DNA from: an uncultured Veillonellaceae bacterium
GTDB lineage: Bacteria > Bacillota > Negativicutes > JARBTT01
Direction of reading: 5' to 3'
DNA length: 64,000 nucleotides
NCBI GenBank assembly: GCA_963805085.1
Contig: CAWDTA010000001.1
Location: 226,805-290,804, forward strand
The notes under the pieces: model-generated
Database searches by the model: none
What the model was told of the DNA's origin: nothing
What the model saw: the letters and a program-made list of their open reading frames with translations, nothing else
In this document: in pieces, positions 1 to 64,000 of the stretch
How the letters are laid out: every line of letters begins with the position of its first letter
How positions within the stretch are numbered: position 1 is the stretch's first letter
Made by a program: the position numbers and the translations under genes

Positions 1-156
1 TTGTCTATTGAGGGATTAAAGAAATGTGTATCAAAAGTAAATTGTGAAGATATGTGTTATGCTTGCTTCAACAGTGCCTATCCTGGTGATATGCCAGTTG
101 AAATGGGCGATTGTGCCGATAAATATATATTCGAACAAAGAATGGCGAAAAATTAA
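1..156 (+). CDS. purF: 3' end of amidophosphoribosyltransferase (PurF), truncated by the window edge
   Basis: Frame +1 reads LSIEGLKKCVSKVNCEDMCYACFNSAYPGDMPVEMGDCADKYIFEQRMAKN*. The Cys-rich ...CxACFxxxYP tail is typical of the PurF C-terminus, and the fragment sits directly upstream of purM-purN-purH-purD. Confidence 0.7.
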   Translation: MSIEGLKKCVSKVNCEDMCYACFNSAYPGDMPVEMGDCADKYIFEQRMAKN

Positions 157-175
157 ACGAAATTTATAATTCACT

Positions 176-210
176 ACATTATCCATAACAAAATTTGTTA
201 TGGATAATGT
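176..210. repeat. Perfect 14-bp inverted repeat (hairpin) in the purF-purM spacer
   Basis: ACATTATCCATAAC (176-189), 7 nt, GTTATGGATAATGT (197-210). No U-tract follows, so it is not a canonical terminator. Confidence 0.8.
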
Positions 211-246
211 AGTTATTACAAAAATTTGCTAAAATGGAGGATTTTG

Positions 247-1314
247 ATGACTACAGAAAATAAATCTCAACAACTTACTTACCGTGATGCGGGTGTTGAT
301 ATTGACGCTGGTAACTATTCCGTTCAACTAATCAAAGAAAGTGTAAAATCAACATATCGCCCAGAAGTATTAGGCGATCTTGGTGGATTTGGTGGCTTAT
401 TTGCCCTAAACAGCGGCAAATATAAAGAACCGGTATTGGTATCTGGTACAGATGGTGTTGGTACCAAACTTCGTTTAGCATTTATGCTTGATAAACATGA
501 TACAATCGGACAAGATGCGGTTGCAATGTGTGTCAATGATATATTGGTACAAGGTGCAGAACCTTTGTATTTCTTAGACTACTTAGCAGTAGGCAAATTA
601 GAGCCAGAAAAAGTAGCAGCAATCGTTAAAGGTGTTGCTGGGGCATGTAAAGAATCTGGTTGTGCTTTAATCGGTGGTGAAACTGCTGAGATGGCAGGCT
701 TTTATCCAGATGGCGAATACGATATTGCCGGTTTTGCTGTTGGTATCGTGGATAAAGCAAATATCATCACAGGTGAGCATATCAAAGCTGGTGACGTTTT
801 AATTGGGTTACCTTCAAGTGGGGTGCATTCCAATGGGTATTCTTTGGTTCGTAAAATCTGCTTTGATCTTAAAGGCTTCAAAGGGGATGAATACATCGAA
901 GAACTAGGTAAAACAATCGGTGATGAATTATTGACACCAACTCGTCTTTACCCTAAAGTTTGTATGCCATTAACAGAAAACTTCAAAATAAATGGTATGG
1001 TTCATATCACTGGTGGCGGATTCTATGACAATATTCCGCGCGTTTTACCAGAAGACTGTGGTGTAGAAGTGGATTCGGCTGCTTGGGAAAGACCAGCAAT
1101 TTTCAACTTGCTAAAAGAGTGGGGCAATGTTGCTTGGCCAGAAATGTATCGTACCTTTAATATGGGTATTGGTATGGTGCTAGTTGTTTCTGCTGACGAA
1201 GTAGATAAAATTCAAGCACATTTAGCTGAGAGCAATGAAAAATCCTATATTATTGGTAAAGTCGTAGCAGGAAGCCAAGAAGTTGTGATCAAAGGTGGAG
1301 TATTTAATGACTAA
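247..1314 (+). CDS. purM: Phosphoribosylformylglycinamidine cyclo-ligase (AIR synthetase)
   Basis: The ORF track starts at TTG 226. I prefer ATG 247, which is preceded by GGAGG (236-240). Motifs YRDAGVDIDAGN and GDLGGFGGLF are typical of PurM, and the gene lies in a pur operon. Confidence 0.95.
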   Translation: MTTENKSQQLTYRDAGVDIDAGNYSVQLIKESVKSTYRPEVLGDLGGFGGLFALNSGKYKEPVLVSGTDGVGTKLRLAFMLDKHDTIGQDAVAMCVNDILVQGAEPLYFLDYLAVGKLEPEKVAAIVKGVAGACKESGCALIGGETAEMAGFYPDGEYDIAGFAVGIVDKANIITGEHIKAGDVLIGLPSSGVHSNGYSLVRKICFDLKGFKGDEYIEELGKTIGDELLTPTRLYPKVCMPLTENFKINGMVHITGGGFYDNIPRVLPEDCGVEVDSAAWERPAIFNLLKEWGNVAWPEMYRTFNMGIGMVLVVSADEVDKIQAHLAESNEKSYIIGKVVAGSQEVVIKGGVFND

Positions 1315-1921
1315 TACACGGGTATTAGGCGTAGTGGCTTCCGGTCGTGGTAGTAACTTGCAATCTATTATGGATGCAATTAAAACTGGCCAAATCGTCG
1401 CAGAAATCGGTGTTGTCATCACAGATAAACCCGAAGCAAAAGCTTTGGATCGTGCGCGTGAGGCTGGGATTCCTGCTGTGTGTGTGGATCGTAAAAAATG
1501 TGCCTCAAAAGATGAATTTGAGCAAGCTTTAGTTGCTGAGTTAAATAAATATCATGTGGATTTGGTAATTTTAGCAGGTTTTATGCGTATACTAAGTCCG
1601 TTCTTTGTCCATTCTTTTAAAGATAAGATTATGAATATTCACCCATCCTTATTACCGGCATTTGCTGGTGCACATGCACATCGTGATGTACTTGCCTATG
1701 GTGCAAAAGTATCCGGCTGTACGATTCATTTTGTGGATGAAGGTATGGATAGTGGACCGATTATTCTGCAAGAATCTGTATCGGTACTAGATGATGATAC
1801 AGAAGACACGTTAGCGGCTCGTGTCCTTAAAATCGAACATGTGCTATATCCAAGAGCCATCGCTCTTTACTTAGACGGGAAACTAGACGTACAGGGTCGG
1901 CATGTAATAATCAAAAAATAA
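1307..1921 (+). CDS. purN: Phosphoribosylglycinamide formyltransferase
   Basis: ATG 1307 follows GGTGGAG and overlaps the purM stop by 8 nt. Motifs ASGRGSNLQ and NIHPSLLPAF are typical of PurN. Confidence 0.93.
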   Translation: MTNTRVLGVVASGRGSNLQSIMDAIKTGQIVAEIGVVITDKPEAKALDRAREAGIPAVCVDRKKCASKDEFEQALVAELNKYHVDLVILAGFMRILSPFFVHSFKDKIMNIHPSLLPAFAGAHAHRDVLAYGAKVSGCTIHFVDEGMDSGPIILQESVSVLDDDTEDTLAARVLKIEHVLYPRAIALYLDGKLDVQGRHVIIKK

Positions 1922-1942
1922 TTCATAGGTGGTTATGTGATA

Positions 1943-3481
1943 ATGAAAATCAAACGCGCGCTGATTAGCGTATCTGATAAAACTGGTGTAGTAGAATTTG
2001 CCCAAAAACTTCATGCAGCTGGTGTAGATATTATTTCTACTGGTGGTACAATGAAAACTTTACGGGCTGCAGGGATTCCTGTTACTTACGTGAGTGATGT
2101 AACTGGTTTTCCAGAAATCATGGATGGTCGTGTAAAAACATTAAATCCATATATTCATGGTGGCATTCTTGCAATTCGTGACAATGCACAGCATGTTGCG
2201 GCGATGAAAGAACATAATATCACAGGGATTGATATGGTTGTCGTTAACTTATACCCATTCCGTCAAACAATTGCAAACCCTGATGTTAAACAAGAAGATG
2301 CAATTGAAAACATCGATATTGGTGGCCCTGCAATGATTCGTGCGGCTGCTAAAAACTTTAATTACGTAGCAGTTGTAGTAAATCCAGAACGTTATGACGA
2401 AATTGCCACTGCACTTGCAAGTGCAGACGGTATCAGCAGTCCATTACGTATGTCTCTTGCCAAAGAAGCTTTCTGTCATACCGCTGAATATGATGCATGC
2501 ATCAACCAATACTTAGCAAAACAATTGGGTGAAGGACAGTTCCCTAACCAAGCACATATCGTTTTAGAAAAAGTCCAAGATCTACGTTATGGTGAAAATC
2601 CTCATCAAAATGCAGCGTTCTACCGTGAAGTGAATACAAACACTGGTGTGGCAAATGCAAAACAACTACATGGTAAAGAGCTTTCCTTCAACAACATCGT
2701 TGATATCGAAGCCGCTTATAATATTGTCGCTGAATTTGAACAACCAGCTGTTGCAATTATCAAACATACCAATCCATGTGGTACTGGTATTGGTGCTGCA
2801 ATTTCTGAAGCTTACCAAAAAGCGTATGAAGCTGATCCAGTTTCTGCTTTCGGTGGCATTGTGGCATTGAATCGCACTGTCGATCAAAAAGCTGCTGAAC
2901 AAATGAGCAAATTGTTTATTGAAGTTGTGATTGCACCTGCATTTGACGAAGATGCATTAGCAATTTTAAGTGCGAAGAAAAATATCAGACTATTAACATT
3001 GCCTGTACCTAATCTTGATGAAGCACGTATGGATACGAAAAAAGTATCGGGCGGTATGCTCCTTCAAAATGCGGATACGACGGATACAAAAACAAGTGAC
3101 ATGAAAGTTGCAACAAAACGTCAACCAACGGAAGAAGAATGGAAGCAAATGATTTTTGCCTGGAAAGTTGTAAAACATGTAAAATCTAATGCAATTGTGA
3201 TTGCTGGCAATGACCAAACGTATGGTGTTGGGGCAGGACAGATGAATCGCGTTGGTTCGGCGGCAATTGCGCTTGAACAAGCCGGTGAAAAATCTAAGGG
3301 TGCAGTACTTTCCTCTGATGCATACTTACCATTTAGAGATACTGTAGATACCGCAGCAAAAGCTGGTATTACGGCAATCATTCAACCTGGTGGCTCGATT
3401 CGTGATCAAGAATCGATTGATGCTGCGAATGAACATGGCATTACGATGGTATTTACTGATATGAGACATTTTAAACATTAA
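1943..3481 (+). CDS. purH: Bifunctional AICAR transformylase / IMP cyclohydrolase
   Basis: ATG 1943 lies 10 nt after AGGTGG; the ORF-track start is GTG 1937. The N-terminus MKIKRALISVSDKTG and the full length of about 512 aa fit PurH. Confidence 0.95.
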   Translation: MKIKRALISVSDKTGVVEFAQKLHAAGVDIISTGGTMKTLRAAGIPVTYVSDVTGFPEIMDGRVKTLNPYIHGGILAIRDNAQHVAAMKEHNITGIDMVVVNLYPFRQTIANPDVKQEDAIENIDIGGPAMIRAAAKNFNYVAVVVNPERYDEIATALASADGISSPLRMSLAKEAFCHTAEYDACINQYLAKQLGEGQFPNQAHIVLEKVQDLRYGENPHQNAAFYREVNTNTGVANAKQLHGKELSFNNIVDIEAAYNIVAEFEQPAVAIIKHTNPCGTGIGAAISEAYQKAYEADPVSAFGGIVALNRTVDQKAAEQMSKLFIEVVIAPAFDEDALAILSAKKNIRLLTLPVPNLDEARMDTKKVSGGMLLQNADTTDTKTSDMKVATKRQPTEEEWKQMIFAWKVVKHVKSNAIVIAGNDQTYGVGAGQMNRVGSAAIALEQAGEKSKGAVLSSDAYLPFRDTVDTAAKAGITAIIQPGGSIRDQESIDAANEHGITMVFTDMRHFKH

Positions 3482-3512
3482 GTTTTATTGAAGGTAAAAT
3501 AGTAGTCATTTA

Positions 3513-3569
3513 GAATTAAGACGCACTTATTTCCATACTTAAATTTGGAGTTTTGGTGCGTCTTAATTC
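3513..3569. repeat. Perfect 14-bp inverted repeat in the purH-purD spacer
   Basis: GAATTAAGACGCAC (3513-3526), 29 nt, GTGCGTCTTAATTC (3556-3569). No U-tract follows. The purD SD GAAGGAG lies just downstream. Confidence 0.75.
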
Positions 3570-3593
3570 ATCTATAGAAGGAGTGAAGTTAAC

Positions 3594-4871
3594 GTGCGTA
3601 TTCTAGTGATTGGTGGCGGTGGCCGTGAACACACCTTAGCTTGGAAGCTGTCACAAAGCAAAAATGTAGAGAAAATGTATGCGATTCCAGGAAATCCTGG
3701 GATGGAAAAAATCGCTGAATGCGATAGTGCGATTAGCATTTCTGATAATGATGCACTTGTTGCTTTTGCAAAAGCGCATAAAATAGATTTAACGGTAGTT
3801 GGGCCGGAGCTTCCACTAGCAAATGGCGTTGTCGATGCATTTGAAGCTGCTGGCTTAAAAGCCTTTGGACCAAGTAAAGTTGCCGCTGAAATTGAAGGTT
3901 CCAAAGCGTTTTCAAAATGGTTGATGAAAAAATACGATATTCCTACCGCCAAATTTGAAGTATTTACAGATGCCGAAGCGGCGCGTGCCTATGTAAATGA
4001 ACAAGGTGCACCAATCGTCATCAAAGCAGATGGACTCGCTGCGGGTAAAGGCGTTATCGTGGCAACCACACTGAAACAAGCAATTGAAGCTGTTGACAGT
4101 ATCATGTGCGACCAAGCTTTTGGCGAAGCTGGCAGTCGTGTGGTTATTGAAGAATGTTTAATTGGTGAAGAAGCATCTTTACTTACGTTCACAGATGGTG
4201 AAACCATTGTACCGATGATTTCTTCGCAAGATCATAAACGGGCCTACGATAACGATGAAGGCCCTAACACTGGTGGTATGGGGACTTATGCGCCGGCACC
4301 AGTAGCAACAAAAGAAATACTGGCACAAGTGCAAAAAGAAATCTTAGAACCAACGATTCAAGCGATGGTTACAGAAGGTCGTAAATACGTTGGCTGTTTA
4401 TATGTTGGGCTTATGATGACAGCAGATGGCCCTAAAGTAATTGAGTACAATGCGCGTTTTGGTGATCCTGAAACACAAGTTGTATTGCCTTTGCTCGACG
4501 GTGATTTGGCTGAAATTATGCTTGCTTGTATTGACGGTGAGCTTGCAGATACAAAGGTAAGTTGGAAAGATGAAGCGGCAGTATGCGTGGTTATGGCAGC
4601 TGGCGGTTATCCGGCAAGTTATCAAAAAGGTGATGTGATCAGCGGAATTGATGCGGCCGAAGCAGACGGTGCCGTTGTATTTCACGCTGGTACAGCAAAA
4701 ACTGATGCCGGTATAGTAACAAATGGTGGTCGTGTTATCGGTGTTACAGCAACCGCTAGTAGTATTAAACAAGCGGTTGACAATGCCTATGCAGCAGTTG
4801 CTAAAATAAGCTTTAAGGACAATCATTTCCGCAAAGATATTGCATATCGTGCAATTGCAAGATTGAAATAA
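3594..4871 (+). CDS. purD: Phosphoribosylamine-glycine ligase
   Basis: GTG start after GAAGGAG. The N-terminus MRILVIGGGGREH, an ATP-grasp body and a length of 425 aa fit PurD. Confidence 0.95.
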   Translation: MRILVIGGGGREHTLAWKLSQSKNVEKMYAIPGNPGMEKIAECDSAISISDNDALVAFAKAHKIDLTVVGPELPLANGVVDAFEAAGLKAFGPSKVAAEIEGSKAFSKWLMKKYDIPTAKFEVFTDAEAARAYVNEQGAPIVIKADGLAAGKGVIVATTLKQAIEAVDSIMCDQAFGEAGSRVVIEECLIGEEASLLTFTDGETIVPMISSQDHKRAYDNDEGPNTGGMGTYAPAPVATKEILAQVQKEILEPTIQAMVTEGRKYVGCLYVGLMMTADGPKVIEYNARFGDPETQVVLPLLDGDLAEIMLACIDGELADTKVSWKDEAAVCVVMAAGGYPASYQKGDVISGIDAAEADGAVVFHAGTAKTDAGIVTNGGRVIGVTATASSIKQAVDNAYAAVAKISFKDNHFRKDIAYRAIARLK

Positions 4872-4879
4872 AATAGAAA

Positions 4880-4927
4880 AGAATCACGGAGAAGTTTGTT
4901 TTAATCAACTTTTTGTGGTTCTTTTTT
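4880..4927 (+). terminator. Probable intrinsic terminator after purD
   Basis: AGAATCAC ... GTGGTTCT stem with one G-U pair, followed by TTTTTTG. The loop is large (about 27 nt). Confidence 0.5.
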
Positions 4928-5005
4928 GTATCTATTTTAAAGGTAAATAATAACTTTTTGACGAATTAAGATAAAAGATCATCTAGTATGATTGAGGAGT
5001 AGGCT

Positions 5006-5518
5006 ATGGAACTATCAATTATTGTAATCAATATGGTGATATTACTGATTCTATTTAGTGGTTTGGGGATGACCTTGGTAGGATTACCAGGGAATATTGT
5101 TATCTTTTGTACAACCCTTGCCTATGCTTTTTATGATAAGTTTGTCCATATTGGAATCCGAGAGTTGACTTTTGTTTTAGGGGCAATTCTTATCGGGGAA
5201 TTGTTTGAAACCCTAACGGCGGCGATCTGGGCGAAAAAGGAGAAAGCATCGAAACTAGCGATTTGCGTTGCAGTCATTGGCTCTATTGTAGGCGCTGTCC
5301 TTGGTACGATAATCGTGCCCATCATCGGTTCAATTATTGGGGCGTTAGTGGGTGGCTTTGTTAGTAGCTATATAGCAGAATATCGGACGACGCGTAATTT
5401 TGAGCAGGCTTGGCGTGTGGCATTAGGTGTCATGAAAGGGCAGCTTCTCGGCATTGTAATTAAGTTTTCAGTTGCGATGGCAACCATTATGTATGTACTC
5501 ATTCAAATGCCATGGTAA
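5006..5518 (+). CDS. Small integral membrane protein, DUF456-like
   Basis: 170 aa, with four to five hydrophobic helices and Gly-rich IIGSIIGALVGG segments. SD is GAGGAG. Confidence 0.6.
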   Translation: MELSIIVINMVILLILFSGLGMTLVGLPGNIVIFCTTLAYAFYDKFVHIGIRELTFVLGAILIGELFETLTAAIWAKKEKASKLAICVAVIGSIVGAVLGTIIVPIIGSIIGALVGGFVSSYIAEYRTTRNFEQAWRVALGVMKGQLLGIVIKFSVAMATIMYVLIQMPW

Positions 5519-5639
5519 TTATATCCTCATTTCGTAAAAATTATAGTATAATGGGATAAGGATAGAGATTATCGTATATATTACTTTTAGAAACTGATCT
5601 ATGAATAAAAAAACATTAACATATTAGAGGAGGACCACA

Positions 5640-8564
5640 ATGTCTTTAGAAATTGGTCAAATGTATCACGGTTTTAAATTAGTTGAAACAAAAAAAGTCA
5701 AAGAAATAAATTCTGTAGTCAATATGTTTTACCATGAAAAAAGTGGCGCGCGTTTGTTATTTATGGAAAATGATGATGATAATAAAGTGTTTTCCATTAC
5801 CTTTCGGACGCCGCCTACCGATAGTACTGGTGTAGCACATATTGTGGAGCATTCTGTATTATGTGGTTCCAGAAAGTTCCCAATGCGTGAACCTTTTGTT
5901 GAACTGGTCAAGGGTTCATTGAATACGTACTTAAATGCGATGACATTTTCCGATAAAACGATGTATCCAGTTGCCAGTCGCAACGATAAAGATTTTCAAA
6001 ATCTAATGGATGTTTATCTTGATGCAGTATTTTATCCATGTATGTATGAATGTCCAGAAATATTAATGCAAGAAGGTTGGCACTACGAAGCAGAAAATAC
6101 AAGTGATGAATTGAAATATAAAGGCGTAGTTTACAATGAAATGAAAGGTGCATTTTCCTCACCAGAGGCGATATTGGATAAAGAAATCGTAGCTTCTTTA
6201 TTTCCTGATACTACGTATGGTTTTGAGTCTGGTGGTGATCCAGAAGTTATTCCAGAATTGACACAAAAAATGTTCTTAGATTTCCATAAAAAATACTACC
6301 ATCCCGCTAACAGCTATATTTACTTATATGGTGATATGGATATTTTAGAAAAACTGTCCTTTTTAAATGACGAGTATTTGAATGCTTTTGATAAGATTGC
6401 AGTAGATTCTAGTATCGAAAAACAAGCCTTATTTAACGAACAAAAAGATGTAACAGAAGTTTATCCAATTTCGCCCAATGAACAGGCAGAGGACAAAACC
6501 TTTTTAAGCTGGAACTGCATTGTGGGAAAAGTAGAGGAAGCTGAAGTGATGCTCGCAATGCAAATTTTAGAGCACTTCTTACTTCGTACGCAAGCTGCAC
6601 CACTGAAAAAAGCATTGGTTGATGCGGGAATTGGTAAAGATGTTTTAAGTTCATTTGGTGATGGGGTTTTACAACCGACCTTTAGTATTATTGCTACTGG
6701 CGCCAATGAAGTAAGCAAAGAAAAATTTGCGCGGGTAATTCGTGAAACGCTGCAACAGCTCGTAACAGAAGGTATTGATAAAAAGTTAATTGAAGCATCG
6801 ATTAATTTATTAGAATTTAGGTTGCGTGAAGCGGATTTTGGTCAAAGTCCAAAAGGGTTAATCTATAATATCAAATTGCTGCATAGTTGGTTATATGATG
6901 AAAGTCCAATGCTGTATTTAGAATATGAAGAAGCTTTAAATAATGTAAAATCAGCGTTGACTACCAACTATTTTGAAAAAATCATTCAAGAGCGCTTGCT
7001 CAATAATAAGCACGTAACCTTGGTAACATTAAAACCACAACAAGGGTTAGCGGAAGAAAAGGCAAAAGAAGTTCGTAAGTATTTAGCTGATTACAAAGCG
7101 AAATTATCCAAAGAACAGATGGAAGAGCTGGTAGAGATGACGAAAAAATTAAAAATACGTCAAGAGACACCAGATTCTCCTGAAGTGTTGGCAACGATTC
7201 CGCTATTGGAATTAGAAGATATTGAAAAGAAATCCGAAAAATTGATTTTAATTGAAAAACAAATCAATGATACAAAAGTATTATTTCATCCAATCGTAAC
7301 CAATCAGATTGCTTATTTAAACATCTATTTTGACGCTGGTACGGTGCCGCAAGCTTTGTTGCCATATGCATATTTATTGGCTGAGTTACTGGGAAAAGTA
7401 GCTACAGACAAATATGAGTATAGTGAACTTGCCAATGAAATTAATATTAGCACAGGTGGAATTGGTTGTGATGTTATTGCTTATACAGAAAGTGATAGCG
7501 CCGAAGAGTATTATCCTAAATTTAAAATAAAATCAAAAGCACTTGTTAGTAAATTGCCAGAACTTTGTGGCCTGATTGCTGAAATAATTCGTACAAGTAA
7601 ATTCGATGACAAGAAACGTATCAAAGAATTGATTGAACAAATAAAATCTTCACTCGAAATGTATTTGCTTCGCAATGCCCAACAAGTGGTTGCTAGTCGG
7701 GTATTATCTTATTTTTCCCCAGCGGGAAAATACAATGAACAAGGTCTACTTTCCTTCTATGAATTTGTAGCTGAACTAGATAAAAACTTTGAAACTAGAT
7801 TTGTTGAACTAGGAGAAAAATTTGCGCAATTAGGCATTCTGCTGTTCAATAAACATAATTTGATGGTGAGTATTACGTTAGAGGAAGAAAACTATGGAAA
7901 TTTTGAGTCGGCATTCACTGAAGTTTTAAATGTTCTTACGACGAATAAGGCGCCAAAACAAAGTTATGAATTTGAAGTGAAAAAATTAAATGAAGGTTTA
8001 ATGACTTCTAGTAAGATTCAATATGTTGCAAAAGGTGCGAATTTTACTAAACTTGGCTTTAAATTTAATGGTAGTTTAAAAGTGCTTGAAACGATTTTAC
8101 GTTATGATTACATGTGGAATAAGATTCGTGTGCAAGGTGGCGCATATGGCGCTTTTACACAGTTTAGACGCAATGGGAATATGGTGTTTGGCTCATATCG
8201 TGATCCGAATCTAGTGGAAACGATTGATGTTTATGATCATACTGCGGAATATTTGCGTAGTTTTGAGGTAAGTGAACGCGAAATGACGAAATACATTATT
8301 GGTACGATGAGTACATTAGATACGCCACTTACCGCACAGATGAAGGGTGAGGTCGCGGCTGATTGTTATATTCGTCATATTACTGAGCAAGATATTCAAG
8401 AAGAACGTGATCAAATTTTAGCGACCCAGCAAGAAAATATCGTAGTGTTGGCAAACTTAATCGATGCCAGCATGAAAGAAAATTATCTTTGCGTGCTTGG
8501 TAATGAAGAAAAAATTAAAGATCATAAAGAAATCTTCAGTGAATTGAAAAATGTATTTGCTTAA
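5640..8564 (+). CDS. Insulinase-family zinc metallopeptidase (M16C, PreP-like)
   Basis: 974 aa. The inverted zinc motif HxxEH is seen as HIVEHSV near the N-terminus. SD is AGAGGAGG. Confidence 0.85.
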   Translation: MSLEIGQMYHGFKLVETKKVKEINSVVNMFYHEKSGARLLFMENDDDNKVFSITFRTPPTDSTGVAHIVEHSVLCGSRKFPMREPFVELVKGSLNTYLNAMTFSDKTMYPVASRNDKDFQNLMDVYLDAVFYPCMYECPEILMQEGWHYEAENTSDELKYKGVVYNEMKGAFSSPEAILDKEIVASLFPDTTYGFESGGDPEVIPELTQKMFLDFHKKYYHPANSYIYLYGDMDILEKLSFLNDEYLNAFDKIAVDSSIEKQALFNEQKDVTEVYPISPNEQAEDKTFLSWNCIVGKVEEAEVMLAMQILEHFLLRTQAAPLKKALVDAGIGKDVLSSFGDGVLQPTFSIIATGANEVSKEKFARVIRETLQQLVTEGIDKKLIEASINLLEFRLREADFGQSPKGLIYNIKLLHSWLYDESPMLYLEYEEALNNVKSALTTNYFEKIIQERLLNNKHVTLVTLKPQQGLAEEKAKEVRKYLADYKAKLSKEQMEELVEMTKKLKIRQETPDSPEVLATIPLLELEDIEKKSEKLILIEKQINDTKVLFHPIVTNQIAYLNIYFDAGTVPQALLPYAYLLAELLGKVATDKYEYSELANEINISTGGIGCDVIAYTESDSAEEYYPKFKIKSKALVSKLPELCGLIAEIIRTSKFDDKKRIKELIEQIKSSLEMYLLRNAQQVVASRVLSYFSPAGKYNEQGLLSFYEFVAELDKNFETRFVELGEKFAQLGILLFNKHNLMVSITLEEENYGNFESAFTEVLNVLTTNKAPKQSYEFEVKKLNEGLMTSSKIQYVAKGANFTKLGFKFNGSLKVLETILRYDYMWNKIRVQGGAYGAFTQFRRNGNMVFGSYRDPNLVETIDVYDHTAEYLRSFEVSEREMTKYIIGTMSTLDTPLTAQMKGEVAADCYIRHITEQDIQEERDQILATQQENIVVLANLIDASMKENYLCVLGNEEKIKDHKEIFSELKNVFA

Positions 8565-8626
8565 AAATATCATTATGGTGAGAAGAATAGTGAGTTGCTG
8601 ATAGGATAATTTTATTTTCGAATAGG

Positions 8627-8675
8627 AAAATGACTACGAAGTGAAAGTATTTGCTTCGTAGTCATTTTTTCATCC
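8627..8675 (+). terminator. Intrinsic terminator
   Basis: AAAATGACTACGAAG / CTTCGTAGTCATTTT perfect 15-bp stem followed by a T-run. Confidence 0.85.
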
Positions 8676-8761
8676 TAGTTTTTCATTTTGTTAAAACATA
8701 AAAATATAATATTTATAGGATAGAGTGATATAATGTTGCTATTGAGTTTGGAGGAGATTTT

Positions 8762-9724
8762 ATGCTGATTGATTTACACTGTGATACAATATCGGTTTTG
8801 TTAAAGAAAGACAAAGATGGCGAATTGAAAAAAAATAACTTATGTGTTGATATCGAAAAATTAAGGCAAGGCGAATCACTTGCACAATTTTTTGCCTTGT
8901 TCGTTAATAAGGAGAAGGTAGAGAATCCCTTTGAATATGCGATGATCATGCTGGATAAATTTTATCAGGAAGTAGCGGCAAACTCGTCTGAGCTTGCAAT
9001 CGCTCGAAATTATAATGAAATGATGGCAAACCATGCAAAGAGAAAAATATCAGCTTTTTTGACGATTGAAGAGGGCAGTGTCATCAAAGGAAAGTTAGAA
9101 AACTTACGTAATTTCTATCGGTTAGGTGTTAGATTGATGACATTAACTTGGAATTATCCCAATGAAATTGGGTATCCGAATTTTGATTGGAAGTATCAAG
9201 AGCAGGGACTTACTGCGTTTGGTAAAGAAGTCGTTGCTGAGATGAACCGTCTTGGGATGATAATTGATGTATCGCATCTGTCTGATCAAGGCTTTTATGA
9301 GGTTGCTAGCCTTTCACAGCAGCCTTTTATTGCTTCACATTCCAATAGCCGCGCAATCACCAATCATCCGCGCAATTTAACGGATGATATGATTCGAATC
9401 CTTGCTGAAAAGGGTGGCGTACTTGGTTTAAACTTTGCGGCAAGTTTTTTAGGTGATAGTGAAACTAGTAAAATAGAGGACATGATTTGCCATATTAAGC
9501 ACATTTATCAAATTGGTGGAGCCGAAGTACTAGCAATTGGTACTGATTTTGATGGAACAGCGCCAAATCTTGAGATCATGCATGCTGGGCAGATAAATCA
9601 ATTAAGAGTTGCTTTGACAAAGAACGGTTTTACGGCGAGTGAAATAGATAAAATCTGGTATGAAAATAGCGGGCGGGTTATAAAAGAAGTTTGTCATCAA
9701 ATAAATAACATTGACAGTAACTAG
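8762..9724 (+). CDS. Membrane-dipeptidase family protein (peptidase M19)
   Basis: N-terminal IDLHCDT, then DVSHLSD and ASHSNSRA motifs typical of renal-dipeptidase-type M19 enzymes. Confidence 0.85.
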   Translation: MLIDLHCDTISVLLKKDKDGELKKNNLCVDIEKLRQGESLAQFFALFVNKEKVENPFEYAMIMLDKFYQEVAANSSELAIARNYNEMMANHAKRKISAFLTIEEGSVIKGKLENLRNFYRLGVRLMTLTWNYPNEIGYPNFDWKYQEQGLTAFGKEVVAEMNRLGMIIDVSHLSDQGFYEVASLSQQPFIASHSNSRAITNHPRNLTDDMIRILAEKGGVLGLNFAASFLGDSETSKIEDMICHIKHIYQIGGAEVLAIGTDFDGTAPNLEIMHAGQINQLRVALTKNGFTASEIDKIWYENSGRVIKEVCHQINNIDSN

Positions 9725-9772
9725 GGGAGTTTCTATAATTAGAAAGGATACATAATGCAAGGAGTCTTACGA

Positions 9773-10399
9773 ATGAAAAAATTCAGTCAAAGTGCAATAG
9801 ATACCAGTGATCCGCGAAATAAAAGACAGCATATCTTAGACGCGGCCTATATTATATTTTCAAGAAAAGGCTTTCACCGCGCAACCGTGGACGAAATTAT
9901 TGCGTTAGCTGACACAGGAAAAGGTACGGTATATAATTATTTTGTTAATAAAGAACAACTTTTTTATACCTTGATTAAAGAATATAGCAATCCCTTTAAT
10001 AAAAAGATTGAAGAAATTGTTGCCAGTGATTTACTAGCATTAGATAAAATTAGTATTTTAACAAAAGAATTCTTGAGTTTTTATTCTAGAAATGCTGACT
10101 TATGGCGGGTTTTAATACACGAAATGCGTACTTTTGGCGAAGGTGGATATTCTGGATTTAATGAAGAGCAACGGGAAAAGTATAAGAAAGACTTTGAATA
10201 TACAATCGTTTTATTAGAGTCTGTCATTCTACAAGGCGTAGAACAAAAACTCGTTCGGGAGTGTAATACGAAACAAGCGGCATATGGTTTATTTAGCGCT
10301 ATTATTGCAATTGTATTCCAAGGTCTAGTGGAAGCAAACATAGAAAAAACGGCCGATAACATTGCTAATACATTTTTATTTGGGATTGCAACAAAATAA
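9773..10399 (+). CDS. TetR/AcrR family transcriptional regulator
   Basis: ATG 9773 follows AAGGAG; the ORF track starts at 9755. It has an N-terminal HTH (FSRKGFHRATVDEIIALADTGKGTVYNYF). Confidence 0.85.
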   Translation: MKKFSQSAIDTSDPRNKRQHILDAAYIIFSRKGFHRATVDEIIALADTGKGTVYNYFVNKEQLFYTLIKEYSNPFNKKIEEIVASDLLALDKISILTKEFLSFYSRNADLWRVLIHEMRTFGEGGYSGFNEEQREKYKKDFEYTIVLLESVILQGVEQKLVRECNTKQAAYGLFSAIIAIVFQGLVEANIEKTADNIANTFLFGIATK

Positions 10400-10451
10400 T
10401 CAACGAAGGAAATTCAGCTGAAAGTGATGCTTATTAGGAGGAAAAATTTAA

Positions 10452-11489
10452 TTGGAAATTGATATTAGCAATAAAGTTAAAACAATGGTGCAGGGTGGAA
10501 TCATCGGATTGTTGCTGCTTACCATTCTTCTTAGTGGTGGTATTTGGTGGTGGCAACATAATCAAGGATATGTATTGATTCACAATGCTAGTGTAAAAGG
10601 CATTGGTGTTAATGCCAGCGTGAAAGTTGCCGGGGTAGTAACAGACGTTATGGTTAAAGATGGCGATACCGTAGAGGTGGGCCAGACCCTAGCGAAGATA
10701 AAAATCAATGTATCACCAGAACAGGTGCAGCAATTAGAACAGGCAGTCGAATCAGCGAAGCTCCGTTATAATGAATTATTGACGAGACCAGCACCAACGA
10801 TGACAACCGTAACTGATGGTGATAGTAACCAGGGCGATGTAGCAGCGGCGCAAGCGGCTGTTGATAAAACAGCTACGAATAAAGATCGTATGGATAAACT
10901 ATTTGAAATTGGTGCAGTAAGTGCAGTGCAGAGAAATAACGCAACGAATGCTTATCAAGCGGCAGAGGAAGCGTTAAATGCTGCCAGACAAGGATCAGCT
11001 AGTAGTAGCAGTAGTGTTCAGGTCAATAATACCCAAGATACTGGGCAATTATTGAAACTTGCAAAGTTCCAATTAGAACAAGCCGAAATGGCGTTGGCCG
11101 CTTCCGCACAAGTGGATCAGGTAACAGCTGTCCTTGCACCGGTTGCTGGGGTAGTCAATTATACTGAGGTAAAAGCTGGGGATACTATAGAAGCTGGACA
11201 GCCGATTTTTACCGTTGGCGATGCAGGTAATTTATGGGTTGAAGTGCAAGTGGATGAAAAGCAAATTGATAAATTAAAACTTGGTCAATTTGTCAATTAT
11301 TCGATTGAAAATTATCCAGAGCAAATATTTAAAGGTACTGTATTTGAAATAGCAAATGAAGCTTCTAATGAAGAAACTAAAAGTAATGAAAAGGCACAGG
11401 GCTTACCAATCAAAATTTCTTTGCCTGTAGATACTGACTTTGTTTTTAAAGCTGGTATGAAGGTAGATATTAAAATTAGAAGCAACTAA
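10452..11489 (+). CDS. HlyD-family periplasmic adaptor (membrane fusion protein)-like
   Basis: TTG start 11 nt after AGGAGG. It has an N-terminal TM helix, a lipoyl/barrel-sandwich-like VKDGDTVEVGQTLAKI segment, a long Ala/Gln-rich helical hairpin and a C-terminal beta domain. Confidence 0.65.
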   Translation: MEIDISNKVKTMVQGGIIGLLLLTILLSGGIWWWQHNQGYVLIHNASVKGIGVNASVKVAGVVTDVMVKDGDTVEVGQTLAKIKINVSPEQVQQLEQAVESAKLRYNELLTRPAPTMTTVTDGDSNQGDVAAAQAAVDKTATNKDRMDKLFEIGAVSAVQRNNATNAYQAAEEALNAARQGSASSSSSVQVNNTQDTGQLLKLAKFQLEQAEMALAASAQVDQVTAVLAPVAGVVNYTEVKAGDTIEAGQPIFTVGDAGNLWVEVQVDEKQIDKLKLGQFVNYSIENYPEQIFKGTVFEIANEASNEETKSNEKAQGLPIKISLPVDTDFVFKAGMKVDIKIRSN

Positions 11490-11530
11490 AAATAATCTGT
11501 CCCGTCGTAATTGGGACAGATTATTTTTAG
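11489..11530 (+). terminator. Intrinsic terminator
   Basis: AAATAATCTGTCCC / GGGACAGATTATTT stem followed by TTTAG. Confidence 0.85.
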
Positions 11531-11644
11531 TTGAATATTTTCATAAGTTAAAGAATAAAAGAAATAAAGAAGGAAAATAATAAAATAAGCAGAATAAATA
11601 ATAAATAAATTAATTAATTAATTAATGTGTAAGGGGTGGTTTTC

Positions 11645-11956
11645 GTGTCTTCAAATCCAAAATTGAAAGATGAATTGACGGATCAGTTATTTAAGGCAGT
11701 CTTATTACTAGAGGACAGTGAAGAATGTTATCAATTCTTTGAAGATATATGTACCATTAGTGAAATGAAAGCTTTGGCACAGCGTCTCGAAGTAGCACGA
11801 ATGCTTAGTGCTGGGCATACTTATGATGATATTGTCGAACGTACTGGTGCTAGCACAGCAACGATTAGCCGTGTCAAGCGGTGCTTGAATTATGGCGCTG
11901 ATGGTTATAAATCTATATTAGAACGCTTAGATAAAGTGGAAAAGGAAAGAGAATAG
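11645..11956 (+). CDS. TrpR-like YerC/YecD family DNA-binding protein
   Basis: GTG 11645 (or GTG 11636) after AAGGGG. The sequence EECYQFFEDICTISEMKALAQRLEVARML...GASTATISRVKRCL is characteristic of the YerC/YecD family. Confidence 0.75.
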   Translation: MSSNPKLKDELTDQLFKAVLLLEDSEECYQFFEDICTISEMKALAQRLEVARMLSAGHTYDDIVERTGASTATISRVKRCLNYGADGYKSILERLDKVEKERE

Positions 11957-11969
11957 GAGTTTTTTTGGA

Positions 11970-13154
11970 ATGAGTAAAAGTGAATTTGTACTACAAATAC
12001 CTTATGGAACAAGAGATTTTTTGCCACATGAAGCAGCTTGTAAACGTGAAATTGAAGCATCCATAGCGGATGTATTTGTTAAATGGGGCTATGATGAAGT
12101 TGTTACCCCTACGATTGAATATTTAGATACGCTTACGATTGGGAATGGTAGAGAAGTAGAGCCACATATGTTTAAATTTTTTGATAAAAATAATCGCACT
12201 TTGGCCCTTCGTCATGAGATGACAACTCCCATTGCCCGTGTTGCGGCTAGTCGTTTAAACGAAGTAGAATTACCACTTAAATTGTCTTATATCACGAATG
12301 TTTATCGTTATGAACAAGCACAAACTGGACGCCAATGTGAGTTTTATCAAGCTGGTGTTGAATTAATGGGCGTACCGAATGCAAGTGCCGATGCGGAAGT
12401 CATTGCGTTATCGATTGAACTACTGAGACAAGCTGGACTGGAAAATTTTCAAATCAGTTTAGGTCAAGTCGAATTTATCAACGGTGTTATGGATCAAGTG
12501 AAATTATCACCTGAGCAGCAGCAGCAAATCAAACAAGCAATGGTAACGCGGGATTTGGTTGGACTAGGAGAAATGCTAGATAATACAGAACTTACTAATA
12601 ATGCGAAAGATATTTTAAAGCGCATTCCATTACTACACGGAAAAGAAGATATGTTAAAGCAAGCCTACAATATGGTTTATAATGAGCAAAGTAAACGCGC
12701 TTTAGATAACTTAACAGAAATATATAACTTACTTAAAGGGTATGGCTTTGAAAAATATGTGAACTTCGATTTGGGTGTAATTCGCGATTTTAATTATTAT
12801 ACTGGTATGGTATTTGAAGCCTATACACCAGGCCTTGGTTTCCCATTGTGCGGGGGCGGGCGTTATGATAATATGTTATCCGATTTTGGGACTGCTTGCC
12901 CAGCTACTGGTTTTGCACTTGGTATCGAGCGGATCATGTTGGCATTAGAACGCCAAGGACTTGCCGTAGTAAACACTAAAAAAGATATTTATGTTGCTTG
13001 GCAAGAGGGGAAAGTATTAGATGCCATTGTGCAAGCAAAAAAATTGCGTGATGAAGGTAATTCTGTAGAATTGGCTTTATGGGGGCAAACAGAAAAAACA
13101 GCTGAAGAATATCAAGTCTCTAAAGGGTATCATAAACTTGTGTACATAGGATAA
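11970..13154 (+). CDS. hisZ: ATP phosphoribosyltransferase regulatory subunit
   Basis: 394 aa HisRS paralogue lacking an anticodon domain. It is paired with a short-form HisG in the same window. Confidence 0.9.
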   Translation: MSKSEFVLQIPYGTRDFLPHEAACKREIEASIADVFVKWGYDEVVTPTIEYLDTLTIGNGREVEPHMFKFFDKNNRTLALRHEMTTPIARVAASRLNEVELPLKLSYITNVYRYEQAQTGRQCEFYQAGVELMGVPNASADAEVIALSIELLRQAGLENFQISLGQVEFINGVMDQVKLSPEQQQQIKQAMVTRDLVGLGEMLDNTELTNNAKDILKRIPLLHGKEDMLKQAYNMVYNEQSKRALDNLTEIYNLLKGYGFEKYVNFDLGVIRDFNYYTGMVFEAYTPGLGFPLCGGGRYDNMLSDFGTACPATGFALGIERIMLALERQGLAVVNTKKDIYVAWQEGKVLDAIVQAKKLRDEGNSVELALWGQTEKTAEEYQVSKGYHKLVYIG

Positions 13155-13159
13155 AGAAA

Positions 13160-13684
13160 ATGTTAAAGCGGATTAAACAAGTCATCTCAGCGCTTACTGC
13201 TGAAATAGATGAAGAAGATAAAGATTTTATTGAAAAACATCTCGATCAACGTGAACAAACCTTATTTTGGGCGATGAATTTGCCAGATCAGCGGCATGCT
13301 CTTAATGTTGCTTATACCGCATTTGGTTTAGCAGAACAAATAGTTAACGTTGATGAAGTAATGTTAATTAAGGCATCTCTGCTGCATGATGTTGGTAAAG
13401 TATTCGGTGATGTCAGTACGTTTGATAAAATTGTCACTGTAATTGCAGATAGATTTGCCCCAACATGGTCGAAGCAATGGGCAAAGCTGGGAAAGGGGAA
13501 TAGGTTAGATAACCTCCGGCATGCATTTTATATTTATTTTCATCATGCAAAGCGCAGTGAAGCAAAGCTTCAGGCAATTGGTTTAACAGAATTGGCAACA
13601 CTTGTTTCTAAACATCACAAAGCTCCAGCTGGTGATGACCCGCTGGAGCTTATCCTCTTACGTAAAGCAGATGAAAAAAATTAG
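13160..13684 (+). CDS. HD-domain metal-dependent phosphohydrolase, function unknown
   Basis: 174 aa. The HD signature is seen as ASLLHDVGK, with further His residues (FHHAKR, KHHK). It starts 5 nt after the hisZ stop. Confidence 0.75.
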   Translation: MLKRIKQVISALTAEIDEEDKDFIEKHLDQREQTLFWAMNLPDQRHALNVAYTAFGLAEQIVNVDEVMLIKASLLHDVGKVFGDVSTFDKIVTVIADRFAPTWSKQWAKLGKGNRLDNLRHAFYIYFHHAKRSEAKLQAIGLTELATLVSKHHKAPAGDDPLELILLRKADEKN

Positions 13685-14631
13685 TAGCCTACTTGTTTGT
13701 TAACGATATTGAGCATTTCTGAATCATTATAGAATTTACTAAGGTTTTCAATAAATAATTTTAAAGCACGATCAATATAATATGGTGAGTTTGCTGCAAT
13801 ATGAGGTGTGATAATAAGGTTTTCTACCTCCCAAAGAGGAGAAGTTTCAGGGAGTGGTTCTTGCTCAAATACATCAAGAGCGGCTCCTTTGATCACACCT
13901 ATTTCCAGTGCAGTAATTAAATCAGCTTCATTTACGATAGCGCCACGGGCAACATTGATAAAGTAAGCTGATTTCTTCATATTACGGAACATTTCAAGCG
14001 AGAAAAGTCCTTTGGTTTGCTCAGTAAGAGGTAATGTCACAACAACAAAATCAGCAGAAGATAACAAATGAGGTAATTGATCCATAGGGTAAAGTTTATC
14101 AACAAATATTTCTTGCGTCATTGTACGCTTGGTTGCAAGCACTTTCATACCAAGGCACTTTGCTCTTTTGGCGATTTCGCGACCGATGCTGCCTAACCCG
14201 ATGATCGCAATTGATTTATCATACAGCTCTTCTAATGAAAAATGTTGCCAAAACTTTGCTTTTTGACTTTCGTAGGTTTGATTGATTGCCCGAGTGAAAG
14301 TCAACATCATCGCTAAAACATGTTCAGCCATAGGAATGCCATGAATACCACGTGAGTTTGTCAACGTGATATTAGAGTTTATGAGCTCAGGCGAAAGTAA
14401 ATTGTCAACACCAGCACTAAGCGCATGAACCCACTTCAAACGACTTGCCTTTGGTAGTAGCTCGCGGATGTCATGTTGTCCCCAAGTAATTAATATATCA
14501 GTATCTGCAATATAATTGATTGCTTCATATTTTTTACATACAGTTACATTGATATTCGGTCCAATCTCGCTGATCATATTGGTTTGTTTGTCACTTAACC
14601 GTTGCACCACTAGTATATTGAGTGAAGGCAT
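13681..14631 (-). CDS. D-isomer-specific 2-hydroxyacid dehydrogenase family protein
   Basis: 316 aa with a Rossmann motif IAIIGLGSIGREIAKRA. SD is GGAGAT. Its 3' end overlaps the HD gene stop by 4 nt in convergent orientation. Confidence 0.85.
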   Translation of the reverse strand: MPSLNILVVQRLSDKQTNMISEIGPNINVTVCKKYEAINYIADTDILITWGQHDIRELLPKASRLKWVHALSAGVDNLLSPELINSNITLTNSRGIHGIPMAEHVLAMMLTFTRAINQTYESQKAKFWQHFSLEELYDKSIAIIGLGSIGREIAKRAKCLGMKVLATKRTMTQEIFVDKLYPMDQLPHLLSSADFVVVTLPLTEQTKGLFSLEMFRNMKKSAYFINVARGAIVNEADLITALEIGVIKGAALDVFEQEPLPETSPLWEVENLIITPHIAANSPYYIDRALKLFIENLSKFYNDSEMLNIVNKQVGY

Positions 14632-14730
14632 GATAAATATCTCCCTTTATCTGTTGTTTTTCGCGTATAATAGTTTTTCATTATACACCTTATACTATTC
14701 TACATAGAAGCGAAAATCCCTACAAATGGG

Positions 14731-14759
14731 TTGACGAATCAAAACACGAGTGTTAATAT
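14731..14759 (+). promoter_or_regulatory. Sigma-A-type promoter for hisG
   Basis: TTGACG (14731-14736), 17 nt spacer, TAATAT (14754-14759). Confidence 0.55.
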
Positions 14760-14761
14760 AG

Positions 14762-14771
14762 TAACATGTTA
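14762..14771. promoter_or_regulatory. Perfect 10-bp palindrome at the predicted hisG transcription start (operator candidate)
   Basis: TAACATGTTA begins 3 nt after the -10 hexamer. Confidence 0.3.
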
Positions 14772-14814
14772 TTACTTTAAACAAGTAAAGCGATGAATTT
14801 TATAGGAGGCTCTT

Positions 14815-15480
14815 ATGACTTCAAATGATATGGAATACTTAACAATTGCATTACCAAAAGGAAAATTATTTCAACCATCAGCGGATATTTTAGCAAAGAT
14901 CGGATATACTGCTGAGGGATTAAGCGAAAAATCACGTAAATTGGTGATTACAAATGAAGAGAAAAAAATAAAATTTATCATCACAAAAACTGCTGATTTA
15001 CCTACGTATGTTGAATATGGTGCAGCGGATATCGGTATTATCGGCAAGGATATTTTACTTGAAGAAGGCAAAGATGTGTATGAACTCTTGGATTTAAAAT
15101 ATGGTTTTTGCCGATTGATGGTAGCTGTTCCACAAGCTTTATTACAGGAAAAACTAAGTGATTATGCACATATGCGTGTAGCTACTAAGTTCCCCCATGT
15201 AGCAGAACGATTTTTCAATAGTAAAGGGATTCAAATGGAATTTATTAAGCTAAACGGATCTATTGAACTTGGACCAATGGTTGGTCTTGCCGAAATCATT
15301 GTCGATATCGTGGAAACGGGTCGGACATTAAAAGAAAATAATTTGATTGAAATTGCACAAATCACGAATGCGACAGCACGCTTTATAGCCAATCGTGTAA
15401 GTTTTAAAATGAAATTTGATCGTATCAATCAAATGGTAGAAGATTTACGGGTTATTGTGGAAAGTGGGGAAGGTAAATGA
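14815..15480 (+). CDS. hisG: ATP phosphoribosyltransferase, short form
   Basis: 221 aa with LTIALPKGKL at the N-terminus. It heads hisGDCBHAFIE. Confidence 0.93.
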   Translation: MTSNDMEYLTIALPKGKLFQPSADILAKIGYTAEGLSEKSRKLVITNEEKKIKFIITKTADLPTYVEYGAADIGIIGKDILLEEGKDVYELLDLKYGFCRLMVAVPQALLQEKLSDYAHMRVATKFPHVAERFFNSKGIQMEFIKLNGSIELGPMVGLAEIIVDIVETGRTLKENNLIEIAQITNATARFIANRVSFKMKFDRINQMVEDLRVIVESGEGK

Positions 15481-16814
15481 AAGTTGTAAATGCAGCAACT
15501 TTAACAGCTGAGGAAATAAAAAAATTATTGACGAAGCCTGCGTTTGATCAAGTCGTATTGAGTGAAGGCATCCGAGCTAAAAATAGAGAGCTATTTGGTG
15601 AAGATTTAACAGCGGCAGAGGTTGTTGAAAAAATCGTCAATGGCGTTCGGTTAAATGGTGATGCTGATGTTATCAAATATACAAAATTAATTGATGGCGC
15701 AGATTTTACTGAAAAATCATTTATTGTTACAGAAGAGGAATTTAGCGAAGCGGAAAACTTAGTTGATCCAGCTGTCTTTGCTTCTATTCAGAAAGCAGTC
15801 GCGAATGTTCGTCAGTATCACTTGGAGCAAAAACCAAATTCTTGGCTGACATACCGTGAACATGGATCAATATTAGGGCAATCTTGCATTCCACTTGATC
15901 GTGTAGGAATTTACGTACCAGGTGGTACCGCCTCTTATCCGTCATCTGTTATTATGAATGCAGTGCCAGCAGCTGTTGCTGGTGTAAAAGAAATCGTGAT
16001 GATGGTACCACCAGCACGCGATAGAAAAGTAAATCCCTACGTATTAATGGCAGCTCGTGAAGCTGGGGTAACGAAAATATTTAAAATTGGTGGAGCTCAA
16101 GCGATTGCTGCTTTGGCCTTTGGTACAGAATCGGTACCGCGTGTTGATAAAATTACTGGCCCTGGGAACATTTTTGTAACACTGGCCAAAAAAGCCGTGT
16201 ATGGTCATTGCGATATTGATATGCTGGCTGGCCCAAGTGAAATTTTGATTGTTGCCGATGAAAGTGCGAATCCAACCTATGTTGCCGCTGATATGCTGAG
16301 TCAAGCAGAACATGATGTTCTAGCATCTAGCATTGTCATTACGGATAGCTTGGAACTTGCCCGAAAAGTCGAAGTGGAAGTACAAGTGCAACTTGCAAAA
16401 TTACCACGGCAAGAAATCGCGCGTGCTTCATTAGAAAAAAATGGTTTACTTATTGTGACCACAGATATCATGCAGGCAATCGAATTGGCGAATATTTCCG
16501 CACCAGAACATTTGGAAATTTTAACAGTAGAACCATTTCAGTTATTACCGTATGTTCGTCATGCAGGTGCTGTATTTTTAGGACCATATTCGCCAGAACC
16601 ACTTGGTGATTATTTTGCGGGTCCTAATCATGTACTACCAACTGGTGGTACTGCTCGTTTCTATTCCGTGTTAAATGTAGAAACGTTTATGAAACGCACT
16701 AGTATTATTTCCTATACACAGCCAGCACTTGCGGCTGTAAAAGAAGATATCATACGCTTGGCAGAGGCTGAGGGATTAGAAGCACATGCCAATGCAATTC
16801 GAATGAGAGGTTAA
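15477..16814 (+). CDS. hisD: Histidinol dehydrogenase
   Basis: 445 aa with 4-nt overlap coupling to hisG. The SQAEHD motif is present. Confidence 0.95.
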
Positions 16815-16818
16815 AGAT

Positions 16819-17874
16819 ATGAAATATAGAGAAGGTCTGAATGAATTACCAACCTATGATGTTAGCGAAAAAGATTGGGATATTAAATTAAATGCCAATG
16901 AAAGTAATTTAAATTTACCGCCATTAGTGGAAGAACGTTTATTGAACCGGTTATCAAGAATTGCCTTTAATCGTTACCCTGATACAGAAAACGACGATTT
17001 GAAAGAGTTAATTGCACAAAATTTTAAAGTTGCTATAGAAAATGTTTTACTAGGCAATGGCTCTAGTGAAATATTAGAAAAACTATTTTTTGCTTTTGGC
17101 GGCCCTAGTCGGAATATAGTCTTTCCGATTCCATCTTTTTCTATGTATAAAATTTATGCGAAGATAAGTGAGTCTACTGCAATTCCGGTAGAATTAGAAG
17201 CAGATTATACACTAGATCCAGAAAAAATCGTCAATGCAGCCAATGAAAATAACGCAAAATTGGTCGTTGTATGTACACCAAATAATCCAACCGGCAATGC
17301 AGTTCCGCTTGCTTCCATTGAATATATTGCAGAAAATATTCAATGCCCATTTGCAGTCGATGAAGCTTACGTAGAGTTTCATGGGTTATCTGCCGCTGGC
17401 TTACTTGAAAAATATCCAAACATAATCATTGCGCGTACCTTCTCCAAAGCTTATGGATTAGCTGCGGCTCGCATTGGTTATATGCTAGCGAGTAAAGAAA
17501 TTACGGAAATGGTAAGCAAAGCTTGTATGCCATATCATATTAATACGATGACACTGATGGCTGCGGCAATTGTCTATCAAATGCGTGATGAATTTGTACC
17601 GCGTATTCAAATGTACGTTGCCGAACGTAAACGCATGGCAGAAGCGCTTGCTAAAATTGATGGTATTACTGTATATCCATCCGACACTAATTTCATCTTA
17701 ATCAAATACGCTAAAGCAACAGAGCTCAATGAATACCTAGAAAACCTAAAAATCGGTGTCAGAAGCTTTGGCAATGCACCGAGGTTAGAAGATTGTCTGC
17801 GTATTACGGTAGGAACTCGCGAGGAAAATGATACTTGGTTTAAAGTATTAAAAGGTTTTGTCGAAAGGGGCTAA
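16819..17874 (+). CDS. hisC: Histidinol-phosphate aminotransferase
   Basis: 351 aa class-II aminotransferase with PLP lysine context RTFSKAYGLA. Confidence 0.93.
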   Translation: MKYREGLNELPTYDVSEKDWDIKLNANESNLNLPPLVEERLLNRLSRIAFNRYPDTENDDLKELIAQNFKVAIENVLLGNGSSEILEKLFFAFGGPSRNIVFPIPSFSMYKIYAKISESTAIPVELEADYTLDPEKIVNAANENNAKLVVVCTPNNPTGNAVPLASIEYIAENIQCPFAVDEAYVEFHGLSAAGLLEKYPNIIIARTFSKAYGLAAARIGYMLASKEITEMVSKACMPYHINTMTLMAAAIVYQMRDEFVPRIQMYVAERKRMAEALAKIDGITVYPSDTNFILIKYAKATELNEYLENLKIGVRSFGNAPRLEDCLRITVGTREENDTWFKVLKGFVERG

Positions 17875-17878
17875 ACAA

Positions 17879-18466
17879 ATGCGTCAGGCGGAAATAGTTC
17901 GTAAAACAGCAGAGACCAATATTAAAGTGAATATCAACTTGGATGGTGACGGTTCTTCCACCATTGCTACAGGTGTGGGCTTTTTTGATCATATGCTGAT
18001 TTTATTAAGTAAACACGGCTTATTTGATATGACGGTAAATTGTGATGGGGATTTGCACATTGATGGTCATCATACGGTAGAGGATATCGGTATTTGCTTT
18101 GGGCAAGCCTTTATGAGAGCTTTAGGTGATAAGCAAGGAATCAAACGGTATGGAACTAGCTTTGTTCCAATGGATGAAGCGCTAGCGATGGTATCGCTTG
18201 ATATTAGTGGGCGTGCTTATCTTGTGTATGATGTAGAGCAAACATTAACACCGATGATTGGTGATTATGATAGCGAACTTACAGAAGAATTTTTAAGGGC
18301 ATTTGTAAATAATGCAGGAGTTACGCTTCATGTAAAGATGCTACACGGTAAAAATTCACATCATATTGTAGAGGCGATATTTAAGGCACTTGGTAGAGCT
18401 TTGTGCGAGGCGTGCAGTAAAGATCCACGAATTAAAGGCGTGATGTCGACAAAGGGAATGCTTTAA
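17879..18466 (+). CDS. hisB: Imidazoleglycerol-phosphate dehydratase (monofunctional, no phosphatase domain)
   Basis: ATG 17879 follows AAGGGG; the ORF track starts at 17858 inside hisC. Motifs GVGFFDHML and DGHHTVED fit IGPD. Confidence 0.93.
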   Translation: MRQAEIVRKTAETNIKVNINLDGDGSSTIATGVGFFDHMLILLSKHGLFDMTVNCDGDLHIDGHHTVEDIGICFGQAFMRALGDKQGIKRYGTSFVPMDEALAMVSLDISGRAYLVYDVEQTLTPMIGDYDSELTEEFLRAFVNNAGVTLHVKMLHGKNSHHIVEAIFKALGRALCEACSKDPRIKGVMSTKGML

Positions 18467-18489
18467 GTCTAAGCAAGGGAGGATAAGCA

Positions 18490-19092
18490 ATGATTGCAAT
18501 TATAGATTATGGGATGGGAAATCTGTTTAGCGTGGAGAAAGCATTTGTAAAACTTGGTGCTGAGGTTGTTGTCACAACTGACGCAAAGATCATTGCCGCG
18601 GCAGATAAAGTCGTACTGCCAGGTGTAGGGGCGTTTGGGGACTGTATGAAAAATTTAGAAACGTCAGGGCTTATTCCGATCATTATGGAGACGGCAGCTT
18701 CAGGTAAGCCGTTTTTGGGAATATGTCTTGGTCTGCAAGTGATGTTTGAAGGTAGCGAAGAAGCACCAGGTATTAAAGGGCTAGGCATCTTTAAAGGGCT
18801 TGTGAAAAAGATTGTTGCTCCCAAATTGAAAATTCCTCATATGGGCTGGAATAGCTTAAAGATGGCTGCGAAAAGTCCATTGCTAGATAATTTACCAGAA
18901 GCCCCATATGTTTATTTTGTCCATAGCTTTCATGCAGTGCCAAGTGAGGCAAATATCGTAACGGCATTTGTGGAGTATGGTGGTAAAGTAACAGCGGCAG
19001 TTGGTAAGAAGAATGTCCAAGCAATGCAATTTCACCCTGAAAAATCAAGTAGCATAGGGCTTAAAATCTTAGAAAACTTCGTTAGACTATAA
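18490..19092 (+). CDS. hisH: Imidazole glycerol phosphate synthase, glutaminase subunit
   Basis: 200 aa with N-terminal IAIIDYGMGN and catalytic Cys context GICLGLQ. Confidence 0.95.
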   Translation: MIAIIDYGMGNLFSVEKAFVKLGAEVVVTTDAKIIAAADKVVLPGVGAFGDCMKNLETSGLIPIIMETAASGKPFLGICLGLQVMFEGSEEAPGIKGLGIFKGLVKKIVAPKLKIPHMGWNSLKMAAKSPLLDNLPEAPYVYFVHSFHAVPSEANIVTAFVEYGGKVTAAVGKKNVQAMQFHPEKSSSIGLKILENFVRL

Positions 19093-19120
19093 TTTGGATC
19101 AAGAGTAAGGAGCAAATTTA

Positions 19121-19849
19121 ATGATTATTTTTCCTGCGATAGATATCCGTGACGGTAAATGTGTACGTCTAACCGAAGGACGTTTTGATAAGGAAACTAT
19201 TTTCGGTGACTATCCAGCTGATATGGCAAAAAAATGGGCGAGTCTTGGTGCTGAGTTTTTGCATATCGTTGATCTAGATGGCGCATTGGCTGGTAAATCA
19301 GTAAATTTGCCAGCGATTCAAGCAATTATTGACAGTGTCGACATTCCAGTGCAATTGGGTGGCGGAATTCGAACTATTGAAAATATCGAAGAAGTGTTAA
19401 AATTAGGGGTAAGCCGTGTTATTTTAGGTTCTGTTGCGGTTCAGAGTCCCGAACTTGTGAAAACAGCTTGTGAAAAGTTTGGCGATAAAATCGTTGTTGG
19501 TATTGATGCACGAGATGGTATTGTAGCCGTAGAAGGTTGGGGGATATCTGGTGGTGTAGAAGCCGAAAAACTCGCAAAAAAAATGGCAGCGGTAGGGGTA
19601 AAACGCATTGTATATACGGATATTTCCCGTGATGGTACCTTGACTGGTGTAAATACTGAGGCCACAGCAAAGCTTGCAAGGGTAAGTGGGATCAAAGTAA
19701 TTGCTTCTGGTGGGGTTCGTTCAATTCAAGATATGATTGATGTCAAAGCAGTAGAAGCAGATGGAGTGGAAGGTGTTATCGTGGGGAAAGCGATTTATAC
19801 CGATTCCCTTGATTTAGTGGAAGCATTAAAAGTGGCAAAGGGGGAATAA
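19121..19849 (+). CDS. hisA: ProFAR isomerase
   Basis: 242 aa with N-terminal [16 protein letters not shown]. Confidence 0.95.
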
Positions 19850-19851
19850 AT

Positions 19852-20610
19852 ATGTATACAAAAAGAATTATTCCGTGCCTCGATGTGAAAGATGGTCGCG
19901 TAGTAAAGGGAACAAACTTCGTTGGACTTCGCGATGCTGGTGACCCAACGGAACTCGCATCGGTATACGATAGAGAAATTGCAGATGAGTTAGTATTACT
20001 AGATATCACGGCGTCTCATGAAGAGCGGAAAACGATGGTGGAAGTCGTTTCGGATTGTGCTTCGCAAGTATTTATTCCGTTCACCGTAGGTGGGGGCATT
20101 CGCAGTGTAGAAGATATTCGTAAAATGTTAAAAGCTGGTGCAGATAAAGTATCTTTAAACACAGCAGCGATTCAGAATCCTAGTTTAATTGCAGAAGGGG
20201 CGGCAAAATTTGGTTGCCAATGTATTGTCCTTGCGGTAGATGCGCGCAAGTGCGATGAAGGAAAATGGGAAGTCTATATCAATGGTGGTCGTACCTCGAC
20301 AGGATTAGATTGCTTAGCATGGGTGAAAGAAGCTGTTCGTTTAGGTGCGGGAGAAATTCTCTTAACGAGTATGGACAAAGATGGTACCAAAGATGGCTAT
20401 GATATTGAACTTACGCGTGCTATATCCGAAGCTGTTGATGTGCCAGTGATTGCTTCAGGTGGTGCTGGTGAACTAGAACACTTTTATGACGTACTAACCG
20501 CAGGTAAAGCGGATGCTGTGCTTGCTGCATCTGTTTTCCATTATGGACAATTTACCGTAAGACAAGTAAAGGAATATTTAAAATCACGCGGTGTGGAGGT
20601 TAGATTATGA
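19852..20610 (+). CDS. hisF: Imidazole glycerol phosphate synthase, cyclase subunit
   Basis: 252 aa with N-terminal [17 protein letters not shown]. Confidence 0.95.
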
Positions 20611-21290
20611 ACTTAGACAATATTAAATTTGATGAACAAGGTCTTGTACCAGCGATTATTCAAGATGATCAAGGTCAAGTGTTGATGCTAGCCTATATGA
20701 ATAAAGTATCTTTAGAAAAAACAGTGGAAACAGGGCTTACTTGGTTTTATAGCCGTAGTCGTAAAGGTTTGTGGCAAAAAGGGGAAACTTCTGGCAATAT
20801 ACAAAAGGTAAAAGAAATTTCCTATGATTGTGACGGTGATACTTTATTGGTTAAAGTAGAACAAACAGGAGCAGCCTGCCATACGGGAACATACTCTTGT
20901 TTTAATCGTAATCTTGGCGAGAATGAAAGTAGTGTAGCCACTTTATTTGATGCAAATAAAGTCTATGGGCAATCCGTTTCGACCATTTTACATGACCTTT
21001 ATAATGTTATCAATGATCGTAAGCTTCATCCTAAAGAAGGTTCTTATACAAATTTCTTGTTTGAACATGGTCAAGATAAAATTTTGAAAAAAATCGGCGA
21101 AGAAGCAGCAGAAACAATTATCGCCTCGAAAAATATGGATAAAGAGGAGATCCTTTACGAAATGGGAGATCTTTGGTATCATTGTTTAGTGTTATTAGCT
21201 TTCCACAATATTTCGCCAAGTGAACTTTTGGGTGAATTACAAAATCGTAGAAGTGGTGGAGCGTATCATCAATTCGTAAAACCAGAATAG
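20607..21290 (+). CDS. hisI: Bifunctional phosphoribosyl-AMP cyclohydrolase / phosphoribosyl-ATP pyrophosphatase
   Basis: 227 aa. The N-terminal HisI part has LVPAIIQD and CHTG motifs. The C-terminal HisE part has EEAAETIIA. Confidence 0.92.
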
Positions 21291-21306
21291 ACGGAGAGAA
21301 TAATTC

Positions 21307-22044
21307 ATGAAAAAAAATTTTGGAACAGAATTTATGGAGAGAACGCGTTGTGCGAATTTAGCACCAACGAATCGTGAAAAAGGACTGCCACAGCCGCCAA
21401 TAGAATTACCAGTCGAGGGCGCAGTCAAGTTGATTCATTTGCCAGAACCTGATTTACTGGTAGATAAAGAAGTAAACTTCTTAGAACTGATTGAACTTCG
21501 TACCAGTGTTCGTCAATACCAGCAAACGGATATTTCACTGAAAGATTTATCTTATTTACTTTGGTGTACACAGGGTGTCAAAATGGTAACACCATCTGGA
21601 AATGCAACATTGCGCAATGTGCCGTCCGCAGGAGCAAGGCATGCTTTTGAGACTTATTTGCTGATTAATCATATCGAAGGACTAGAGCCGGGCTTATATC
21701 GGTTTTTAGCTCTCGAACATTGTTTAATCGTAGTGGATTTGTCAGAGAAAGTAGCAGAGGAATTATCAGCCGCTTTTATGCAGCAAAAAATGATTCCCAT
21801 GAGTAGTGTTACATTCATTTGGACAGCGGTAGCAGAACGCATGGCGTATGCTTACGGCGAGCGAGCCTATCGCTATCTGCACTTAGATGCAGGTCACGTT
21901 TGCCAAAATTTATATTTAGCAGCGCAAACAATTAATTATGGAGCCTGTGCGATCGCACATTTTGACGATGAAAAATTAAATCAAGTGTTAAAAGTTGATG
22001 GCGAAAATCAATTTGCAATCTATGCGGCAAGCGTAGGTAAATAA
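21307..22044 (+). CDS. SagB-type dehydrogenase / nitroreductase superfamily protein
   Basis: 245 aa. The TSVRQY, RNVPSAGARHAFE and HLDAGHVCQNLYL segments are typical of this superfamily. It lies 17 nt after hisIE and before the terminator. Confidence 0.75.
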   Translation: MKKNFGTEFMERTRCANLAPTNREKGLPQPPIELPVEGAVKLIHLPEPDLLVDKEVNFLELIELRTSVRQYQQTDISLKDLSYLLWCTQGVKMVTPSGNATLRNVPSAGARHAFETYLLINHIEGLEPGLYRFLALEHCLIVVDLSEKVAEELSAAFMQQKMIPMSSVTFIWTAVAERMAYAYGERAYRYLHLDAGHVCQNLYLAAQTINYGACAIAHFDDEKLNQVLKVDGENQFAIYAASVGK

Positions 22045-22053
22045 GGTAAGCAC

Positions 22054-22097
22054 AAAAGCCAGCACCGGTTTTTCGTAACGGTTGCTGGCTTTTGTAG
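22054..22097 (+). terminator. Intrinsic terminator ending the his transcription unit
   Basis: AAAAGCCAGCACCG ... CGGTTGCTGGCTTTT stem followed by TTTTG. Confidence 0.85.
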
Positions 22098-22363
22098 TTA
22101 TTTTATTTTAGCTGTTTTTAAAAATTTTAGAAAAAAACACCATATGAACAAGTGTGATCATGCAAGCAAAGACAGCTTAGTTGTCTTTGCTCTGTAACAA
22201 AAAGGTTCGATAGTTACTAGAAATTCAAAAAAAACTGTAAACTCCCTTATTTTTCTTGCGATTTTTAAAAAAATTATATTGCTCAAATAGCCTTTTTAAG
22301 ATAATATTTATATGTTATAGTGTGAGTTTGCGTTTTGTATATTTATTGATAGTAGGTGGAATT

Positions 22364-24073
22364 GTGTATAGATACATTATTAAAATGAAATTACAGAAGT
22401 TTGCAAATGCAATCCAGAATGTTTTCCATGAAAATGTTGGTTTTATTATTGCACTCTTTTTGCTGAATTTTACGACAATGGCATGGTCGTTAATTTCGGA
22501 AGAAAAACTAGAGGTGATGACCAGTTACGGCTTTAGTTTATTTTTTGCTGCCTTTGGGGTTGCGGCTTTTGTCCAAATTCTTTATAATCCTATTTTAAAA
22601 AATCTAGTCAAAGCTGTTATCTTAACTATTACAGGCGTAATTTTTGTAATAGAGTTTTTTGCAATGTATAATTATAAAATTCTCATTGGAGCAGGGATTG
22701 TTAATTCGATTTTTGAAACCAATTATCGTGAAATGATAGAATTTTTTGAAATGTATCTAGGCTTTAAAGAATGCATTGGTGTGTTAGGTTTATTAGCTAT
22801 TATCTATTTTGTGAGGAAAAAGAATTTTACGTTTTGCAAGGTGAGCCATACGAAACCGAATAAAGTTGTTATGGGAATATTGGCGATCGGTTTTATTTAT
22901 ACGATCCGCATGGTATCAGTTTATGGTCAGTTTTTCACCGATCATCAATATTTGCCAATTCAAAGAGCCTATGCTTCGGCACAAGTAGCTTTTAAAAATA
23001 TGGAAGCGTATAATAATTTAACTTCTAGGTTAAATGATAAAATCGAATTAACCGAAAATAAAAGTAAGATAAAAAATGTTGTATTTATATTAGGTGAATC
23101 GACCAATCGTAATCATATGGGCTTATATGGATATCCATTACCAAATACCCCTAATCTGCAAAAAATGCAAGACGAACACAACTTGTATACATTTAGAGAT
23201 GTGATTAGCCCTCATTCAACGACAATCGCGGTACTAAGTGAATTGCTTACTTTTTGTCATTTAGAATCAGATAAAGATTGGTATGAATATAATAATATCG
23301 TAGATGTCATGAATGCCGCAGGATATAAAACTTTTTGGTTATCCAATCAAGAAAGTTCAGGTATTTGGGGGAACGTTGCGCAAATTTTTGCCCAACATAG
23401 TTCAAAGCATGAATTTACAAGGCTTCGAGATTCGCGCGAAGATTATGGGGTTGTGGATGGCGAACTATTTCCATTGATTGACCGTGCCTTACAAGAACGG
23501 CAAGATAAGAATTTCTTTGTGATTCATTTAATGGGAGAACACGGTTTGTATTATAATAGATTCCCGTATGCATTTTCTAAGTTTAACAAGGATGATGTAC
23601 CACTGAATGTGGATGATGAAAAGAAGACAATTGTTGCCCAATATGATAATGCAATCTATTATAATGATTACATTGTGAGTTCCATCATTGATAAATTTAA
23701 AGATGACGAAACACTTGTCATCTATGTATCCGATCATGGCGAAGCTGTTTATGATGAGTCTAGTTTTTCTGGGCACATTGAAGAAAATCCGAATCGTCAT
23801 ATGATTGAAATCCCAATGCTTATGTGGGCTTCTGACAAGTTTAAGGAACAGTATCCAGAAAAAGTACAACGGATTAGTAAAGCGGTAAATAGACCGTATA
23901 TGACGGATGATATGATTCATACCGTTTTAGATCTCACGGATATTAAAACAGCGGATTATGAAGCTAAGCGTAGTATAGTGAGCGACCAATTTGATCCAAC
24001 GAGAAAACGTATTTTTAACAAGAAAGATTATGATTTGGAAATTAAAAATGGTGAAGCTGCAAAAAGCGAATAG
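22364..24073 (+). CDS. Phosphoethanolamine transferase (sulfatase-family, EptA/CptA-like)
   Basis: Five N-terminal TM helices are followed by a sulfatase-type domain with LGESTNRNHMGLYGY. The start is uncertain: GTG 22364 after AGGTGGA, ATG 22385, or the ORF-track TTG 22256. Confidence 0.8.
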   Translation: MYRYIIKMKLQKFANAIQNVFHENVGFIIALFLLNFTTMAWSLISEEKLEVMTSYGFSLFFAAFGVAAFVQILYNPILKNLVKAVILTITGVIFVIEFFAMYNYKILIGAGIVNSIFETNYREMIEFFEMYLGFKECIGVLGLLAIIYFVRKKNFTFCKVSHTKPNKVVMGILAIGFIYTIRMVSVYGQFFTDHQYLPIQRAYASAQVAFKNMEAYNNLTSRLNDKIELTENKSKIKNVVFILGESTNRNHMGLYGYPLPNTPNLQKMQDEHNLYTFRDVISPHSTTIAVLSELLTFCHLESDKDWYEYNNIVDVMNAAGYKTFWLSNQESSGIWGNVAQIFAQHSSKHEFTRLRDSREDYGVVDGELFPLIDRALQERQDKNFFVIHLMGEHGLYYNRFPYAFSKFNKDDVPLNVDDEKKTIVAQYDNAIYYNDYIVSSIIDKFKDDETLVIYVSDHGEAVYDESSFSGHIEENPNRHMIEIPMLMWASDKFKEQYPEKVQRISKAVNRPYMTDDMIHTVLDLTDIKTADYEAKRSIVSDQFDPTRKRIFNKKDYDLEIKNGEAAKSE

Positions 24074-24088
24074 ATAAAAGGTTCAATA

Positions 24089-24136
24089 AAAGATAGGACT
24101 GTTACAATGTTTTGTAGCAGTCCTATCTTTTTTCAG
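24089..24136 (+). terminator. Intrinsic terminator
   Basis: AAAGATAGGACTGTTACA / TGTAGCAGTCCTATCTTT stem followed by TTTT. Confidence 0.85.
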
Positions 24137-24150
24137 TGCATATTTAAGGA

Positions 24151-24179
24151 TTGACAAAATTAATGATAAGTATTATCAT
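24151..24179 (+). promoter_or_regulatory. Sigma-A-type promoter of copA
   Basis: TTGACA (24151-24156), 17 nt spacer, TATCAT (24174-24179). Confidence 0.6.
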
Positions 24180-24182
24180 TAA
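24160..24182. promoter_or_regulatory. Perfect 10-bp-arm palindrome overlapping the copA promoter spacer and -10
   Basis: TTAATGATAA GTA TTATCATTAA. Confidence 0.4.
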
Positions 24183-24190
24183 TTAACACA

Positions 24191-24207
24191 ATACCCCCGT
24201 GAGGTGT
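24191..24207. promoter_or_regulatory. Probable CsoR operator
   Basis: ATACC-CCCGTGA-GGTGT is a GC-tract pseudo-palindrome resembling the ATACC...GGTAT CsoR boxes of Firmicutes. It lies just downstream of the copA -10, and csoR is encoded after copA. Confidence 0.55.
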
Positions 24208-24294
24208 TCTACATGCGGTTTCTATATTTGGATATGCTAGCAAATAAAATACACTATATTATTCCGCATTATATTGTGAGAAAGGAATAAAAAA

Positions 24295-26847
24295 ATGAAA
24301 AAGAAGTTTGACGTTACAGGAATGAGCTGTTCAGCTTGCTCGGCACATGTAGAGAAAAGTGTACGTAAGTTGGCTGGAATCAAAGAAGTTGCCGTAAATT
24401 TACTGGCCAATACTATGCAAGTTACTTATGAGGAAGAGCTGATTTCAGATCAAGAGATTTGTACTGCGGTAGTAGAAGCGGGATATGGTGCAACTGTCAG
24501 AGAAATGTTTTCTAATAAGCAAGAAAAGCCATCCAAGAAAAAACAAAATATTACACAAATCGAAATCAGTCATATGAAGTTTCGCTTGGTTGTATCGGTG
24601 ATTTTTTCTTTGCCGTTGATGTATATTTCCATGTCACATATGTTTTCTTTGCCTTTGCCAGCATTTTTTCATGGGACAGAAAATGCAATTACCTTTGCAT
24701 TCACCCAATTTTTATTAACGTTACCAATCCTATATGTTAATCGTAATTATTTTATCTTTGGCTATAAAACCTTAATCAAAGGGGCACCTAATATGGATGC
24801 GCTGATTGCAATTGGTTCATCAGCAGCCTTGCTCTATGGTGTTTTTGCAATTTATTACATCGGTTATGGTCTAGGCCATCAGGAGTTTGGCGTTGTAAGG
24901 CAGTATGTAGCTGATTTATATTTTGAATCAGCAGCGATGATTTTAACGTTAATTACCTTTGGTAAATTTCTTGAAATCAAATCAAAAGGGAAAACTTCAG
25001 AAGCCATTACGAAAATGTTGGATCTTGCCCCTAAAACTGCAGTGGTTTTGCGCAATGAACAAGAGCGCGAGGTGCCCATTGAAGAAGTGATCGTGGGAGA
25101 TATCGTTTTTGTAAAGCCTGGGCAAACTATTCCGGTTGATGGTACCGTTGTGACGGGAAGCTCGTTCGTTGATGAATCTGCACTTACGGGGGAAAGCATA
25201 CCTGTTGCCAAACAAAAAGAGGATAAAGTAATTGCGGCTACGATGAATAAAATGGGGGCACTGAAAATAATAGCGACAAAGGTTGGCAATGATACGACAC
25301 TAGCCCAGATTATTCAATTGGTAGAAGAAGCAAGTTCGAGTAAAGCACCAATCGCGAAGCTAGCCGATCAGATTAGTGGGATTTTTGTACCAACGGTTAT
25401 TACGATTTCTATCTTGGCGACAATCGGGTGGCTAATGGCGGGTGCAACATTTGATTTTGCCTTATCGATTGGCATCGCGGTACTCGTAATATCTTGTCCT
25501 TGCGCGCTGGGGCTGGCAACGCCGGTCGCAATTATGGTTGGTACAGGAAAAGGTGCAGAGCGAGGAATTTTAATTAAATCGGCAGAAAGTTTAGAAACAG
25601 CACATAAAGTCGATACTGTTGTTTTGGATAAAACAGGTACGATTACGCAAGGTAGACCAAAAGTAACAGATGTTATTTTTGGTTCAGATATAAACGAGAA
25701 TGAACTGTTACAGATTGCAGCATCTCTGGAGAAACAATCGGAACATCCATTATCTATCGCAATCGTAGAATACGCTGAGAGTCAAGCAATTACACTTTTG
25801 ATAGTTGAGGAATTCCAAGCTGTCCTTGGACAAGGAATTCAAGGGAAAATAGGCGGAACGCAATTTTTTGCTGGTAATATAAAATATATGCAGGAAAATC
25901 ATGTGGCTATAGCGTCCTTTTTAGAAAAAGGCGATGCATTGGCTGGAAATGGCAAGACACCACTTTATTTTGCAAATGATAAGGTGATCCTAGGCATCAT
26001 TGCTGTTGCTGATATTGTAAAACCAACGAGTAAGGCAGCAATACAGCAAATGATGGAACAGGGGATTGAAGTTATTATGCTGACGGGCGATCATCAACGT
26101 ACAGCAGAAGCGATTCAAAGAGAAGTTCATATTTCAAAGATCATTGCCGAAGTATTACCGCAAGATAAAGAAAATGTCATTCGTAAACTACAAGAGCAAG
26201 GGAAGAAAGTCGCAATGGTTGGTGACGGTATTAATGATGCACCAGCATTGGTCAGAGCAGATGTAGGGATTGCTATTGGTGCTGGTGCTGATATTGCGAT
26301 GGAATCAGCTGATATTGTCTTAATGAAGAGTGATTTACTCGACGTAGTAACTGCACTGGAACTTAGTAAAGCGGTGATAAAGAATATTAAAATGAATTTA
26401 TTTTGGGCATTTTTTTATAACATCATCGGTATTCCATTGGCTGCAGGCGTATTTTATACATTCTTAGGCTGGAAGCTAAATCCAATGTTTGGTGCTGCGG
26501 TGATGAGTATGAGTTCAGTATGTGTTGTATCAAATGCGTTACGATTAAAATTATTTAAACCATCCCGGGATCGACAAAAAGTTGAAGGACAAGCAAATTT
26601 TATAAATTTAAATCAAAATGAAAAGGAAGAGAGAAAAATGAAAAAAATTATAAGTATTGAAGGCATGATGTGTAATCATTGTAAAAAGAATGTAGAAAAG
26701 ATTTTAGGAGACCTTGATGGCGTGGTAAGCGTGGTAGTGAGCTTAGAAGGAAAATCTGCGACACTAGAACTTTCCAAAGACGTAAGCAATGAATTGTTAA
26801 CGCAAACAATTCTTGATGCTGATTATCAAGTAGTATCCATTAAATAG
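24295..26847 (+). CDS. copA: Copper-translocating P1B-type ATPase with N- and C-terminal HMA domains
   Basis: 850 aa. It has an N-terminal GMSCSAC, a CPC motif (SCPCALGLATP), DKTGT, GDGINDAP, and a C-terminal second HMA domain (MMCNHCKKNVEK). Confidence 0.93.
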   Translation: MKKKFDVTGMSCSACSAHVEKSVRKLAGIKEVAVNLLANTMQVTYEEELISDQEICTAVVEAGYGATVREMFSNKQEKPSKKKQNITQIEISHMKFRLVVSVIFSLPLMYISMSHMFSLPLPAFFHGTENAITFAFTQFLLTLPILYVNRNYFIFGYKTLIKGAPNMDALIAIGSSAALLYGVFAIYYIGYGLGHQEFGVVRQYVADLYFESAAMILTLITFGKFLEIKSKGKTSEAITKMLDLAPKTAVVLRNEQEREVPIEEVIVGDIVFVKPGQTIPVDGTVVTGSSFVDESALTGESIPVAKQKEDKVIAATMNKMGALKIIATKVGNDTTLAQIIQLVEEASSSKAPIAKLADQISGIFVPTVITISILATIGWLMAGATFDFALSIGIAVLVISCPCALGLATPVAIMVGTGKGAERGILIKSAESLETAHKVDTVVLDKTGTITQGRPKVTDVIFGSDINENELLQIAASLEKQSEHPLSIAIVEYAESQAITLLIVEEFQAVLGQGIQGKIGGTQFFAGNIKYMQENHVAIASFLEKGDALAGNGKTPLYFANDKVILGIIAVADIVKPTSKAAIQQMMEQGIEVIMLTGDHQRTAEAIQREVHISKIIAEVLPQDKENVIRKLQEQGKKVAMVGDGINDAPALVRADVGIAIGAGADIAMESADIVLMKSDLLDVVTALELSKAVIKNIKMNLFWAFFYNIIGIPLAAGVFYTFLGWKLNPMFGAAVMSMSSVCVVSNALRLKLFKPSRDRQKVEGQANFINLNQNEKEERKMKKIISIEGMMCNHCKKNVEKILGDLDGVVSVVVSLEGKSATLELSKDVSNELLTQTILDADYQVVSIK

Positions 26848-26867
26848 TTGGTTTGGAGGGCGATTCT

Positions 26868-27131
26868 ATGAAAGCTGATCTTGGCAAGGTTAACCGTCTC
26901 TTAAAGACGGCAAGAGGTCAGATTGACGGTATATTGAAAATGGTTGAGGAAGATCGCTATTGCATTGATATTTTTAATCAAGTATTGGCAACTCGGTCGT
27001 TACTAAACTCAGTGAACAAAGAAATTATGCATGGGCATATGGAGCATTGTGTGAAACAAGCCTTTGAGGAAGGTAAAGAAAAAGAAAAAATCGAAGAAAT
27101 TTTAGCGATTATGGATAAGTTAACAAAATGA
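26868..27131 (+). CDS. csoR: Copper-sensing repressor, CsoR family
   Basis: ATG 26868 follows GGAGGG. The sequence RLLKTARGQIDGILKMVEEDRYCIDI ... HGHMEHC provides the Cys-His-Cys ligand pattern of the CsoR/RcnR family. Confidence 0.88.
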   Translation: MKADLGKVNRLLKTARGQIDGILKMVEEDRYCIDIFNQVLATRSLLNSVNKEIMHGHMEHCVKQAFEEGKEKEKIEEILAIMDKLTK

Positions 27132-27132
27132 A

Positions 27133-27172
27133 GGAAGAAGTTATTGCCAAAGGGCGATAACTTCTTTTTGTT
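27133..27172 (+). terminator. Intrinsic terminator
   Basis: AAGAAGTTATTGCC / GGCGATAACTTCTT stem followed by TTTG. Confidence 0.8.
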
Positions 27173-27242
27173 TGCTCAAAAACGCGAGTCATAGTAAAAT
27201 GAAAATAGATTGTAATTTTTGAACGGAAGAGGTCGGTTTTAA

Positions 27243-28238
27243 ATGAATACATTACCTAACATAAAGATATTAGCGATGGGGGGAACAATTGCAGGAAGTG
27301 CCGCAGATGATACAGATATGACAGGATATCAAGCGGGAGTACTAAACATAGAACTACTACTTGCAGCGATTCCTCAAATCAAGCAGTACGCCAAAGTAGA
27401 TGGGCAGCAAGTTTGTGATATCGATAGTTGCGATATGACGGAAGAAATTTGGTTTCAATTGGCAGCCAAGGTGAATACACTATTGCTGGATGAAGCGATT
27501 GACGGTGTTGTTATCACCCATGGGACCGATACTTTAGAAGAGACAGCGTACTTTTTAAATTTAGTAGTAACAAGTGAAAAACCTGTTGTGATGGTTGGTG
27601 CAATGCGACCAGCAACGGCGATGAGTGCCGATGGACCCATTAATTTGCTAAATGCAGTTAGATTAGCTGCCAGTAAAGAGGCATTTGGTAAAGGGGTTTT
27701 AGTGGCGATGAATGATGAAATTCATGGCGCACGGGATGTAACTAAGACCAATACAGCAAATGTTAGTACGTTCAAAGCATGGGAATTGGGCGTTTTAGGC
27801 TATATGAACAACGGTAAGGCGAATTTTTATCGGATGACAACGCGGAAACATACGAAAAAGAGCGAATTCTCATTGGCTGGCTTGACGAATCTTCCACAAG
27901 TGGAGATTGTGTATGCGCATGCGAACCAGAATCGCTGCATCATTGATGCTATCGTTCGTGCTGGCGTAAAGGGAATCATTTATGCTGGTATGGGAAATGG
28001 TGGTATTCATATGAATGCTGAAGCTGGCTTAATTGATGCGGCAAAAGAAGGCATCGTAGTTGTACGAAGCTCTCGATGCGGTAATGGATGCGTAGTCGCT
28101 TCGAATCATAAATGGGAAGAACTCCAATTTATCAAGGCTGATTCTTTAAACCCGCAGAAGGCTCGTATATTATTAGCATTGGCTTTAACAAAAACAAAGG
28201 ACGTAATAGAAATACAGCGTATGTTTGATGAATATTAA
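27243..28238 (+). CDS. L-asparaginase (type II-like fold)
   Basis: 331 aa. Motifs ILAMGGTIAG and THGTDTLEETAYFL are present. I see no obvious signal peptide. Confidence 0.88.
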   Translation: MNTLPNIKILAMGGTIAGSAADDTDMTGYQAGVLNIELLLAAIPQIKQYAKVDGQQVCDIDSCDMTEEIWFQLAAKVNTLLLDEAIDGVVITHGTDTLEETAYFLNLVVTSEKPVVMVGAMRPATAMSADGPINLLNAVRLAASKEAFGKGVLVAMNDEIHGARDVTKTNTANVSTFKAWELGVLGYMNNGKANFYRMTTRKHTKKSEFSLAGLTNLPQVEIVYAHANQNRCIIDAIVRAGVKGIIYAGMGNGGIHMNAEAGLIDAAKEGIVVVRSSRCGNGCVVASNHKWEELQFIKADSLNPQKARILLALALTKTKDVIEIQRMFDEY

Positions 28239-28364
28239 GCCGAGCATAAATAGAGGAAAAAAATAATTCTAGCTAGTCAATATAACTCTGATTGGCTTTC
28301 TTCAGAATTTGTATTTATTTTGTCGAAACTTTATGATAAAACAGACACATTAAGGAGCTTTGCT

Positions 28365-29651
28365 ATGGAAAATCAAGGGAAAAATAAAACTACAACTACT
28401 AAAAAGCAGGTAAAAGGTAGTTCACGCAAAACTTCAAGTAAACGGCCGTGGGCAGTGCTTGGTATCGCAATGCTGCTGGTTGGTACTTATTTTTATTTTA
28501 TTAATTATGAGAATAAAGATAAAGAGAGAGCAATGGAGCAAATCCAGAATTATACGATAGAAAAAACAGGCGCTGGCACAAATGCTAATTTTACAGAAAA
28601 AACAAAGCAAATCCATACTGTTGTTGATAAAGTATTGCAAGATAAGAATGTGACGGTGCTTGATACAACGCAAGCCAGTAAGACGGTCAAACGACAGAAA
28701 ATAGAAGGAAACATTTCCTGGAATGCACGGCAAATGCCAGTTTCGATTGCAAATGGTGCTGTAGACGAATTGAGAGCTGCTCTTGATAAAGCGTTAAATA
28801 AAATTGGTGCAAAGATTATAAACACAGAACCAGATCAATATAATGGAAATGCAGTCATGCGATTGGATATTGGTATTGAAGATGAACTTGATGGAGATCA
28901 AGTCACAATTATCGCCGATAAATTGTATGTAATGCAGAAAAAAACTTCGTTGACAGATAAATCTCCTCCTCCAGCAAGCAAAGGTGGAAGTAAGGCAAAA
29001 TTAGCGCTTGTGATTGATGATTTTGGCTATACAGAAGAGCCAATCAATGCGTATGAAGGTATTGATCGGCCATTGACTTTTGCGATATTACCCAATCACC
29101 CCTACAGTAAAGAAGCCGCAAATCGTGGCTATAAAAGTGGTCGCCAGATTATTTTGCATTTACCAATGGAAGCAATGAGCAGTGCGGCAAAGGTAGAAGT
29201 ACAAACGATTAATGTGAATATGAGTGATGCTGAAATAAGAGCAATGGTCAATGAATTAACAGAAGCAGTGCCGCATATTATTGGTGTGAATAATCATCAA
29301 GGTTCAAAAGCAACTTCAAATCAACAGGTTATGAAAGTTGTTTTAAATGAACTTGCAGGTAAGGGATTATTTTTTATCGACAGCAAAACAATTGCGAGCT
29401 CAATTGCTTATGATACCGCAAGGGCAGTTGGTGTTAAAACTGGAGAAAATAAAATTTTTCTTGATAATAGTAGTGATGTAGATGAAATAAAAAAACAATT
29501 GCGGCAAGCGGGAAATATTGCTTTGAAAAATGGCAGCGCAATTGCAATAGGCCATGCACGTTTAAATACGGCAAAAGCAATCAAGGAACTTATTCCTGAA
29601 TTAGAAGCACAAGGGATAGATTTTGTATTTGCCTCGGAACTGCTAAAATAA
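28365..29651 (+). CDS. Divergent polysaccharide deacetylase family protein (YibQ-like) with an N-terminal membrane anchor
   Basis: ATG 28365 follows AAGGAG; the ORF track starts at TTG 28320. It has a Lys-rich N-terminus and one TM helix. The C-terminal half (LALVIDDFGY, FAILPNHPYS, NNHQGSKAT) is typical of the YibQ family. Confidence 0.75.
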   Translation: MENQGKNKTTTTKKQVKGSSRKTSSKRPWAVLGIAMLLVGTYFYFINYENKDKERAMEQIQNYTIEKTGAGTNANFTEKTKQIHTVVDKVLQDKNVTVLDTTQASKTVKRQKIEGNISWNARQMPVSIANGAVDELRAALDKALNKIGAKIINTEPDQYNGNAVMRLDIGIEDELDGDQVTIIADKLYVMQKKTSLTDKSPPPASKGGSKAKLALVIDDFGYTEEPINAYEGIDRPLTFAILPNHPYSKEAANRGYKSGRQIILHLPMEAMSSAAKVEVQTINVNMSDAEIRAMVNELTEAVPHIIGVNNHQGSKATSNQQVMKVVLNELAGKGLFFIDSKTIASSIAYDTARAVGVKTGENKIFLDNSSDVDEIKKQLRQAGNIALKNGSAIAIGHARLNTAKAIKELIPELEAQGIDFVFASELLK

Positions 29652-29658
29652 AAATATA

Positions 29659-29687
29659 TTGACAAATATCCAATAAAATAATACTAT
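29659..29687 (+). promoter_or_regulatory. Sigma-A-type promoter of the riboswitch-pel transcription unit
   Basis: TTGACA (29659-29664), 17 nt spacer, TACTAT (29682-29687). Confidence 0.6.
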
Positions 29688-29717
29688 AAGCTCGTATACT
29701 GTTTGAATTGGTAAAAT

Positions 29718-29805
29718 TTTATTGGCAAACTTGTTGAAAAGTAAGGGCGCAAAGCTATGGGTCTAACGGTTTATATAATGAACTTACGACTGCCAGGTTA
29801 CAGAC
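29718..29805 (+). promoter_or_regulatory. c-di-GMP-I (GEMM-I) riboswitch aptamer
   Basis: The sequence is GGCAAAC-UUGUU-GAAA-AGUAAG-GGCGCAAAGCUAUGGGUCU...ACGACUGCCAGGUUAC. The hallmark blocks GGCAAAC, a GNRA-capped 6-bp hairpin, CGCAAAGC, GGGUCU and GAC-nn-GCC-GGUUAC occur in the order and spacing I recall for clostridial and Vibrio GEMM-I RNAs. One deviation is GGGCGC instead of GGACGC. Confidence 0.75.
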
Positions 29806-29836
29806 ATCAACTGTCTAACCTAGCAGTCTTTTTTAT
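29790..29836 (+). terminator. Intrinsic terminator forming the riboswitch expression platform
   Basis: CTGCCAGGTTACAG (29790-29803) pairs with CTGT-CT-AACCTAGCAG (29811-29826). That gives 13 bp with one mismatch and a 2-nt bulge, followed by TCTTTTTTATTATT. The 5' arm is shared with the 3' strand of the aptamer. Confidence 0.75.
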
Positions 29837-30006
29837 TATTAGGGAACAAGTCGATTTTTAAGGTGAGACACGATGGAATAAGACGTTGTGAAAAAATATT
29901 GGGTGGCTTTTATAGGAAAAATTTGGAATAGTTATTCATAAACAGTACAGTAAATAAGATCCCAAAATTATTCTTTAGATTTCTTGATAAAAGATAGGGG
30001 GATAAT

Positions 30007-32208
30007 ATGCGTATATTGATTACAGGTGGATATGGGTTTATAGGGTCTCATGTTGCAGAACGTTTTTCTAAAGAAGGGCATCAAGTTGTGGTGGTGGATG
30101 CTCTTTTGGCGGGGTCCAAAGAAAATCTGACAGTAAAGCATACCTTTTATCAGTTGAATATTGCTGATAAAAAATGTGAAGAGGTATTTAGGGTCAACAA
30201 TTTTGATGTGGTTGTTCATCTTGCAGCACAAGTAGATGTCAACACTTCAGAGAATAATCCATGTTTGGATATTGAATCTAATATTCTTGGCCTTGTTAAT
30301 ATGCTAGATTTAGCAAGTAAATATCATGTCAAAAAATTTATTTTTGCATCGTCTGCAGCAGTATATGGTAATGCGGAAACAATGCCTATTACAGAACGAG
30401 CTCCATTAAAGCCAATATCCGTTTATGGGATCAATAAAGTAAATGGAGAAGAGTATTGCCTGAAATGGAAAGAGATATATGGGTTAAATACGGCTATCGT
30501 ACGTTTTTCCAATGTTTACGGTCCTCGCCAAAGTGTAAAAGGAGAAGGTGCAGTCATTCCTGCCTTTATTACAAAGGTACTAAAAAGTGAGAAAATCACG
30601 ATTTATGGTAGTGGCAAACAAATAAGAGATTATGTTTATGTAGAAGATATTGTAGATGCTTTATATCGTCTTGCGATGTACAACAAAGAAGTTGAGATTA
30701 TGAACGTATCCACGAATACAGAATGTAACTTAGATGAGCTAGTGAATATGTTATCAACCTACGGAAAAATAAAAGAAATTGAATATAAAGAAAAGCGGCA
30801 AGGAGATATTGACAAATCTAAGTTAGATAATTCTCAATGCATAAAAGAATTGGGGTGGTCACCCAAATATACTTTGCAAGAAGGTTTAGGAAAAACTTAT
30901 CAATGGTATAAGAATGAACTAGCTAGCCAATCAGTACAAGGGACTGAAGAAAATATGACAGTAAAATTTTTGTATCATAAATTTGCAGTGGCTAGACCTT
31001 ATATAGAAAATTTACTAATGTTTTGTATTATGCTAGCGTTGACCTTAACGAATACTTATGGGTCGATCATAAATACAAGTATAGGTTTGGATTATAATTA
31101 TATCTATATTGTTGCTATGGGACTTTTATATGGTAAAAAACAATCCATACCAGCGACTATTCTTTCCTCAGCATTGCTTATGTATAGTTTCTTATTACAA
31201 GGTGCTGATTTCGTAGCGATTGCTTATCAATCACAACATATTGTTCATTTTGCTACTTATTTATTTATTGGTGTTGTGACTGGTTACGTTACAGATAGTA
31301 GAGAAAGAGTTGCTTCAGATCAAAATATTGTCTTGAAAAATACAAAAGAGCGCTATCAATTTCTTGAAACAATGTATTTAGAGAATGTGACAATTAAAGA
31401 TAAACTTTATAAGCAAATTGTAAATTCTAATGATAGCTTAGGAAAGACGTATCAGATTATTCATAAACTAGATAGCATTGAGGTAGAAAAAATATTTACA
31501 GCCTCCAATGAAGTTGTAGCGGAAATTATGCACACTGATTCTGTTGCGATTTATATTGTTGGTAAAAATGGTTATTATTTAAGACAAAAAACGAGAACGA
31601 GTGAAAAACTAGATCATTTGCCGAGGTCTTTAAAAATTGAAAGCTTTGATTACTTAAAAAAGATGATGAAAGATAAAAAGGTTTTTACGAATAAACGTTT
31701 AAACAAAGATTGTCCTCATATGGCAGCCCCCGTTATCTTTAATAATGATGTAATCGCGGTGTTGCAAATTTATCAGTTACCATTTGAAAGTTTAAATCTT
31801 TATCATGAGAATTTGCTGAAGATTACGGCGATGCTTATTTCGGAAGCTTTAGGAAAAGCATATTTACATGAGCAAAGCGTGCAAGATAAAAAATATATTG
31901 GAGGAACTCGGATTCTTATTGCTGAGGAGTTTGAAAAAATTCAATTAGAAATGGCACTTCGGCAAAAAAATAGTAACCAATTATCAGTTGCATTGATTAA
32001 AATTTTAACGGAATCGAAAGATTATAACCAAATCTATAAAGAGATCACAGGAGTTATTAGAGATGAAGACTTTATAGGGGTAAAAAAAGATGGTTATGTT
32101 TATGTTATGCTGCTTGATATCAGTGCTGATATGGTTTTTGAAGTACAAAAAAGGATTAAAAAAGTTGGCTTAGACACAGTTGATATGATAGGTGATACCC
32201 ATGACTGA
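30007..32208 (+). CDS. pelD: Fusion protein: NAD-dependent sugar epimerase (PelX/GalE-like SDR) + 4-TM + GAF + degenerate GGDEF c-di-GMP receptor (PelD-like)
   Basis: 733 aa with SD AGGGGG. Residues 1 to about 310 form an extended SDR (ILITGGYGFIGSH, YGINK). Hydrophobic helices cover about 325-430. The C-terminus carries R685-D-E-D688 followed by FIGVKKDGYVYVML, an RxxD I-site five residues ahead of a degenerate GGDEF position as in PelD. Confidence 0.8.
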   Translation: MRILITGGYGFIGSHVAERFSKEGHQVVVVDALLAGSKENLTVKHTFYQLNIADKKCEEVFRVNNFDVVVHLAAQVDVNTSENNPCLDIESNILGLVNMLDLASKYHVKKFIFASSAAVYGNAETMPITERAPLKPISVYGINKVNGEEYCLKWKEIYGLNTAIVRFSNVYGPRQSVKGEGAVIPAFITKVLKSEKITIYGSGKQIRDYVYVEDIVDALYRLAMYNKEVEIMNVSTNTECNLDELVNMLSTYGKIKEIEYKEKRQGDIDKSKLDNSQCIKELGWSPKYTLQEGLGKTYQWYKNELASQSVQGTEENMTVKFLYHKFAVARPYIENLLMFCIMLALTLTNTYGSIINTSIGLDYNYIYIVAMGLLYGKKQSIPATILSSALLMYSFLLQGADFVAIAYQSQHIVHFATYLFIGVVTGYVTDSRERVASDQNIVLKNTKERYQFLETMYLENVTIKDKLYKQIVNSNDSLGKTYQIIHKLDSIEVEKIFTASNEVVAEIMHTDSVAIYIVGKNGYYLRQKTRTSEKLDHLPRSLKIESFDYLKKMMKDKKVFTNKRLNKDCPHMAAPVIFNNDVIAVLQIYQLPFESLNLYHENLLKITAMLISEALGKAYLHEQSVQDKKYIGGTRILIAEEFEKIQLEMALRQKNSNQLSVALIKILTESKDYNQIYKEITGVIRDEDFIGVKKDGYVYVMLLDISADMVFEVQKRIKKVGLDTVDMIGDTHD

Positions 32209-33100
32209 TGAAGTGATTTTAATTTTAATCTTGGCAAATGGTATTTTATCACTCTTATATTTTATTTGGGCTGCAAAAAAGAGTAAATCTCAGGCGATTA
32301 GTGAAGTTGCGATGATGCTTTTGATTCCTTTTTTTGGTCCTGGTTTTATTCTTATTATTAAATTGGCAGAAGTGTTTAAATTGAAACAAGAAGATCCATC
32401 CTACATGTACCAAGAATTTAAAAATAAACACTTGATTTTGGGTGATTTTATGCAGCATGAAGCAAATATTATTCCAATTAATGACGCATTGTTTATTGAT
32501 GATACAAATACAAAGCGTACTTTACTTACCGATGCAATCAAGCAAAATGTTTTGCAAAATAATAATATTTTGCTGAAAGTAGTTCGAGATTCCGATAGGG
32601 AAGTATCTCATTATGCTGTTTCGATGGTTACAAATATCATTGGAAATTTGGAAGTAATTCTATTTCAACTTGAAAAGAAGTTACTAGAAGATCCTAAAAA
32701 TATAGAGTGTTTAATGAAATATGCTGATGCAATGTCCGAATATTTACAAATTGGTTTTCTTGATCCAATTTCGCAAAAGAAAAGTGAAGAAATTTATATT
32801 AATATTCTTGAAAACATAATATCTTTAAAAGTTACTGATAAACGGTATTTCATTGAAAAAATCAATTATGAAATCAAACAAGAAAACTATAAAAAAGCAG
32901 AGTTTGATTGCAGGAATTTCATGGATATATTTCCTAATGATGAAGATCCATATCTTATGTATATAAAATTATATGGTCAGTTGAACGAATATCAAAAAAT
33001 GCAAGAAAAATTACAAGAATTAAAAGCTTGCCCGATTAAATTTACTAGGAATGCTCTGGAAATTATTCGGTTTTGGGGGGGAGAAGAGGAATATGTATAA
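32201..33100 (+). CDS. pelE: PelE-like membrane protein with helical-repeat (TPR-like) domain
   Basis: ATG 32201 follows AGGTGA and overlaps the upstream stop. It has two N-terminal TM helices and then a helical, TPR-like soluble part. The call rests mainly on architecture and its position between the PelD-like and PelA-like genes. Confidence 0.55.
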   Translation: MTDEVILILILANGILSLLYFIWAAKKSKSQAISEVAMMLLIPFFGPGFILIIKLAEVFKLKQEDPSYMYQEFKNKHLILGDFMQHEANIIPINDALFIDDTNTKRTLLTDAIKQNVLQNNNILLKVVRDSDREVSHYAVSMVTNIIGNLEVILFQLEKKLLEDPKNIECLMKYADAMSEYLQIGFLDPISQKKSEEIYINILENIISLKVTDKRYFIEKINYEIKQENYKKAEFDCRNFMDIFPNDEDPYLMYIKLYGQLNEYQKMQEKLQELKACPIKFTRNALEIIRFWGGEEEYV

Positions 33101-34919
33101 AAAAAATATTGCAATTGTTCTTTCTCTCGTTTTTCTTTTGGGCTTGTTTTTCCAATACAACCGCAGTGATGGTTTTATTCGTTTGATCAAAAACAAAAAT
33201 GTTTCCGCAATTAGCGGAGACTTCAGTCTTGGTAAAGAAGAGCAAAAAAATATACCAAGGGAGCGGATGCTTCTCGTCTATGACCCAAGTAGTGTGCATA
33301 GTCTTTTCTTACGTCATAATATTGAGCATTTAGCTAAATACTTGAAGAAAGAGATTGTAGCAGTACCAGCTAAAGAAGCACTTAGTGAAAATTTGGATTA
33401 TGATGGTATTATTATAGCACTGGAAAATTTAGACGATTTCAATGATATGGAAAAAGTGAATCAATATGCTAGTCAAGGTGGTAATGTATATTTTATGATT
33501 CGCCCGATACCAGGTGTTAAAATAAATGAAGTTTATCATGACTTGGGGATCAGTCGTATGGGGGATATTGTTAATACTAAAGGAATTAAAATGAATACCA
33601 ATTTACTCATCGGAGCAAAAGGTTTTGAGTTAAATAACGATATCTATACGACTTCTGCGATAAAATGTGAACTTACCAATGAAGCTAATATTCATATGAG
33701 CTCCCAAGAAGGAATTCCTCTTCTGTGGGAAACAAGCATAGGAAAAGGCAAATATATCGTCTATAATGGCTCAGGGTTAGGCGATAAGATGAATCGTGGA
33801 TTAATGACAGCAATGATAGGTTTAGGCAAATCGGTGTATCTTTATCCAGTTGCAGCAATTAAGTTATCCTTTATTGATGATTTCCCCGCACCTATCCCAG
33901 AGGGGTATTACGATAAAATTTATGATGAATTTAAATTATCTACACCGCAATTTTATCGTCAGGTTTGGTGGCCCTATATGTTGTCTTTAGCAGAAAAATA
34001 TGATATTAAGTATACGGGATTGATTATTGAAACCTATAATGATGCTATAGTTCCTCCTTTCAATCCTGATATAGAGACTCCTGACAAGAATAATCTTATT
34101 ATTTATGGTAGAGAACTTTTGAAAAGTGGTGGAGAACTTGGTATTCATGGGTATAATCATCAATCATTAGCACCAGAAGGCTATAATCAAAAAGCTTTAG
34201 GATATAAACCCTGGCAGAGTCAAAAAGATATGATACTGTCATTGACAGAGTTGAAAAGATATGTAGAAAACGTATATCCAGATTATAAAATAAAGGCATA
34301 TGTACCACCGTCTAATATTTTAAGTCCAGAGGGTAAGCAAGCGCTTATACAGGTGTTTCCTGATTTGAAAATGATTTGCTCCCTCTATACTGGACAGGCT
34401 GAAGAAAGAGAAGCTTATATTCAAGATTTTGAAAAAAGCCCAGATGGTATTTTAGAATTGCCACGTGTTTCTTCTGGGTATATGCGCAATGATCAGTTTG
34501 ATTGGGAAACTATCAATGTTATCAATTTCATAGGGGTATTTTCTCACTTTGTTCATCCAGACCAAATCTTTTATGAAGAGAGTCAAGGCTTAACTTGGCG
34601 TGAAATGAGCGAAGACTTTGAATCATTGATGAAAGAAATACAAGAAAACTATGGATGGCTTAGGAGCTCTACTGCCTCTCAAGGCGCAGAGTATCTTGAA
34701 GAATACTTTAATGTAGATTATCGGATTGTCGAAAAACCCGATGAAATGACAATATATTGTTGGGGTTATAAAAAAGAATCATATTTTATTATGAAAACGA
34801 CAAAAAAAATTATAAGATATGAAGGCTGTCAAGTGGAACATATTGATGATAATGCATATTTAGTGAAAATTTCCCAGCCGGAAGTTAAGCTGAAGTTTGA
34901 AAGTGAGGGTAAGCCGTGA
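33093..34919 (+). CDS. pelA: DUF2194-type polysaccharide deacetylase (PelA deacetylase-domain homologue, PelA_DA-like)
   Basis: ATG 33093 follows GGGGGGAGAAGAGGAA and overlaps the pelE stop by 8 nt. It has an N-terminal signal/anchor (IAIVLSLVFLLGLFF). CE4-like motifs are SFIDDFPAP and LGIHGYNHQS. Confidence 0.7.
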   Translation: MYKKNIAIVLSLVFLLGLFFQYNRSDGFIRLIKNKNVSAISGDFSLGKEEQKNIPRERMLLVYDPSSVHSLFLRHNIEHLAKYLKKEIVAVPAKEALSENLDYDGIIIALENLDDFNDMEKVNQYASQGGNVYFMIRPIPGVKINEVYHDLGISRMGDIVNTKGIKMNTNLLIGAKGFELNNDIYTTSAIKCELTNEANIHMSSQEGIPLLWETSIGKGKYIVYNGSGLGDKMNRGLMTAMIGLGKSVYLYPVAAIKLSFIDDFPAPIPEGYYDKIYDEFKLSTPQFYRQVWWPYMLSLAEKYDIKYTGLIIETYNDAIVPPFNPDIETPDKNNLIIYGRELLKSGGELGIHGYNHQSLAPEGYNQKALGYKPWQSQKDMILSLTELKRYVENVYPDYKIKAYVPPSNILSPEGKQALIQVFPDLKMICSLYTGQAEEREAYIQDFEKSPDGILELPRVSSGYMRNDQFDWETINVINFIGVFSHFVHPDQIFYEESQGLTWREMSEDFESLMKEIQENYGWLRSSTASQGAEYLEEYFNVDYRIVEKPDEMTIYCWGYKKESYFIMKTTKKIIRYEGCQVEHIDDNAYLVKISQPEVKLKFESEGKP

Positions 34920-36343
34920 AAATTTGTATGCTGGTAGAAGGAAGTTACCCTTATATTGTCGGTGGTGTGTCATCCTGGGTACAAATGCTAATTTCAGGCA
35001 TGCCAGAACATCAGTTTATTATCTATTCCATCGCTGCTGAGGAAAAAAATAAAGGAAAGTTTAAATATAAATTACCTGCAAATGTAATTGAGGTGCGTGA
35101 AGTTTTTTTAGATAGCATTTTAAATTTAAAATGTCCATCTGCAGGTAACTATAAATTAAGCCCAAAAGAAAGAGGAAACTTAGAAAGACTAATTTGTGGC
35201 GAAAGCGATATTGATTTAGAAACCTTGTTAATGACATTTCGCTCAAATAAAAAAAATCGCGATATTTTGGAAATTTTCATGAGTTTTGATTTTTTTGATG
35301 TTATTACAAGTGCATATAAGAAAAAATTTAGTTATTTACCATTTACGGACTTTTTTTGGACGATTCGTTCGATGTTATTGCCACTTTTTTTTATTCTTCA
35401 GCAAGATTTGCCTGATGCTGATGTTTATCATAGCGTTGCCGCTGGATATTGTGGTGCTGTTGGTGGTCTAGCGGCTACTATCTATAAAAAACCATTTATA
35501 TTAACGGAACATGGTATCTATTCTAGGGAAAGAGAAGAAGAAATTATTAAGTGTGATTGGGCAAAGGGCGATTTTAAATCTGTGTGGATAAATTATTTTT
35601 ACAGTTTAGCTAGGCTTACCTATCAAAAATCTACCAGTGTTATTTCTTTATTTGAAAAAAATGCAGAAATTCAAATTTCTTTAGGGTGTGATTCGCAAAA
35701 AGTACAAATCATACCAAATGGAATTCATGTAGATCAATTTGAAAATATCAAGCAGCCTATTGAAGAGAAGGAAACAATCACAATTGCTGCTATAGTCAGG
35801 GTTGTCCCAGTGAAAGATATTATTACAATGATTAGAAGCTTTTTCCTTGTGAAAGAAAAAATGCCGAATACACGGTTTCTCATTATTGGTCCATGTGATG
35901 AAGATGCAGAGTATTATGAAGAATGCTTAAAACTTATTAAAACTTTAGCTATAAAAGACATTGAATTTACTGGATCGGTAGATGTAAAGCAATATATTGG
36001 TGACGTCGATATTCTAGTTTTGTCGAGTATTAGTGAAGGGCAGCCACTCGCAGTTTTAGAAGGTATGGCCAGTAGAAGGCCATTCGTAACGACTGATGTT
36101 GGTTGTTGTCGTGAATTGTTGTATGGTAGCAATGACAATTTTGGAGAAGCTGGGATTGTTGTTCCGATGATGGATTTTGAGGGGATGTCCGAAGCCATTA
36201 TTGCACTAGCAAAGGATAAAAAGCTTAGGTTCGAGATGGGAGAAAATGGGCATCGGCGAGCTTGTGAATTTTATACGATTAAGGGGTTTATTGATGATTA
36301 TAGGCGAGCATACTGTGAGGTTACTGAGGGAGTGAGTGAATAA
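34916..36343 (+). CDS. pelF: Pel polysaccharide glycosyltransferase (GT4)
   Basis: GTG start overlaps the upstream stop by 4 nt. The N-terminus MKICMLVEGSYPYIVGGVSSWVQMLI closely resembles the PelF N-terminal (DUF3492) signature. The GT4 E-x7-E region is EGQPLAVLEGMASRRPFVTTDVG. Confidence 0.9.
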   Translation: MKICMLVEGSYPYIVGGVSSWVQMLISGMPEHQFIIYSIAAEEKNKGKFKYKLPANVIEVREVFLDSILNLKCPSAGNYKLSPKERGNLERLICGESDIDLETLLMTFRSNKKNRDILEIFMSFDFFDVITSAYKKKFSYLPFTDFFWTIRSMLLPLFFILQQDLPDADVYHSVAAGYCGAVGGLAATIYKKPFILTEHGIYSREREEEIIKCDWAKGDFKSVWINYFYSLARLTYQKSTSVISLFEKNAEIQISLGCDSQKVQIIPNGIHVDQFENIKQPIEEKETITIAAIVRVVPVKDIITMIRSFFLVKEKMPNTRFLIIGPCDEDAEYYEECLKLIKTLAIKDIEFTGSVDVKQYIGDVDILVLSSISEGQPLAVLEGMASRRPFVTTDVGCCRELLYGSNDNFGEAGIVVPMMDFEGMSEAIIALAKDKKLRFEMGENGHRRACEFYTIKGFIDDYRRAYCEVTEGVSE

Positions 36344-36345
36344 GA

Positions 36346-37779
36346 ATGGCTGGAATTGGGTTTGAGTTAAAAAAACTTTTTAATAAAAAAAGCGCGATTG
36401 GTTATTTTAAAGCGTATACATATACGTCTATTGTCACAACAGGGCCGTTTGTTTTAATGACAGGTATGGTTTTGTCGATCCAATTGTTATTTCATCTGTT
36501 CAATATTTCATATTTTGATACACAAATTTATGTTGCTTCAATTATCTATCCATTTATTTTTTCACATATCATTGCGAGTGGGTTTGCTATGCTGATTACT
36601 AGATTTGTAGCAGATCAACTGTACAGTAATGAGTATGATGAAATTATTCCGTCCTTGTATGGTATGCTTTCCTTAGCATTGGGGATAGGTGCTATTTTAG
36701 CATTAGCTTTTTTCTGGAATAAGCCTTTGACGATCGAACTGAAGTTAGCGACTTATATCTTTTACATGGAAATGATTGTGATATGGATTCAAGGGGTATA
36801 TTTGAGTGCATTAAAAGATTATAAAAAAATAATACAATCTTATGCAGGCGGAGCTTTTATTGCAGTTTTTTTAGCTTTTATCATCTTGAAATCAGGAGTA
36901 TTTTCGCCAGCATTTGGTACAATGTTGTCGATGAATATTGGTGTGTTTTTCATTGCTAGTATGTTAATGCTTAATATCAAAAAATTTTTTGGCAAGAGCA
37001 GTTACAAAAATTTTTCATTTTTAGCTTACTTTGAAAGCCACTTTAGTTTATTTTTAATAAACTTATTGTATTCTATTAGCTTATATATTCCTAACATTAT
37101 GATTTGGTACGGCCCGTTGGGCATAAACATTGCGGGAACTTATATTTATGCTCCAGAATATGATATTGCAACTTTCTATGCATTTTTATCTATATTACCG
37201 GTTATGATTATGTTTGTTGTTTCTACAGAAATCCATTTTTACCAGAAGTATTCTACTTATTTTATGTATATTACAGAAAAAGGAAACTTCAAAGAAATAG
37301 AAGACGCAAGGCAAGATTTGTTGCATATTATGTGGTCAGAAATTCGTAATATTGTTGAATTTCAACTTGTTTTCACGCTGATTTTTTTATCGTTAGGTAA
37401 TTATTTTTTGCCAAAAACTGGATTGGTTCATGCGTCAGTTAATATGTATAATTTAATTGTGTTAGGTGCTTATGCTACAGGTCTAATGCAAGTGATTATC
37501 ACGTTGCTTCTTTACTTTGAAGATCGAAAAGGTGTTTTGTATCTTTGTAGCCTATTTTTAATTACTAATATTATTTTTAATTTAGGGAGTATGGTGGTTG
37601 GAGAAAATACCTATGGTTTTGGTTTTTTCCTTTCAGCTTTTTTAAGTTTGGTCATGGCAATTTGCCGCTTAATCTATTTTAGTAATAGACTTGATTATTT
37701 TATTTTTTGCTCTCGTCCTGTTTTTTGTAATCATAAAGCCGGAATTTTAACAAAACTTGTGAATCGAATTTATAGTTGA
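36346..37779 (+). CDS. pelG: Pel polysaccharide export inner-membrane protein
   Basis: 477 aa and polytopic (about 12 TM). The N-terminus MAGIGFELKKLF is the characteristic PelG start (MAGIGFELRK in Pseudomonas). Confidence 0.9.
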   Translation: MAGIGFELKKLFNKKSAIGYFKAYTYTSIVTTGPFVLMTGMVLSIQLLFHLFNISYFDTQIYVASIIYPFIFSHIIASGFAMLITRFVADQLYSNEYDEIIPSLYGMLSLALGIGAILALAFFWNKPLTIELKLATYIFYMEMIVIWIQGVYLSALKDYKKIIQSYAGGAFIAVFLAFIILKSGVFSPAFGTMLSMNIGVFFIASMLMLNIKKFFGKSSYKNFSFLAYFESHFSLFLINLLYSISLYIPNIMIWYGPLGINIAGTYIYAPEYDIATFYAFLSILPVMIMFVVSTEIHFYQKYSTYFMYITEKGNFKEIEDARQDLLHIMWSEIRNIVEFQLVFTLIFLSLGNYFLPKTGLVHASVNMYNLIVLGAYATGLMQVIITLLLYFEDRKGVLYLCSLFLITNIIFNLGSMVVGENTYGFGFFLSAFLSLVMAICRLIYFSNRLDYFIFCSRPVFCNHKAGILTKLVNRIYS

Positions 37780-37857
37780 AGAAAAGAATGACAAAGTGAA
37801 TAATGTGAATAATTTTCCAGCTTTTAAGGACGATTTTTTATTAGGGAGGCAGCTTTT

Positions 37858-39801
37858 TTGAAAAAAAAGAAGAAAAGTAAAAATTTCTATAAAATATTTG
37901 CAGTTTATGTCTGTAGTTTTTGTATTTTGCAGAGTAATGTAGAAGCGACAAATGCTGTTTCTGTTGTGGATGAAGCGAAAAATACGGCAATTTTTATGCG
38001 TGAGTCAGCAAAAAATATTGCTGAGCACCGTAAAGCCGTTGCAGATGAAAAGCAAGCCGAAGTTGTTGCTGCTGATACTGCAAAGGATGTAGCACAGTTA
38101 GAAGCGGATAAAACTGTTACGGAAAAAACATTAGCCGATGCTATTGAAGTATTAAAGAAAAACGAGGAGAATGCTAAGTTGGCTGTTTTAGAGGCTAACG
38201 AAAAAGATCGTCTAGCAAAACAGGCAATGGCTGATGAAAAGGTAGCATTAGAGGAAAAAGCATTAGCTGAGCAAGCCGTAGACGAGGCAAAAGCTGAAGA
38301 AGATAGGATAACTTATCGAGAAAATGCAGCAGTTCGGGCGGCAGAAGCACAAGCGGCCGTAGCGAGTGAAGCTGGTGCCACAGAGGCTGTTAAAGCAGTT
38401 GGATACGATGAAACTAGAATTGATGAGGCTGAGCAAAAGGTGCAGGCTATTACTGATAGAGCGTATGCTGTCGCTGAAGCGAGAAGTTTAGCTGCTGAAG
38501 CTAGAGTGAATGAGGCAGCCAGTGCGGTCGAAGTGGCTGAGAAAAGGTTAGAAGAAGCCGAAGAAAGAATAGGCTTTGCAGCAGATGCTCGTTTGGATGC
38601 CGACGAGGCCGAAAAATCTGCTCAAGAGGCAAAAAAAGATTTGTTGGAAGCAAAGTCAGATGTAGAAGAGCTTCGTACTAGCCTTGTTGAAGCGAAAAAA
38701 GAGTTAACACTTGCGCAAGCCGAACTTGTTGATGCACAATTGGTATTAGAAAATGCAAAAAAAGATTTGCAACCAGTCACGAATAGCCGTACTATGCAAC
38801 TAGAAGCTAAATATTATTCTTGGAAGGATAACCAAGGCCATAGTGGACATCAGTTTTATCAGCCTTATGATTTTAATGTGGTTGATAAAAATACTGAATA
38901 CGGATTACATACTGGTTACGTAGTGTCAAATAATAATTCAAATAGCAATGGAAATATTTCAACTTTGACAGATACGGTTGTTAATATTACTAAAACAAAT
39001 CCAAAAGAAAAGTATGCAGTTCATTATACTTTAGATGTTAATTTGCCAACAGGAAAGTCTAAGCTTAATGGTTCTGGACAAATAATGTCAGATGATTTGG
39101 TAGAAAATGCTCGTTTCGGCGAAGGATTGAATTATACACCTGGTATTAGTGTCAGTCACAAAATTGGCGAAGAGGATACTTGGACTTTGGGCACTTCCTA
39201 TGCTTTTCGCGGTAGTTATGAATATGATAGTACGATGCCTGGATCAAAGTTTGATCCGGGGACAGAATGGGCAAAAAGTCTTAATTGGCTACATGCAGGA
39301 CAAAAATGGCAATTGCTCGGGGAGTTATCCCATACGAATTACGGAATGTCAGAAGAAAACGGAATTCAGTATAGGGAAGGAAATCAATTTGATGCAAAAT
39401 TATTTTATAACTTTGTTTTAAATGCTAAACAAGATTTAATGGTTTATTATTGGTATTCGCTTGGTCGCCCTACTACGTACCCTATACCAGGTGATTATGA
39501 TGTAGAGAGTGATTTAACTCGTCACTATTTTGGTGCAGAATGGGCGAAAAAAATATCAACTACGCGAACTTTTCATGTGATGGCAAATGTAATGCACAGT
39601 ACAGGTAGCACTTATGACCCGATTGCCGCTTTATATGTAAATGATCGGACTAAATATAGTGGTGGTATTGGCTATGATGTTGCATTGTCACCTAACCAAA
39701 CGATGTCCCTTGCGGTTGAAAGTTTCTATATGAAAGATCATTCGCCAGATAATAGTTATCATGGTTGCAATTTATATTTAAGATATTCAGCAAATTTCTA
39801 A
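37858..39801 (+). CDS. Secreted protein with about 270-aa Ala/Glu/Lys coiled-coil region and about 335-aa beta-rich C-terminal domain ending in Phe; candidate outer-membrane Pel export component
   Basis: TTG start 8 nt after GGGAGG. The signal peptide is MKKKKKSKNFYKIFAVYVCSFCILQSNVEA/TN. Residues about 36-305 are heptad-like and helical. Residues about 312-647 are rich in Tyr/Gly/Asn/Ser with alternating hydrophobic residues. The C-terminus is YLRYSANF, an OMP-like terminal aromatic. Confidence 0.6.
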   Translation: MKKKKKSKNFYKIFAVYVCSFCILQSNVEATNAVSVVDEAKNTAIFMRESAKNIAEHRKAVADEKQAEVVAADTAKDVAQLEADKTVTEKTLADAIEVLKKNEENAKLAVLEANEKDRLAKQAMADEKVALEEKALAEQAVDEAKAEEDRITYRENAAVRAAEAQAAVASEAGATEAVKAVGYDETRIDEAEQKVQAITDRAYAVAEARSLAAEARVNEAASAVEVAEKRLEEAEERIGFAADARLDADEAEKSAQEAKKDLLEAKSDVEELRTSLVEAKKELTLAQAELVDAQLVLENAKKDLQPVTNSRTMQLEAKYYSWKDNQGHSGHQFYQPYDFNVVDKNTEYGLHTGYVVSNNNSNSNGNISTLTDTVVNITKTNPKEKYAVHYTLDVNLPTGKSKLNGSGQIMSDDLVENARFGEGLNYTPGISVSHKIGEEDTWTLGTSYAFRGSYEYDSTMPGSKFDPGTEWAKSLNWLHAGQKWQLLGELSHTNYGMSEENGIQYREGNQFDAKLFYNFVLNAKQDLMVYYWYSLGRPTTYPIPGDYDVESDLTRHYFGAEWAKKISTTRTFHVMANVMHSTGSTYDPIAALYVNDRTKYSGGIGYDVALSPNQTMSLAVESFYMKDHSPDNSYHGCNLYLRYSANF

Positions 39802-39836
39802 ATGGCAGAATATCTAAGCGTGAATGATAGAAAGGG

Positions 39837-40922
39837 GTGGTATGCAAAGTGCCAAAAGCTGTTCTACGATATATGTTAATCGTTTTAAGTTTCATAGCGT
39901 TTAGTTTGACTTTAGAGTTGACGTCGGCTACGAACACCCAAGATACAATGCTCACTTATTTACCGAAGCTGTATACCAGTCAAAGTGACACAAAAAAAGT
40001 TGAGGCTATGCAAAATATGGACTATAAAGAAAAGATGATTTCATTGATTGAGAAAATTAGCAAGTATTCAAAATCTAAAAATCAGTCTTTTCAGCTGATT
40101 GGTAATAATGGATTAGAGTTATTTCGAACCGAGGAAGTTGGTATGCAAAACGTAAATCGTATTCTTAGTAGTGTCGATGGAATTCTTTTAGAAGGTTTTT
40201 ATTATGGCTGGGAAATGGAAGATGATAAAAGAACGTCAGCAGCAGTCCGAGCAATACTTAATCGAGGCTTAGAAATACCGGTAAGCAAGAACTTGCCAGT
40301 ACTGAATATTGATTATTGTGATAGTATTCGAAAGGTTGAAAAATCTTACCAATTGAATGATGGTAGTAATTTTATTGACTTTGCGGCAAGTAATCGTGAA
40401 CTGGATACGATTCCAACTGATCCACCTCAGATTTATAACGAGAACGACAATACGATTCGTGAGTTGAAGCAAGTAAAAAATTTTATTGCCTTACTTAATC
40501 CACAAAAATTTAAAACCAAGAAAAGTTATTTGGAAAGCTTAAAAAATACAAACTATGATTTACTGATTATTGATATGTATTTTGATGGAGAGCGTCTATT
40601 GCCGAGCGATGTGGAATCGCTCAAAGTGAAGAAAAATGGAGCGACTAGACTGGTATTTTCTTATATGAGTGTTGGTGAAATAGAAAATTATCGTCCGTAT
40701 TGGAAGAGTGAATGGTCAAAGAATCCACCTAAATGGATTGCTGAGATAAATCCAGACTGGGATGGTAATTTTAAAGTCAAATATTGGAATAAAGAGTGGG
40801 AAAATATTCTATTTGGTTTTCCTGATTCTTATTTAGATCTTATCTTGGCATCAAAATTTGATGGGGCATTTATGGATGTGATTGATGCCTTTGAGTATTT
40901 TGAGAGTAAAGATAATGAATAA
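39837..40922 (+). CDS. GH114-like endo-alpha-1,4-(N-acetyl)galactosaminidase (PelA hydrolase-domain homologue), secreted
   Basis: Start is GTG 39837 or GTG 39849, after AAAGGGG. It has a signal peptide (LIVLSFIAFSLTLELTSA). Motifs LLIIDMYFDG, YMSVGEIENYRPYW, KVKYWNKEW and FDGAFMDVIDAFEYF are typical of the GH114/TM1410-like TIM-barrel family. Confidence 0.75.
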   Translation: MVCKVPKAVLRYMLIVLSFIAFSLTLELTSATNTQDTMLTYLPKLYTSQSDTKKVEAMQNMDYKEKMISLIEKISKYSKSKNQSFQLIGNNGLELFRTEEVGMQNVNRILSSVDGILLEGFYYGWEMEDDKRTSAAVRAILNRGLEIPVSKNLPVLNIDYCDSIRKVEKSYQLNDGSNFIDFAASNRELDTIPTDPPQIYNENDNTIRELKQVKNFIALLNPQKFKTKKSYLESLKNTNYDLLIIDMYFDGERLLPSDVESLKVKKNGATRLVFSYMSVGEIENYRPYWKSEWSKNPPKWIAEINPDWDGNFKVKYWNKEWENILFGFPDSYLDLILASKFDGAFMDVIDAFEYFESKDNE

Positions 40923-40938
40923 CTTAAATCCCAGCAAC

Positions 40939-40978
40939 AAAAATGGAGTTATTACAAAACTGTAACAACTCCATTTTT
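40939..40978. terminator. Bidirectional intrinsic terminator between the pel locus and the convergent MCP gene
   Basis: AAAAATGGAGTTATTACA / TGTAACAACTCCATTTTT, with A-run and T-run flanks on both sides. Confidence 0.85.
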
Positions 40979-40988
40979 ATGTATTATT

Positions 40989-42983
40989 TTAAACTTTAAA
41001 TTTATTTACTGCTTCTGCTAATTCCTGTGCTAAGTTAGAAAGTTCATTGCTCGAGGCGGAAATTTCTTGCATAGTAGCGGATTGTTCTTCTGTAGTCGCA
41101 GAAATGCTTTGTGTTTGTTCAGAGCTTTGTTTGCTCATATGATCAATTTCATTAACTGCAGTAACGATTTTTACGCGTTCATTCTCAATATCTTCAACTT
41201 TATTCGAGATTTGATTGATTTTCTCTGTAGTAGCAGCAATTACTTGAGCGATCTCTTGAAAGGCTAGGCCAGCATCATTAACCACTTTTGTGCCAATTTC
41301 AGCTTGGTCAGTTTCTTCCTTCATACCCGATATTACAGTTTCAGTTTCGTGCTGAATGTCATTGATCAATAAAGTTATTTCATGCGCGGCCTCTTGTGAT
41401 TGCTCGGCTAATTTGCGGACTTCTTCAGCGACAACCGAGAAACCACGTCCTTGCTCGCCAGCTCTAGCCGCTTCAATAGCAGCATTTAAGGCAAGTAGAT
41501 TGGTTTGAGCAGCAATATTAGAAATGGTATCAATAATTTGGCCAATCTGTGTGGATTTTTCACCCAGTTGATTTGCTCGTTTTGTAGATTCGATGACTGA
41601 TGATTGAATATTGCCCATTTGGTCAATGGCTTTTTCAATCGATACATTACCAGTGGCAATTGTTTTTGTTGCTGTTGTCGTTTGTTCGGATACTGTTTGT
41701 ACATTTTCAGTTACAGAATGGATATGTTCCGAGATGTTATTCACTAGATGATGCGTATTTTCAACCTGTAACATTTGTGATTCAGCATTGGTGGCAACAA
41801 GAGATATTGCTTCAGCTGAAGTTGCGGCACCTTGCGACACTTCTTCACTGCTTGAAGTAAGTTCTTCGCTGGCGGCACTTACTTTTTCGGCACTGACTTG
41901 AATTTTTTTCGTTAGGGTTCTTAATTGGTTCACCATATTATTATAAGAATGGCCTAATGCACCAATCTCATCTTCTGCATAAACTGTAATGGTTTGCGTT
42001 AAATCACCGTCAGCAACTAATTTTGTCTTTTCTGCCAGAACTCTCATTGGTTGCGTTAATATTTTGGTTAAAACAAAGGCAATGATAACAACAAAAAATG
42101 TAGTTGCTAAACAAGTAAATAGTGAAAAAATAAGTTGTTTGCGAGAATTTGAGATTGAATCGCTTTTACTCGTTTCAGCGACTACCGACCAGTGGGATTG
42201 ATTAATTGGGGCATAACCGGCAATGGTATCTACACCGTCTGGCGTAGTATAATCAACAGCACCAGAATTGGTTAACATAGCGTTAGCTACCGGTTCTAAT
42301 TTATCGACACTGGTGATATTTTTTACCAACTCTTCATTAGGATGAACCAGTAAAGTTCCTTTAGAATCAGCTAAGAAGGCATAGCCTAATTGATTCTTTT
42401 TTGCATTTGTCATTATATTTTTAAGAATACTTAAATCCATAGTCGCAGAAATAGAACCGATTACTTTATCTTGTGAATTTTTAATGGGAACAGAAAGCAC
42501 AAAGATCGCTTTGTTATCGGCTTTAGAATAGATCAAATCACTTACGGATACTTGAGCAGAACCATTTAATATGGGTTTTATGTATGAACGATCGCTCCCG
42601 TTTTGATTATTACCAGCGTTGCGGGCGATTTGCTGTCCAGTGGTATCACAGATAAACATATCGCTAATATCTGGAAAGCTTGTCTTGAAAGATTGTAATA
42701 AAGGAATTAAATCCTGCGGATTCATTGCCTGAACCGTGGGTAGTTTTGTCATTGATCTAAGTAGATTAACTCTGCTTAATAGCATGTCATCGATTTCCTT
42801 AGCGGTATTGATAGCGGTATTTTGATTTAGCGTATGCGCAGTTTCTGTTTCAGCATTATAAGAGATTATACTATTAAAAATAGTAACAATGAATAGTGGG
42901 ATGAGTGCGATTGTCGCAAACCCAAAGGTAAGCTTGGTTTTTAGTTTCGTTGTTCGATCGAGAGTTTTTAAAAATGTGAACAT
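40989..42983 (-). CDS. Methyl-accepting chemotaxis protein with periplasmic double-Cache-type sensor
   Basis: 664 aa with two TM helices flanking a sensor of about 260 aa, then HAMP. The highly conserved signalling hairpin is [35 protein letters not shown]. Confidence 0.9.
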
Positions 42984-43167
42984 CTGAATTCAACCCTTTC
43001 AAAATAAATGTTGTATATAGGCTGTGATTAATAAATTAATATAAAACATAACTTGCACTTTACTTTATATTCTACTAATACCTACGATATCCTTTGAAAA
43101 ACTATAAAAGACAAATTAGCAATAGGTATTTTGTACTGATCATAAATGAAAATCAATGCTCTGATTT

Positions 43168-43950
43168 TTATTTATGATACATATATGCATCATATTTTTC
43201 TTTCATTTGCTCACGATTTTGCGTATTTGGCCAAAGTTCAATAACAGCGTTGTCACGCATGCCTGCAGCTAAATGAGAATAAAGCATTGGATTATCTTTG
43301 CCTAGAGAGGCGATTAATTCTTTGATTTCTTGCCGCTTTGTTTTGCCGTTGATTGGACAAGGGCTATCAATCGGATGAAAGCCGTGAATAGAGATGGTAT
43401 CACGTATTTCTGCTTCTCTAAAATAAACAAGCGGACGGATGACGGTCAACCCACTGCGATCAAGATAGGTTCTAGGCAGGAACGTTTTTAACTGTCCAGA
43501 GTAGAGTAAACTCATCAAAAAGGTTTCTACAGCATCATCATTATGATGGGCATAAGCAATTTTATTGAAACCATTTTCTTTAGCAAAGCGATTGATCGCA
43601 CCACGGCGAAAAAACGCACAGGTAAAACAAGGATCTTTGCCATTCTGTTCCTTAATTGTTCCAGCAATATCGACGGCTTGGGTGTAAAAGGGGATATCTA
43701 GATTGTTACAAAATTTTTCAATCTTAGAGCTGCTAAAATCATTTGTAAACATTGGATCTATTGTGATTGCAGCAAGATCAAATTTTTTTGGCAAACGCTC
43801 CCGCATCACAGCCAATGCATACGTTAAAAAGGTACTATCCTTGCCGCCTGATAAACCTATAAGAATTTTATCATTTTCTTCAATTAAATTAAATTCTATA
43901 ATAGCGCGCATCAATCGGCTAAAGTGTGTTTGTGGTAAGTTGATTTTCAT
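43168..43950 (-). CDS. ttcA: tRNA 2-thiocytidine biosynthesis protein TtcA-like (PP-loop ATPase)
   Basis: ATG at 43950 follows GAGGTG; the ORF track starts at 43962. PP-loop is SGGKDS and the Cys motif is PCFTCAFFRRG. Confidence 0.8.
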   Translation of the reverse strand: MKINLPQTHFSRLMRAIIEFNLIEENDKILIGLSGGKDSTFLTYALAVMRERLPKKFDLAAITIDPMFTNDFSSSKIEKFCNNLDIPFYTQAVDIAGTIKEQNGKDPCFTCAFFRRGAINRFAKENGFNKIAYAHHNDDAVETFLMSLLYSGQLKTFLPRTYLDRSGLTVIRPLVYFREAEIRDTISIHGFHPIDSPCPINGKTKRQEIKELIASLGKDNPMLYSHLAAGMRDNAVIELWPNTQNREQMKEKYDAYMYHK

Positions 43951-44196
43951 AAGACACCTCAATCAGTTAAAATAATTTTTATTTCAACATTATAGTCTAT
44001 TATTACTGGTATGTGCAAAATAAAAGCAATAAATGTTTAATAAATAAAAAAAAATGATAATAATATAGTGATTGACCTTTTCTAAGTAAGGTAATATGTC
44101 GTATAATGATAAATAAACGAAAATCATGATAATGTTCGATGTAATTTATTGTAGTTAACTATTGATCACTAATTGATTAATTATTTGGAGGTATAT

Positions 44197-45837
44197 ATGA
44201 AAGCAAGTAAGCCTATTTATACGATTGGCCATCGTAATCCTGATACGGATTCCATTTGTTCTGCAATTGGCTATGCACATTTAAAAAGAAGTCTAGGTGA
44301 AAATGTTGAGGCTGCAAGAGCTGGTAAAATCAATGCAGAGACGAAATACGTGTTAGAAACATTTAAAATGGAAACACCAAAACTAATTACGGATTTATAT
44401 CCTCGTGTAAAGGATGTCACTTTAGATTGCAAAGTGGTAGTAAAAGAAAATGATACTTTGCGTACATTAGGTGAAGTAATGCGTGGCAACGGTGTTAAAT
44501 CTGTACCAGTTGTTGATAAAAATAGAAAATTAATTGGAATCGTAACGGTAAGTGATCTTGCGAAACGTTATTTTAATGAACTTAGTATGCAAAACTTGGC
44601 TGAAGCAAATGTGACACTAAGCTCTATTGCTGCCGTGATCGATGGCGAAGTGATCAATGAAGGAAATTTGAATGCGAAGATCACAGGTAATGTTAGAATC
44701 GCTGCAGGTAGTAACAATACAATTCGTAAAGTAATTAAAACAGGTGATGTTGTATTAGTGGGTGATCGTAATGATGAAGCAATGATGACTTGTGTAAATC
44801 AAAATATTTCTTGCCTAGTTGTTACTGGGTCCGGCGAAGTATCAGGCGCCGTTTTATCACTGGCAGAGGAAAAAAACTTAATTGTTATTACGTCACCATA
44901 TGATACATATACTTGTGCTAGATTAGTGAATCAATGTATTCCAGTTAGTATGATTATGCAAAAGAATATTACCAGCTTCAAACCAACAGATATGTTGAGC
45001 GATATCAAAGAAACCATGGAATCAACGCAATTTAGAAATTATCCAGTTGTGGAAAATGACAAATTAGTTGGGGTCGTAAGCAGGGATCAATTGATTGTTC
45101 CAGAGCGCGAAAGAGTTATCTTAGTCGATCATAATGAACGTTCCCAAGCAGTAGAGGGAATTGAAGAAGCCAAAATTATTGAAATTATCGATCATCACCG
45201 TCTTGGTGGGATTCAAACAAGTGAGCCAATTTTTACGCGGCAAGAACCAGTTGGTTGTACAGCGACAATCGTGGCCAATATGTACTGGCATCGCAATGTA
45301 GAAATCCCTGCCAGTATTGCGGGATTATTATTGTCGGCGATCATTTCTGATACGGTATTGTTTAAATCTCCAACTTGTACTTCAGTTGATAAAGAAATTG
45401 CCGAAAAATTAGCGCAGATTGCTGGCGTCGACATCATGAAACACGGAGTGGCACTGTTAAAAGCTGGTTCTGGTATTGGTGATATGAGTCCGACTGAAGT
45501 TGCAAAAAATGATTTAAAGGAATTCCAAATTGGCGAGTATCGTATGATTGTTAGTCAAATATCAGTTATGGATACCTCGGAAGTTCTTGCAATTAAAGAT
45601 GAGCTACTTACTTGTATGGAAAATATCTGTAGAATTGAAGGGTATGATATGAGCTTATTAATGATAACTGATATCATTGCTGAAGGGACAGATTTATTGT
45701 TCACGGGTAAGCCAAAAACCATTATTGCTGAAGCATTTGGTAAACCTGCAAGTGGTAATCTAATAAGTCTACCAGGCGTAATGTCTCGTAAAAAACAAAT
45801 TATTCCACCAATGGTCGAAGCAGCGGGAAGACATTAA
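44197..45837 (+). CDS. CBS-domain-containing family II inorganic pyrophosphatase (DHH-CBS-DRTGG-DHHA2)
   Basis: ATG 44197 follows GGAGG. The N-terminus is GHRNPDTDSICSA (DHH motif I). A CBS pair and DRTGG insert follow, then LVDHNE and IIDHHRLG motifs. Confidence 0.85.
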   Translation: MKASKPIYTIGHRNPDTDSICSAIGYAHLKRSLGENVEAARAGKINAETKYVLETFKMETPKLITDLYPRVKDVTLDCKVVVKENDTLRTLGEVMRGNGVKSVPVVDKNRKLIGIVTVSDLAKRYFNELSMQNLAEANVTLSSIAAVIDGEVINEGNLNAKITGNVRIAAGSNNTIRKVIKTGDVVLVGDRNDEAMMTCVNQNISCLVVTGSGEVSGAVLSLAEEKNLIVITSPYDTYTCARLVNQCIPVSMIMQKNITSFKPTDMLSDIKETMESTQFRNYPVVENDKLVGVVSRDQLIVPERERVILVDHNERSQAVEGIEEAKIIEIIDHHRLGGIQTSEPIFTRQEPVGCTATIVANMYWHRNVEIPASIAGLLLSAIISDTVLFKSPTCTSVDKEIAEKLAQIAGVDIMKHGVALLKAGSGIGDMSPTEVAKNDLKEFQIGEYRMIVSQISVMDTSEVLAIKDELLTCMENICRIEGYDMSLLMITDIIAEGTDLLFTGKPKTIIAEAFGKPASGNLISLPGVMSRKKQIIPPMVEAAGRH

Positions 45838-45852
45838 TTTTTATATAATTTT

Positions 45853-45893
45853 TTAACCTCTGGAGGCTAAGCGTATTAGCTTTCAGAGGTTAA
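45853..45893. repeat. Long imperfect hairpin after the pyrophosphatase gene (possible terminator lacking a clear U-tract)
   Basis: TTAACCTCTGGAGGCTAA / TTAGCTTTCAGAGGTTAA. Confidence 0.45.
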
Positions 45894-45971
45894 GTATTCC
45901 TAGTGGAAAGATCGGTTTTGTAAATAGTTCGCATATTTGCAAAAAAAATGCTGAAAATATGGAGGAGAACA

Positions 45972-48194
45972 TTGAATATTTTTGAAGGTTTAAACCCGGC
46001 CCAAAGAGAAGCCGTTGAACATACCCAAGGTCCATTGCTCATTATGGCAGGTGCGGGCTCAGGAAAAACAAAGGTGCTTACTTGCAAAATTGCAAATTTA
46101 TTAGATCAAGATATCGCACCATACAATATCTTGGCGATTACGTTTACCAATAAAGCTGCTGCTGAAATGCGTGAACGTGTTGATAAATTAATCGGTAGTA
46201 AAGCGAAAGATGTATGGCTTAGTACGTTCCATTCTTTTTGCGCCCGTTTTTTACGTCGTGAAATTGAAGCCATAGATGGCTATAAACGTAATTTTGTTAT
46301 TTATGATTCGAGTGATTCTCAAACAGTCATCAAATCTTGTTTAAAAGAGTTAAATTTAGATGAAAAACAATACACGCCAAATGGTATGCAATCGGCGATT
46401 TCTAGCGCGAAAAATACGCTAAAAGGTGTCCGTGAATTTGAACATGATGCTGACTCTTTTTTTATGGAAAAAGTCGCTGAAGTATATAAACTTTATCAGA
46501 AAAAACTACACAGCAATAATGCTTTAGATTTTGATGATTTACTCATGGTTACAGTTGTATTATTGCAAGAGCATGAAGAGATCTTACAAAAATATCAAAA
46601 TCGTTTTAAATATATCCTAATTGATGAGTATCAAGATACGAATGCAGCGCAATATTTGCTATCTAAATTACTAGCAGCAAGATATCGTAACCTTTGCGTT
46701 GTTGGGGATGCTGACCAAAGTATTTATGGCTGGCGTGGTGCTGATATTAGAAATATCATGGACTTTGAAAATGATTACCCAGAGGCAAAGGTAATTAAGC
46801 TGGAACAAAATTACCGTTCGACGAAAAGTATTTTAGCTGCAGCCAATGCAGTGATTGAACATAATATTGACCGTAAACCAAAGGAACTCTGGACAGAAAA
46901 TAGTACCGGTGAAAAAATAACTTGTTATTTAGCAAATGATGAACGCGATGAAGCCCAATTTATTGCAACAACGATATTAAAACAAAAAACTATCTTTAAT
47001 ATTTCCTATGGTGATATGGCTGTCTTATATCGGACGAATTCGCAATCTCGTGTATTAGAAGAAGGTTTTATGAGAACAGGGATTCCGTATACGATGGTGG
47101 GCGGGTTAAAGTTCTATGACCGTAAGGAAATAAAAGATATCTTAGCATATTTGCGGGTGATTTTTAATCCTGCTGATACTGTAAGCTTAATGCGTATCAT
47201 CAATGTACCAAAACGTGGTCTTGGCGATGCGACGGTAGGTAAGCTAAATGATTTTGCTGCGCAAAACAATATGACACTATTTGACGTTGTTTCTAATCCC
47301 GAGCTTGTACCAGGCTTGACTGCTAGAGTAAAAAGGCCACTAGAATTATTTGGTGAGTTTGTATTTAACATTATGGCGCATCAAAACAATCTTTCCTTAA
47401 TGGAATTGATTGAACGCGTGATGAATGAGTCTGGTTATATTGCAGAATTGGAAGAGGAAAAGAAACCAGAAAATGAGACACGTATCGAAAACTTAAAAGA
47501 ACTACTTAGTGTAGCGAAAGATTTTGCTAAGAGTGGTGAAATTCCAAACCTAGAAAATTTCTTGAGTAATGTTGCACTGGTTTCTGATATAGATAATGCT
47601 GATCTTGAAGAAGAACGCGTGACGATGATGACACTTCACTCAGCAAAAGGACTAGAGTTTCCTACCGTATTTATGGCTGGTATGGAAGAAGGTTTATTCC
47701 CGCATTCCCGAACCTTAATGAATGAAACAGAGATTGAAGAAGAACGCCGTACGTGTTACGTTGGTATTACACGTGCTAGACGCAAACTTTATTTAACCAA
47801 TGCAAAGGCGCGGACAATTTACGGTAAAACGCTATGCTATCCGCAGTCACGTTTCTTAGGCGAAATTCCGGAGGAGTATCTAGAACGCTTAGTTGTTCGT
47901 GCGAATAACTATGGCTTTACCAATTCTAATAATAATCAGATTGGCTTTAGCGGCAGTTTTAGACCAACGAATCAAATGCAAACTGCTCCAACCGTAAATA
48001 CGACTGGATCAGCGATCAAACCAGATAATAGTGTTAGCTGGCGTGCCGGTGATAAAGCGAAACATGGTAAATGGGGCATTGGTACCGTTGTAACGGTAAA
48101 AGGCAGTGGTGAAGAAGTGGAATTGCAAATTGCGTTCCCAGACCAAGGCATCAAATCCTTAATGCAAAAATATGCACCGATAACCAAAGCATAA
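45972..48194 (+). CDS. pcrA: ATP-dependent DNA helicase PcrA (UvrD family)
   Basis: The preferred start is TTG 45972, 4 nt after GGAGGAG; the ORF track has ATG 45948. It has GLNPAQREAV, Walker A AGAGSGKT and the UvrD motifs throughout. pcrA-ligA adjacency matches Bacillus. Confidence 0.93.
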   Translation: MNIFEGLNPAQREAVEHTQGPLLIMAGAGSGKTKVLTCKIANLLDQDIAPYNILAITFTNKAAAEMRERVDKLIGSKAKDVWLSTFHSFCARFLRREIEAIDGYKRNFVIYDSSDSQTVIKSCLKELNLDEKQYTPNGMQSAISSAKNTLKGVREFEHDADSFFMEKVAEVYKLYQKKLHSNNALDFDDLLMVTVVLLQEHEEILQKYQNRFKYILIDEYQDTNAAQYLLSKLLAARYRNLCVVGDADQSIYGWRGADIRNIMDFENDYPEAKVIKLEQNYRSTKSILAAANAVIEHNIDRKPKELWTENSTGEKITCYLANDERDEAQFIATTILKQKTIFNISYGDMAVLYRTNSQSRVLEEGFMRTGIPYTMVGGLKFYDRKEIKDILAYLRVIFNPADTVSLMRIINVPKRGLGDATVGKLNDFAAQNNMTLFDVVSNPELVPGLTARVKRPLELFGEFVFNIMAHQNNLSLMELIERVMNESGYIAELEEEKKPENETRIENLKELLSVAKDFAKSGEIPNLENFLSNVALVSDIDNADLEEERVTMMTLHSAKGLEFPTVFMAGMEEGLFPHSRTLMNETEIEEERRTCYVGITRARRKLYLTNAKARTIYGKTLCYPQSRFLGEIPEEYLERLVVRANNYGFTNSNNNQIGFSGSFRPTNQMQTAPTVNTTGSAIKPDNSVSWRAGDKAKHGKWGIGTVVTVKGSGEEVELQIAFPDQGIKSLMQKYAPITKA

Positions 48195-48217
48195 TTTTAT
48201 ATTTTTTACTTTAATAT

Positions 48218-48236
48218 GGGCGAACTTTGTTCGCCT
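48218..48236. repeat. GC hairpin, copy A of a short direct repeat flanking RNA element copy 1
   Basis: GGGCGAAC TTT GTTCGCC(T). It is nearly identical to 48479-48497, and no U-tract follows. Confidence 0.7.
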
Positions 48237-48289
48237 CAGAATGTCGACAAAATAAAAATATTTACATTAGTAAATAGAAACAATTTAAA

Positions 48290-50554
<2,265 letters not shown>

Positions 50555-50573
50555 GTAAAAGTCAAAAATAAAT

Positions 50574-50617
50574 AAAAGCTACTTACCCCAAAAAAGTGAG
50601 TAGCTTTCGCTTGTTTT
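50574..50617 (+). terminator. Intrinsic terminator after ligA
   Basis: AAAGCTACTTAC / GTGAGTAGCTTT stem followed by CGCTTGTTTT. Confidence 0.75.
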
Positions 50618-50621
50618 AAGA

Positions 50622-50650
50622 TTGAAAATTTTACATCGATTCATTAATAT
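50622..50650 (+). promoter_or_regulatory. Sigma-A-type promoter for gatCAB
   Basis: TTGAAA (50622-50627), 17 nt spacer, TAATAT (50645-50650). Confidence 0.5.
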
Positions 50651-50730
50651 GATAAAATGAAGGGTAAAATTGTAATAGTATAGATTATTCATGCTAAGGC
50701 AATGATAGAGTAAAACTGGATGGTGAAAAA

Positions 50731-51021
50731 ATGAAAATTACGCGTAAAGATGTTGAGAATGTGGCATTGTTGTCACGCCTTGAAATTCCTGAAGTAGAAG
50801 TAGAAACGTATACTGGTCAGTTAAATGCATTTTTAGAATATGCGGATGTTTTGACTAGTCTTAATACAAAAGGTGTCGAACCAACTGCTCACGTATTACC
50901 ATTAAAAAATGTTTTTCGTGCCGATGAAGTAAAACCTTCCCTTGATCGTGAATTAGCATTATCCAATGCACCAGAACAAGAAAATGGCTACTTTAAAGTA
51001 CCGAAAATTATGGAAGGTTAG
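50731..51021 (+). CDS. gatC: Glu/Asp-tRNA amidotransferase subunit C
   Basis: 96 aa with N-terminus [18 protein letters not shown]. It precedes gatA-gatB. Confidence 0.92.
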
Positions 51022-51032
51022 GAGGAACACCA

Positions 51033-52502
51033 GTGAATTTATTTAACAAACCAGCACATGTGCTTCATGACATGTTAATAAATAAAGAAATTACAGCTGT
51101 AGAACTCACAAATGACCTTTTTGCTCGTATTGACGAAGTTGAAGGTGAAGTGAAAGCTTACATAACACAAACAAGAGAAGCTGCGCTAACAAAAGCAAAA
51201 GCTGTCGATGAAAAAATTGCTCGTGGTGAAGAAATTTCCTTCTTAGAAGGGATTCCTGGGGTTGTAAAAGATAACATTTGTACAAAAGGCGTAAAAACGA
51301 CTTGTGCATCAAAAATGTTAGAAAACTTTGTACCACCTTATAATGCTACGGTTGTTGAAAAATTAAATGCTGTGAATCCGGTAATCCTTGGTAAAGCGAA
51401 TCTTGATGAATTCGCCATGGGCGGTTCTACGGAGAATTCAGCTTTTTATCCTACCCACAATCCTTGGAATATCGATTGTGTACCAGGTGGTTCTAGTGGT
51501 GGTTCCGCTGCTGCTGTTGCCGCAGGGACAGCGATTTGGTCACTTGGTTCTGATACTGGTGGATCTATTCGCCAACCAGCGTCCTTCTGTGGTCTTGTTG
51601 GGTTGAAACCTACATATGGTCGTGTTTCTCGTTTTGGGCTTGTTGCCTTTGCATCCTCCTTAGATCAAATTGGACCGATCACCCGCGATGTGACTGACTG
51701 TGCACATTTAATGAATATCATTGCTGGTTATGATAAAAACGATTCTACTTCCATTAATGCCGAAGTGCCAGACTATACAAAATCTTTAACAAAAGATGTA
51801 AAAGGTTTAAAAATTGGTCTACCAAAAGAATATTTTGTTAAAGGTATGGATGAGGACGTAGAAAAAGCAGTGCGCGCGGCAATAAAACAATTAGAAGATA
51901 TGGGGGCAGAAATTGTAGAAGTTTCTATGCCTCATACAGAATATGCAATATCGGCCTATTATTTAATCGCAACGGCAGAAGCAAGTTCCAATCTCGCGCG
52001 TTATGATGGCGTAAGCTATGGTGCACGTGTCGAAGGTACTGATATTGTCGACATGTTTAAGAAAACACGTAGTGAAAAATTTGGTCAAGAAGTAAAACGT
52101 CGTATCATGCTTGGTACTTATGCATTAAGTGCTGGCTACTATGATGCCTATTATCTACAAGCATTAAGAGTTCGTACTTTGGTAAAACAAGATTTTGATA
52201 AAGCTTTTGAAAAAGTCGATGTACTCGTTACGCCGATCGCGCCAACGCCAGCCTATAAAATTGGTGATATGGTGAGTGATCCAATGAAAATGTATTTACA
52301 AGACGTTTGTACGGTTCCTGTGAATTTATCTGGTGTACCGGGTATTTCTGTGCCATGTGGTTTTAGTGATGATGGTATGCCAATTGGCTTGCAAATCATT
52401 GGGAAACCACTAGGGGAAGAAACTCTAATCCGCACTGCTTATACATTTGAACAAAACAATGAGTTTCACAAGAGCATTGCACCATTGCGGGAGGCTAAAT
52501 AA
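51033..52502 (+). CDS. gatA: Glu/Asp-tRNA amidotransferase subunit A
   Basis: GTG start after AGGAGG. The amidase signature is [14 protein letters not shown]. Confidence 0.95.
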
Positions 52503-53941
52503 TGAGTTACGAAACAGTCGTTGGACTTGAAGTCCATAGTGAATTAAAAACCAATACAAAAATATTTTGTGGCTGCCCAACCACGTTTGGTGGCGCTCAA
52601 AATACCCATGTATGTCCAGTTTGTTTAGGCCTACCAGGAGTATTGCCAGTTATTAATGAAAAAGTAGTTGAGTTTGCAATCAAAGCAGGTCTTGCACTAA
52701 ATTGCAAAATTAATAAATTTAGTAAATTTGATCGTAAAAATTATTACTATCCAGATCTACCAAAGAACTTCCAAACTTCTCAATTCGATTTGCCAATTGC
52801 TGAACATGGTTACTTAGATATTGAAGTGAACGGACAAACGAAACGTATTCGCATCACAAGAATCCATATGGAAGAAGATGCTGGTAAATTGGTTCACTCG
52901 GGGACAACGATTAACGATTCGTCTTCCGCTTGCGTTGACTACAATCGTACGGGTGTACCATTGATCGAAATCGTATCCGAACCAGATTTATCAGGTCCAG
53001 AAGAAGCACGTGTTTACATGGAAAAAATCAAATCTATCTTAGAATATATTGATGTTTCTCATTGTAAGATGGAAGAAGGCAATCTTCGTGCCGATGTTAA
53101 CGTATCGTTAAGAAAAACTGGTACAACAAAGCTTGGTACAAAAGCTGAAATGAAAAACCTGAACTCTTTCAAAATGATTGAAAGCGCACTTGCTTATGAA
53201 ATTGAACGTCAAACAGAAATTTTAGATGACGGCGGACACATTGTCCAAGAAACCCGTACTTGGGATGAAGCGAAAGGCATGACCGTTTCTATGCGCACAA
53301 AAGAAGAAGCAAACGATTATCGCTATTTACCTGAACCAGATCTTGTGCCAATCATCACTTCCGATGAACAAATTGAAGCGATTCGGGCAGGGTTGCCAGA
53401 GCTTCCTGATGCACGTAAAAAACGTCTCATGGCAGATTGCGGTTTATCTGAATATGATGCTGCGATTATTACGACAACACGTCAAATGGCAGAATACTTT
53501 GATGTCGCTATTGCACAAAAAGCCGATGCAAAATTAGTTGCAAACTGGATGATGGGAGATCTCGCGAAAAACTTAAATGGCGAAGGTAAATCCATTACGG
53601 AAAGCCCAGTAACAGCTGAAAAATTAGCTGAGTTGGTTAATTTAATTAGCAAAGGTACGATTTCTAGTAAAATTGCTAAAACCGTGTTTGAGGAAATGTG
53701 GAAAACTGGCGATGCTCCAGAAAAAATCGTAAAAGATAAAGGTTTAGTTCAAATTACCGATACGAAAGAAATTGAAGGCATCGTAGACAACGTTATCGCT
53801 GCGAATCCAAAACCAGTCGAAGATTATAAAGCTGGTAATGCAAAATCCATTGGTTTCTTAGTGGGACAAATCATGAAACAAAGTAAGGGTAAAGCAAACC
53901 CAGCAATGGTAAATGACTTGTTAAAAGCAAAATTAGATTAA
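52502..53941 (+). CDS. gatB: Glu/Asp-tRNA amidotransferase subunit B
   Basis: 479 aa with N-terminus [15 protein letters not shown]...KIFCGC. Confidence 0.95.
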
Positions 53942-53970
53942 TTTTGTGGCATTACGACAAAACAGATGAA

Positions 53971-53998
53971 CAGGGTGCGATTTCGCACCCTGTTTTGC
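53971..53998 (+). terminator. Intrinsic terminator after gatB
   Basis: CAGGGTGCGA / TCGCACCCTG stem followed by TTTTG. Confidence 0.85.
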
Positions 53999-54136
53999 TT
54001 AGGGGAAAGGTAAGCAGCGCATTTATGCTAGGATTGTTTTATGCTATAATTGATACCATAATGATTGCAAAATTTGTTCCTGCGAACATGGGCGAATACA
54101 AACTCCTAGGACAAACAGAAATTATTTTTAGTATGG

Positions 54137-54145
54137 TGTGATAAT
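54137..54145 (+). promoter_or_regulatory. Extended -10 promoter element in front of RNA element copy 2
   Basis: TGTGATAAT (TGn + GATAAT). The predicted start near 54152-54154 coincides with the first base of the 12-bp 5' hairpin. Confidence 0.45.
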
Positions 54146-54158
54146 AAAATCATCTATC

Positions 54159-54343
54159 TTCGTACCACTTATAAACTAGTACGAAGATAGGTTGTCGGTT
54201 GGCGAGAAGTGCTCAGATGCTAGGCGCAGCAAGAAGTTGCGAAGGAGTCGTACTTTTGTACGTCGACGAGCAGCACCTTGTTGCAACGACGCAGCTTATC
54301 GCCTGCCTGCGGCCTATCTGTCCATAGTATATCTACAATCGGG
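54159..54343 (+). ncRNA. Unclassified structured RNA element, copy 2 (about 185 nt), fused to the mobAB ribosome-binding site
   Basis: It has the same architecture as copy 1. The 5' hairpin is extended to 12 bp (CTATCTTCGTAC 54154-54165 with GTACGAAGATAG 54179-54190). The closing helix pairs 54185-54209 with 54295-54319, and the apical hairpin is CGTAC-TTTT-GTACG. The conserved 3' tail CATAGTATATCTACAATC runs directly into GGGAGG and ATG 54354. Confidence 0.6.
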
Positions 54344-54353
54344 AGGTCAAAGT

Positions 54354-55424
54354 ATGAAACTTGGTTTGATTATCCTTGCTGGTGGTAAAAGTAGTCGCAT
54401 GGGACGCGATAAGGCTTTTTTAGAGTGGCAAGAGAAAACGTTTATTGAACATATTTTAGAAAAGGCAAAACAAGCAAAGTTTAGTGAGATTGTGATTGTA
54501 ACGAATAAACCGGAACAATTTCAATTCTTAGATGTTGAGGTCATTTCAGATATTTATAGTCAAATGGGACCACTTTCCGGAATCCATGCTGGATTAGTCT
54601 ATAATCAGTCGCAGTTTAGCTTGGTGATTCCTTGTGATATGCCGTTCATTGATTTTTCTTTAGTTAAGGAATTGGAACAATATATCAAGCAAGACTATGC
54701 GGCAATTGTGCCAACGAAGAATGAAAAATATCAGCCGCTCATGGCTATTTATAGCAAAGAATGTATCAAATCAATTGAAAAATTGTTGTTGATTGACAAT
54801 GAACGTAAAGTGGATAAACTTTTCGATAGAGTCGTAACGAAATTTGTTGTTTTGGATGATACAGAAAATAATTTTTTTAATGTGAATACGCCAAAAGAAT
54901 TTATTTTTGCTCAGGTGAAAGCTGCCAATCAAAAACGTAAGATTCCAATTGTATCGATTGTAGCCAGTAAATCTGGTACGGGAAAAACTACATTTATTAC
55001 AAAGTTGATTCCAAAACTAAAATCACTGGGAGTCAGAGTTGCTGTTGTAAAAAGTGACGATCATGGCTTTGAACTGGACAAAGAAGGCAAAGATACTTGG
55101 CAATTTACTAAGGCCGGTGCAGATGCCGTTGCTATTGTAGCGCCAGATAAATATGCGATTATTCAACAGACGAAAGAAAAAGAACAGTTAGAAGAAGTCA
55201 TTGCACTTATTCGTCATGTAGATTTGATTATCGTAGAAAGTCGTAGTCATGGGATTTTTCCAATACTAGAAATAGCAAGAGCTGGTGTAACAGAATCTTT
55301 GATCAGTAATAAAGATCAATTGGTAGCGGTGATTAGCGATCAAAATGATTTTGCTACCGATAAAATCTTATTGCCATTAAATGCACCACAAGAGGTGGCA
55401 AAATTTATTGTAGAGATGATATGA
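54354..55424 (+). CDS. mobA: Fused molybdenum cofactor guanylyltransferase MobA + MobB GTP-binding protein
   Basis: The true start is ATG 54354 (MKLGLIILAGGKSSRMGRDK, a canonical MobA N-terminus) after GGGAGG. The C-terminal half carries the MobB P-loop (VSIVASKSGTGKTTF). The ORF-track start at 54192 reads through the RNA element. Confidence 0.88.
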   Translation: MKLGLIILAGGKSSRMGRDKAFLEWQEKTFIEHILEKAKQAKFSEIVIVTNKPEQFQFLDVEVISDIYSQMGPLSGIHAGLVYNQSQFSLVIPCDMPFIDFSLVKELEQYIKQDYAAIVPTKNEKYQPLMAIYSKECIKSIEKLLLIDNERKVDKLFDRVVTKFVVLDDTENNFFNVNTPKEFIFAQVKAANQKRKIPIVSIVASKSGTGKTTFITKLIPKLKSLGVRVAVVKSDDHGFELDKEGKDTWQFTKAGADAVAIVAPDKYAIIQQTKEKEQLEEVIALIRHVDLIIVESRSHGIFPILEIARAGVTESLISNKDQLVAVISDQNDFATDKILLPLNAPQEVAKFIVEMI

Positions 55425-55446
55425 AAATAAACCAATAGATATTTAA

Positions 55447-55492
55447 GGCATCCTTTGAGCATCTTGAACAGGCTCATAAGGATGCTTTTTTC
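55447..55492 (+). terminator. Intrinsic terminator after mobAB
   Basis: GGCATCCTTTGAGC ... GCTCATAAGGATGC stem followed by TTTTTTC. Confidence 0.8.
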
Positions 55493-55552
55493 ATTTGGAC
55501 ATTTTGATATATAAAGATAATTTAGAGAAAATAGTATAATTATTTCAAGGCA

Positions 55553-55569
55553 AAATTCAATTTGAATTT
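55553..55569. promoter_or_regulatory. Perfect 17-bp palindrome downstream of a TATAAT hexamer, upstream of the molybdoenzyme operon (operator candidate)
   Basis: AAATTCAA T TTGAATTT lies 13 nt after TATAAT (55535-55540). Confidence 0.3.
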
Positions 55570-55734
55570 ATCGGTAACTTTTGTCGAATATTGTAGAAAA
55601 ATACATTATGATATATAATATTAATAGTATTATACTTGAATTTAATGGTATATTTTTAAGAAGATATACCATCAAATCATGAAAGGCAAACATTGCAGAA
55701 TGCTACACGATTGATTGTAGAAGGAGGAAGTAAG

Positions 55735-58095
55735 ATGAATAAAGAAGTATTCCGTCTTTCAAGACGAAAATTTTTGAAATTATGTGGAATCGTTGGTGGT
55801 GGTTTGGTTGTTTCTGGAAATGTAGATGTTGGATTGAAAACAGCAACAGCAATGCAGGAGAAATCCGATGAGGTGAAAATTATACCAACTGTCGGACGTA
55901 ATAATTGTGGCGGTCGGTGTGTAATTAAAGCGCATGTAAAAGATGGTGCGATTATTCGTTTGAGTACGGATGATGAACCAGATACAGAAGAATGTCCTCA
56001 GGTTCGAGCGTGTCTTAGAGGGCGTAGTTACCGTAAAACATTTTTGAGTCCGGATCGTTTGAAATATCCGATGAAACGTGTAGGCGAACGTGGCGAGGGG
56101 AAGTTTGAGCGAATTAGCTGGGAAGAGGCTGTTGAAACGATTGCAAATGAAACAAAGAGAATCAAGGAGCAATATGGAGCGGCATCACGTTATGTGAATT
56201 ATGCAAGCGGTAATCAAGGAATCTTTCGAGGTGATGCATTGATGCGTCGATTACTTGCCCTAGACGGTGGCTTTTTGAACTTCTATGGAAGTTATAGCAC
56301 AATATGTACTGAAATCGCGACCCCTTACACTTATGGTACATCTGATACCGGAAATTCACCGGAGAGTTTTATGCACTCAAAACTGATTTTTTTATGGAGT
56401 TTTAATCCTGCTGAAACCATTCATGGTAGTTTGACTACATATCATTTAAAAAAGGCAAAAGAAAATGGAGCAAAGATTATTGTTGTTGATCCAAGATGTT
56501 CTGATACGGTGACTGCTTTGGCTGATGAATGGATTGCAATTAAGCCAACAACAGATGCAGCAATGCTCGCTGCAATGTCTTATATTATTGTAACTTTAGG
56601 CCTGCATGATCAGAAATTTTTAGATACTTACTGCCAAGGTTTTGATGAGAAACATATGCCGGAAGGTTTTGAAAATGAGGAGACTGTAAAGGAATACATT
56701 TTGGGAATAAAAGACGGAATTCCTAAAACACCGGAATGGGCTGAAAAGATTTGTGGCGTACCGGCAAATAAAATTAAGCAATTGGCAATTGAATACGCAA
56801 CGGCAAAGCCAGCGGCAATGATACAAGGCTGGGGAATTCAGCGTCAGGCAAATGCGGAACAGGCAGTCCGTTTCGGTACAGTTTTACCTGCTTTAACTGG
56901 AAATATTGGAATCATCGGGGGCTGGGCTTGTGGACATGGCAAATACAGCAGGATTAAAACTCCGTCTATGCCAATGCCAGCTAACCCTTATAAAGGAAAA
57001 ATTTCCTGTTTCTTATGGACAGATGCAATTGTACGCGGTAAAGAAATGACAGCAAAAGATGATGGTGTCACTGGAGTAAATAAGTTAGATGTTAATATCA
57101 AAATGATTTATAATATTGCTGGCAATACTTTAATCAATCAGCATTCTGATTGTAATAAAACTGCTGAAATTTTAAAGGATACCAGTAAATGTGAATTTAT
57201 AGTTTGCTCTGATCTTTTTATGACACCAAGTACGAAATTTGCAGATATTTTATTACCGGCGACTTCAATGTTTGAGGGAGAAAATATCGCAAACTGTGGA
57301 AATTGGAGTGAATATATTACATATTGTAATAAAGCAATTGAACCGATGTTTGAATGCCGTGATGACTATGATTGGATTTTAGATGTGGCAGAAAAACTAG
57401 GCTTAGCAGAAAAGTTTTCAGAAGGTCATCGTAATGTTGGTGAGTGGTGTGAAAGTGCTTATAATCTTGCAAGAAAAAAAGATGTGCAGTTACCAACTTT
57501 CGAAGAATTTAAGAAACGCGGAATTTTTAAATGGAAAGTAAAAGAACCCTATATCGCGTTTAAAAAGCAAATCGAAGACCCTGCAAAAAACCCATTTCCA
57601 ACTCCATCAGGTAAAATTGAATTGTTTTCTCCTAAGTTGCAAAAAATGAATAATCCAAAAGAAATCCCTGCAATTCCTAAATATGTTCCTGCTTTTGAAG
57701 GACCAGAAGATCCGTTGATTCAAAAATATCCGTTGCAATGTATGGGATGGCATTACAAACGTCGCTGTCATTCAATGCATGATAATAATCCATGGATGGA
57801 AGAAGCCGGACCACAGGTTATGTGGATGAATCCTGAGGATGCAAAAGTCCGTAAAATTAAAGACGGGGATAAAGTAGAGGTTTTCAATGATCGTGGCAGG
57901 GTACATATTTGCGTAAAAGTGACTTCGAGGATTATTCCGGGGGTAATTGCAATTCCACAAGGTGCTTGGTATACGCCGAATAAAGACGGCGTTGACATCA
58001 GGGGAAATATTAATACGTTGACAACGCAACGTCCTACACCTCTTGCAAAGGGCAATCCGCAGCATACAAATTTAGTAGAGGTCAAAGCGATATAA
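55735..58095 (+). CDS. DMSO-reductase-family molybdopterin oxidoreductase, catalytic subunit (DmsA/YnfE-like), Tat-exported
   Basis: ATG 55735 follows GAAGGAGG. The twin-arginine signal is LSRRKFLKLCG. NNCGGRCVIKAHVKDG ... QVRACLRGRSYRKTFLSPDRLKYPMKR aligns with the E. coli DmsA N-terminal segment as I recall it. Confidence 0.85.
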   Translation: MNKEVFRLSRRKFLKLCGIVGGGLVVSGNVDVGLKTATAMQEKSDEVKIIPTVGRNNCGGRCVIKAHVKDGAIIRLSTDDEPDTEECPQVRACLRGRSYRKTFLSPDRLKYPMKRVGERGEGKFERISWEEAVETIANETKRIKEQYGAASRYVNYASGNQGIFRGDALMRRLLALDGGFLNFYGSYSTICTEIATPYTYGTSDTGNSPESFMHSKLIFLWSFNPAETIHGSLTTYHLKKAKENGAKIIVVDPRCSDTVTALADEWIAIKPTTDAAMLAAMSYIIVTLGLHDQKFLDTYCQGFDEKHMPEGFENEETVKEYILGIKDGIPKTPEWAEKICGVPANKIKQLAIEYATAKPAAMIQGWGIQRQANAEQAVRFGTVLPALTGNIGIIGGWACGHGKYSRIKTPSMPMPANPYKGKISCFLWTDAIVRGKEMTAKDDGVTGVNKLDVNIKMIYNIAGNTLINQHSDCNKTAEILKDTSKCEFIVCSDLFMTPSTKFADILLPATSMFEGENIANCGNWSEYITYCNKAIEPMFECRDDYDWILDVAEKLGLAEKFSEGHRNVGEWCESAYNLARKKDVQLPTFEEFKKRGIFKWKVKEPYIAFKKQIEDPAKNPFPTPSGKIELFSPKLQKMNNPKEIPAIPKYVPAFEGPEDPLIQKYPLQCMGWHYKRRCHSMHDNNPWMEEAGPQVMWMNPEDAKVRKIKDGDKVEVFNDRGRVHICVKVTSRIIPGVIAIPQGAWYTPNKDGVDIRGNINTLTTQRPTPLAKGNPQHTNLVEVKAI

Positions 58096-58111
58096 GAAGG
58101 GGGATCTAATA

Positions 58112-58681
58112 ATGCAATTAGGATTTGTACATGAAAGCAAATTTTGTACGGGGTGTAAGGCTTGTCAGATTGCCTGTAAAGATAAACATGATAGTGAAGT
58201 AGGGCAAAATTTTCGACGAGTGACAGATTTTGAAGGTGGAAATTTTGCAAAAGAAGGCGATGGATATATTAATAATGTTTACACTTATAGTTTAAGTATA
58301 AGTTGTAACCATTGTGCTGATCCAAAATGCGTAAAAAACTGTCCATCTGGAGCGATGAGAAAAGATATCAAAACAGGAATTGTTTCTGTGGATCAAGAAA
58401 TTTGCATTGGTTGTGGATATTGTGCATGGTCTTGTCCGTATGGTGCACCTCAAATGAATCTAAAAACAGGAATCATGGGAAAATGTGATATGTGTAAGGA
58501 TTTATTGGATAAAGGAGAAGAACCAGTATGTGTTGCAGCTTGTCCGCTTCGTCTGATTCATAATGGTAATATTGAAGAGTTGAGAAAAAAATATGCAAGT
58601 GTTGGAAAATGTAAAGTGATGCCAGATGAAAATATAACAAAACCATCATTGATTATTGTACCGCATAAAAATAGTTTATAA
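58112..58681 (+). CDS. 4Fe-4S electron-transfer subunit (DmsB-like)
   Basis: 189 aa with four Cys clusters (CTGCKACQIACK, CNHCADPKCVKNCP, CIGCGYCAWSCP, CDMC...CVAACP). Confidence 0.88.
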   Translation: MQLGFVHESKFCTGCKACQIACKDKHDSEVGQNFRRVTDFEGGNFAKEGDGYINNVYTYSLSISCNHCADPKCVKNCPSGAMRKDIKTGIVSVDQEICIGCGYCAWSCPYGAPQMNLKTGIMGKCDMCKDLLDKGEEPVCVAACPLRLIHNGNIEELRKKYASVGKCKVMPDENITKPSLIIVPHKNSL

Positions 58682-58711
58682 GAGGAAAAGGAAAGCGAAG
58701 GGGGAAGCAAA

Positions 58712-59548
58712 ATGCACGGAGAATTTTATTTGGTGACTTATACAATACTTTCACAGGCGGCAATTGGACTGGCAATCATGCTATTTATAGCTAGCAGGGT
58801 CCTTGGTGAAGAAAAAAATAAAAGTAATTATAAAATGGGATATTTAATTAGTACGGTATTAATTTTACTCGCAATGGCAGTATCAGGCATGCATTTGGGA
58901 AGCCCGATGCGTGGTATGAATGCAATTATAAATATCGGAAGTTCATGGTTGAGTAGAGAAATATTTTTGACGGGGCTTTTTTTTGCATCTAGTGTAATAG
59001 CATATTATATGATACATAAAAATAAAAATTTTCATTTTGCAGCACTAGCGAGTAGTGTTATCGGATTTTTTTGTGTTATTGGTCAAGCGGCAGTTTACGC
59101 AAACACGATTATTCCGGCATGGGGAAGTGGACATGGATATGTAACTTTTATTGGTGCAACTATGGCAATGGGGGCGTTTTTAGGTGTCCTAGTTTTATTT
59201 AAAGGAGGGGATGGATTTAACCAGGCAGGTGCAAAAAAATATATAACGATTGCAATGGTAATGGCTTTTGTTGGAGTTTTAATGCAGGCAGGTTTTTATT
59301 CAATATTTGCGGGGCATTTAGCTCAAACAGGTAAAGCGGGAATAGGATCGTTGGGATTATTATCGGAAAAGGGAACGATGATGGCAATACGGTGGATTTG
59401 TAGTGCGATTGCGTTAGTCGGCTTAGGCGTAATTGTACATAAAAAAGAAGGAAACAGTATGTTATTTATGTTTACGCTTTTAATTTTTCTCGGAGAAATA
59501 TTAAATAGAACTATGTTTTATGGTATTGGTATTGCAATTGGCTTATAA
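58712..59548 (+). CDS. DmsC-like membrane anchor subunit
   Basis: 278 aa with about 8 TM helices. It is positioned after the DmsA- and DmsB-like genes. Confidence 0.75.
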   Translation: MHGEFYLVTYTILSQAAIGLAIMLFIASRVLGEEKNKSNYKMGYLISTVLILLAMAVSGMHLGSPMRGMNAIINIGSSWLSREIFLTGLFFASSVIAYYMIHKNKNFHFAALASSVIGFFCVIGQAAVYANTIIPAWGSGHGYVTFIGATMAMGAFLGVLVLFKGGDGFNQAGAKKYITIAMVMAFVGVLMQAGFYSIFAGHLAQTGKAGIGSLGLLSEKGTMMAIRWICSAIALVGLGVIVHKKEGNSMLFMFTLLIFLGEILNRTMFYGIGIAIGL

Positions 59549-59574
59549 ATTTTGTACAAAAACGAATTAAGGGC

Positions 59575-60258
59575 GTGAAAATAATAGATATGGAGCAATT
59601 TGAACTGCAAGAAGTAATGAAGGTCAGACAATGGTTTTACCGTTTTTTTGCAATCTCTTTATTTGAAGAACCAAATCAAAAGCAAATGATAGAATATATG
59701 AAATCTAATATTTTTTCTACAATGCTGAAGCAAGGAGAATCAGATGTAGGAATTTCACTTTTGGCAGCTAGTTTGGAAAAAATGCAACAATATAGCACTA
59801 GTGATTGGAAAATAATGAGAGAGCACTATGCCTCTTTATTTGCTAATTCTGGATCGGTTTTGGTTTGCCCGTGGGAATCAGTTTATTCGAGTAAAGAACA
59901 TATTATTTATGATGAGCATACTTTGGCGGTACAAGATTTTTATGAAAAATGGGGAGCTGAAATCATTGACCCGGGAAAAGGTCCTGCCGATCATATTGGA
60001 TTGGAATGTAGTTTTATGGCTTTTATGACCGGTGCTGCAGTTCAGCATATTATACAAGAAGATAAAACTTCATTAAAAGAAAATATGATGGCGCAAAAAA
60101 CATTTTTAGAAAATCATTTATTGGTATTTTTAGAGAAGTTTTGTGATTTATTGCGAAAACGAACGACGATGGATTTTTATCAAGGGTTAGCGCAGTTTTT
60201 GCGTGCCTATATATTTGCTGATTTCAATTTCTTAGAGCAATGTTTATCTGAAAAATAA
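59575..60258 (+). CDS. TorD/DmsD-family molybdoenzyme maturation chaperone
   Basis: YASLF, PWESVY and DHIGLECSFMAF are TorD-family motifs. The start is uncertain (GTG 59575 or ATG 59590). Confidence 0.75.
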   Translation: MKIIDMEQFELQEVMKVRQWFYRFFAISLFEEPNQKQMIEYMKSNIFSTMLKQGESDVGISLLAASLEKMQQYSTSDWKIMREHYASLFANSGSVLVCPWESVYSSKEHIIYDEHTLAVQDFYEKWGAEIIDPGKGPADHIGLECSFMAFMTGAAVQHIIQEDKTSLKENMMAQKTFLENHLLVFLEKFCDLLRKRTTMDFYQGLAQFLRAYIFADFNFLEQCLSEK

Positions 60259-60283
60259 ATTATTTACGACGGGTTTTTTGCAA

Positions 60284-61252
60284 ATGGAGGCTGCTAGAGT
60301 GGGAAAATTTCAAATTCAGTCAAAAAAATGCATCAATCATTTTAAAAATAGCGAATGTAATAAGTGTTCGGATTTATGCCCGCAGCAGGCAATTTCAAAT
60401 GGTGTGATTGATATGAATAAATGTAATGCCTGTGGTCTTTGTTTGTCAGTGTGTCCGTCTAAAGCAGTGATATCAAGCATTGCGTATCAAAAAATTATAG
60501 AAAGATTGACAAAGCAAAAAAAGATTTGTTTCTATTGTCAAAAGAAGCACGAAAATAGTTCATTTCCTTGTTTAGCTTTTTTAGATGCGCGGTTATTATT
60601 TGCCATGGCTCAAAATCATGAGGTTGATGTTGATCTGTCAAATTGTGTTTATTGTAATCCTAAGATCTTAAACATTTTGAAAACTCGCTTGAATGAATGT
60701 AATGCTGTTCTAATGAAGCAAGGAAAAGCTCCGGTGAATGTCATAGAGCGGGTAGAAGAAAGTCATATACAGAATGAGGAAATGAATCGTCGCCTTTTTT
60801 TGAAACAAATGTTGGGAGCAACTGTTTCTTTTATTGAATTGCTAAAGGCAGATCAATCAGAAGAAGTTTGCATTCCATGTCATTTTGAAGATTACATACG
60901 AGCTGAAACAAATCAAAAAACTTTAGAAAAGAATCCGTTGTTTTTTTCCTGTGTTATTAATGAAGGGTGTAATGCTTGTGGTTTATGCAGGATGATTTGT
61001 CCGCAAAAGGCTTTGCAGGGAATTTTAACAAAAAATGATTTTCTATTAAAGTTTGATACAACGCTTTGCTATCAATGTCAGGTTTGTGAAAATAATTGTG
61101 TGAAAAATGCAATTTTGATTACGGAAGAACTGATGGAACCTAATGAATTTTCAATTTCGTTACCTTTATGTAAAAATTGTTGTCAACCTTTTCCCCCGAT
61201 AGAAAATAGTGAAATTTGCATAAAATGTTATCAACAAAGCAAGATTTTTTAA
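60284..61252 (+). CDS. Multi-cluster 4Fe-4S ferredoxin-domain protein
   Basis: About 322 aa. CxxCxxCxxxCP-type motifs are CNACGLCLSVCP, CNACGLCRMICP and CYQCQVCENNCV, with further Cys pairs. The start is uncertain (ATG 60284 or TTG 60278). Confidence 0.7.
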   Translation: MEAARVGKFQIQSKKCINHFKNSECNKCSDLCPQQAISNGVIDMNKCNACGLCLSVCPSKAVISSIAYQKIIERLTKQKKICFYCQKKHENSSFPCLAFLDARLLFAMAQNHEVDVDLSNCVYCNPKILNILKTRLNECNAVLMKQGKAPVNVIERVEESHIQNEEMNRRLFLKQMLGATVSFIELLKADQSEEVCIPCHFEDYIRAETNQKTLEKNPLFFSCVINEGCNACGLCRMICPQKALQGILTKNDFLLKFDTTLCYQCQVCENNCVKNAILITEELMEPNEFSISLPLCKNCCQPFPPIENSEICIKCYQQSKIF

Positions 61253-61472
61253 AGTGGTAGAATTTTTGTGTTTTATTATGAACACCTTCAAAAGGCTAGA
61301 AAACTTCAATGAGGGGCTATGCCTATAAATAAATTCACTACAATTTATGGGATGAAGGACATTGGAAAGTCTCACGTACGGTTTGATGATTTTTACTAAT
61401 AATTCTAAGCATTTCTCAGTATGTGTTATTTAAAACGAATGCAAAATCAAAAGCCAGCTTCGATTATAATAA

Positions 61473-61527
61473 AAAAGCTTCCTATCAGGTTTGTATTTAG
61501 AAAAATCAAAACCGGATAGGAAGCTTT
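61473..61527. terminator. Bidirectional intrinsic terminator
   Basis: AAAAGCTTCCTATCAGGTTT / AAACCGGATAGGAAGCTTTT lies between the convergent + strand operon and the minus-strand MCP gene. Confidence 0.8.
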
Positions 61528-61554
61528 TATTCTTAGGATCCATTCTAGCAGATA

Positions 61555-63663
61555 TTATATTTTGAATCTAAAGATTGCGGATTGTAGCTCTTCTGATATT
61601 TTCGCTAAGGCTTGACTTGAAACAGCGATTTCCTGCATCGCTGCAGTCTGTTCCTTAGTTGCTGCAGATATAGTCTGGGTTTGTTTTGCTGTTATTTTGG
61701 TTTCTTTATCAATTTTCTGTACAGCATCTACCACGTGTTGACTTCCAGTTGTTATATCCTGAGTAGAAGTAGCTATTTCGTGTATTTGATTTGATATTTC
61801 TCTAATCATCTTGAGGATTTCACGAAAATTTTGGCCAGCTATATTTACAATTTCCGTACCTGCAATTACTTCATTTCGACCTTCATTCATAAAAGTGACT
61901 GCAGTATTGGTTTTTTTTTGAACTTCATCAATAAGCATAGCGATTTGTTTTGCAGAAATTTCTGATTGTTCTGCCAACTTTCGAACTTCATCAGCAACCA
62001 CAGAGAATCCTTTGCCAAAATCTCCTGCTCTTGCCGCTTCAATAGCCGCGTTTAATGCCAAAAGGTTTGTCTGTCCAGCGATAGCAGATATAGTTTCCAC
62101 TATTTGCCCAATTTGTGTTGATTTCTCATCTAATTCGTGAATTACATTTGCAATAGCTGCTGTTTTCTGCTCAATTATAACCATTTGATTCATTGCTTGT
62201 ACGACTGTTTGCTCACCATTGGTTGCTGCGGCTTCTGTTTTTTTCGTTGAATCTGTTGCTGTCATCGTGTTGTCGGAAACTTGATGCATTGTCTTCGATA
62301 TTTGTGCAATGATGTCTGTTGCAGATTCTACTAAATTAAGCTGCTTTTCTGCGCCCTGTGCTACCTCTGTAATGGAATCAGCCACTTGATTGGCTGATTG
62401 TGCAGAGTGTTCGGCACTGGCGTTCATCTCTTCAGAAGTGCTCGACATATGGTCAACAGTTTCACGTAAATTAGCAACTAGAGATCGCAAAGATTCGGTC
62501 ATATTGTTAAAAACAAGTCCAATGGTTTTTAACTCATCTGTAGTACCGATTTCAACCTGAGTATTTAATCTGCCATCGGCTACTAATGCAGCTACATCTT
62601 TAAAATTACTGATCACTTGTTTTATTGATAGGTGAAAAGCCTGTAAAAGATATATTACAAAAAGCAAAACTAGTAAAGATATAGCACTAACGATATTTCG
62701 CAAGAGTTCATTTTTTGTAATACGGTCTTCCAACATTTTATCAAGCGTTAAGATTCCTGTATCGTAAAATTTGTAGTTAGCTTCAATTCCTGCAGTAACA
62801 GCATTAAAATATTCAGTTGGTTTTATGGTAATCTCTTTAGCATTTATAATATTAGTATTCAATAAATCTAATACATTTTGAGTCAGTACAGTAGATTCTT
62901 GGCTATTTGCATTCAGAATATTTTTTAATTCGTTATTTTGTTGATAAACAAAACTGATTTTTTTACTCATATCTTGTAAAGATGCACTGAGGTTTTTTGA
63001 TAAAACAACTAACTCAATTTTTTCATCTACGGTAAGTGCTTTTTTTGCTGCTATGCCAGCACCTTTAGCTCTAACTTGTCCTAAAGATTCAATTTCGTTG
63101 AGAAGCTTATCCCCGATTGCAGTAATTAGAAAGTTAGTATCAGGTTTCGGGTCAAGAGACAAATTTGATTCTGTTGAAACCTGTTTGGTCAGATCAATTA
63201 ATTCAGCTATGAGTGCGGTATGACGAGTAAAACTATTCTTTGAACTTAGTGTAAATAAATCATTTTTTAAAGCGAGCCATTTTTTTGTTGCTGCATGCCA
63301 AGGTTCAGCTACTTTTAATGTAGGATTGGATTTTTGGTCCATTGCTTCAATTGCTTGAATATCTTTATTAATTTGATCTTCTTTAGCTAAAAGTTTTTCT
63401 TTAAATAATGGGTCTCCGTTTAAAAATGCACTAGACATGCCACGATGTTGTTGCGTATCATCAATCAATTGTTTCACTGCACTATTGTATTCAAGTCCGA
63501 TTCGTTCTCGCTGGGCGAAATCAATCTGGTGATTGATTTCGCCTACTAATAAATATAGAGTAATTGCCAGTGGCACCAAGCAAAATAACCCGACTAATAA
63601 AAATTTTTGCGAAAATTGTAGACGGTTCATCAATGAAACAGCAGGGTTAAACAATCGTCTCAT
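61555..63663 (-). CDS. Methyl-accepting chemotaxis protein with NIT-like (nitrate/nitrite-sensing type) periplasmic domain
   Basis: ATG at 63663 follows GGAGGT; the ORF track starts at 63678. The sensor contains [22 protein letters not shown], resembling the NIT-domain Q-x-E/H-R-G signature. HAMP and the conserved signalling hairpin [35 protein letters not shown] follow. Confidence 0.85.
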
Positions 63664-63755
63664 ACTATATACCTCCATGATAAAATATATATGAACTCTT
63701 TAGTAAAAGCTTAAAACGGTAACATTCAAATTTTTAGCATCAATTTTTATAACAT

Positions 63756-63802
63756 AAATTTTGCAGGTAAACCTAGTTATATCAAGGTCACCTGCAAAAT
63801 TT
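63756..63802. repeat. 13-bp inverted repeat, possible terminator of the partial minus-strand gene
   Basis: AAATTTTGCAGGT ... ACCTGCAAAATTT. The U-tract is weak on either strand. Confidence 0.4.
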
Positions 63803-63861
63803 TGTGAGTGAGGTTTAAGTGGGTAATTGCCGCGATTGTTTGCTAATCAAAAAAAAAGGTA

Positions 63862-64000
63862 TTAGCATTTTACCTCGGCATTTTTTCGTGCGTAGTAATA
63901 ATAAGTTAAGAAAATAGTGATTATATAGTAAGCAATTAATAAATAAAAGGCAATGCTAACATCTTTGAAAGCACTATAAGACCAGCCAAAAATTTTAGGA
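63862..64000 (-). CDS. 3' end of an unidentified membrane protein gene (truncated by the window edge)
   Basis: The reverse strand reads ...PKIFGWSYSAFKDVSIAFYLLIAYYIITIFLTYYYYARKNAEVKC*, which is hydrophobic. There is no start within the window. Confidence 0.4.
   Translation of the reverse strand, partial: PKIFGWSYSAFKDVSIAFYLLIAYYIITIFLTYYYYARKNAEVKC

Follow-up and report, generated by a model that had tools for sequence, protein, structure and literature searches.

The DNA at positions 29659-40978 of the window (the whole 64-kb stretch that was analysed) is almost certainly a chromosomal operon for the exopolysaccharide Pel, of the 'Gram-positive' pelD-E-A_DA-F-G type. It appears to have been extended for a two-membrane envelope by a leader riboswitch that would turn the genes on when c-di-GMP is high and by an outer-membrane protein, ORF6, that would export the polymer; the probability of this picture as a whole was put at about 0.7. 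The new part of the system is ORF6, a protein not described before that is predicted to form a barrel in the outer membrane and to carry a long stalk of coiled coil.

Organization and gene content of the operon

The locus is a single transcription unit made up of a promoter, a c-di-GMP-I aptamer and terminator, seven genes and a bidirectional terminator (Table 1). The coordinates proposed in a first-pass annotation were confirmed by ORF calls and by reading the sequence: the first base belongs to the -35 hexamer of a putative promoter, recognised by its consensus match 27 nt 5' of the aptamer, and the last is the final base of a strong terminator hairpin (-19.3 kcal/mol, z = -5.2; 0 of 200 shuffles folded equally well) that is shared with a convergent chemoreceptor gene (40989-42983, - strand). 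All seven ORFs recur in an independent set of gene calls for the identical public contig. The stop codons of ORF1 (32208), ORF2 (33100) and ORF3 (34919) overlap the start codons of the genes that follow (ATG 32201, ATG 33093 and the PelF GTG 34916, respectively) and a gap of 2 nt separates the PelF stop (36343) from the PelG ATG (36346), so that the four overlapping or near-touching junctions were as first described.

Table 1. Features of the pel locus, in window coordinates.
Feature	Position	Strand	Basis
Sigma-70-like promoter (TTGACA, 17 nt, TACTAT), putative	29659..29687	+	Consensus scan, 10/12 matches
c-di-GMP-I riboswitch aptamer (RF01051)	29714..29805	+	Infernal full-length model match
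Intrinsic terminator/expression platform	29788..29840	+	MFE hairpin -20.5 kcal/mol, z = -4.7
ORF1 N-terminal domain, SDR-family UDP-hexose 4-epimerase-like	30007..30936	+	Pfam Epimerase 1e-62
ORF1 C-terminal part, PelD-like c-di-GMP receptor	30937..32208	+	Fold comparison
ORF2, PelE-like membrane protein	32201..33100	+	Position, 2 TM helices, weak TPR signals
ORF3, PelA_DA-type Pel de-N-acetylase (DUF2194), single N-terminal TM	33093..34919	+	Pfam
ORF4, PelF glycosyltransferase (GT4)	34916..36343	+	NCBIfam NF038011 and Pfam
ORF5, PelG, 12-TM MOP-superfamily exporter	36346..37779	+	Pfam PelG
ORF6, secreted outer-membrane protein, proposed Pel exporter	37858..39801	+	AF2 model, Foldseek, neighbourhood
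ORF7, secreted circularly permuted GH114/TM1410-family TIM-barrel hydrolase (PelA_H-like)	39849..40922	+	Pfam, PDB TM1410
Bidirectional intrinsic terminator	40939..40978	.	12+5 bp hairpin, flanking A-run and U-run

The assignments of PelF and PelG were both upheld by profile searches. PelF scored 367 bits against NF038011 (cut-off 100) and matched DUF3492 (7e-80) and Glycos_transf_1, while PelG matched its Pfam family over the full length (5e-129), with 12 hydrophobic segments and loop charges that place both termini in the cytoplasm. The predicted deacetylase, ORF3, was likewise recovered as DUF2194 (8e-148) and matched PDB 9ZAU over 466 residues (E = 3.5e-81); its B. cereus counterpart, PelA_DA, is a 610-aa single-pass CE26/CBM114 enzyme (PMC13254593). 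The D-E-A-F-G gene order held as first read. PelF would polymerise the chain, PelG with PelD and PelE would transfer it over the inner membrane, and the membrane-anchored PelA_DA would partially de-N-acetylate it.

ORF2 had been called PelE-like, and the evidence for this consists of its position, which in all related loci is between pelD and pelA_DA, two N-terminal hydrophobic segments (TM helices) preceding a helical TPR-like domain, a weak TPR_19 signal (E = 0.019) and TPR/HAT matches of the family profile to PDB at 0.013-0.2. None of the family models searched matched ORF2, a candidate PelE.

ORF1 had been described as an SDR-epimerase fused to PelD. The epimerase half was recovered by its Pfam model, has 4ZRM, a UDP-glucose 4-epimerase, as its top PDB match (8e-68), retains intact catalytic motifs (GGYGFIG at residues 7-13, S115 and Y140-x3-K144) and is nearest to GalE-type epimerases; it would provide UDP-GalNAc by 4-epimerisation. 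The Pfam profile PelD_GGDEF (PF16963) did not match ORF1, nor was its PelD part detected with NCBIfam and PDB sequence profiles, and Pfam gave only weak matches to GAF (2e-3) and DUF4118 (7e-4). The model of the C-terminal half (AF2, pLDDT 80.9), a TM bundle followed by a GAF and a degenerate GGDEF domain, nevertheless had P. aeruginosa PelD as its top five PDB matches in Foldseek (6e-9 to 3e-7, about 273 columns). An RxxD I-site, R685-D-E-D688, lies five residues before 'KDGYV', and its R and D are invariant among homologues. Membership of this half in PelD is thus supported by the predicted structure, the GAF domain and the invariant RxxD motif, through which bound c-di-GMP would license PelF.

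The GH114-like hydrolase proposed for ORF7 was confirmed by Pfam (Glyco_hydro_114, cut-off 27 bits, score 49 bits; 5e-13), with the correction that the domain is circularly permuted: residues 223-344 align to residues 23-139 of PDB TM1410 (E = 2e-21) and residues 52-178 to residues 150-274. TIGR01370 scored 145 bits, under its cut-off of 181. The protein has an N-terminal hydrophobic segment and alternative starts at 39837 and 39873, and would be secreted to trim the polymer.

The first-pass annotation had regarded the combination of parts as undescribed. The novelty is narrower than that, because the SDR-PelD fusion, the pelDEA_DAFG core and the separate PelA_H hydrolase have all been published (Whitfield et al. 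2020, PMC7112168), including an N-terminal SDR domain with intact motifs on the PelD of Brevibacillus; ORF6 is what stands as new. In B. cereus ATCC 10987, PelA_H and GalE are accessory to a pelDEA_DAFG operon (PMC7112168; PelA_DA structure, PMC13254593). The core genes and their order are identical in the window, PelA is likewise split into an anchored deacetylase and a separate GH114-like hydrolase, and the PelD receptor carries RxxD in both. The window differs in that 1) its host has an outer membrane, 2) an outer-membrane barrel gene lies between pelG and the hydrolase gene, 3) the hydrolase, circularly permuted, is coded within the operon, 4) the epimerase is fused to PelD instead of being coded by a separate galE, and 5) the genes are gated by a c-di-GMP-I riboswitch, whereas PMC7112168 makes no mention of a riboswitch.

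The leader riboswitch

The proposed c-di-GMP riboswitch was confirmed by Infernal, which matched the full-length GEMM-I model, RF01051, at 70.2 bits (E = 1e-11), twice the gathering score of 35. The leader terminator uses the aptamer 3' strand, GACUGCCAGGUU, as its 5' arm, and the hairpin is followed by UUUUUUAUUAUU. Because the two structures share this strand, the aptamer and terminator folds are mutually exclusive. The two closest related loci have homologous aptamers (73-76 bits) 5' of pel, and the overlap with a terminator platform was also seen in locus L020 and in both of the tandem aptamers of locus L019; in all four homologous leaders the terminator 5' arm is the aptamer 3' strand and a U-tract comes directly after.

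Transcription would start from the promoter near 29659. At low c-di-GMP the terminator would form, its 5' arm taken from the aptamer, and at high c-di-GMP the ligand-bound aptamer would keep that strand and RNA polymerase would read through. We infer from the predicted folding that the element is very likely an ON switch. c-di-GMP-I riboswitches of both ON and OFF types exist, the ON direction is read from predicted folding only, and about 165 nt lie between the terminator and the ORF1 start, all of which would allow an OFF switch, or an effect on translation or RNA stability, with c-di-GMP not inducing the operon. This alternative is improbable, given the mutual exclusion of aptamer and terminator and the U-tract in every one of the four leaders, and given that induction by c-di-GMP fits the PelD-type activation coded in the same operon. 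With an ON switch, c-di-GMP would act on both transcription and the enzyme complex, since the riboswitch and the PelD-like RxxD motif would both sense it, and a single ligand would exert control at two levels.

Riboswitch control of pel was present in the window but confined to one subclade, being common, among the related loci, only to the two closest relatives. It was absent before the Selenomonas, Anaeromusa and Acidaminococcales-type pel loci, so the riboswitch is not integral to Negativicutes pel. A literature search found no paper connecting a c-di-GMP riboswitch with pel; the downstream genes, as far as that literature shows, are new for the c-di-GMP-I class.

ORF6 and passage through the outer membrane

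The host is a Negativicute close to Massilibacillus/Anaerosinus. The named relatives (Massilibacillus, Phascolarctobacterium, Acidaminococcaceae, Selenomonas, Anaeromusa and Sporomusaceae) are all Negativicutes, which have two membranes, and the window contains an EptA/CptA-like LPS-modifying gene, in agreement with the diderm host first proposed. Massilibacillus is a synonym of Anaerosinus. The reported absence of PelB and PelC also held, no gene resembling either being found anywhere in the 64 kb.

ORF6 has a signal peptide, a predicted antiparallel coiled-coil hairpin of about 21 nm (residues 38-304) and a predicted C-terminal beta-barrel of roughly 16 strands (residues 309-646) that ends in ...YSANF; the AF2 model of barrel and hairpin has a pLDDT of 82.7. 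Its top Foldseek matches were BcsC (three entries, best 1e-12) and PelB (2e-9), in alignments that span 390-616 columns and take in the helical part, and generic porins ranked behind, although by no more than 1-4 orders of magnitude in E-value, and the TM-scores were moderate (0.39-0.62). Pfam and NCBIfam models did not match ORF6, and the distant family members that matched Pfam did so only to the generic barrel families PF13505 and PF13557, not to the PelB/BcsC porin families. The protein had first been called unrelated to the Pseudomonas export parts. This is not clear-cut, as its predicted barrel comes closest to the BcsC/PelB porins; the missing pieces are the TPR scaffold and PelC.

P. 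aeruginosa PelB/PelC (PDB 9H80; PMC12141448) and the related BcsC and PgaA share with ORF6 a C-terminal barrel of about 16 strands that is coded in a synthase-dependent exopolysaccharide operon, is acidic and is preceded by a helical module in the periplasm; the net charge of the ORF6 barrel, -9, would suit a cationic polymer. ORF6 differs in having a two-helix coiled coil in place of the TPR repeats of PelB, no PelC lipoprotein ring coded beside it, no detectable sequence similarity to the PelB/BcsC porin families and a gene position 3' of pelG.

That position is conserved. The neighbourhood survey covered 39 related loci with enough sequence, in 13 lineages (clusters at <50% identity), and an ORF6-family gene lay 3' of pelG in 37, its start overlapping the pelG stop by 4 nt in most and its product usually having a signal peptide and a C-terminal F or L. 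PelG and ORF6 are fused into one polypeptide in two species, A. acidaminophila (Anaeromusa; two assemblies) and P0120, with 62% identity between them, and both fusions keep an internal signal-peptide-like segment after the PelG C-terminus, which is predicted to be cytoplasmic. The predicted outer-membrane protein is conserved beside pelG across Negativicutes and is sometimes fused to it. It is absent from the monoderm CotH-type loci; distant pel loci lacking it carry CotH, VTC and DUF4832, accessory genes reported for monoderm pel loci (PMC7112168).

On balance, we lean towards ORF6 being the outer-membrane exporter of Pel, with the barrel as pore and the hairpin, replacing the PelB TPR scaffold, spanning the periplasm towards PelG and PelA_DA. 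The predicted hairpin would place the N-terminus at the outer-membrane end, an arrangement with which the PelG fusion would be compatible only after cleavage of its internal signal peptide.

The Negativicutes OmpM tethers also combine a coiled coil with a barrel, and this plan raises the alternative that ORF6 is not a pore. By binding Pel or peptidoglycan its coiled coil could retain the polymer at the cell, or it could staple the outer membrane like OmpM; it could also be displayed outside as an autotransporter-like fibre, with Pel crossing by another route, and the autotransporter barrels NalP and EstA were indeed among the Foldseek matches (about 3e-8). The closest orthologue, 86% identical, lies between helicase and phosphofructokinase genes in a Massilibacillus MAG (L007) with no pel genes in the 19 kb of sequence available and no exopolysaccharide genes beside it, which suggests a function not strictly bound to Pel. 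An anchor or fibre is unlikely, however. OmpM, described as an SLH-coiled-coil-barrel protein, comes from the same bacterial class and has an N-terminal coiled-coil stalk followed by an outer-membrane barrel, but searches of ORF6 turned up neither an SLH nor another peptidoglycan-binding domain. The coiled coil of ORF6, a predicted hairpin, is also much longer, and the protein is coded within exopolysaccharide operons rather than as a housekeeping porin or tether. The best structural matches are exopolysaccharide porins, the operon codes no other outer-membrane protein, and the PelG fusions set the coiled coil in the periplasm. Moreover, a second synthase-dependent operon, of GT2-synthase/deacetylase type and unrelated to pel, has a member of this family as its last conserved gene in P. 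faecium (Phascolarctobacterium) and other contigs, as expected of a shared export module.

The same recurrence bears on whether ORF6 is a recent insertion or replacement from a GT2-type operon, its linkage to pel partly accidental and its product perhaps working for more than one polysaccharide system or for no particular one. Its beta-domain shares 47-49% identity with GT2-operon members (P0001-P0003, P0049), compared with 48.6% for the nearest pel-linked member (L019) and only 27% for the Selenomonas pel-linked type; 78 nt without overlap separate it from pelG (763 nt in L019), in place of the usual 4-nt overlap, and it starts at a TTG with a ribosome-binding site of its own, GGGAGG; and the L007 copy stands alone. 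Such an origin is possible but doubtful. The order pelG, outer-membrane protein, GH114 matches the 13 diverged lineages, so selection keeps a protein of this family in that place, and ORF6 lies within the riboswitch-to-terminator unit, in which no internal terminator was found. The GC3 of ORF6 equals that of the rest of the operon and of the chromosome.

The AT-richness noted by eye for the whole locus was real but small (33.9% GC, against 37.5% in the remainder of the window) and came with no signal of horizontal transfer. Since the pel genes (0.24-0.31) and the neighbouring housekeeping genes (0.288 +/- 0.026) have equal GC3, the difference is compositional and not evidence of foreign origin.

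The transcription unit and its Pel core

The pel genes lay in one sharply bounded transcription unit of seven co-directional ORFs, and the gene calls for the identical public contig agreed with all seven. The gene junctions listed in the first-pass annotation were exact: ATG 32201/stop 32208, ATG 33093/stop 33100, GTG 34916/stop 34919 and stop 36343/ATG 36346. The spacing between pelG and ORF6, the gene for a predicted secreted coiled-coil and beta-barrel outer membrane protein (OMP), was 78 nt, with a GGGAGG ribosome-binding site before the ORF6 start.

Features of the pel locus and its surroundings (coordinates in the window)
Feature	Coordinates	Strand	Remarks
CptA/EptA-like phosphoethanolamine transferase gene	22256-24073		NCBIfam PRK10649, 1e-83, below its cut-off
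YibQ-type 'divergent polysaccharide deacetylase' gene	28320-29651		PF04748, 6e-74; N-terminal extension of ~230 aa; just upstream of the pel promoter
pel transcription unit	29659-40978	+	seven ORFs
Sigma-70-like promoter	29659-29687	+	TTGACA, 17 nt, TACTAT; first element of the unit
c-di-GMP-I aptamer (RF01051)	29714-29805	+	70.2 bits vs gathering score 35; E = 1e-11
Long hairpin of the leader MFE fold	29788-29828		-20.5 kcal/mol; z = -4.7
ORF6 (OMP)	37858-39801	+
ORF7 (GH114-like hydrolase)	39849-40922	+
Bidirectional terminator	40939-40978		strong; closes the unit; faces convergent chemoreceptor gene; z = -5.2

The window carries the pur and his operons and pcrA-ligA-gatCAB and is chromosomal. 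The AT-richness of the locus, earlier judged by eye, proved to be a slight difference (33.9% GC vs 37.5% in the rest of the window). The third-position GC of the pel genes was the same as that of the neighboring housekeeping genes, so that nothing suggests a recent import, and horizontal transfer, as an explanation of the AT-richness, was rejected. The YibQ-type gene was likewise rejected as an eighth member of the operon because it lies upstream of both the promoter and the riboswitch and is not conserved beside pel in the relatives.

The placement of the host rests on the named relatives of ORF1 or ORF6, which were Negativicutes without exception: a MAG of Massilibacillus, a genus synonymous with Anaerosinus of the Sporomusaceae (86% identity), together with Phascolarctobacterium, Acidaminococcaceae, Selenomonas, Anaeromusa and Sporomusaceae. 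An outer membrane with LPS is an established feature of the Negativicutes. The CptA/EptA-like gene points to modification of LPS or lipid A and fits a diderm envelope. Both lines agree with the outer-membraned host proposed in the annotation. The reported absence of PelB and PelC also held, immediately outside the locus and across the 64-kb window, where no PelB- or PelC-like ORF was found. The operon contained no extra small gene for a PelC lipoprotein partner, and the window ORFs of at least 100 aa were all otherwise assigned.

PelF and PelG were confirmed by profile searches. ORF4 matched the NCBIfam equivalog NF038011 at 367 bits (cut-off 100) and PF11997 (DUF3492) at 7e-80, together with GT1 domains, and ORF5 matched PF16933 over its full length (5e-129, 431.6 bits). 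The 12 hydrophobic segments of ORF5 were predicted to be transmembrane helices with both ends of the protein in the cytoplasm; PelG has been described as a 12-helix MOP bundle (PMC13254593). The deacetylase and epimerase assignments were also borne out by profile matches. ORF3 matched DUF2194 (PF09960, 8e-148), had one N-terminal transmembrane helix and aligned at 3.5e-81 with PDB 9ZAU. By chain length and description, this entry fits B. cereus PelA_DA, the structure and de-N-acetylase activity of which appeared in a 2026 publication (PMC13254593). ORF3 is accordingly classed, from its sequence, as a putative PelA_DA-type single-pass membrane de-N-acetylase (DUF2194/CE26). The first 310 residues of ORF1 were an SDR epimerase by profile (1e-62) with GxxGxxG, S115 and Y140xxxK144 intact, and the nearest solved structures to this part were UDP-glucose 4-epimerases.

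The PelD assignment stood on fold and motif but not on the Pfam profile search. The C-terminal 420 residues of ORF1 did not match PelD_GGDEF even at E <= 10, the same Pfam domain was found in 0 of 26 homologues, and no PDB match was obtained by sequence or family profile; searches with NCBIfam models, with phmmer and with a profile of ten sequences run on the PDB failed as well. Only an AF2 model that drew on ten homologues (pLDDT 80.9), followed by Foldseek, resolved this part; the top five PDB matches were all P. aeruginosa PelD, aligned across GAF and GGDEF. A GAF domain scored 2e-3 in ORF1 and is also present in the precomputed annotation of homologues, and an RxxD motif located five residues upstream of the degenerate GGDEF position was invariant in all homologues. 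The C-terminal part is therefore modeled as a PelD-type receptor, by architecture and outside Pfam membership. ORF2, called PelE-like in the first-pass annotation, had the conserved position after pelD and two N-terminal transmembrane helices, which fit PelE, but its TPR signals were weak (E = 0.013-0.02), so that its identification as PelE is mainly positional.

The GH114-like hydrolase, ORF7, passed the Pfam cut-off (PF03537, 49.2 bits vs 27), while the TIGR01370 score, 145 bits, fell short of the equivalog cut-off of 181. In the alignment with TM1410 structures (2e-21), residues 223-344 of ORF7 corresponded to target residues 23-139 and residues 52-178 to 150-274. Relative to TM1410, ORF7 thus has the halves of its TIM barrel in swapped order and is circularly permuted. 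Homologues of 325-354 aa occupied the same operon position in related loci. The polymer produced by this gene set would be a partially de-N-acetylated alpha-1,4-GalNAc polysaccharide.

The pelDEA_DAFG core, SDR-PelD fusions including the type with intact motifs, and separate PelA_H hydrolases have already been described (PMC7112168). Of the combination under a riboswitch that the annotation did not know to be described, the core, the fusion and the separate hydrolase were thus already published; none of the open-access texts searched linked a c-di-GMP riboswitch to pel. None of them combined Negativicutes, Pel, exopolysaccharide and outer membrane. The main texts of PMC7112168 and its companion survey, PMC7112194, mention neither riboswitch nor Negativicutes nor Selenomonas, and four further Negativicutes genera are also unmentioned in the main text of PMC7112168; the mention of homologues of PelF and PelG in S. 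sputigena in a genome paper of 2026 goes no further than that. The locus represents the known Pel system in a new variant. Overall, the observation made in the first-pass annotation was confirmed and, with these corrections, its interpretation was supported.

The riboswitch leader

The c-di-GMP riboswitch proposed to control the locus scored well above the Rfam gathering threshold, and the match covered the full length of the covariance model (positions 1-87 of 87). In the minimum free energy fold of the leader, the long hairpin was followed by UUUUUUAUUAUU, and the 5' arm of this terminator, GACUGCCAGGUU, was the 3' strand of the aptamer in the predicted fold. A simple terminator scan overlooked the leader terminator, which has an internal mismatch and a long stem, while folding recovered it. 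The same expression platform, with a terminator that shares the aptamer 3' strand and runs into a U-tract, was retained in the predicted structures of three related leaders. As one strand serves both elements, aptamer and terminator would be mutually exclusive, and ligand binding should then allow RNA polymerase to read through, that is, the predicted riboswitch is an ON switch.

The two closest related pel loci had the same arrangement. One (L020) had a single aptamer (76 bits) ahead of SDR-pelD, and the other (L019) had tandem c-di-GMP-I aptamers at 7553-7641 and 7760-7848 (75 and 76 bits), each with its own terminator. In both loci the terminators begin in the CUGCCAG strand of the aptamer, as in the window. 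The tandem aptamers in L019 precede an extra GH114 gene and pelD. L020 had a second c-di-GMP-I aptamer (11954-12040) immediately after the pel operon, ahead of a gene for a secreted TPR-repeat protein that is possibly the start of a pgaA-like operon; the contig ends there.

Rfam gathering searches found no c-di-GMP riboswitch in 14 other loci (L001, L002, L004, L005, L007, L008, L010, L011 and L013-L018), a more sensitive Rfam E-value search found none in L013, L015 and L018, and a profile of five aptamers, run with nhmmer, gave no match in the remaining loci collected. Among the loci searched, the riboswitch accompanied pel only in the window, L019 and L020, and riboswitch control is thus a subclade feature. 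That it might be a general trait of Negativicutes pel was rejected, as it was absent from the Selenomonas-, Anaeromusa- and Acidaminococcales-type loci searched. The leader and the PelD part would both respond to the ligand, and together they would constitute a two-tier control in which one second messenger gates the transcription and the enzyme activity of the same pathway.

Architecture of ORF6

ORF6 has a signal peptide followed by a region rich in Ala and Glu (residues 38-304). In the AF2 model, computed from 36 sequences (pLDDT 82.7), the continuous helices 38-179 and 186-304 formed an antiparallel coiled-coil hairpin of ~21 nm, and residues 309-646 formed a barrel with 16-17 long beta segments, the strand number being approximate, that ended in the C-terminal sequence ...YSANF. 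A conserved long loop, residues 397-424 (NLPTG...MSDDLVE...RFGEG), was also present. The surrounding stretch, residues 395-428, was the most conserved of the OMP family (N-x-P-T-G ... M-S-D-D-L-V-E ... R-F-G-E-G-x-N); it belongs to the loop that connects predicted strands 5 and 6, which lacks beta structure and has a lower pLDDT. We speculate that this loop, as porin L3 or PelB Plug-I do, might reach into the barrel lumen and plug or constrict it.

Neither ORF6 nor its beta-domain matched Pfam or NCBIfam, even at E <= 10, and distant relatives matched PF13505 and PF13557 only. An exhaustive phmmer search returned just 348 representative clusters among 1.84 billion proteins. The close members of the family have 550-770 aa and the distant ones are barrel-only proteins of ~380 aa, one of which is assigned by NCBI to the alphaproteobacterium Parvularcula. 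In the Foldseek search of the PDB, BcsC was best (three entries, 1e-12 to 2e-11), PelB from the 2025 PelBC structure gave 2e-9, and generic porins followed at about 1e-8; the TM-scores were 0.39-0.50 against BcsC and PelB and 0.62 against PgaA. PelB, BcsC and PgaA have a 16-strand barrel in common (PMC12141448).

In diderm synthase-dependent systems, the accepted rule is export through a TPR-coupled porin (PMC7890745). As an exporter, ORF6 would depart from this rule in that the coiled-coil hairpin replaces the TPR repeats of PelB, BcsC and PgaA; no TPR Pfam match was found in the protein, and it does not belong to the PelB or BcsC porin families by sequence profile. Like the genes for these three exporters, those of the ORF6 family were found inside synthase operons, after pelG in most pel loci and at the end of GT2 operons. 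In contrast to Pseudomonas Pel export, the operon has no PelC lipoprotein gene.

Linkage of the putative outer membrane protein to exopolysaccharide synthases

A metagenome scan anchored on the PelD part yielded 72 loci, the ORFs of which were labeled with HMMs. This search recovered divergent Selenomonas-type members that a narrower alignment scan with the OMP family had overlooked. The recurrent gene order was SDR-PelD, ORF2, DUF2194, PelF, PelG, the ORF6 family and GH114. The neighborhood survey proposed earlier thus showed that the OMP gene co-occurs with pelG: it followed pelG in 37 of the 39 loci with at least 2.2 kb of sequence beyond pelG, and these 37 made up 13 clusters when grouped at 50% identity. 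A 4-nt overlap between the end of pelG and the start of the OMP gene was seen in most loci. The same seven genes were present in the complete genome of Selenomonas sp. oral taxon 126, the sixth encoding an ORF6 homologue (8e-39).

There were two exceptions to this order. The first, L088, is a deletion variant; it resembles L087 without the OMP gene, so that GH114 directly follows pelG. The second is a distant locus, L083, in which genes for CotH and a VTC polyphosphate polymerase come after pelG. Another distant locus, L085, carried DUF4832, and its contig ends just after pelG. In the pel loci of monoderm clostridia and streptococci, CotH, VTC and DUF4832 have been described as accessory genes (PMC7112168), so L083 and L085 act as a natural control. 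A further natural deletion variant, L054, had a truncated DUF2194 gene followed directly by GH114, with pelF, pelG and the OMP gene missing.

A single polypeptide of 1,101 aa comprises both PelG and the OMP in two independent assemblies of Anaeromusa acidaminophila (L016:16192-19497 and L017), and a second fusion, P0120 (1,098 aa), was 62% identical to it. Both fusions have one further hydrophobic, signal-peptide-like segment with an A-x-A site after PelG. With both ends of PelG predicted to be cytoplasmic, this segment would, judging from the sequence, bring both coiled coil and barrel into the periplasm.

The closest relatives of the ORF6 beta-domain outside the window were not pel-linked. 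In P0001, P0004, P0006, P0012, P0049 and the Phascolarctobacterium faecium DSM 14760 locus, the OMP gene came last of the conserved genes, behind five others, in an operon that centers on a processive GT2 synthase and a putative CE4-like deacetylase. ORF6 was 47-49% identical to the GT2-linked members, 48.6% to the nearest pel-linked member and 27% to the Selenomonas type. The closest orthologue, 86% identical in the barrel, was a stand-alone gene between DEAD-box helicase and phosphofructokinase genes in a Massilibacillus sp. MAG (JARBTT010000001; L007:7334-9298), with neither exopolysaccharide genes nor a riboswitch within the 19 kb examined. Its solitary position may mean that pel was lost or relocated, or that the OMP has a broader role. 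The overall pattern suggests an export module exchanged between exopolysaccharide systems and cautions against regarding ORF6 as strictly dedicated to Pel.

We propose, at about even odds, that ORF6 represents an undescribed class of outer membrane exopolysaccharide exporter confined to diderm Firmicutes, consisting of a BcsC/PelB-like barrel and a ~20-nm coiled-coil hairpin. It would be an interchangeable module for at least two systems, Pel and GT2/deacetylase, and, as the PelG fusions found in nature imply, would dock physically on the exporter of the inner membrane, giving a trans-envelope conduit without PelC; in this lineage, the two-tier c-di-GMP control would add a feed-forward. An export function would break the current rule of TPR-porins in diderm synthase-dependent systems.

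Several considerations make this family worth pursuing as a candidate outer membrane exporter: 1) the Pel literature searched treats Firmicute pel loci as 'Gram-positive' and leaves the crossing of the outer membrane in diderm Firmicutes unaddressed, 2) ORF6 is a conserved gene that shows translational coupling to pelG, occurs fused to it in two species and is common to a second exopolysaccharide system, and therefore raises questions about envelope-spanning secretion and the evolution of the Firmicute outer membrane, 3) Selenomonas and Phascolarctobacterium are abundant oral and gut diderm Firmicutes, and 4) the family could mark exopolysaccharide export in Negativicutes genomes and could be a target against oral Selenomonas biofilms. 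The natural PelG fusions and the double control by riboswitch and PelD also deserve follow-up.

The GT2 operon is a conserved, uncharacterized set of six genes, found in P. faecium DSM 14760 (L008:3503-11005) and in L001, L002, L004, L005 and L091. It encodes a 260-aa protein, the GT2 synthase, a protein of 335 aa that faintly matches bactofilin, the putative CE4-like deacetylase (615 aa), a 300-aa protein and the OMP, and looks like a second synthase-dependent exopolysaccharide system of Negativicutes using the same outer membrane module. Homology of its 615-aa and 300-aa proteins to ORF3 and ORF2, respectively, was rejected (E > 1), the OMP alone being common to both operons. The P0004 cluster of GT2-operon OMPs contained 749 sequences, and the six-gene system is therefore common.

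In Anaeromusa, a pgaABCD-like operon (L016:2731-8721) encoding a 765-aa TPR protein, a PgaB-like deacetylase/GHL13, GT2 PgaC and PgaD was located directly upstream of the pel operon, so that this organism has a classical TPR-type component for PNAG and the coiled-coil OMP for Pel.

Follow-up and report, generated by a model that had tools for sequence, protein, structure and literature searches.

It is by now well appreciated that a single second messenger can govern Pel at two levels, and the best-described example is Pseudomonas aeruginosa, where the pel promoter is both derepressed and activated by FleQ, while the synthase is turned on by PelD (PMC12564702; PMC8461298). The locus that we describe here, which lies in a 64-kb stretch of DNA analysed at its full length (the window), resembles this system in that one messenger is predicted to act both on operon expression and on the RxxD I-site of a PelD protein. 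It differs in that its transcriptional tier would be an RNA working in cis, where P. aeruginosa has FleQ, an enhancer-binding protein working in trans, and in that its PelD is fused to an SDR epimerase. Because the sensor is a cis-acting RNA, sensor and operon would move together as one cassette. The second obvious reference point is the pelDEA(DA)FG arrangement that Whitfield et al. 2020 reported in Gram-positive bacteria (PMC7112168), exemplified by the locus of Bacillus cereus ATCC 10987 with CdgF and CdgE, in which the RxxD motif of PelD is required for function (PMC7112168). The core gene order, an accessory GH114 gene and the PelD RxxD motif are common to this locus and ours, but no riboswitch is described for the B. 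cereus locus in that paper (PMC7112168) and the B. cereus PelD is without an SDR domain, whereas the operon in the window adds a beta-barrel gene and resides in a diderm host.

On the RNA side, the nearest relative in terms of logic is Bc2 of Bacillus thuringiensis, a c-di-GMP-I ON riboswitch that precedes cap, a gene for a collagen adhesin (PMC11218506). Bc2 and the element in the window have in common their aptamer class, a Firmicute host and a transcriptional ON logic that serves biofilm formation or adhesion at high c-di-GMP, but Bc2 controls a single adhesin, whereas the window holds a seven-gene Pel operon that would encode its own c-di-GMP receptor, in a diderm Negativicute. The Vc2 and Vc1 riboswitches of Vibrio cholerae share with the window the G20, A47 and C92 positions, the C44-G83 pair, the GAAA tetraloop and the two-hairpin architecture; they differ in having other expression platforms and other genes (tfoY and gbpA), while the window element is essentially without a P1 helix outside the Rfam model and places aptamer and terminator in direct competition. 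Triple tandem c-di-GMP riboswitches are also on record as Bc3-Bc5 (Zhou et al. 2016, as cited in PMC11218506). Tandem units recur in one relative of our locus (L052), whereas the window carries a single unit. Finally, a c-di-GMP-II riboswitch reportedly lies upstream of pilA1 in Clostridioides difficile (Bordeleau et al. 2015), and is said to be an ON switch for a multi-gene surface-structure operon that promotes aggregation at high c-di-GMP; in that sense it is like ours, but it is reportedly built on a class II aptamer and serves type IV pili, rather than class I and Pel. Aptamers of this class, ON switching by way of a terminator and c-di-GMP control of Pel at two levels are all established already. 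Transcriptional control of pel by a riboswitch appears to be undescribed: our literature search, which lay outside most subscription journals, returned general reviews only, none of which reports a pel locus under such control.

We think it likely that a transcriptional c-di-GMP ON riboswitch gates a complete Pel operon in this Sporomusaceae-like Negativicute, with PelD as a second tier of control. Our computations showed the identity of the aptamer, a terminator, a mutually exclusive pairing of the two that is conserved, the content of the operon, a PelD-like fold in its first product and a conserved RxxD motif. The leader is composed as follows.

29659-29687, + strand: promoter-like site, TTGACA-17 nt-TACTAT, with 10/12 consensus matches
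29714-29805, + strand: c-di-GMP-I riboswitch aptamer (RF01051, 70.2 bits, E 9.9e-12)
29730-29745, + strand: GAAA-capped aptamer hairpin, by alignment to the Rfam consensus
29753-29799, + strand: P3, the second aptamer hairpin, by alignment to the Rfam consensus
29788-29828, + strand: intrinsic terminator hairpin (-20.5 kcal/mol, z = -6.64)
29829-29834, + strand: U6 tract finishing the terminator, read from the sequence
29835-30006, + strand: 172-nt spacer before pelD, with a ribosome-binding site AGGGGGA at 29996-30002

Judged by its sequence, the element at 29714-29805 is an ordinary member of the c-di-GMP-I class, and ligand binding is to be expected of it. The match to RF01051 is full-length (model positions 1-87) and its score is to be set against a gathering score of 35. 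A model of our own (R1), built from pel-linked aptamers, gives it 86.6 bits. At the Rfam gathering level, nothing else was found across the whole 64-kb window, and a search of the window with both Rfam and our own covariance model for a second riboswitch found none. In the Vc2 reference G20, A47 and C92 touch the ligand, and an interhelical C-G pair is universally conserved (PMC4744006; PMC11218506); in the Rfam alignment their equivalents in the window are G29724, A29751 and C29801, with C29748-G29792 in the place of the C44-G83 pair. Among the pel-linked aptamers the columns of A47, C92, C44 and G83 are invariant, and that of G20 is G everywhere except in L065, which has A. The GAAA loop lies at 29736-29739, and its receptor region is a partial match to the consensus (CUAAC and UACG vs CUAAg and uAuG). 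In an alignment of seven pel-linked aptamers, which had been fitted to the model, 98.7% of the cells are canonically paired and compensatory changes occur in 9 of the 22 pairs, a degree of pairing reached by none of 500 shuffles, with slid controls at 49% or below. The first-pass annotation had named a c-di-GMP-I riboswitch at this site, and the covariance-model check, with the ligand-contact nucleotides intact, bears it out.

Directly after this aptamer comes a terminator that is partly made of it. The terminator folds as GACUGC.AGGUU..AGACA-loop-UGUCUAACCU.GCAGUC, then UUUUUU, an interrupted hairpin of 16 bp with arms at 29788-29806 and 29812-29828, whose stability was matched by none of 200 dinucleotide shuffles and which is also present in the minimum free energy structure of the whole leader. 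With a bulge and an internal loop interrupting its stem, it escaped a simple terminator scanner, while thermodynamic folding detected it. The 3' strand of aptamer P3 (GAC UG CCAGGUU, 29788-29799) sits inside the terminator 5' arm, and the terminator re-uses 9 of the 14 paired nucleotides of this strand, as the earlier reading of the aptamer 3' strand as a terminator arm had it; both G29792 and C29801 also fall within the 5' arm. The features and the U-run announced in that reading are all there, with positions that need to be shifted by 1-3 nt: the strand ACGACUGCCAGGUUAC was correctly recognised but placed at 29787-29802 instead of 29786-29801, and the two terminator arms were real but had been given as 29790-29803 and 29811-29826. 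When the aptamer strand is removed, the remaining 29802-29836 folds at just -3.8 kcal/mol (z = -1.0), like shuffled sequence, and the small hairpin left there is not adjacent to the U-tract. The ligand-bound aptamer and the terminator need one and the same strand and are therefore mutually exclusive, which is the logic of an ON switch, and no separate anti-terminator element lies between the two. In nearest-neighbour energies the terminator state comes to -23.5 kcal/mol vs -8.3 kcal/mol for the secondary structure of the ligand-free aptamer; since the terminator state is favoured when ligand is missing, termination would be the default and c-di-GMP should turn transcription on. We would thus expect c-di-GMP-dependent ON switching through aptamer-terminator competition, with read-through as its predicted outcome.

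What would be read through into is a series of seven co-directional open reading frames, tightly packed or overlapping, which span 30007-40922.

30007-32208, + strand: SDR epimerase::PelD fusion, 733 aa (Pfam Epimerase 1.2e-62; PelD by fold)
32192-33100, + strand: PelE-like protein, 302 aa (position and synteny with PMC7112168; TPR_19, E 0.019)
33051-34919, + strand: PelA deacetylase-type protein, DUF2194 (PF09960, E 8e-148)
34916-36343, + strand: PelF glycosyltransferase (NCBIfam NF038011, 367 bits against a cut-off of 100; DUF3492 and GT1)
36346-37779, + strand: PelG (PF16933, E 5e-129)
37858-39801, + strand: 647-aa secreted protein with no family match (AF2 model with a coiled coil and a C-terminal beta-barrel)
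39837-40922, + strand: GH114 glycoside hydrolase, PelA-hydrolase-like, last gene of the operon (PF03537, 5e-13; TIGR01370, 2.4e-42)

The genes for pelD, pelE, pelA(DA), pelF and pelG are contiguous and in the order of the Gram-positive type, and a search for a strong internal terminator within 30007-40922 found none. The pel operon that had been proposed downstream of the riboswitch is thereby substantiated by the PelF, PelG and DUF2194 matches and by the fold of PelD. The second product is best called PelE-like: it bears membrane helices at its N terminus and a weak TPR match, and the assignment draws on this match and on its position between pelD and pelA-DA.

The sixth gene deserves a word of its own. 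Its 647-aa product (37858-39801) has a signal peptide, an Ala/Glu-rich coiled coil of some 270 residues and a C-terminal beta-rich domain that ends in YLRYSANF, and it has 12 detectable homologs among 5.8 billion proteins, one of which follows pelG in another pel locus (L125). The AF2 model (pLDDT 84) combines a long helical hairpin with a beta-barrel, and its best PDB matches in Foldseek are three entries of BcsC (E 1.5e-12 to 2e-11), followed by the PelBC exopolysaccharide transporter 9h80 (E 1.6e-10), with generic porins ranking lower. BcsC is the outer-membrane channel for cellulose, and we know of no PelB or PelC in diderm Firmicutes. On the strength of the modelled fold, it is plausible that this protein is a candidate outer-membrane Pel exporter in a diderm Firmicute that is without PelB and PelC and, if true, a barrel of the BcsC/PelB kind on a coiled-coil stalk, encoded in the same operon, could explain how Pel is exported across the outer membrane in diderm Firmicutes.

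The first product of the operon bears on the second tier. It opens with 300 residues of SDR epimerase, in which both GxxGxxG and Y140xxxK144 are intact; after these come a transmembrane region, GAF and a GGDEF domain that is degenerate, since the GGDEF position reads KKDGY. That some PelD proteins bear N-terminal SDR domains has been described before (PMC7112168). The AF2 model of the PelD-like half has a pLDDT of 81, and the top six PDB entries found with it by Foldseek are all P. aeruginosa PelD (4etz, 4dn0, 4etx, 4eu0, 4dmz and 4euv), at E 2e-8 to 2e-7 and over PelD 156-455, with about 280 aligned columns that cover GAF and degenerate GGDEF; the global TM-scores of this fold match are low (0.29/0.39). 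The I-site residues are R367/D370/R402 in P. aeruginosa PelD (PMC7112168; PMC8461298) and R363/D366/R395 in the B. cereus protein, where they are necessary for c-di-GMP binding and biofilm formation (PMC7112168), and by comparison of motif and spacing the latter set is matched in the fusion by R685/D688 (the RxxD motif, nt 32059-32070) and R716 (nt 32152-32154).

It is conceivable, if rather unlikely in our estimation, that the control is single-tiered, so that the ON switch works but the PelD-like domain no longer binds c-di-GMP and serves as a scaffold only. The GGDEF-like domain is short, at about 100 aa, and is recognised neither by Pfam nor by sequence and profile searches of the PDB, in which phmmer and a 15-sequence HMM profile of the PelD-like half brought up no PelD but a weak similarity to a KdpD transmembrane domain; furthermore, streptococcal PelD proteins have lost the c-di-GMP-binding domain entirely (PMC7112168). 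What is hard to explain for a domain that has lost its function is the pattern of conservation, because across 28 homologs that are 38-63% identical overall R685, D688 and G691 never vary and R716 is kept in at least 90%, and the best fold matches are PelD structures with c-di-GMP complexes among them. Predicted fold, motif conservation and synteny together support a PelD-type I-site in the first product, and the RxxD that had been read from the sequence in the first-pass annotation holds up, R685 and D688 being invariant and the modelled fold being PelD-like; c-di-GMP binding by this domain is a prediction from the model and these residues. We therefore return to two tiers as our preferred reading, and the wording in which two-tier control was first put forward for this locus is fair, although as a concept it is already known for Pel in P. 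aeruginosa (PMC12564702; PMC8461298).

Turning from the operon to its surroundings, the window has a G+C content of 36.9% and its neighbouring genes are housekeeping genes, including pcrA and ligA; the LigA protein has its best match in Anaerosinus massiliensis (82% identity), with Propionispora and Pelosinus next (Negativicutes, Sporomusaceae). The gene immediately upstream of the leader (28320-29651) is deacetylase-like. The promoter-like site is located some 25-35 nt upstream of the aptamer core, is a match to consensus only, and is the sole one on the + strand between the stop codon of the upstream gene (29651) and pelD; in particular, no promoter-like site that could serve as a bypass was found between the terminator and the pelD start codon (30007). 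Open reading frames with a GGDEF motif were sought throughout the 64-kb window and none was found, which in so small a window says little, and therefore the synthesis of c-di-GMP in the host is assumed here and not seen.

How general is the linkage of riboswitch and pel? About 125 loci with relatives of the SDR-PelD fusion were gathered from genomes, metagenomes and assemblies and screened against Rfam and against our own covariance model of pel-linked aptamers; the locus-search patterns were biased to Negativicutes, and the genome and metagenome scans accordingly gave mostly Selenomonad-type loci without riboswitches and missed the genome to which the window belongs. Those that do carry one are the following.

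L056 (PelD 59% identical): single riboswitch about 200 nt before pelD
L067 (PelD 53% identical): single riboswitch about 160 nt before pelD
L052 (the same as the L066 contig; 60% identical): two complete riboswitch-terminator units, nearly identical and one after the other, ahead of GH114-pelD
L053: truncated copy of the L052-type leader
L007 (41% identical): one riboswitch before a signal-peptide protein, presumed to be GH114-like, then pelD
L065, from Clostridium tyrobutyricum: one riboswitch, which lies on the other strand and is directed at a divergent GH114 gene, not at pelD

The locus of the closest PelD homolog (L051, 63% identity) has no riboswitch, and none was found in nine further loci (L057, L059, L125, L001, L003, L005, L006, L068 and L070), in about 90 loci of the Selenomonas, Dialister and Anaerovibrio type with enough upstream sequence, or in the sampled loci of Clostridium aestuarii, Anaeromicrobium, Brevibacillus and Paenibacillus. 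A match of our own model in L125 (24.5 bits) was unconfirmed by Rfam at E <= 1 and is at most a decayed relic. The linkage is patchy, not general.

Where a riboswitch does point towards pel, the aptamer and the terminator overlap without exception, that is in six of six pel-directed riboswitches from five loci (the window, L056, L067, L007 and the two units L052a and L052b). In these six units the hairpin before the U-run uses 6-11 of the 13-14 paired nucleotides of the P3 3' strand, while distal stem and loop sequences vary between loci, and in the five leaders scored the terminator state lies 4-25 kcal/mol below the secondary structure of the ligand-free aptamer (L007, with a projected P3 tip of a 2-nt loop, was left out of the scoring). 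That the overlap persists despite varied distal stems is good evidence, on comparative grounds, that selection maintains the ON design. The proposal of an ON switch, which the earlier annotation had already made, thus has computational support from the shared strand, from the feeble folding of what remains once this strand is taken away, and from the recurrence of the design in every pel-directed unit.

The same comparison bears on a rather different explanation, namely that the hairpin and U-tract mainly terminate the upstream deacetylase-like gene, or that the riboswitch acts through RNA stability or Rho, with pel mostly following another signal. The terminator scan found no separate terminator between 29651 and the riboswitch, as one would expect if the hairpin served the upstream gene, and the Vc2 riboswitch is reported to act on RNA stability (bioRxiv 10.1101/617340). 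We nevertheless regard this explanation as very improbable: the overlap is kept behind unrelated upstream genes (one for a DJ-1/PfpI protein on the opposite strand in L056, GatB in L052), the promoter-like site stands directly upstream of the aptamer, and any transcript coming in from the upstream gene would have to pass the same riboswitch. Not all members of the class are ON switches, Cd1 of C. difficile being a c-di-GMP-I OFF switch. Although Vc2 too is reported as OFF (bioRxiv 10.1101/617340), and GEMM-I variants with A at position 20, which the pel-locus relative L065 has, can bind cGAMP (PMC6140456), an OFF switch in the window, or one for another ligand such as 3'3'-cGAMP as in GEMM-Ib variants, is the least credible possibility of all, given that positions G20 and C92 are occupied by G and C in the window and that its terminator consumes the aptamer strand directly with no anti-terminator in between, a topology that reads as ON.

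Our preferred reading, a c-di-GMP ON switch with PelD as a second tier, would work as follows. The transcript probably begins shortly after the promoter-like site (29659-29687). As long as c-di-GMP is low, the P3 3' strand (29788-29799) would pair with 29812-29828 and not with its own 5' strand, so that a hairpin of -20 kcal/mol and the U6 tract form and RNA polymerase terminates at about 29834. Bound c-di-GMP would instead lock P3 and the ligand pocket (G29724, A29751 and C29801, along with the interhelical C29748-G29792 pair), and the ligand-locked aptamer would withhold the 5' arm of the terminator, leaving a 3' remainder that should form no useful hairpin beside the U-tract. RNA polymerase is then expected to read through, in the cell, into the SDR-epimerase::pelD fusion, pelE, pelA-DA, pelF, pelG, the beta-barrel gene and the GH114 gene. 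Once made, the PelD moiety must most likely bind c-di-GMP in its turn, at the RxxD I-site, before the PelDEFG synthase becomes active. Since the switch needs c-di-GMP and PelD most likely does too, one messenger would license both the synthesis of the machine and its activity, a coherent feed-forward arrangement with AND-like character, and we infer that the RNA and protein tiers respond at differing thresholds.

A bolder version of this idea, which we offer tentatively and hold to be somewhat less probable than even, is that diderm Firmicutes possess a self-contained Pel cassette with the riboswitch as its master gate, one that may unite precursor supply by the SDR domain, fused to the PelD sensor, with the synthase, the deacetylase, a so far unrecognised outer-membrane exporter made of a coiled coil and a beta-barrel, and the hydrolase, all on one c-di-GMP-gated transcript. 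With different thresholds or kinetics in its two sensors, such a cassette could act as an AND gate that filters out brief pulses of c-di-GMP, and relatives might tune it by duplication of the riboswitch (L052) or by its placement at the hydrolase gene only (L065).

None of this overturns current understanding. What we describe is, as far as computation goes, a canonical c-di-GMP-I ON riboswitch in a new and coherent gene context. To our knowledge, Pel regulation is almost unknown outside Pseudomonas and Bacillus cereus, and c-di-GMP signalling has hardly been studied in Negativicutes. The presence of RF01051 beside pelF and pelG would offer an easy way to mark Pel loci under c-di-GMP control in the genomes of uncultured Firmicutes. 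Moreover, an RNA sensor and a protein sensor of one messenger within one transcription unit would make a compact, movable and testable feed-forward module, which lets one ask how receptors of different affinity shape the dose-response of matrix production.

We think that the sixth gene of the pel operon is a candidate for the outer-membrane Pel exporter of diderm Firmicutes.

Window 37858-39801, + strand: 647-aa protein with signal peptide, coiled coil and beta-barrel, sixth pel gene.

Searches of this protein against Pfam and NCBIfam gave no match, and only 12 homologs are detectable, one of which sits after pelG in L125, a comparison locus encoding an SDR-PelD relative. Behind the signal peptide runs a long Ala/Glu-rich coiled coil and then a C-terminal beta-barrel that is terminated by an aromatic residue, and the best matches of its AF2 model (pLDDT 84) are the outer-membrane exopolysaccharide channels BcsC and PelBC.

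Three riboswitches or riboswitch-like elements at comparison loci encoding relatives of the PelD fusion are listed here.

L052 1031-1347, the same as L066 1053-1369 (one contig): two c-di-GMP-I riboswitch-terminator units in tandem.
L065 2189-2272, - strand: c-di-GMP-I riboswitch at the pel locus of Clostridium tyrobutyricum.
L125 9875-9964, + strand: weak match to the pel-aptamer covariance model (24.5 bits), within the GH114-pelD spacer.

The tandem units, both complete, near-identical and about 207 nt apart, lie upstream of a GH114-pelD operon and should make its response steeper and more digital than that from the single unit in the window. The C. tyrobutyricum riboswitch is directed at a divergent GH114 hydrolase gene, not at pelD, and its platform is unlike the others: a AUCCUCUU segment can pair alternatively with an upstream AAGAGGAU or with the identical AAGAGGAU ribosome-binding site, which suggests translational control. 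The G20 ligand-contact position is an A in this aptamer (UAGCAAA), and its ligand preference is possibly altered. The L125 element, which retains a P2-like CUUAUUGAAAGAUAAAG hairpin and found no match in Rfam, may be the relic of a decayed riboswitch.

The region 29860-29882, between the window's riboswitch terminator and pelD, contains a mini-ORF of two codons, AUG GAA UAA (29874-29882), with a Shine-Dalgarno-like AAGGUGAG upstream; it is probably a chance occurrence. The region is flanked by two chemotaxis genes, one of them convergent with the end of the pel operon, and the C. tyrobutyricum pel locus (L065) likewise adjoins such a gene.

Window 40989-42983, - strand: methyl-accepting chemotaxis protein gene.
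Window 61555-63678, - strand: methyl-accepting chemotaxis protein gene.

Window 30007-30930, + strand: SDR domain at the N terminus of the PelD fusion, motifs intact.

The GxxGxxG and Ser motifs and Y140xxxK144 are all kept, and the YxxxK tyrosine is kept in most of 28 aligned homologs (exceptions include P0025 and P0026). Whitfield et al. (PMC7112168) put forward SDR activity for Brevibacillus only. The domain probably works as a UDP-sugar 4-epimerase, and its physical fusion to a predicted c-di-GMP receptor would tie the supply of precursor to the synthase.

What the first reader, a model, noticed from the sequence alone, without database searches (positions are those of the whole stretch)
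37858..39801. Coiled-coil stalk plus beta-barrel-like protein embedded in the pel locus: candidate new outer-membrane Pel exporter
The protein has a cleavable signal peptide and then about 270 residues of near-continuous Ala/Glu/Lys helix. As a single helix, at 0.15 nm per residue, that is long enough to span a periplasm. A Tyr/Gly/Asn-rich domain of about 335 residues with alternating hydrophobicity follows, ending in ...YLRYSANF, a terminal aromatic as in BAM substrates.

The stalk-plus-barrel layout recalls OmpM of Negativicutes, but without an SLH domain. It bears no resemblance to PelB or PelC. Its position between pelG and the hydrolase gene argues that it supplies the missing outer-membrane or periplasm-spanning export function.
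Basis: inference. Interest (0 to 1): 0.75.

Follow-up and report, generated by a model that had tools for sequence, protein, structure and literature searches.

The report
Candidate outer-membrane Pel exporter, diderm Firmicutes
A gene inside a biofilm-polysaccharide (Pel) operon of a two-membraned Firmicute encodes an uncharacterised protein, a long acidic helical stalk fused to a 16-stranded outer-membrane barrel, that is found in every related two-membraned species examined and in no single-membraned one, so it is the most likely missing channel that takes the polymer across the outer membrane.

Summary
ORF 37858-39801 (+, 647 aa) has a GGGAGG ribosome-binding site, a signal peptide, about 272 helical residues rich in Ala/Glu/Lys, and a 338-residue domain ending in ...YSANF.

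AlphaFold2 models the C-terminal domain as a closed 16-stranded barrel (pLDDT 94.7, pTM 0.89). All strong PDB fold matches are outer-membrane barrels. BcsC ranks first and PelB is in the top eight, but only marginally ahead of ordinary porins.

The helical part is modelled as an antiparallel hairpin about 18-22 nm long with a conserved tip motif, not as one long helix.

The locus is a Gram-positive-type pel operon (pelD-pelE-pelA_DA-pelF-pelG) followed by this gene and a GH114 hydrolase. There is no pelB or pelC in it.

Sampling from the PelG side gave these counts:
- 3 of 3 named Negativicutes genomes carry a homolog directly after pelG.
- 16 of 16 Negativicutes-type metagenome loci carry one.
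- 0 of 49 monoderm-type loci carry one, and the one monoderm genome checked does not.

A sister subfamily sits in PgaC-like GT2/deacetylase operons of Acidaminococcales.

There is no sequence homology to PelB, BcsC or PgaA, and no TPR or SLH domain. The best reading is a new, analogous outer-membrane export porin. That function is inferred, not shown.

The parts
37844..37849 (+). Ribosome-binding site GGGAGG, 8 nt upstream of the TTG start
   Evidence: Read directly from the sequence.
37858..37947 (+). Signal peptide, residues 1-30 (MKKKKKSKNFYKIFAVYVCSFCILQSNVEA, cleavage after VEA inferred)
   Evidence: The sequence shows n/h/c regions. AF2 pLDDT is below 50 for residues 1-30. Homologs have equivalent N-termini.
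37954..38397 (+). Helical arm 1, residues 33-180. Residues 33-55 are the conserved base segment.
   Evidence: DSSP helix 33-180, pLDDT 80-95. Conservation is seen in alignment A1.
38401..38433 (+). Hairpin tip motif G182-E192 (GYDETRIDEAE). The helix breaks at residues 181-184.
   Evidence: AF2 places the helix break here. It is the only conserved motif in the middle of the stalk (consensus xxDExxLDEAE). It sits at the point where the two arm lengths co-vary.
38410..38769 (+). Helical arm 2, residues 185-304, antiparallel to arm 1. The whole stalk has net charge -25.
   Evidence: DSSP helix 185-304. It shows 3.5-residue periodicity. Stalk charge is 65 D/E against 40 K/R.
38782..39798 (+). 16-stranded outer-membrane beta-barrel, residues 309-647, ending in the aromatic signal ...YLRYSANF
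   Evidence: AF2 pLDDT 94.7 and pTM 0.89 with an 86-sequence alignment. Foldseek hits are all outer-membrane barrels. The C-terminal residue is F, W or Y in 69 of 86 relatives.
39046..39129 (+). Long loop between strands 5 and 6 (L3, residues 397-424) and its flanks, carrying the family's invariant motif D-x-N-L-P-T-G-K ... R-F-G-E-G-x-N. Candidate pore-lining or gating loop.
   Evidence: Invariant columns are N395, P397, T398, G399, G421 and G423. The stretch is non-strand in both models. The position inside the pore is inferred.
30007..32208 (+). pelD-like gene with an N-terminal NAD-dependent epimerase domain
   Evidence: PF01370 E 1e-62 plus a transmembrane region. The position is conserved in all related loci.
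32192..33100 (+). 302-aa gene in the pelE position (no Pfam hit)
   Evidence: Synteny and tblastn conservation at 35-58% identity.
33051..34919 (+). pelA_DA (DUF2194 deacetylase-like)
   Evidence: PF09960 E 8e-148.
34916..36343 (+). pelF glycosyltransferase
   Evidence: NF038011 PelF E 1.5e-109, above the curated cut-off.
36346..37779 (+). pelG
   Evidence: PF16933 E 5e-129.
39837..40922 (+). GH114 / TIGR01370-type glycoside hydrolase with an N-terminal signal or anchor (counterpart of the PelA hydrolase domain)
   Evidence: PF03537 E 5e-13 and TIGR01370 E 2e-42. It follows the target gene in most related loci.

Best explanation
The gene encodes the outer-membrane component of a Gram-positive-type Pel system that operates in a two-membraned Firmicute (a Sporomusaceae relative of Anaerosinus/Massilibacillus).

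What the sequence and models show:
- The protein has a Sec signal peptide.
- It has a C-terminal 16-stranded beta-barrel with an aromatic C-terminal residue, as BAM substrates have.
- It has an N-terminal, strongly acidic, roughly 270-residue helical region.

What is inferred:
- The barrel sits in the outer membrane and is the exit pore.
- The helical region folds into an antiparallel coiled-coil hairpin about 18-22 nm long that hangs into the periplasm. Its conserved base lies under the barrel.
- The conserved tip (GYDETRIDEAE) reaches toward the peptidoglycan and inner membrane. There it contacts the PelD/E/G synthase complex and/or the periplasmic enzymes PelA_DA and GH114.
- The cationic, partly de-N-acetylated polymer made by PelF is handed along the acidic stalk to the barrel.
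- The invariant L3 loop (NLPTGK...RFGEG) lines or gates the pore.

Functionally this corresponds to PelB (or BcsC, PgaA). A helical hairpin replaces the TPR array and there is no PelC ring. The protein is not a sequence homolog of those proteins.
For: Barrel:
- AF2 gives pLDDT 94.7 and pTM 0.89, with 16 strands.
- Foldseek returns only outer-membrane barrels. BcsC ranks first with and without the stalk, and PelB (9h80_M) ranks 4 and 8 with among the lowest rmsd values, 7.4-8.2 A.
- Relatives weakly hit three outer-membrane barrel Pfam families: PF13557 in 10, PF13505 in 8 and PF07642 in 4 of 86.
- The C-terminal residue is aromatic in 69 of 86 relatives.

Host:
- The closest named homolog (83% identity) is from a Massilibacillus sp. 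MAG. NCBI taxonomy resolves that name to the genus Anaerosinus (Sporomusaceae, Negativicutes).
- Others come from Propionispora, Selenomonas, Pectinatus, Azotosporobacter and Phascolarctobacterium.

Context:
- The order pelD-E-A_DA-F-G-target-GH114 is conserved at 27-55% barrel identity.
- From the PelG side, Pectinatus haikarae, Selenomonas ruminantium and Azotosporobacter soli all carry a homolog right after pelG (blastp 3e-75, 2e-42, 5e-72). The monoderm Anaeromicrobium sediminis has the same pel genes but no homolog.
- In 79 metagenome pel loci the barrel HMM hits directly after pelG in 16 of 16 Negativicutes-type loci and 0 of 49 monoderm-type loci.

Second system: homologs in Phascolarctobacterium faecium and an Acidaminococcales MAG lie in an operon with a PgaC/IcaA-like GT2 synthase (E 2e-40 and 1e-36, below the curated cut-off) and a protein with a polysaccharide-deacetylase Pfam match (above the Pfam cut-off only in the MAG; marginal and sub-threshold in P. 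faecium).

Hairpin:
- The helix breaks at a conserved motif.
- Arm lengths co-vary across 11 homologs, r = 0.87.
- The stalk is net acidic in nearly all coiled-coil forms.

No pelB or pelC, and no TPR or SLH domain, is present in the operon.

PelB, BcsC and PgaA share a 16-stranded barrel (PMC12141448).
Against: - No experiment has been done. Localisation, pore activity and any role in export are all inferred.
- Foldseek separates BcsC and PelB from generic porins only weakly: E 3e-9 against 8e-9 for Omp32, with TM about 0.5 for many targets.
- There is no sequence homology to solved structures or to the E. coli BcsC and PgaA barrels (hhalign probability below 1%).
- Barrel-only relatives (373-440 aa) in other phyla sit in contexts unrelated to exopolysaccharide. 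The barrel family as such is therefore not specific to polysaccharide export.
- The estimated lumen-facing charge is about neutral (13 D/E against 12 K/R, a crude estimate). PelB's pore is anionic.
- The hairpin comes from a monomer model built on a 12-sequence alignment. A parallel oligomeric coiled coil is not excluded.
- The co-occurrence counts come from essentially one clade and are not phylogenetically independent.
Confidence: 0.68

Rival explanations
1. It is an outer-membrane-anchored periplasmic scaffold or surface anchor for Pel rather than the channel. The barrel only anchors the protein. The acidic stalk recruits PelA_DA and GH114, or binds and retains the cationic polymer. The polymer leaves by another route.
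For: The stalk is long, acidic and conserved at its tip. The gene is flanked by the hydrolase gene. The estimated lumen charge is not clearly anionic.
Against: No other outer-membrane candidate exists in any of the 30 or so loci examined. A 16-stranded barrel is much larger than an anchor needs to be. The most conserved residues lie in a barrel loop, not in the stalk.
Confidence: 0.13
2. It is a general or small-molecule outer-membrane channel (COG4313/PF13557-like, or a porin) that happens to be encoded next to pel and is not involved in polymer export.
For: 10 of 86 relatives weakly match PF13557. The COG4313 channel 4rl8 is among the fold hits at rank 19. Barrel-only relatives lie in non-exopolysaccharide contexts.
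Against: The stalk-bearing form is strictly linked to pelG in Negativicutes (16/16 and 3/3) and is absent from monoderm loci. It is independently linked to a second synthase-type operon. The model has 16 strands; the 12-strand count for COG4313 is from my own recollection of the published structure, which I did not check here. The window protein itself has no PF13557 hit.
Confidence: 0.06
3. It is an OmpM-like tether that links the outer membrane to the cell wall (stalk plus porin). It is expressed with pel to reinforce the envelope during matrix production.
For: The architecture of signal peptide, helical stalk and 16-stranded barrel resembles OmpM of Negativicutes (PMC10628300).
Against: There is no SLH domain or any peptidoglycan-binding domain at E up to 1. 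The stalk has about 270 residues, against a coiled-coil stalk of only about 50 residues in OmpM (R64-R113; PMC10628300). OmpM structures are not among the top 50 fold hits. The operon linkage is specific.
Confidence: 0.04
4. It is not a membrane barrel at all. It is a secreted or surface coiled-coil adhesin with a soluble beta-rich domain.
For: Lipid-facing hydrophobicity of several strands is modest and rich in Tyr, Thr and His.
Against: The closed-barrel model has very high confidence. All 283 significant PDB fold hits listed at the top are outer-membrane barrels. The C-terminal aromatic signal is conserved. The protein is restricted to organisms with an outer membrane.
Confidence: 0.02

Closest known systems
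PelB of Pseudomonas aeruginosa (with PelC; PDB 9h80)
   Same: It is encoded in a pel operon. It has a C-terminal 16-stranded outer-membrane barrel with an alpha-helical periplasmic region N-terminal to it. It is a top-8 Foldseek match (TM 0.47-0.52, rmsd 7.4-8.2 A). Presumed role: the exit pore for cationic Pel and a platform for the modifying enzymes.
   Different: No sequence similarity is detectable. A helical hairpin of about 270 residues replaces roughly 800 residues of TPRs. There is no PelC partner in the locus. The pore charge is not evidently anionic. The host operon is the Gram-positive type (pelD with an epimerase domain, separate PelA_DA and GH114).
BcsC (cellulose) and PgaA (PNAG) outer-membrane porins of E. 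coli
   Same: BcsC is the best structural match, with and without the stalk. It shares the 16-stranded barrel and the helical periplasmic module of a synthase-dependent system. A sister subfamily of the target sits in PgaC-like operons.
   Different: hhalign probability against both barrels is below 1%. There are no TPR repeats.
OmpM of Negativicutes (Veillonella parvula; PMC10628300)
   Same: Same host clade. Same order of signal peptide, helical stalk and 16-stranded barrel.
   Different: OmpM has an SLH domain and a short parallel trimeric coiled coil, and it is a general porin and tether. The target has no SLH domain, a stalk about five times longer that is predicted as a hairpin, and an operon-specific context.
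COG4313 / Pfam PF13557 (Phenol_MetA_deg) outer-membrane channels, e.g. Pseudomonas putida 4rl8
   Same: This is the only named family with any sequence signal: 10 of 86 relatives, best E 6.5e-11. Fold hit at rank 19. The D-x-N-L-P-T-G motif region aligns in barrel-only relatives such as P0012.
   Different: The window protein does not reach any Pfam threshold. The model has 16 strands; the 12 strands of COG4313 are from my own recollection, not checked here. COG4313 channels lack a stalk and are implicated in uptake of hydrophobic compounds.
DcaP (Acinetobacter) and FapF (Pseudomonas): barrels with an N-terminal periplasmic coiled coil
   Same: Both are outer-membrane barrels and both appear among the fold hits (6eus, 5o65). 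That they carry an N-terminal periplasmic coiled coil, and that FapF is a dedicated secretion pore for a matrix component, is from my own recollection.
   Different: As I recall, their coiled coils are short, parallel and trimeric. FapF exports amyloid subunits and DcaP takes up dicarboxylates. No sequence relationship was found.

Membership tests
PelB/BcsC/PgaA-type exopolysaccharide outer-membrane porins | C-terminal 16-stranded outer-membrane beta-barrel | tested here: met
   The AF2 barrel-only model has pLDDT 94.7. Sixteen strands were counted from the DSSP string. BcsC and PelB are the top fold matches.
PelB/BcsC/PgaA-type exopolysaccharide outer-membrane porins | N-terminal periplasmic TPR array | tested here: not met
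   No TPR family appears in the Pfam scan at E up to 1. The model shows two long helices forming a hairpin.
PelB/BcsC/PgaA-type exopolysaccharide outer-membrane porins | Detectable sequence homology of the barrel | tested here: not met
   The profile against all PDB sequences gives no hit at E up to 10. hhalign against the E. coli BcsC and PgaA barrels gives probability below 1%. PelB itself was covered only through the PDB search.
PelB/BcsC/PgaA-type exopolysaccharide outer-membrane porins | Encoded in a synthase-dependent exopolysaccharide operon | tested here: met
   It lies between pelG and GH114 in the window, as in all Negativicutes pel loci examined. Paralogs lie in GT2/deacetylase operons.
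PelB/BcsC/PgaA-type exopolysaccharide outer-membrane porins | Required for polymer export across the outer membrane | not testable with these tools
   Needs a deletion or complementation experiment plus localisation of the polymer.
PelBC complex | Partner lipoprotein PelC encoded in the operon | tested here: not met
   The operon is gene-dense, with gaps of 78 and 35 bp. All ORFs were assigned and none is PelC-like. The rest of the genome was not available.
OmpM (diderm Firmicute outer-membrane tether/porin) | N-terminal SLH domain that binds peptidoglycan | tested here: not met
   No SLH hit in Pfam at E up to 1, for the target or for any of 12 homologs.
OmpM (diderm Firmicute outer-membrane tether/porin) | Parallel trimeric coiled-coil stalk joined to a 16-stranded barrel | tested here: inconclusive
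   A 16-stranded barrel and a helical stalk are present. The monomer model gives an intramolecular hairpin. The oligomeric state could not be modelled.
Pfam PF13557 Phenol_MetA_deg / COG4313 | Match to the family HMM above the gathering threshold | tested here: not met
   The window protein has no hit. Only 10 of 86 relatives match weakly.
Pfam PF13557 Phenol_MetA_deg / COG4313 | 12-stranded barrel without a periplasmic domain | tested here: not met
   The model has 16 strands plus a stalk of about 270 residues. The 12-strand count for COG4313 is from my own recollection.
BAM-dependent outer-membrane beta-barrel proteins (general) | Signal peptide, closed antiparallel barrel with an even strand number, C-terminal aromatic residue, host with an outer membrane | tested here: met
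   The signal peptide is seen by inspection. The barrel has 16 strands. The terminal residue is F here and aromatic in 69 of 86 relatives. The named homologs of the stalk-bearing form come from Negativicutes; the one exception is a 2.8 kb contig (L011) binned as a Eubacterium sp. MAG, probably a binning error.

The most novel reading that the evidence does not exclude
The hairpin stalks of several protomers may assemble into a hollow alpha-helical conduit that spans the periplasm, in the manner of TolC or membrane-fusion-protein hairpins. The conserved tip would dock directly onto the inner-membrane PelD/E/G complex. That would give a continuous, enclosed trans-envelope channel for a synthase-dependent polysaccharide, a design unlike the open TPR 'rail' of PelB, BcsC and PgaA. 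The same gene would also mark the ancestral diderm form of the Firmicute pel operon, from which monoderm lineages lost the outer-membrane component.
Probability: 0.12. Interest if true: 0.85.

Novelty: new variant of a known kind. Interest (0 to 1): 0.66.

Why it matters
Gram-positive-type pel operons were defined in monoderm bacteria. The two defining papers (PMC7112168, PMC7112194) do not mention Negativicutes or diderm Firmicutes. None of my literature searches found a description of how such an operon gets its polymer across an outer membrane.

This gene is a concrete, testable answer. It is a new protein family (no Pfam or NCBIfam model, annotated 'hypothetical') that replaces PelB/PelC with a different periplasmic module.

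It also appears in a second, PgaC-like system in Phascolarctobacterium faecium. That homolog belongs to a cluster of 749 metagenome sequences. Selenomonas species also carry the pel form.

The presence/absence pattern (every diderm locus, no monoderm locus) makes it a clean marker for how secretion operons changed during transitions between diderm and monoderm envelopes in Firmicutes.

Tried and rejected
- Pfam and NCBIfam scans of the target gave nothing.
- phmmer and a profile hmmsearch against all PDB sequences gave nothing meaningful.
- The first homolog search with the full protein found only 12 hits. The low-complexity stalk saturated the word pre-filter. Repeating with a barrel-only profile gave 321 or more.
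- hhalign against the E. coli BcsC and PgaA barrels showed no homology.
- The genome-contig scan used a single peptide pattern and returned only 8 loci.
- The metagenome scan with PelG as a single sequence returned nothing. It succeeded with an alignment.
- Barrel-only and Gly/Pro-rich-extension relatives (P0012, P0055, P0036) were checked for exopolysaccharide contexts and had none.
- The second 618-aa protein in the Acidaminococcales operon is not a paralog.
- The promoter/terminator scan of the operon gave no signal above shuffles. Operon membership therefore rests on strand, short gaps and synteny.
- Heptad-periodicity analysis was clear for arm 2 only.
- The lumen-charge estimate from strand phase is crude and uninformative.
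- I could not read model coordinates, so pore diameter, loop placement and hairpin geometry were not measured.
Full report
**1. The observation**

The ORF is at 37858..39801 on the + strand (647 aa, TTG start). A GGGAGG ribosome-binding site lies 8 nt upstream.

The N-terminus is MKKKKKSKNFYKIFAVYVCSFCILQSNVEA|TN. It has the basic, hydrophobic and V-E-A regions of a Sec signal peptide. This is inspection only, because no signal-peptide predictor was available. There is no lipobox.

Residues 33-310 are A 24%, E 16%, K 9%. Residues 311-647 are rich in S, Y, G, T and N. The protein ends YLRYSANF.

**2. The locus**

Pfam and NCBIfam scans identify a Gram-positive-type pel operon:

| Coordinates | Gene | Evidence |
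|---|---|---|
| 30007-32208 | pelD-like, with an N-terminal NAD-dependent epimerase domain | PF01370 |
| 32192-33100 | 302-aa gene in the pelE position | synteny only, no Pfam hit |
| 33051-34919 | PelA_DA | DUF2194, E 8e-148 |
| 34916-36343 | PelF | NF038011, E 1.5e-109 |
| 36346-37779 | PelG | PF16933, E 5e-129 |
| 37858-39801 | the target | no Pfam or NCBIfam hit |
| 39837-40922 | GH114/TIGR01370 hydrolase with its own signal or anchor | PF03537, TIGR01370 |

All genes are on one strand. The gaps around the target are 78 and 35 bp. There is no room for a pelC, and no TPR protein is present. A consensus scan found no promoter or terminator signal above shuffles.

**3. The host**

The closest named homolog (83% identity) is from a Massilibacillus sp. 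MAG. NCBI taxonomy resolves that name to the genus Anaerosinus, Sporomusaceae, Negativicutes. Negativicutes are Firmicutes with an LPS outer membrane (PMC5007114).

An EptA-like phosphoethanolamine transferase gene at 22256-24073 fits an LPS-bearing envelope.

**4. Structure**

*Full-length model.* With the 12-sequence alignment, AlphaFold2 gives mean pLDDT 84:
- residues 1-30 disordered (signal peptide);
- helix 33-180;
- a break at 181-184;
- helix 185-304;
- then beta-strands to residue 646.

*Barrel-only model.* With an 86-sequence alignment the model reaches pLDDT 94.7 and pTM 0.89. The DSSP string gives 16 strands. The 28-residue connection between strands 5 and 6 (residues 397-424), which by topology is extracellular loop 3, together with the end of strand 5 (N395) holds most of the family's invariant residues: N395, P397, T398, G399, G421, G423.

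*Fold search.* Foldseek against the PDB returns only outer-membrane barrels.
- For the full model, BcsC takes ranks 1-3 and PelB from the PelBC complex is rank 4.
- For the barrel alone, BcsC is ranks 1, 2 and 4, and PelB is rank 8 with among the lowest rmsd values.
- The margin over Omp32, TodX and CymA is small, with TM about 0.5 for all of them.

I therefore take 'outer-membrane barrel' as firmly supported. 'BcsC/PelB-like' is only suggestive.

PelB, BcsC and PgaA all have 16-stranded barrels (PMC12141448).

*Sequence-level support.* Of 86 relatives, 10 weakly match PF13557, 8 match PF13505 and 4 match PF07642. All three are outer-membrane barrel families. The C-terminal residue is F, W or Y in 69 of 86.

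**5. The stalk is probably a hairpin**

As a single helix, 272 residues would be about 41 nm. That is longer than a typical periplasm (my own knowledge: roughly 20-30 nm).

The model folds it back at a break that coincides with the only conserved mid-stalk motif, GYDETRIDEAE (consensus DExxLDEAE).

In 11 homologs the arm before the motif (123-163 residues) and the arm after it (113-139 residues) co-vary, r = 0.87. That is what a hairpin predicts. The sequences are related to each other and the positions depend on the alignment, so this is supporting evidence only.

The N-terminal 20 or so residues of the stalk, which the hairpin places under the barrel, are also conserved.

The stalk is net acidic. 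It is -25 here, and acidic in nearly all coiled-coil forms, whereas the barrels are near neutral.

A parallel oligomeric coiled coil cannot be excluded, because only a monomer could be modelled.

**6. Linkage to Pel**

*From the target side.* Homologs at 27-55% barrel identity lie in the same place in L001, L002, L005, L007, L008, L012, L013, L014 and L016 (Selenomonas artemidis).

That sampling is biased toward loci that have the gene. I therefore also sampled from PelG.

*Named genomes from the PelG side*:
- Pectinatus haikarae: a 682-aa homolog directly after pelG (blastp 3e-75).
- Selenomonas ruminantium: a 738-aa homolog (2e-42).
- Azotosporobacter soli: a 626-aa homolog (5e-72).
- Anaeromicrobium sediminis (a monoderm clostridial species): the same pelD-E-A-F-G and GH114 genes, but no homolog anywhere in 19 kb.

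*Metagenome loci from the PelG side.* 79 pel loci were retrieved with a PelG alignment. I scanned them with a barrel HMM and classified each by its nearest named PelG.
- All 16 loci nearest to Negativicutes PelGs that had downstream DNA carry the gene directly after pelG.
- None of the 49 loci with at least 2.7 kb downstream that are nearest to the monoderm references carries it.
- In two Actinobacteria-like loci (L031, L052), GH114 follows pelG directly. The barrel gene therefore looks like an insertion, or a retention, specific to the diderm clade.

These counts are not phylogenetically independent.

**7. A second, independent association**

In Phascolarctobacterium faecium DSM 14760 (L009) and an Acidaminococcales MAG (L010), the stalk-plus-barrel homolog is not next to pel. 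It is a late gene of an operon that contains:
- a GT2 synthase closest to PgaC/IcaA (TIGR03937, E 2e-40 and 1e-36, below the equivalog cut-off);
- a 612- or 701-aa protein with a polysaccharide-deacetylase Pfam match. The match is above the Pfam cut-off only in the MAG; in P. faecium it is marginal and sub-threshold;
- several unknown proteins.

The P. faecium protein belongs to a cluster of 749 metagenome sequences.

The same architecture attached to two different synthase-dependent systems, whose products would be cationic if partly de-N-acetylated as their deacetylase genes suggest, argues for a polysaccharide-export role.

**8. Limits**

- The barrel family is broader than the stalk-bearing form. 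The profile finds 1700 cluster representatives at E up to 1e-3.
- These include barrel-only forms of 373-440 aa in Proteobacteria and others, and forms with Gly/Pro-rich extensions. The three whose contexts I checked are unrelated to exopolysaccharide. Only the stalk-bearing form is linked to exopolysaccharide operons.
- No sequence homology to PelB, BcsC or PgaA was detected. There is no TPR or SLH domain.
- It is therefore not a member of those families, nor of OmpM. It most plausibly works like PelB.

**9. Literature**

The papers that defined Gram-positive pel operons (PMC7112168, PMC7112194) do not mention Negativicutes or diderm Firmicutes.

A 2026 Selenomonas genomics paper only notes PelF and PelG homologs (PMC13339959).

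Searches combining Pel, exopolysaccharide, Negativicutes, diderm Firmicutes and coiled-coil/barrel found no description of this protein. The library is incomplete, so prior mention elsewhere cannot be excluded.

**10. Verdict**

This is a real, conserved and uncharacterised protein family. It is very probably an outer-membrane barrel with a long periplasmic acidic helical stalk.

My estimate is about two in three that it is the outer-membrane export component of Pel, and of a PNAG-like polymer, in diderm Firmicutes.

It is a new variant of a known kind of machine. All functional steps are inferred.

Noticed in passing
L009 3503-11005 (Phascolarctobacterium faecium DSM 14760) and L010 1598-9667 (Acidaminococcales MAG): An apparently undescribed synthase-type exopolysaccharide operon. 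It contains an unknown 260/286-aa protein, a PgaC/IcaA-like GT2, a 340-aa protein with weak bactofilin/acyltransferase-like hits, a 612/701-aa protein with a polysaccharide-deacetylase match (sub-threshold in P. faecium), an unknown 301/315-aa protein, and then the stalk-plus-barrel homolog. The P. faecium homolog belongs to a cluster of 749 metagenome sequences.
   Followed up: partly
L043 5995-9111 (also L044 and L054): In some monoderm-type pel loci PelG is fused to a C-terminal CotH kinase domain (1039 aa; PF16933 E 4.5e-125 plus PF08757 E 3.8e-63).
   Followed up: partly
L007 8283-9023: One related pel locus has an extra 246-aa ORF with no Pfam hit between pelG and the stalk-barrel gene. 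It could be an additional periplasmic or outer-membrane component.
   Followed up: partly
L005 3121-7103: One related locus carries two tandem DUF2194 (PelA_DA) genes and lacks the GH114 gene after the barrel gene.
   Followed up: no
window 28320-29651 and 27243-28238: Just upstream of the pel operon lie a 443-aa divergent polysaccharide deacetylase (PF04748, E 5.6e-74) and an asparaginase gene. Whether the deacetylase acts on Pel is unknown.
   Followed up: no
window 22256-24073: A sulfatase-family protein with an EptA/EptB N-terminal domain (phosphoethanolamine transferase-like), which fits lipid A/LPS modification in a diderm host. A related Sulfatase gene also flanks the Pectinatus pel locus (L020 1-1076).
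   Followed up: no
window 33051-33100: The listed start of the DUF2194 gene overlaps the preceding 302-aa ORF by 50 nt. The true start may be further downstream, since the Pfam match begins at residue 32.
   Followed up: no
P0033-P0049 (proteins): A subgroup of barrel relatives (about 500-560 aa) has a Gly/Pro-rich (16-21%) N-terminal extension instead of a coiled coil. P0036 lies next to unknown genes and an NB-ARC/AAA ATPase gene, not exopolysaccharide genes.
   Followed up: partly
L003 6463-9827 and L017 1470-3570: Barrel-only relatives in other phyla are each followed by a conserved unknown gene: 741 aa after P0012, with a LuxR-type regulator upstream, and 287 aa after P0055. This suggests two-gene outer-membrane modules of unknown function.
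   Followed up: no
window 40989-42983 (-) and 61555-63678 (-): Two methyl-accepting chemotaxis protein genes. The first (dCache, HAMP, MCP signalling domains) converges on the end of the pel operon. In related loci GGDEF/EAL proteins occupy this neighbourhood (L001, L020).
   Followed up: no
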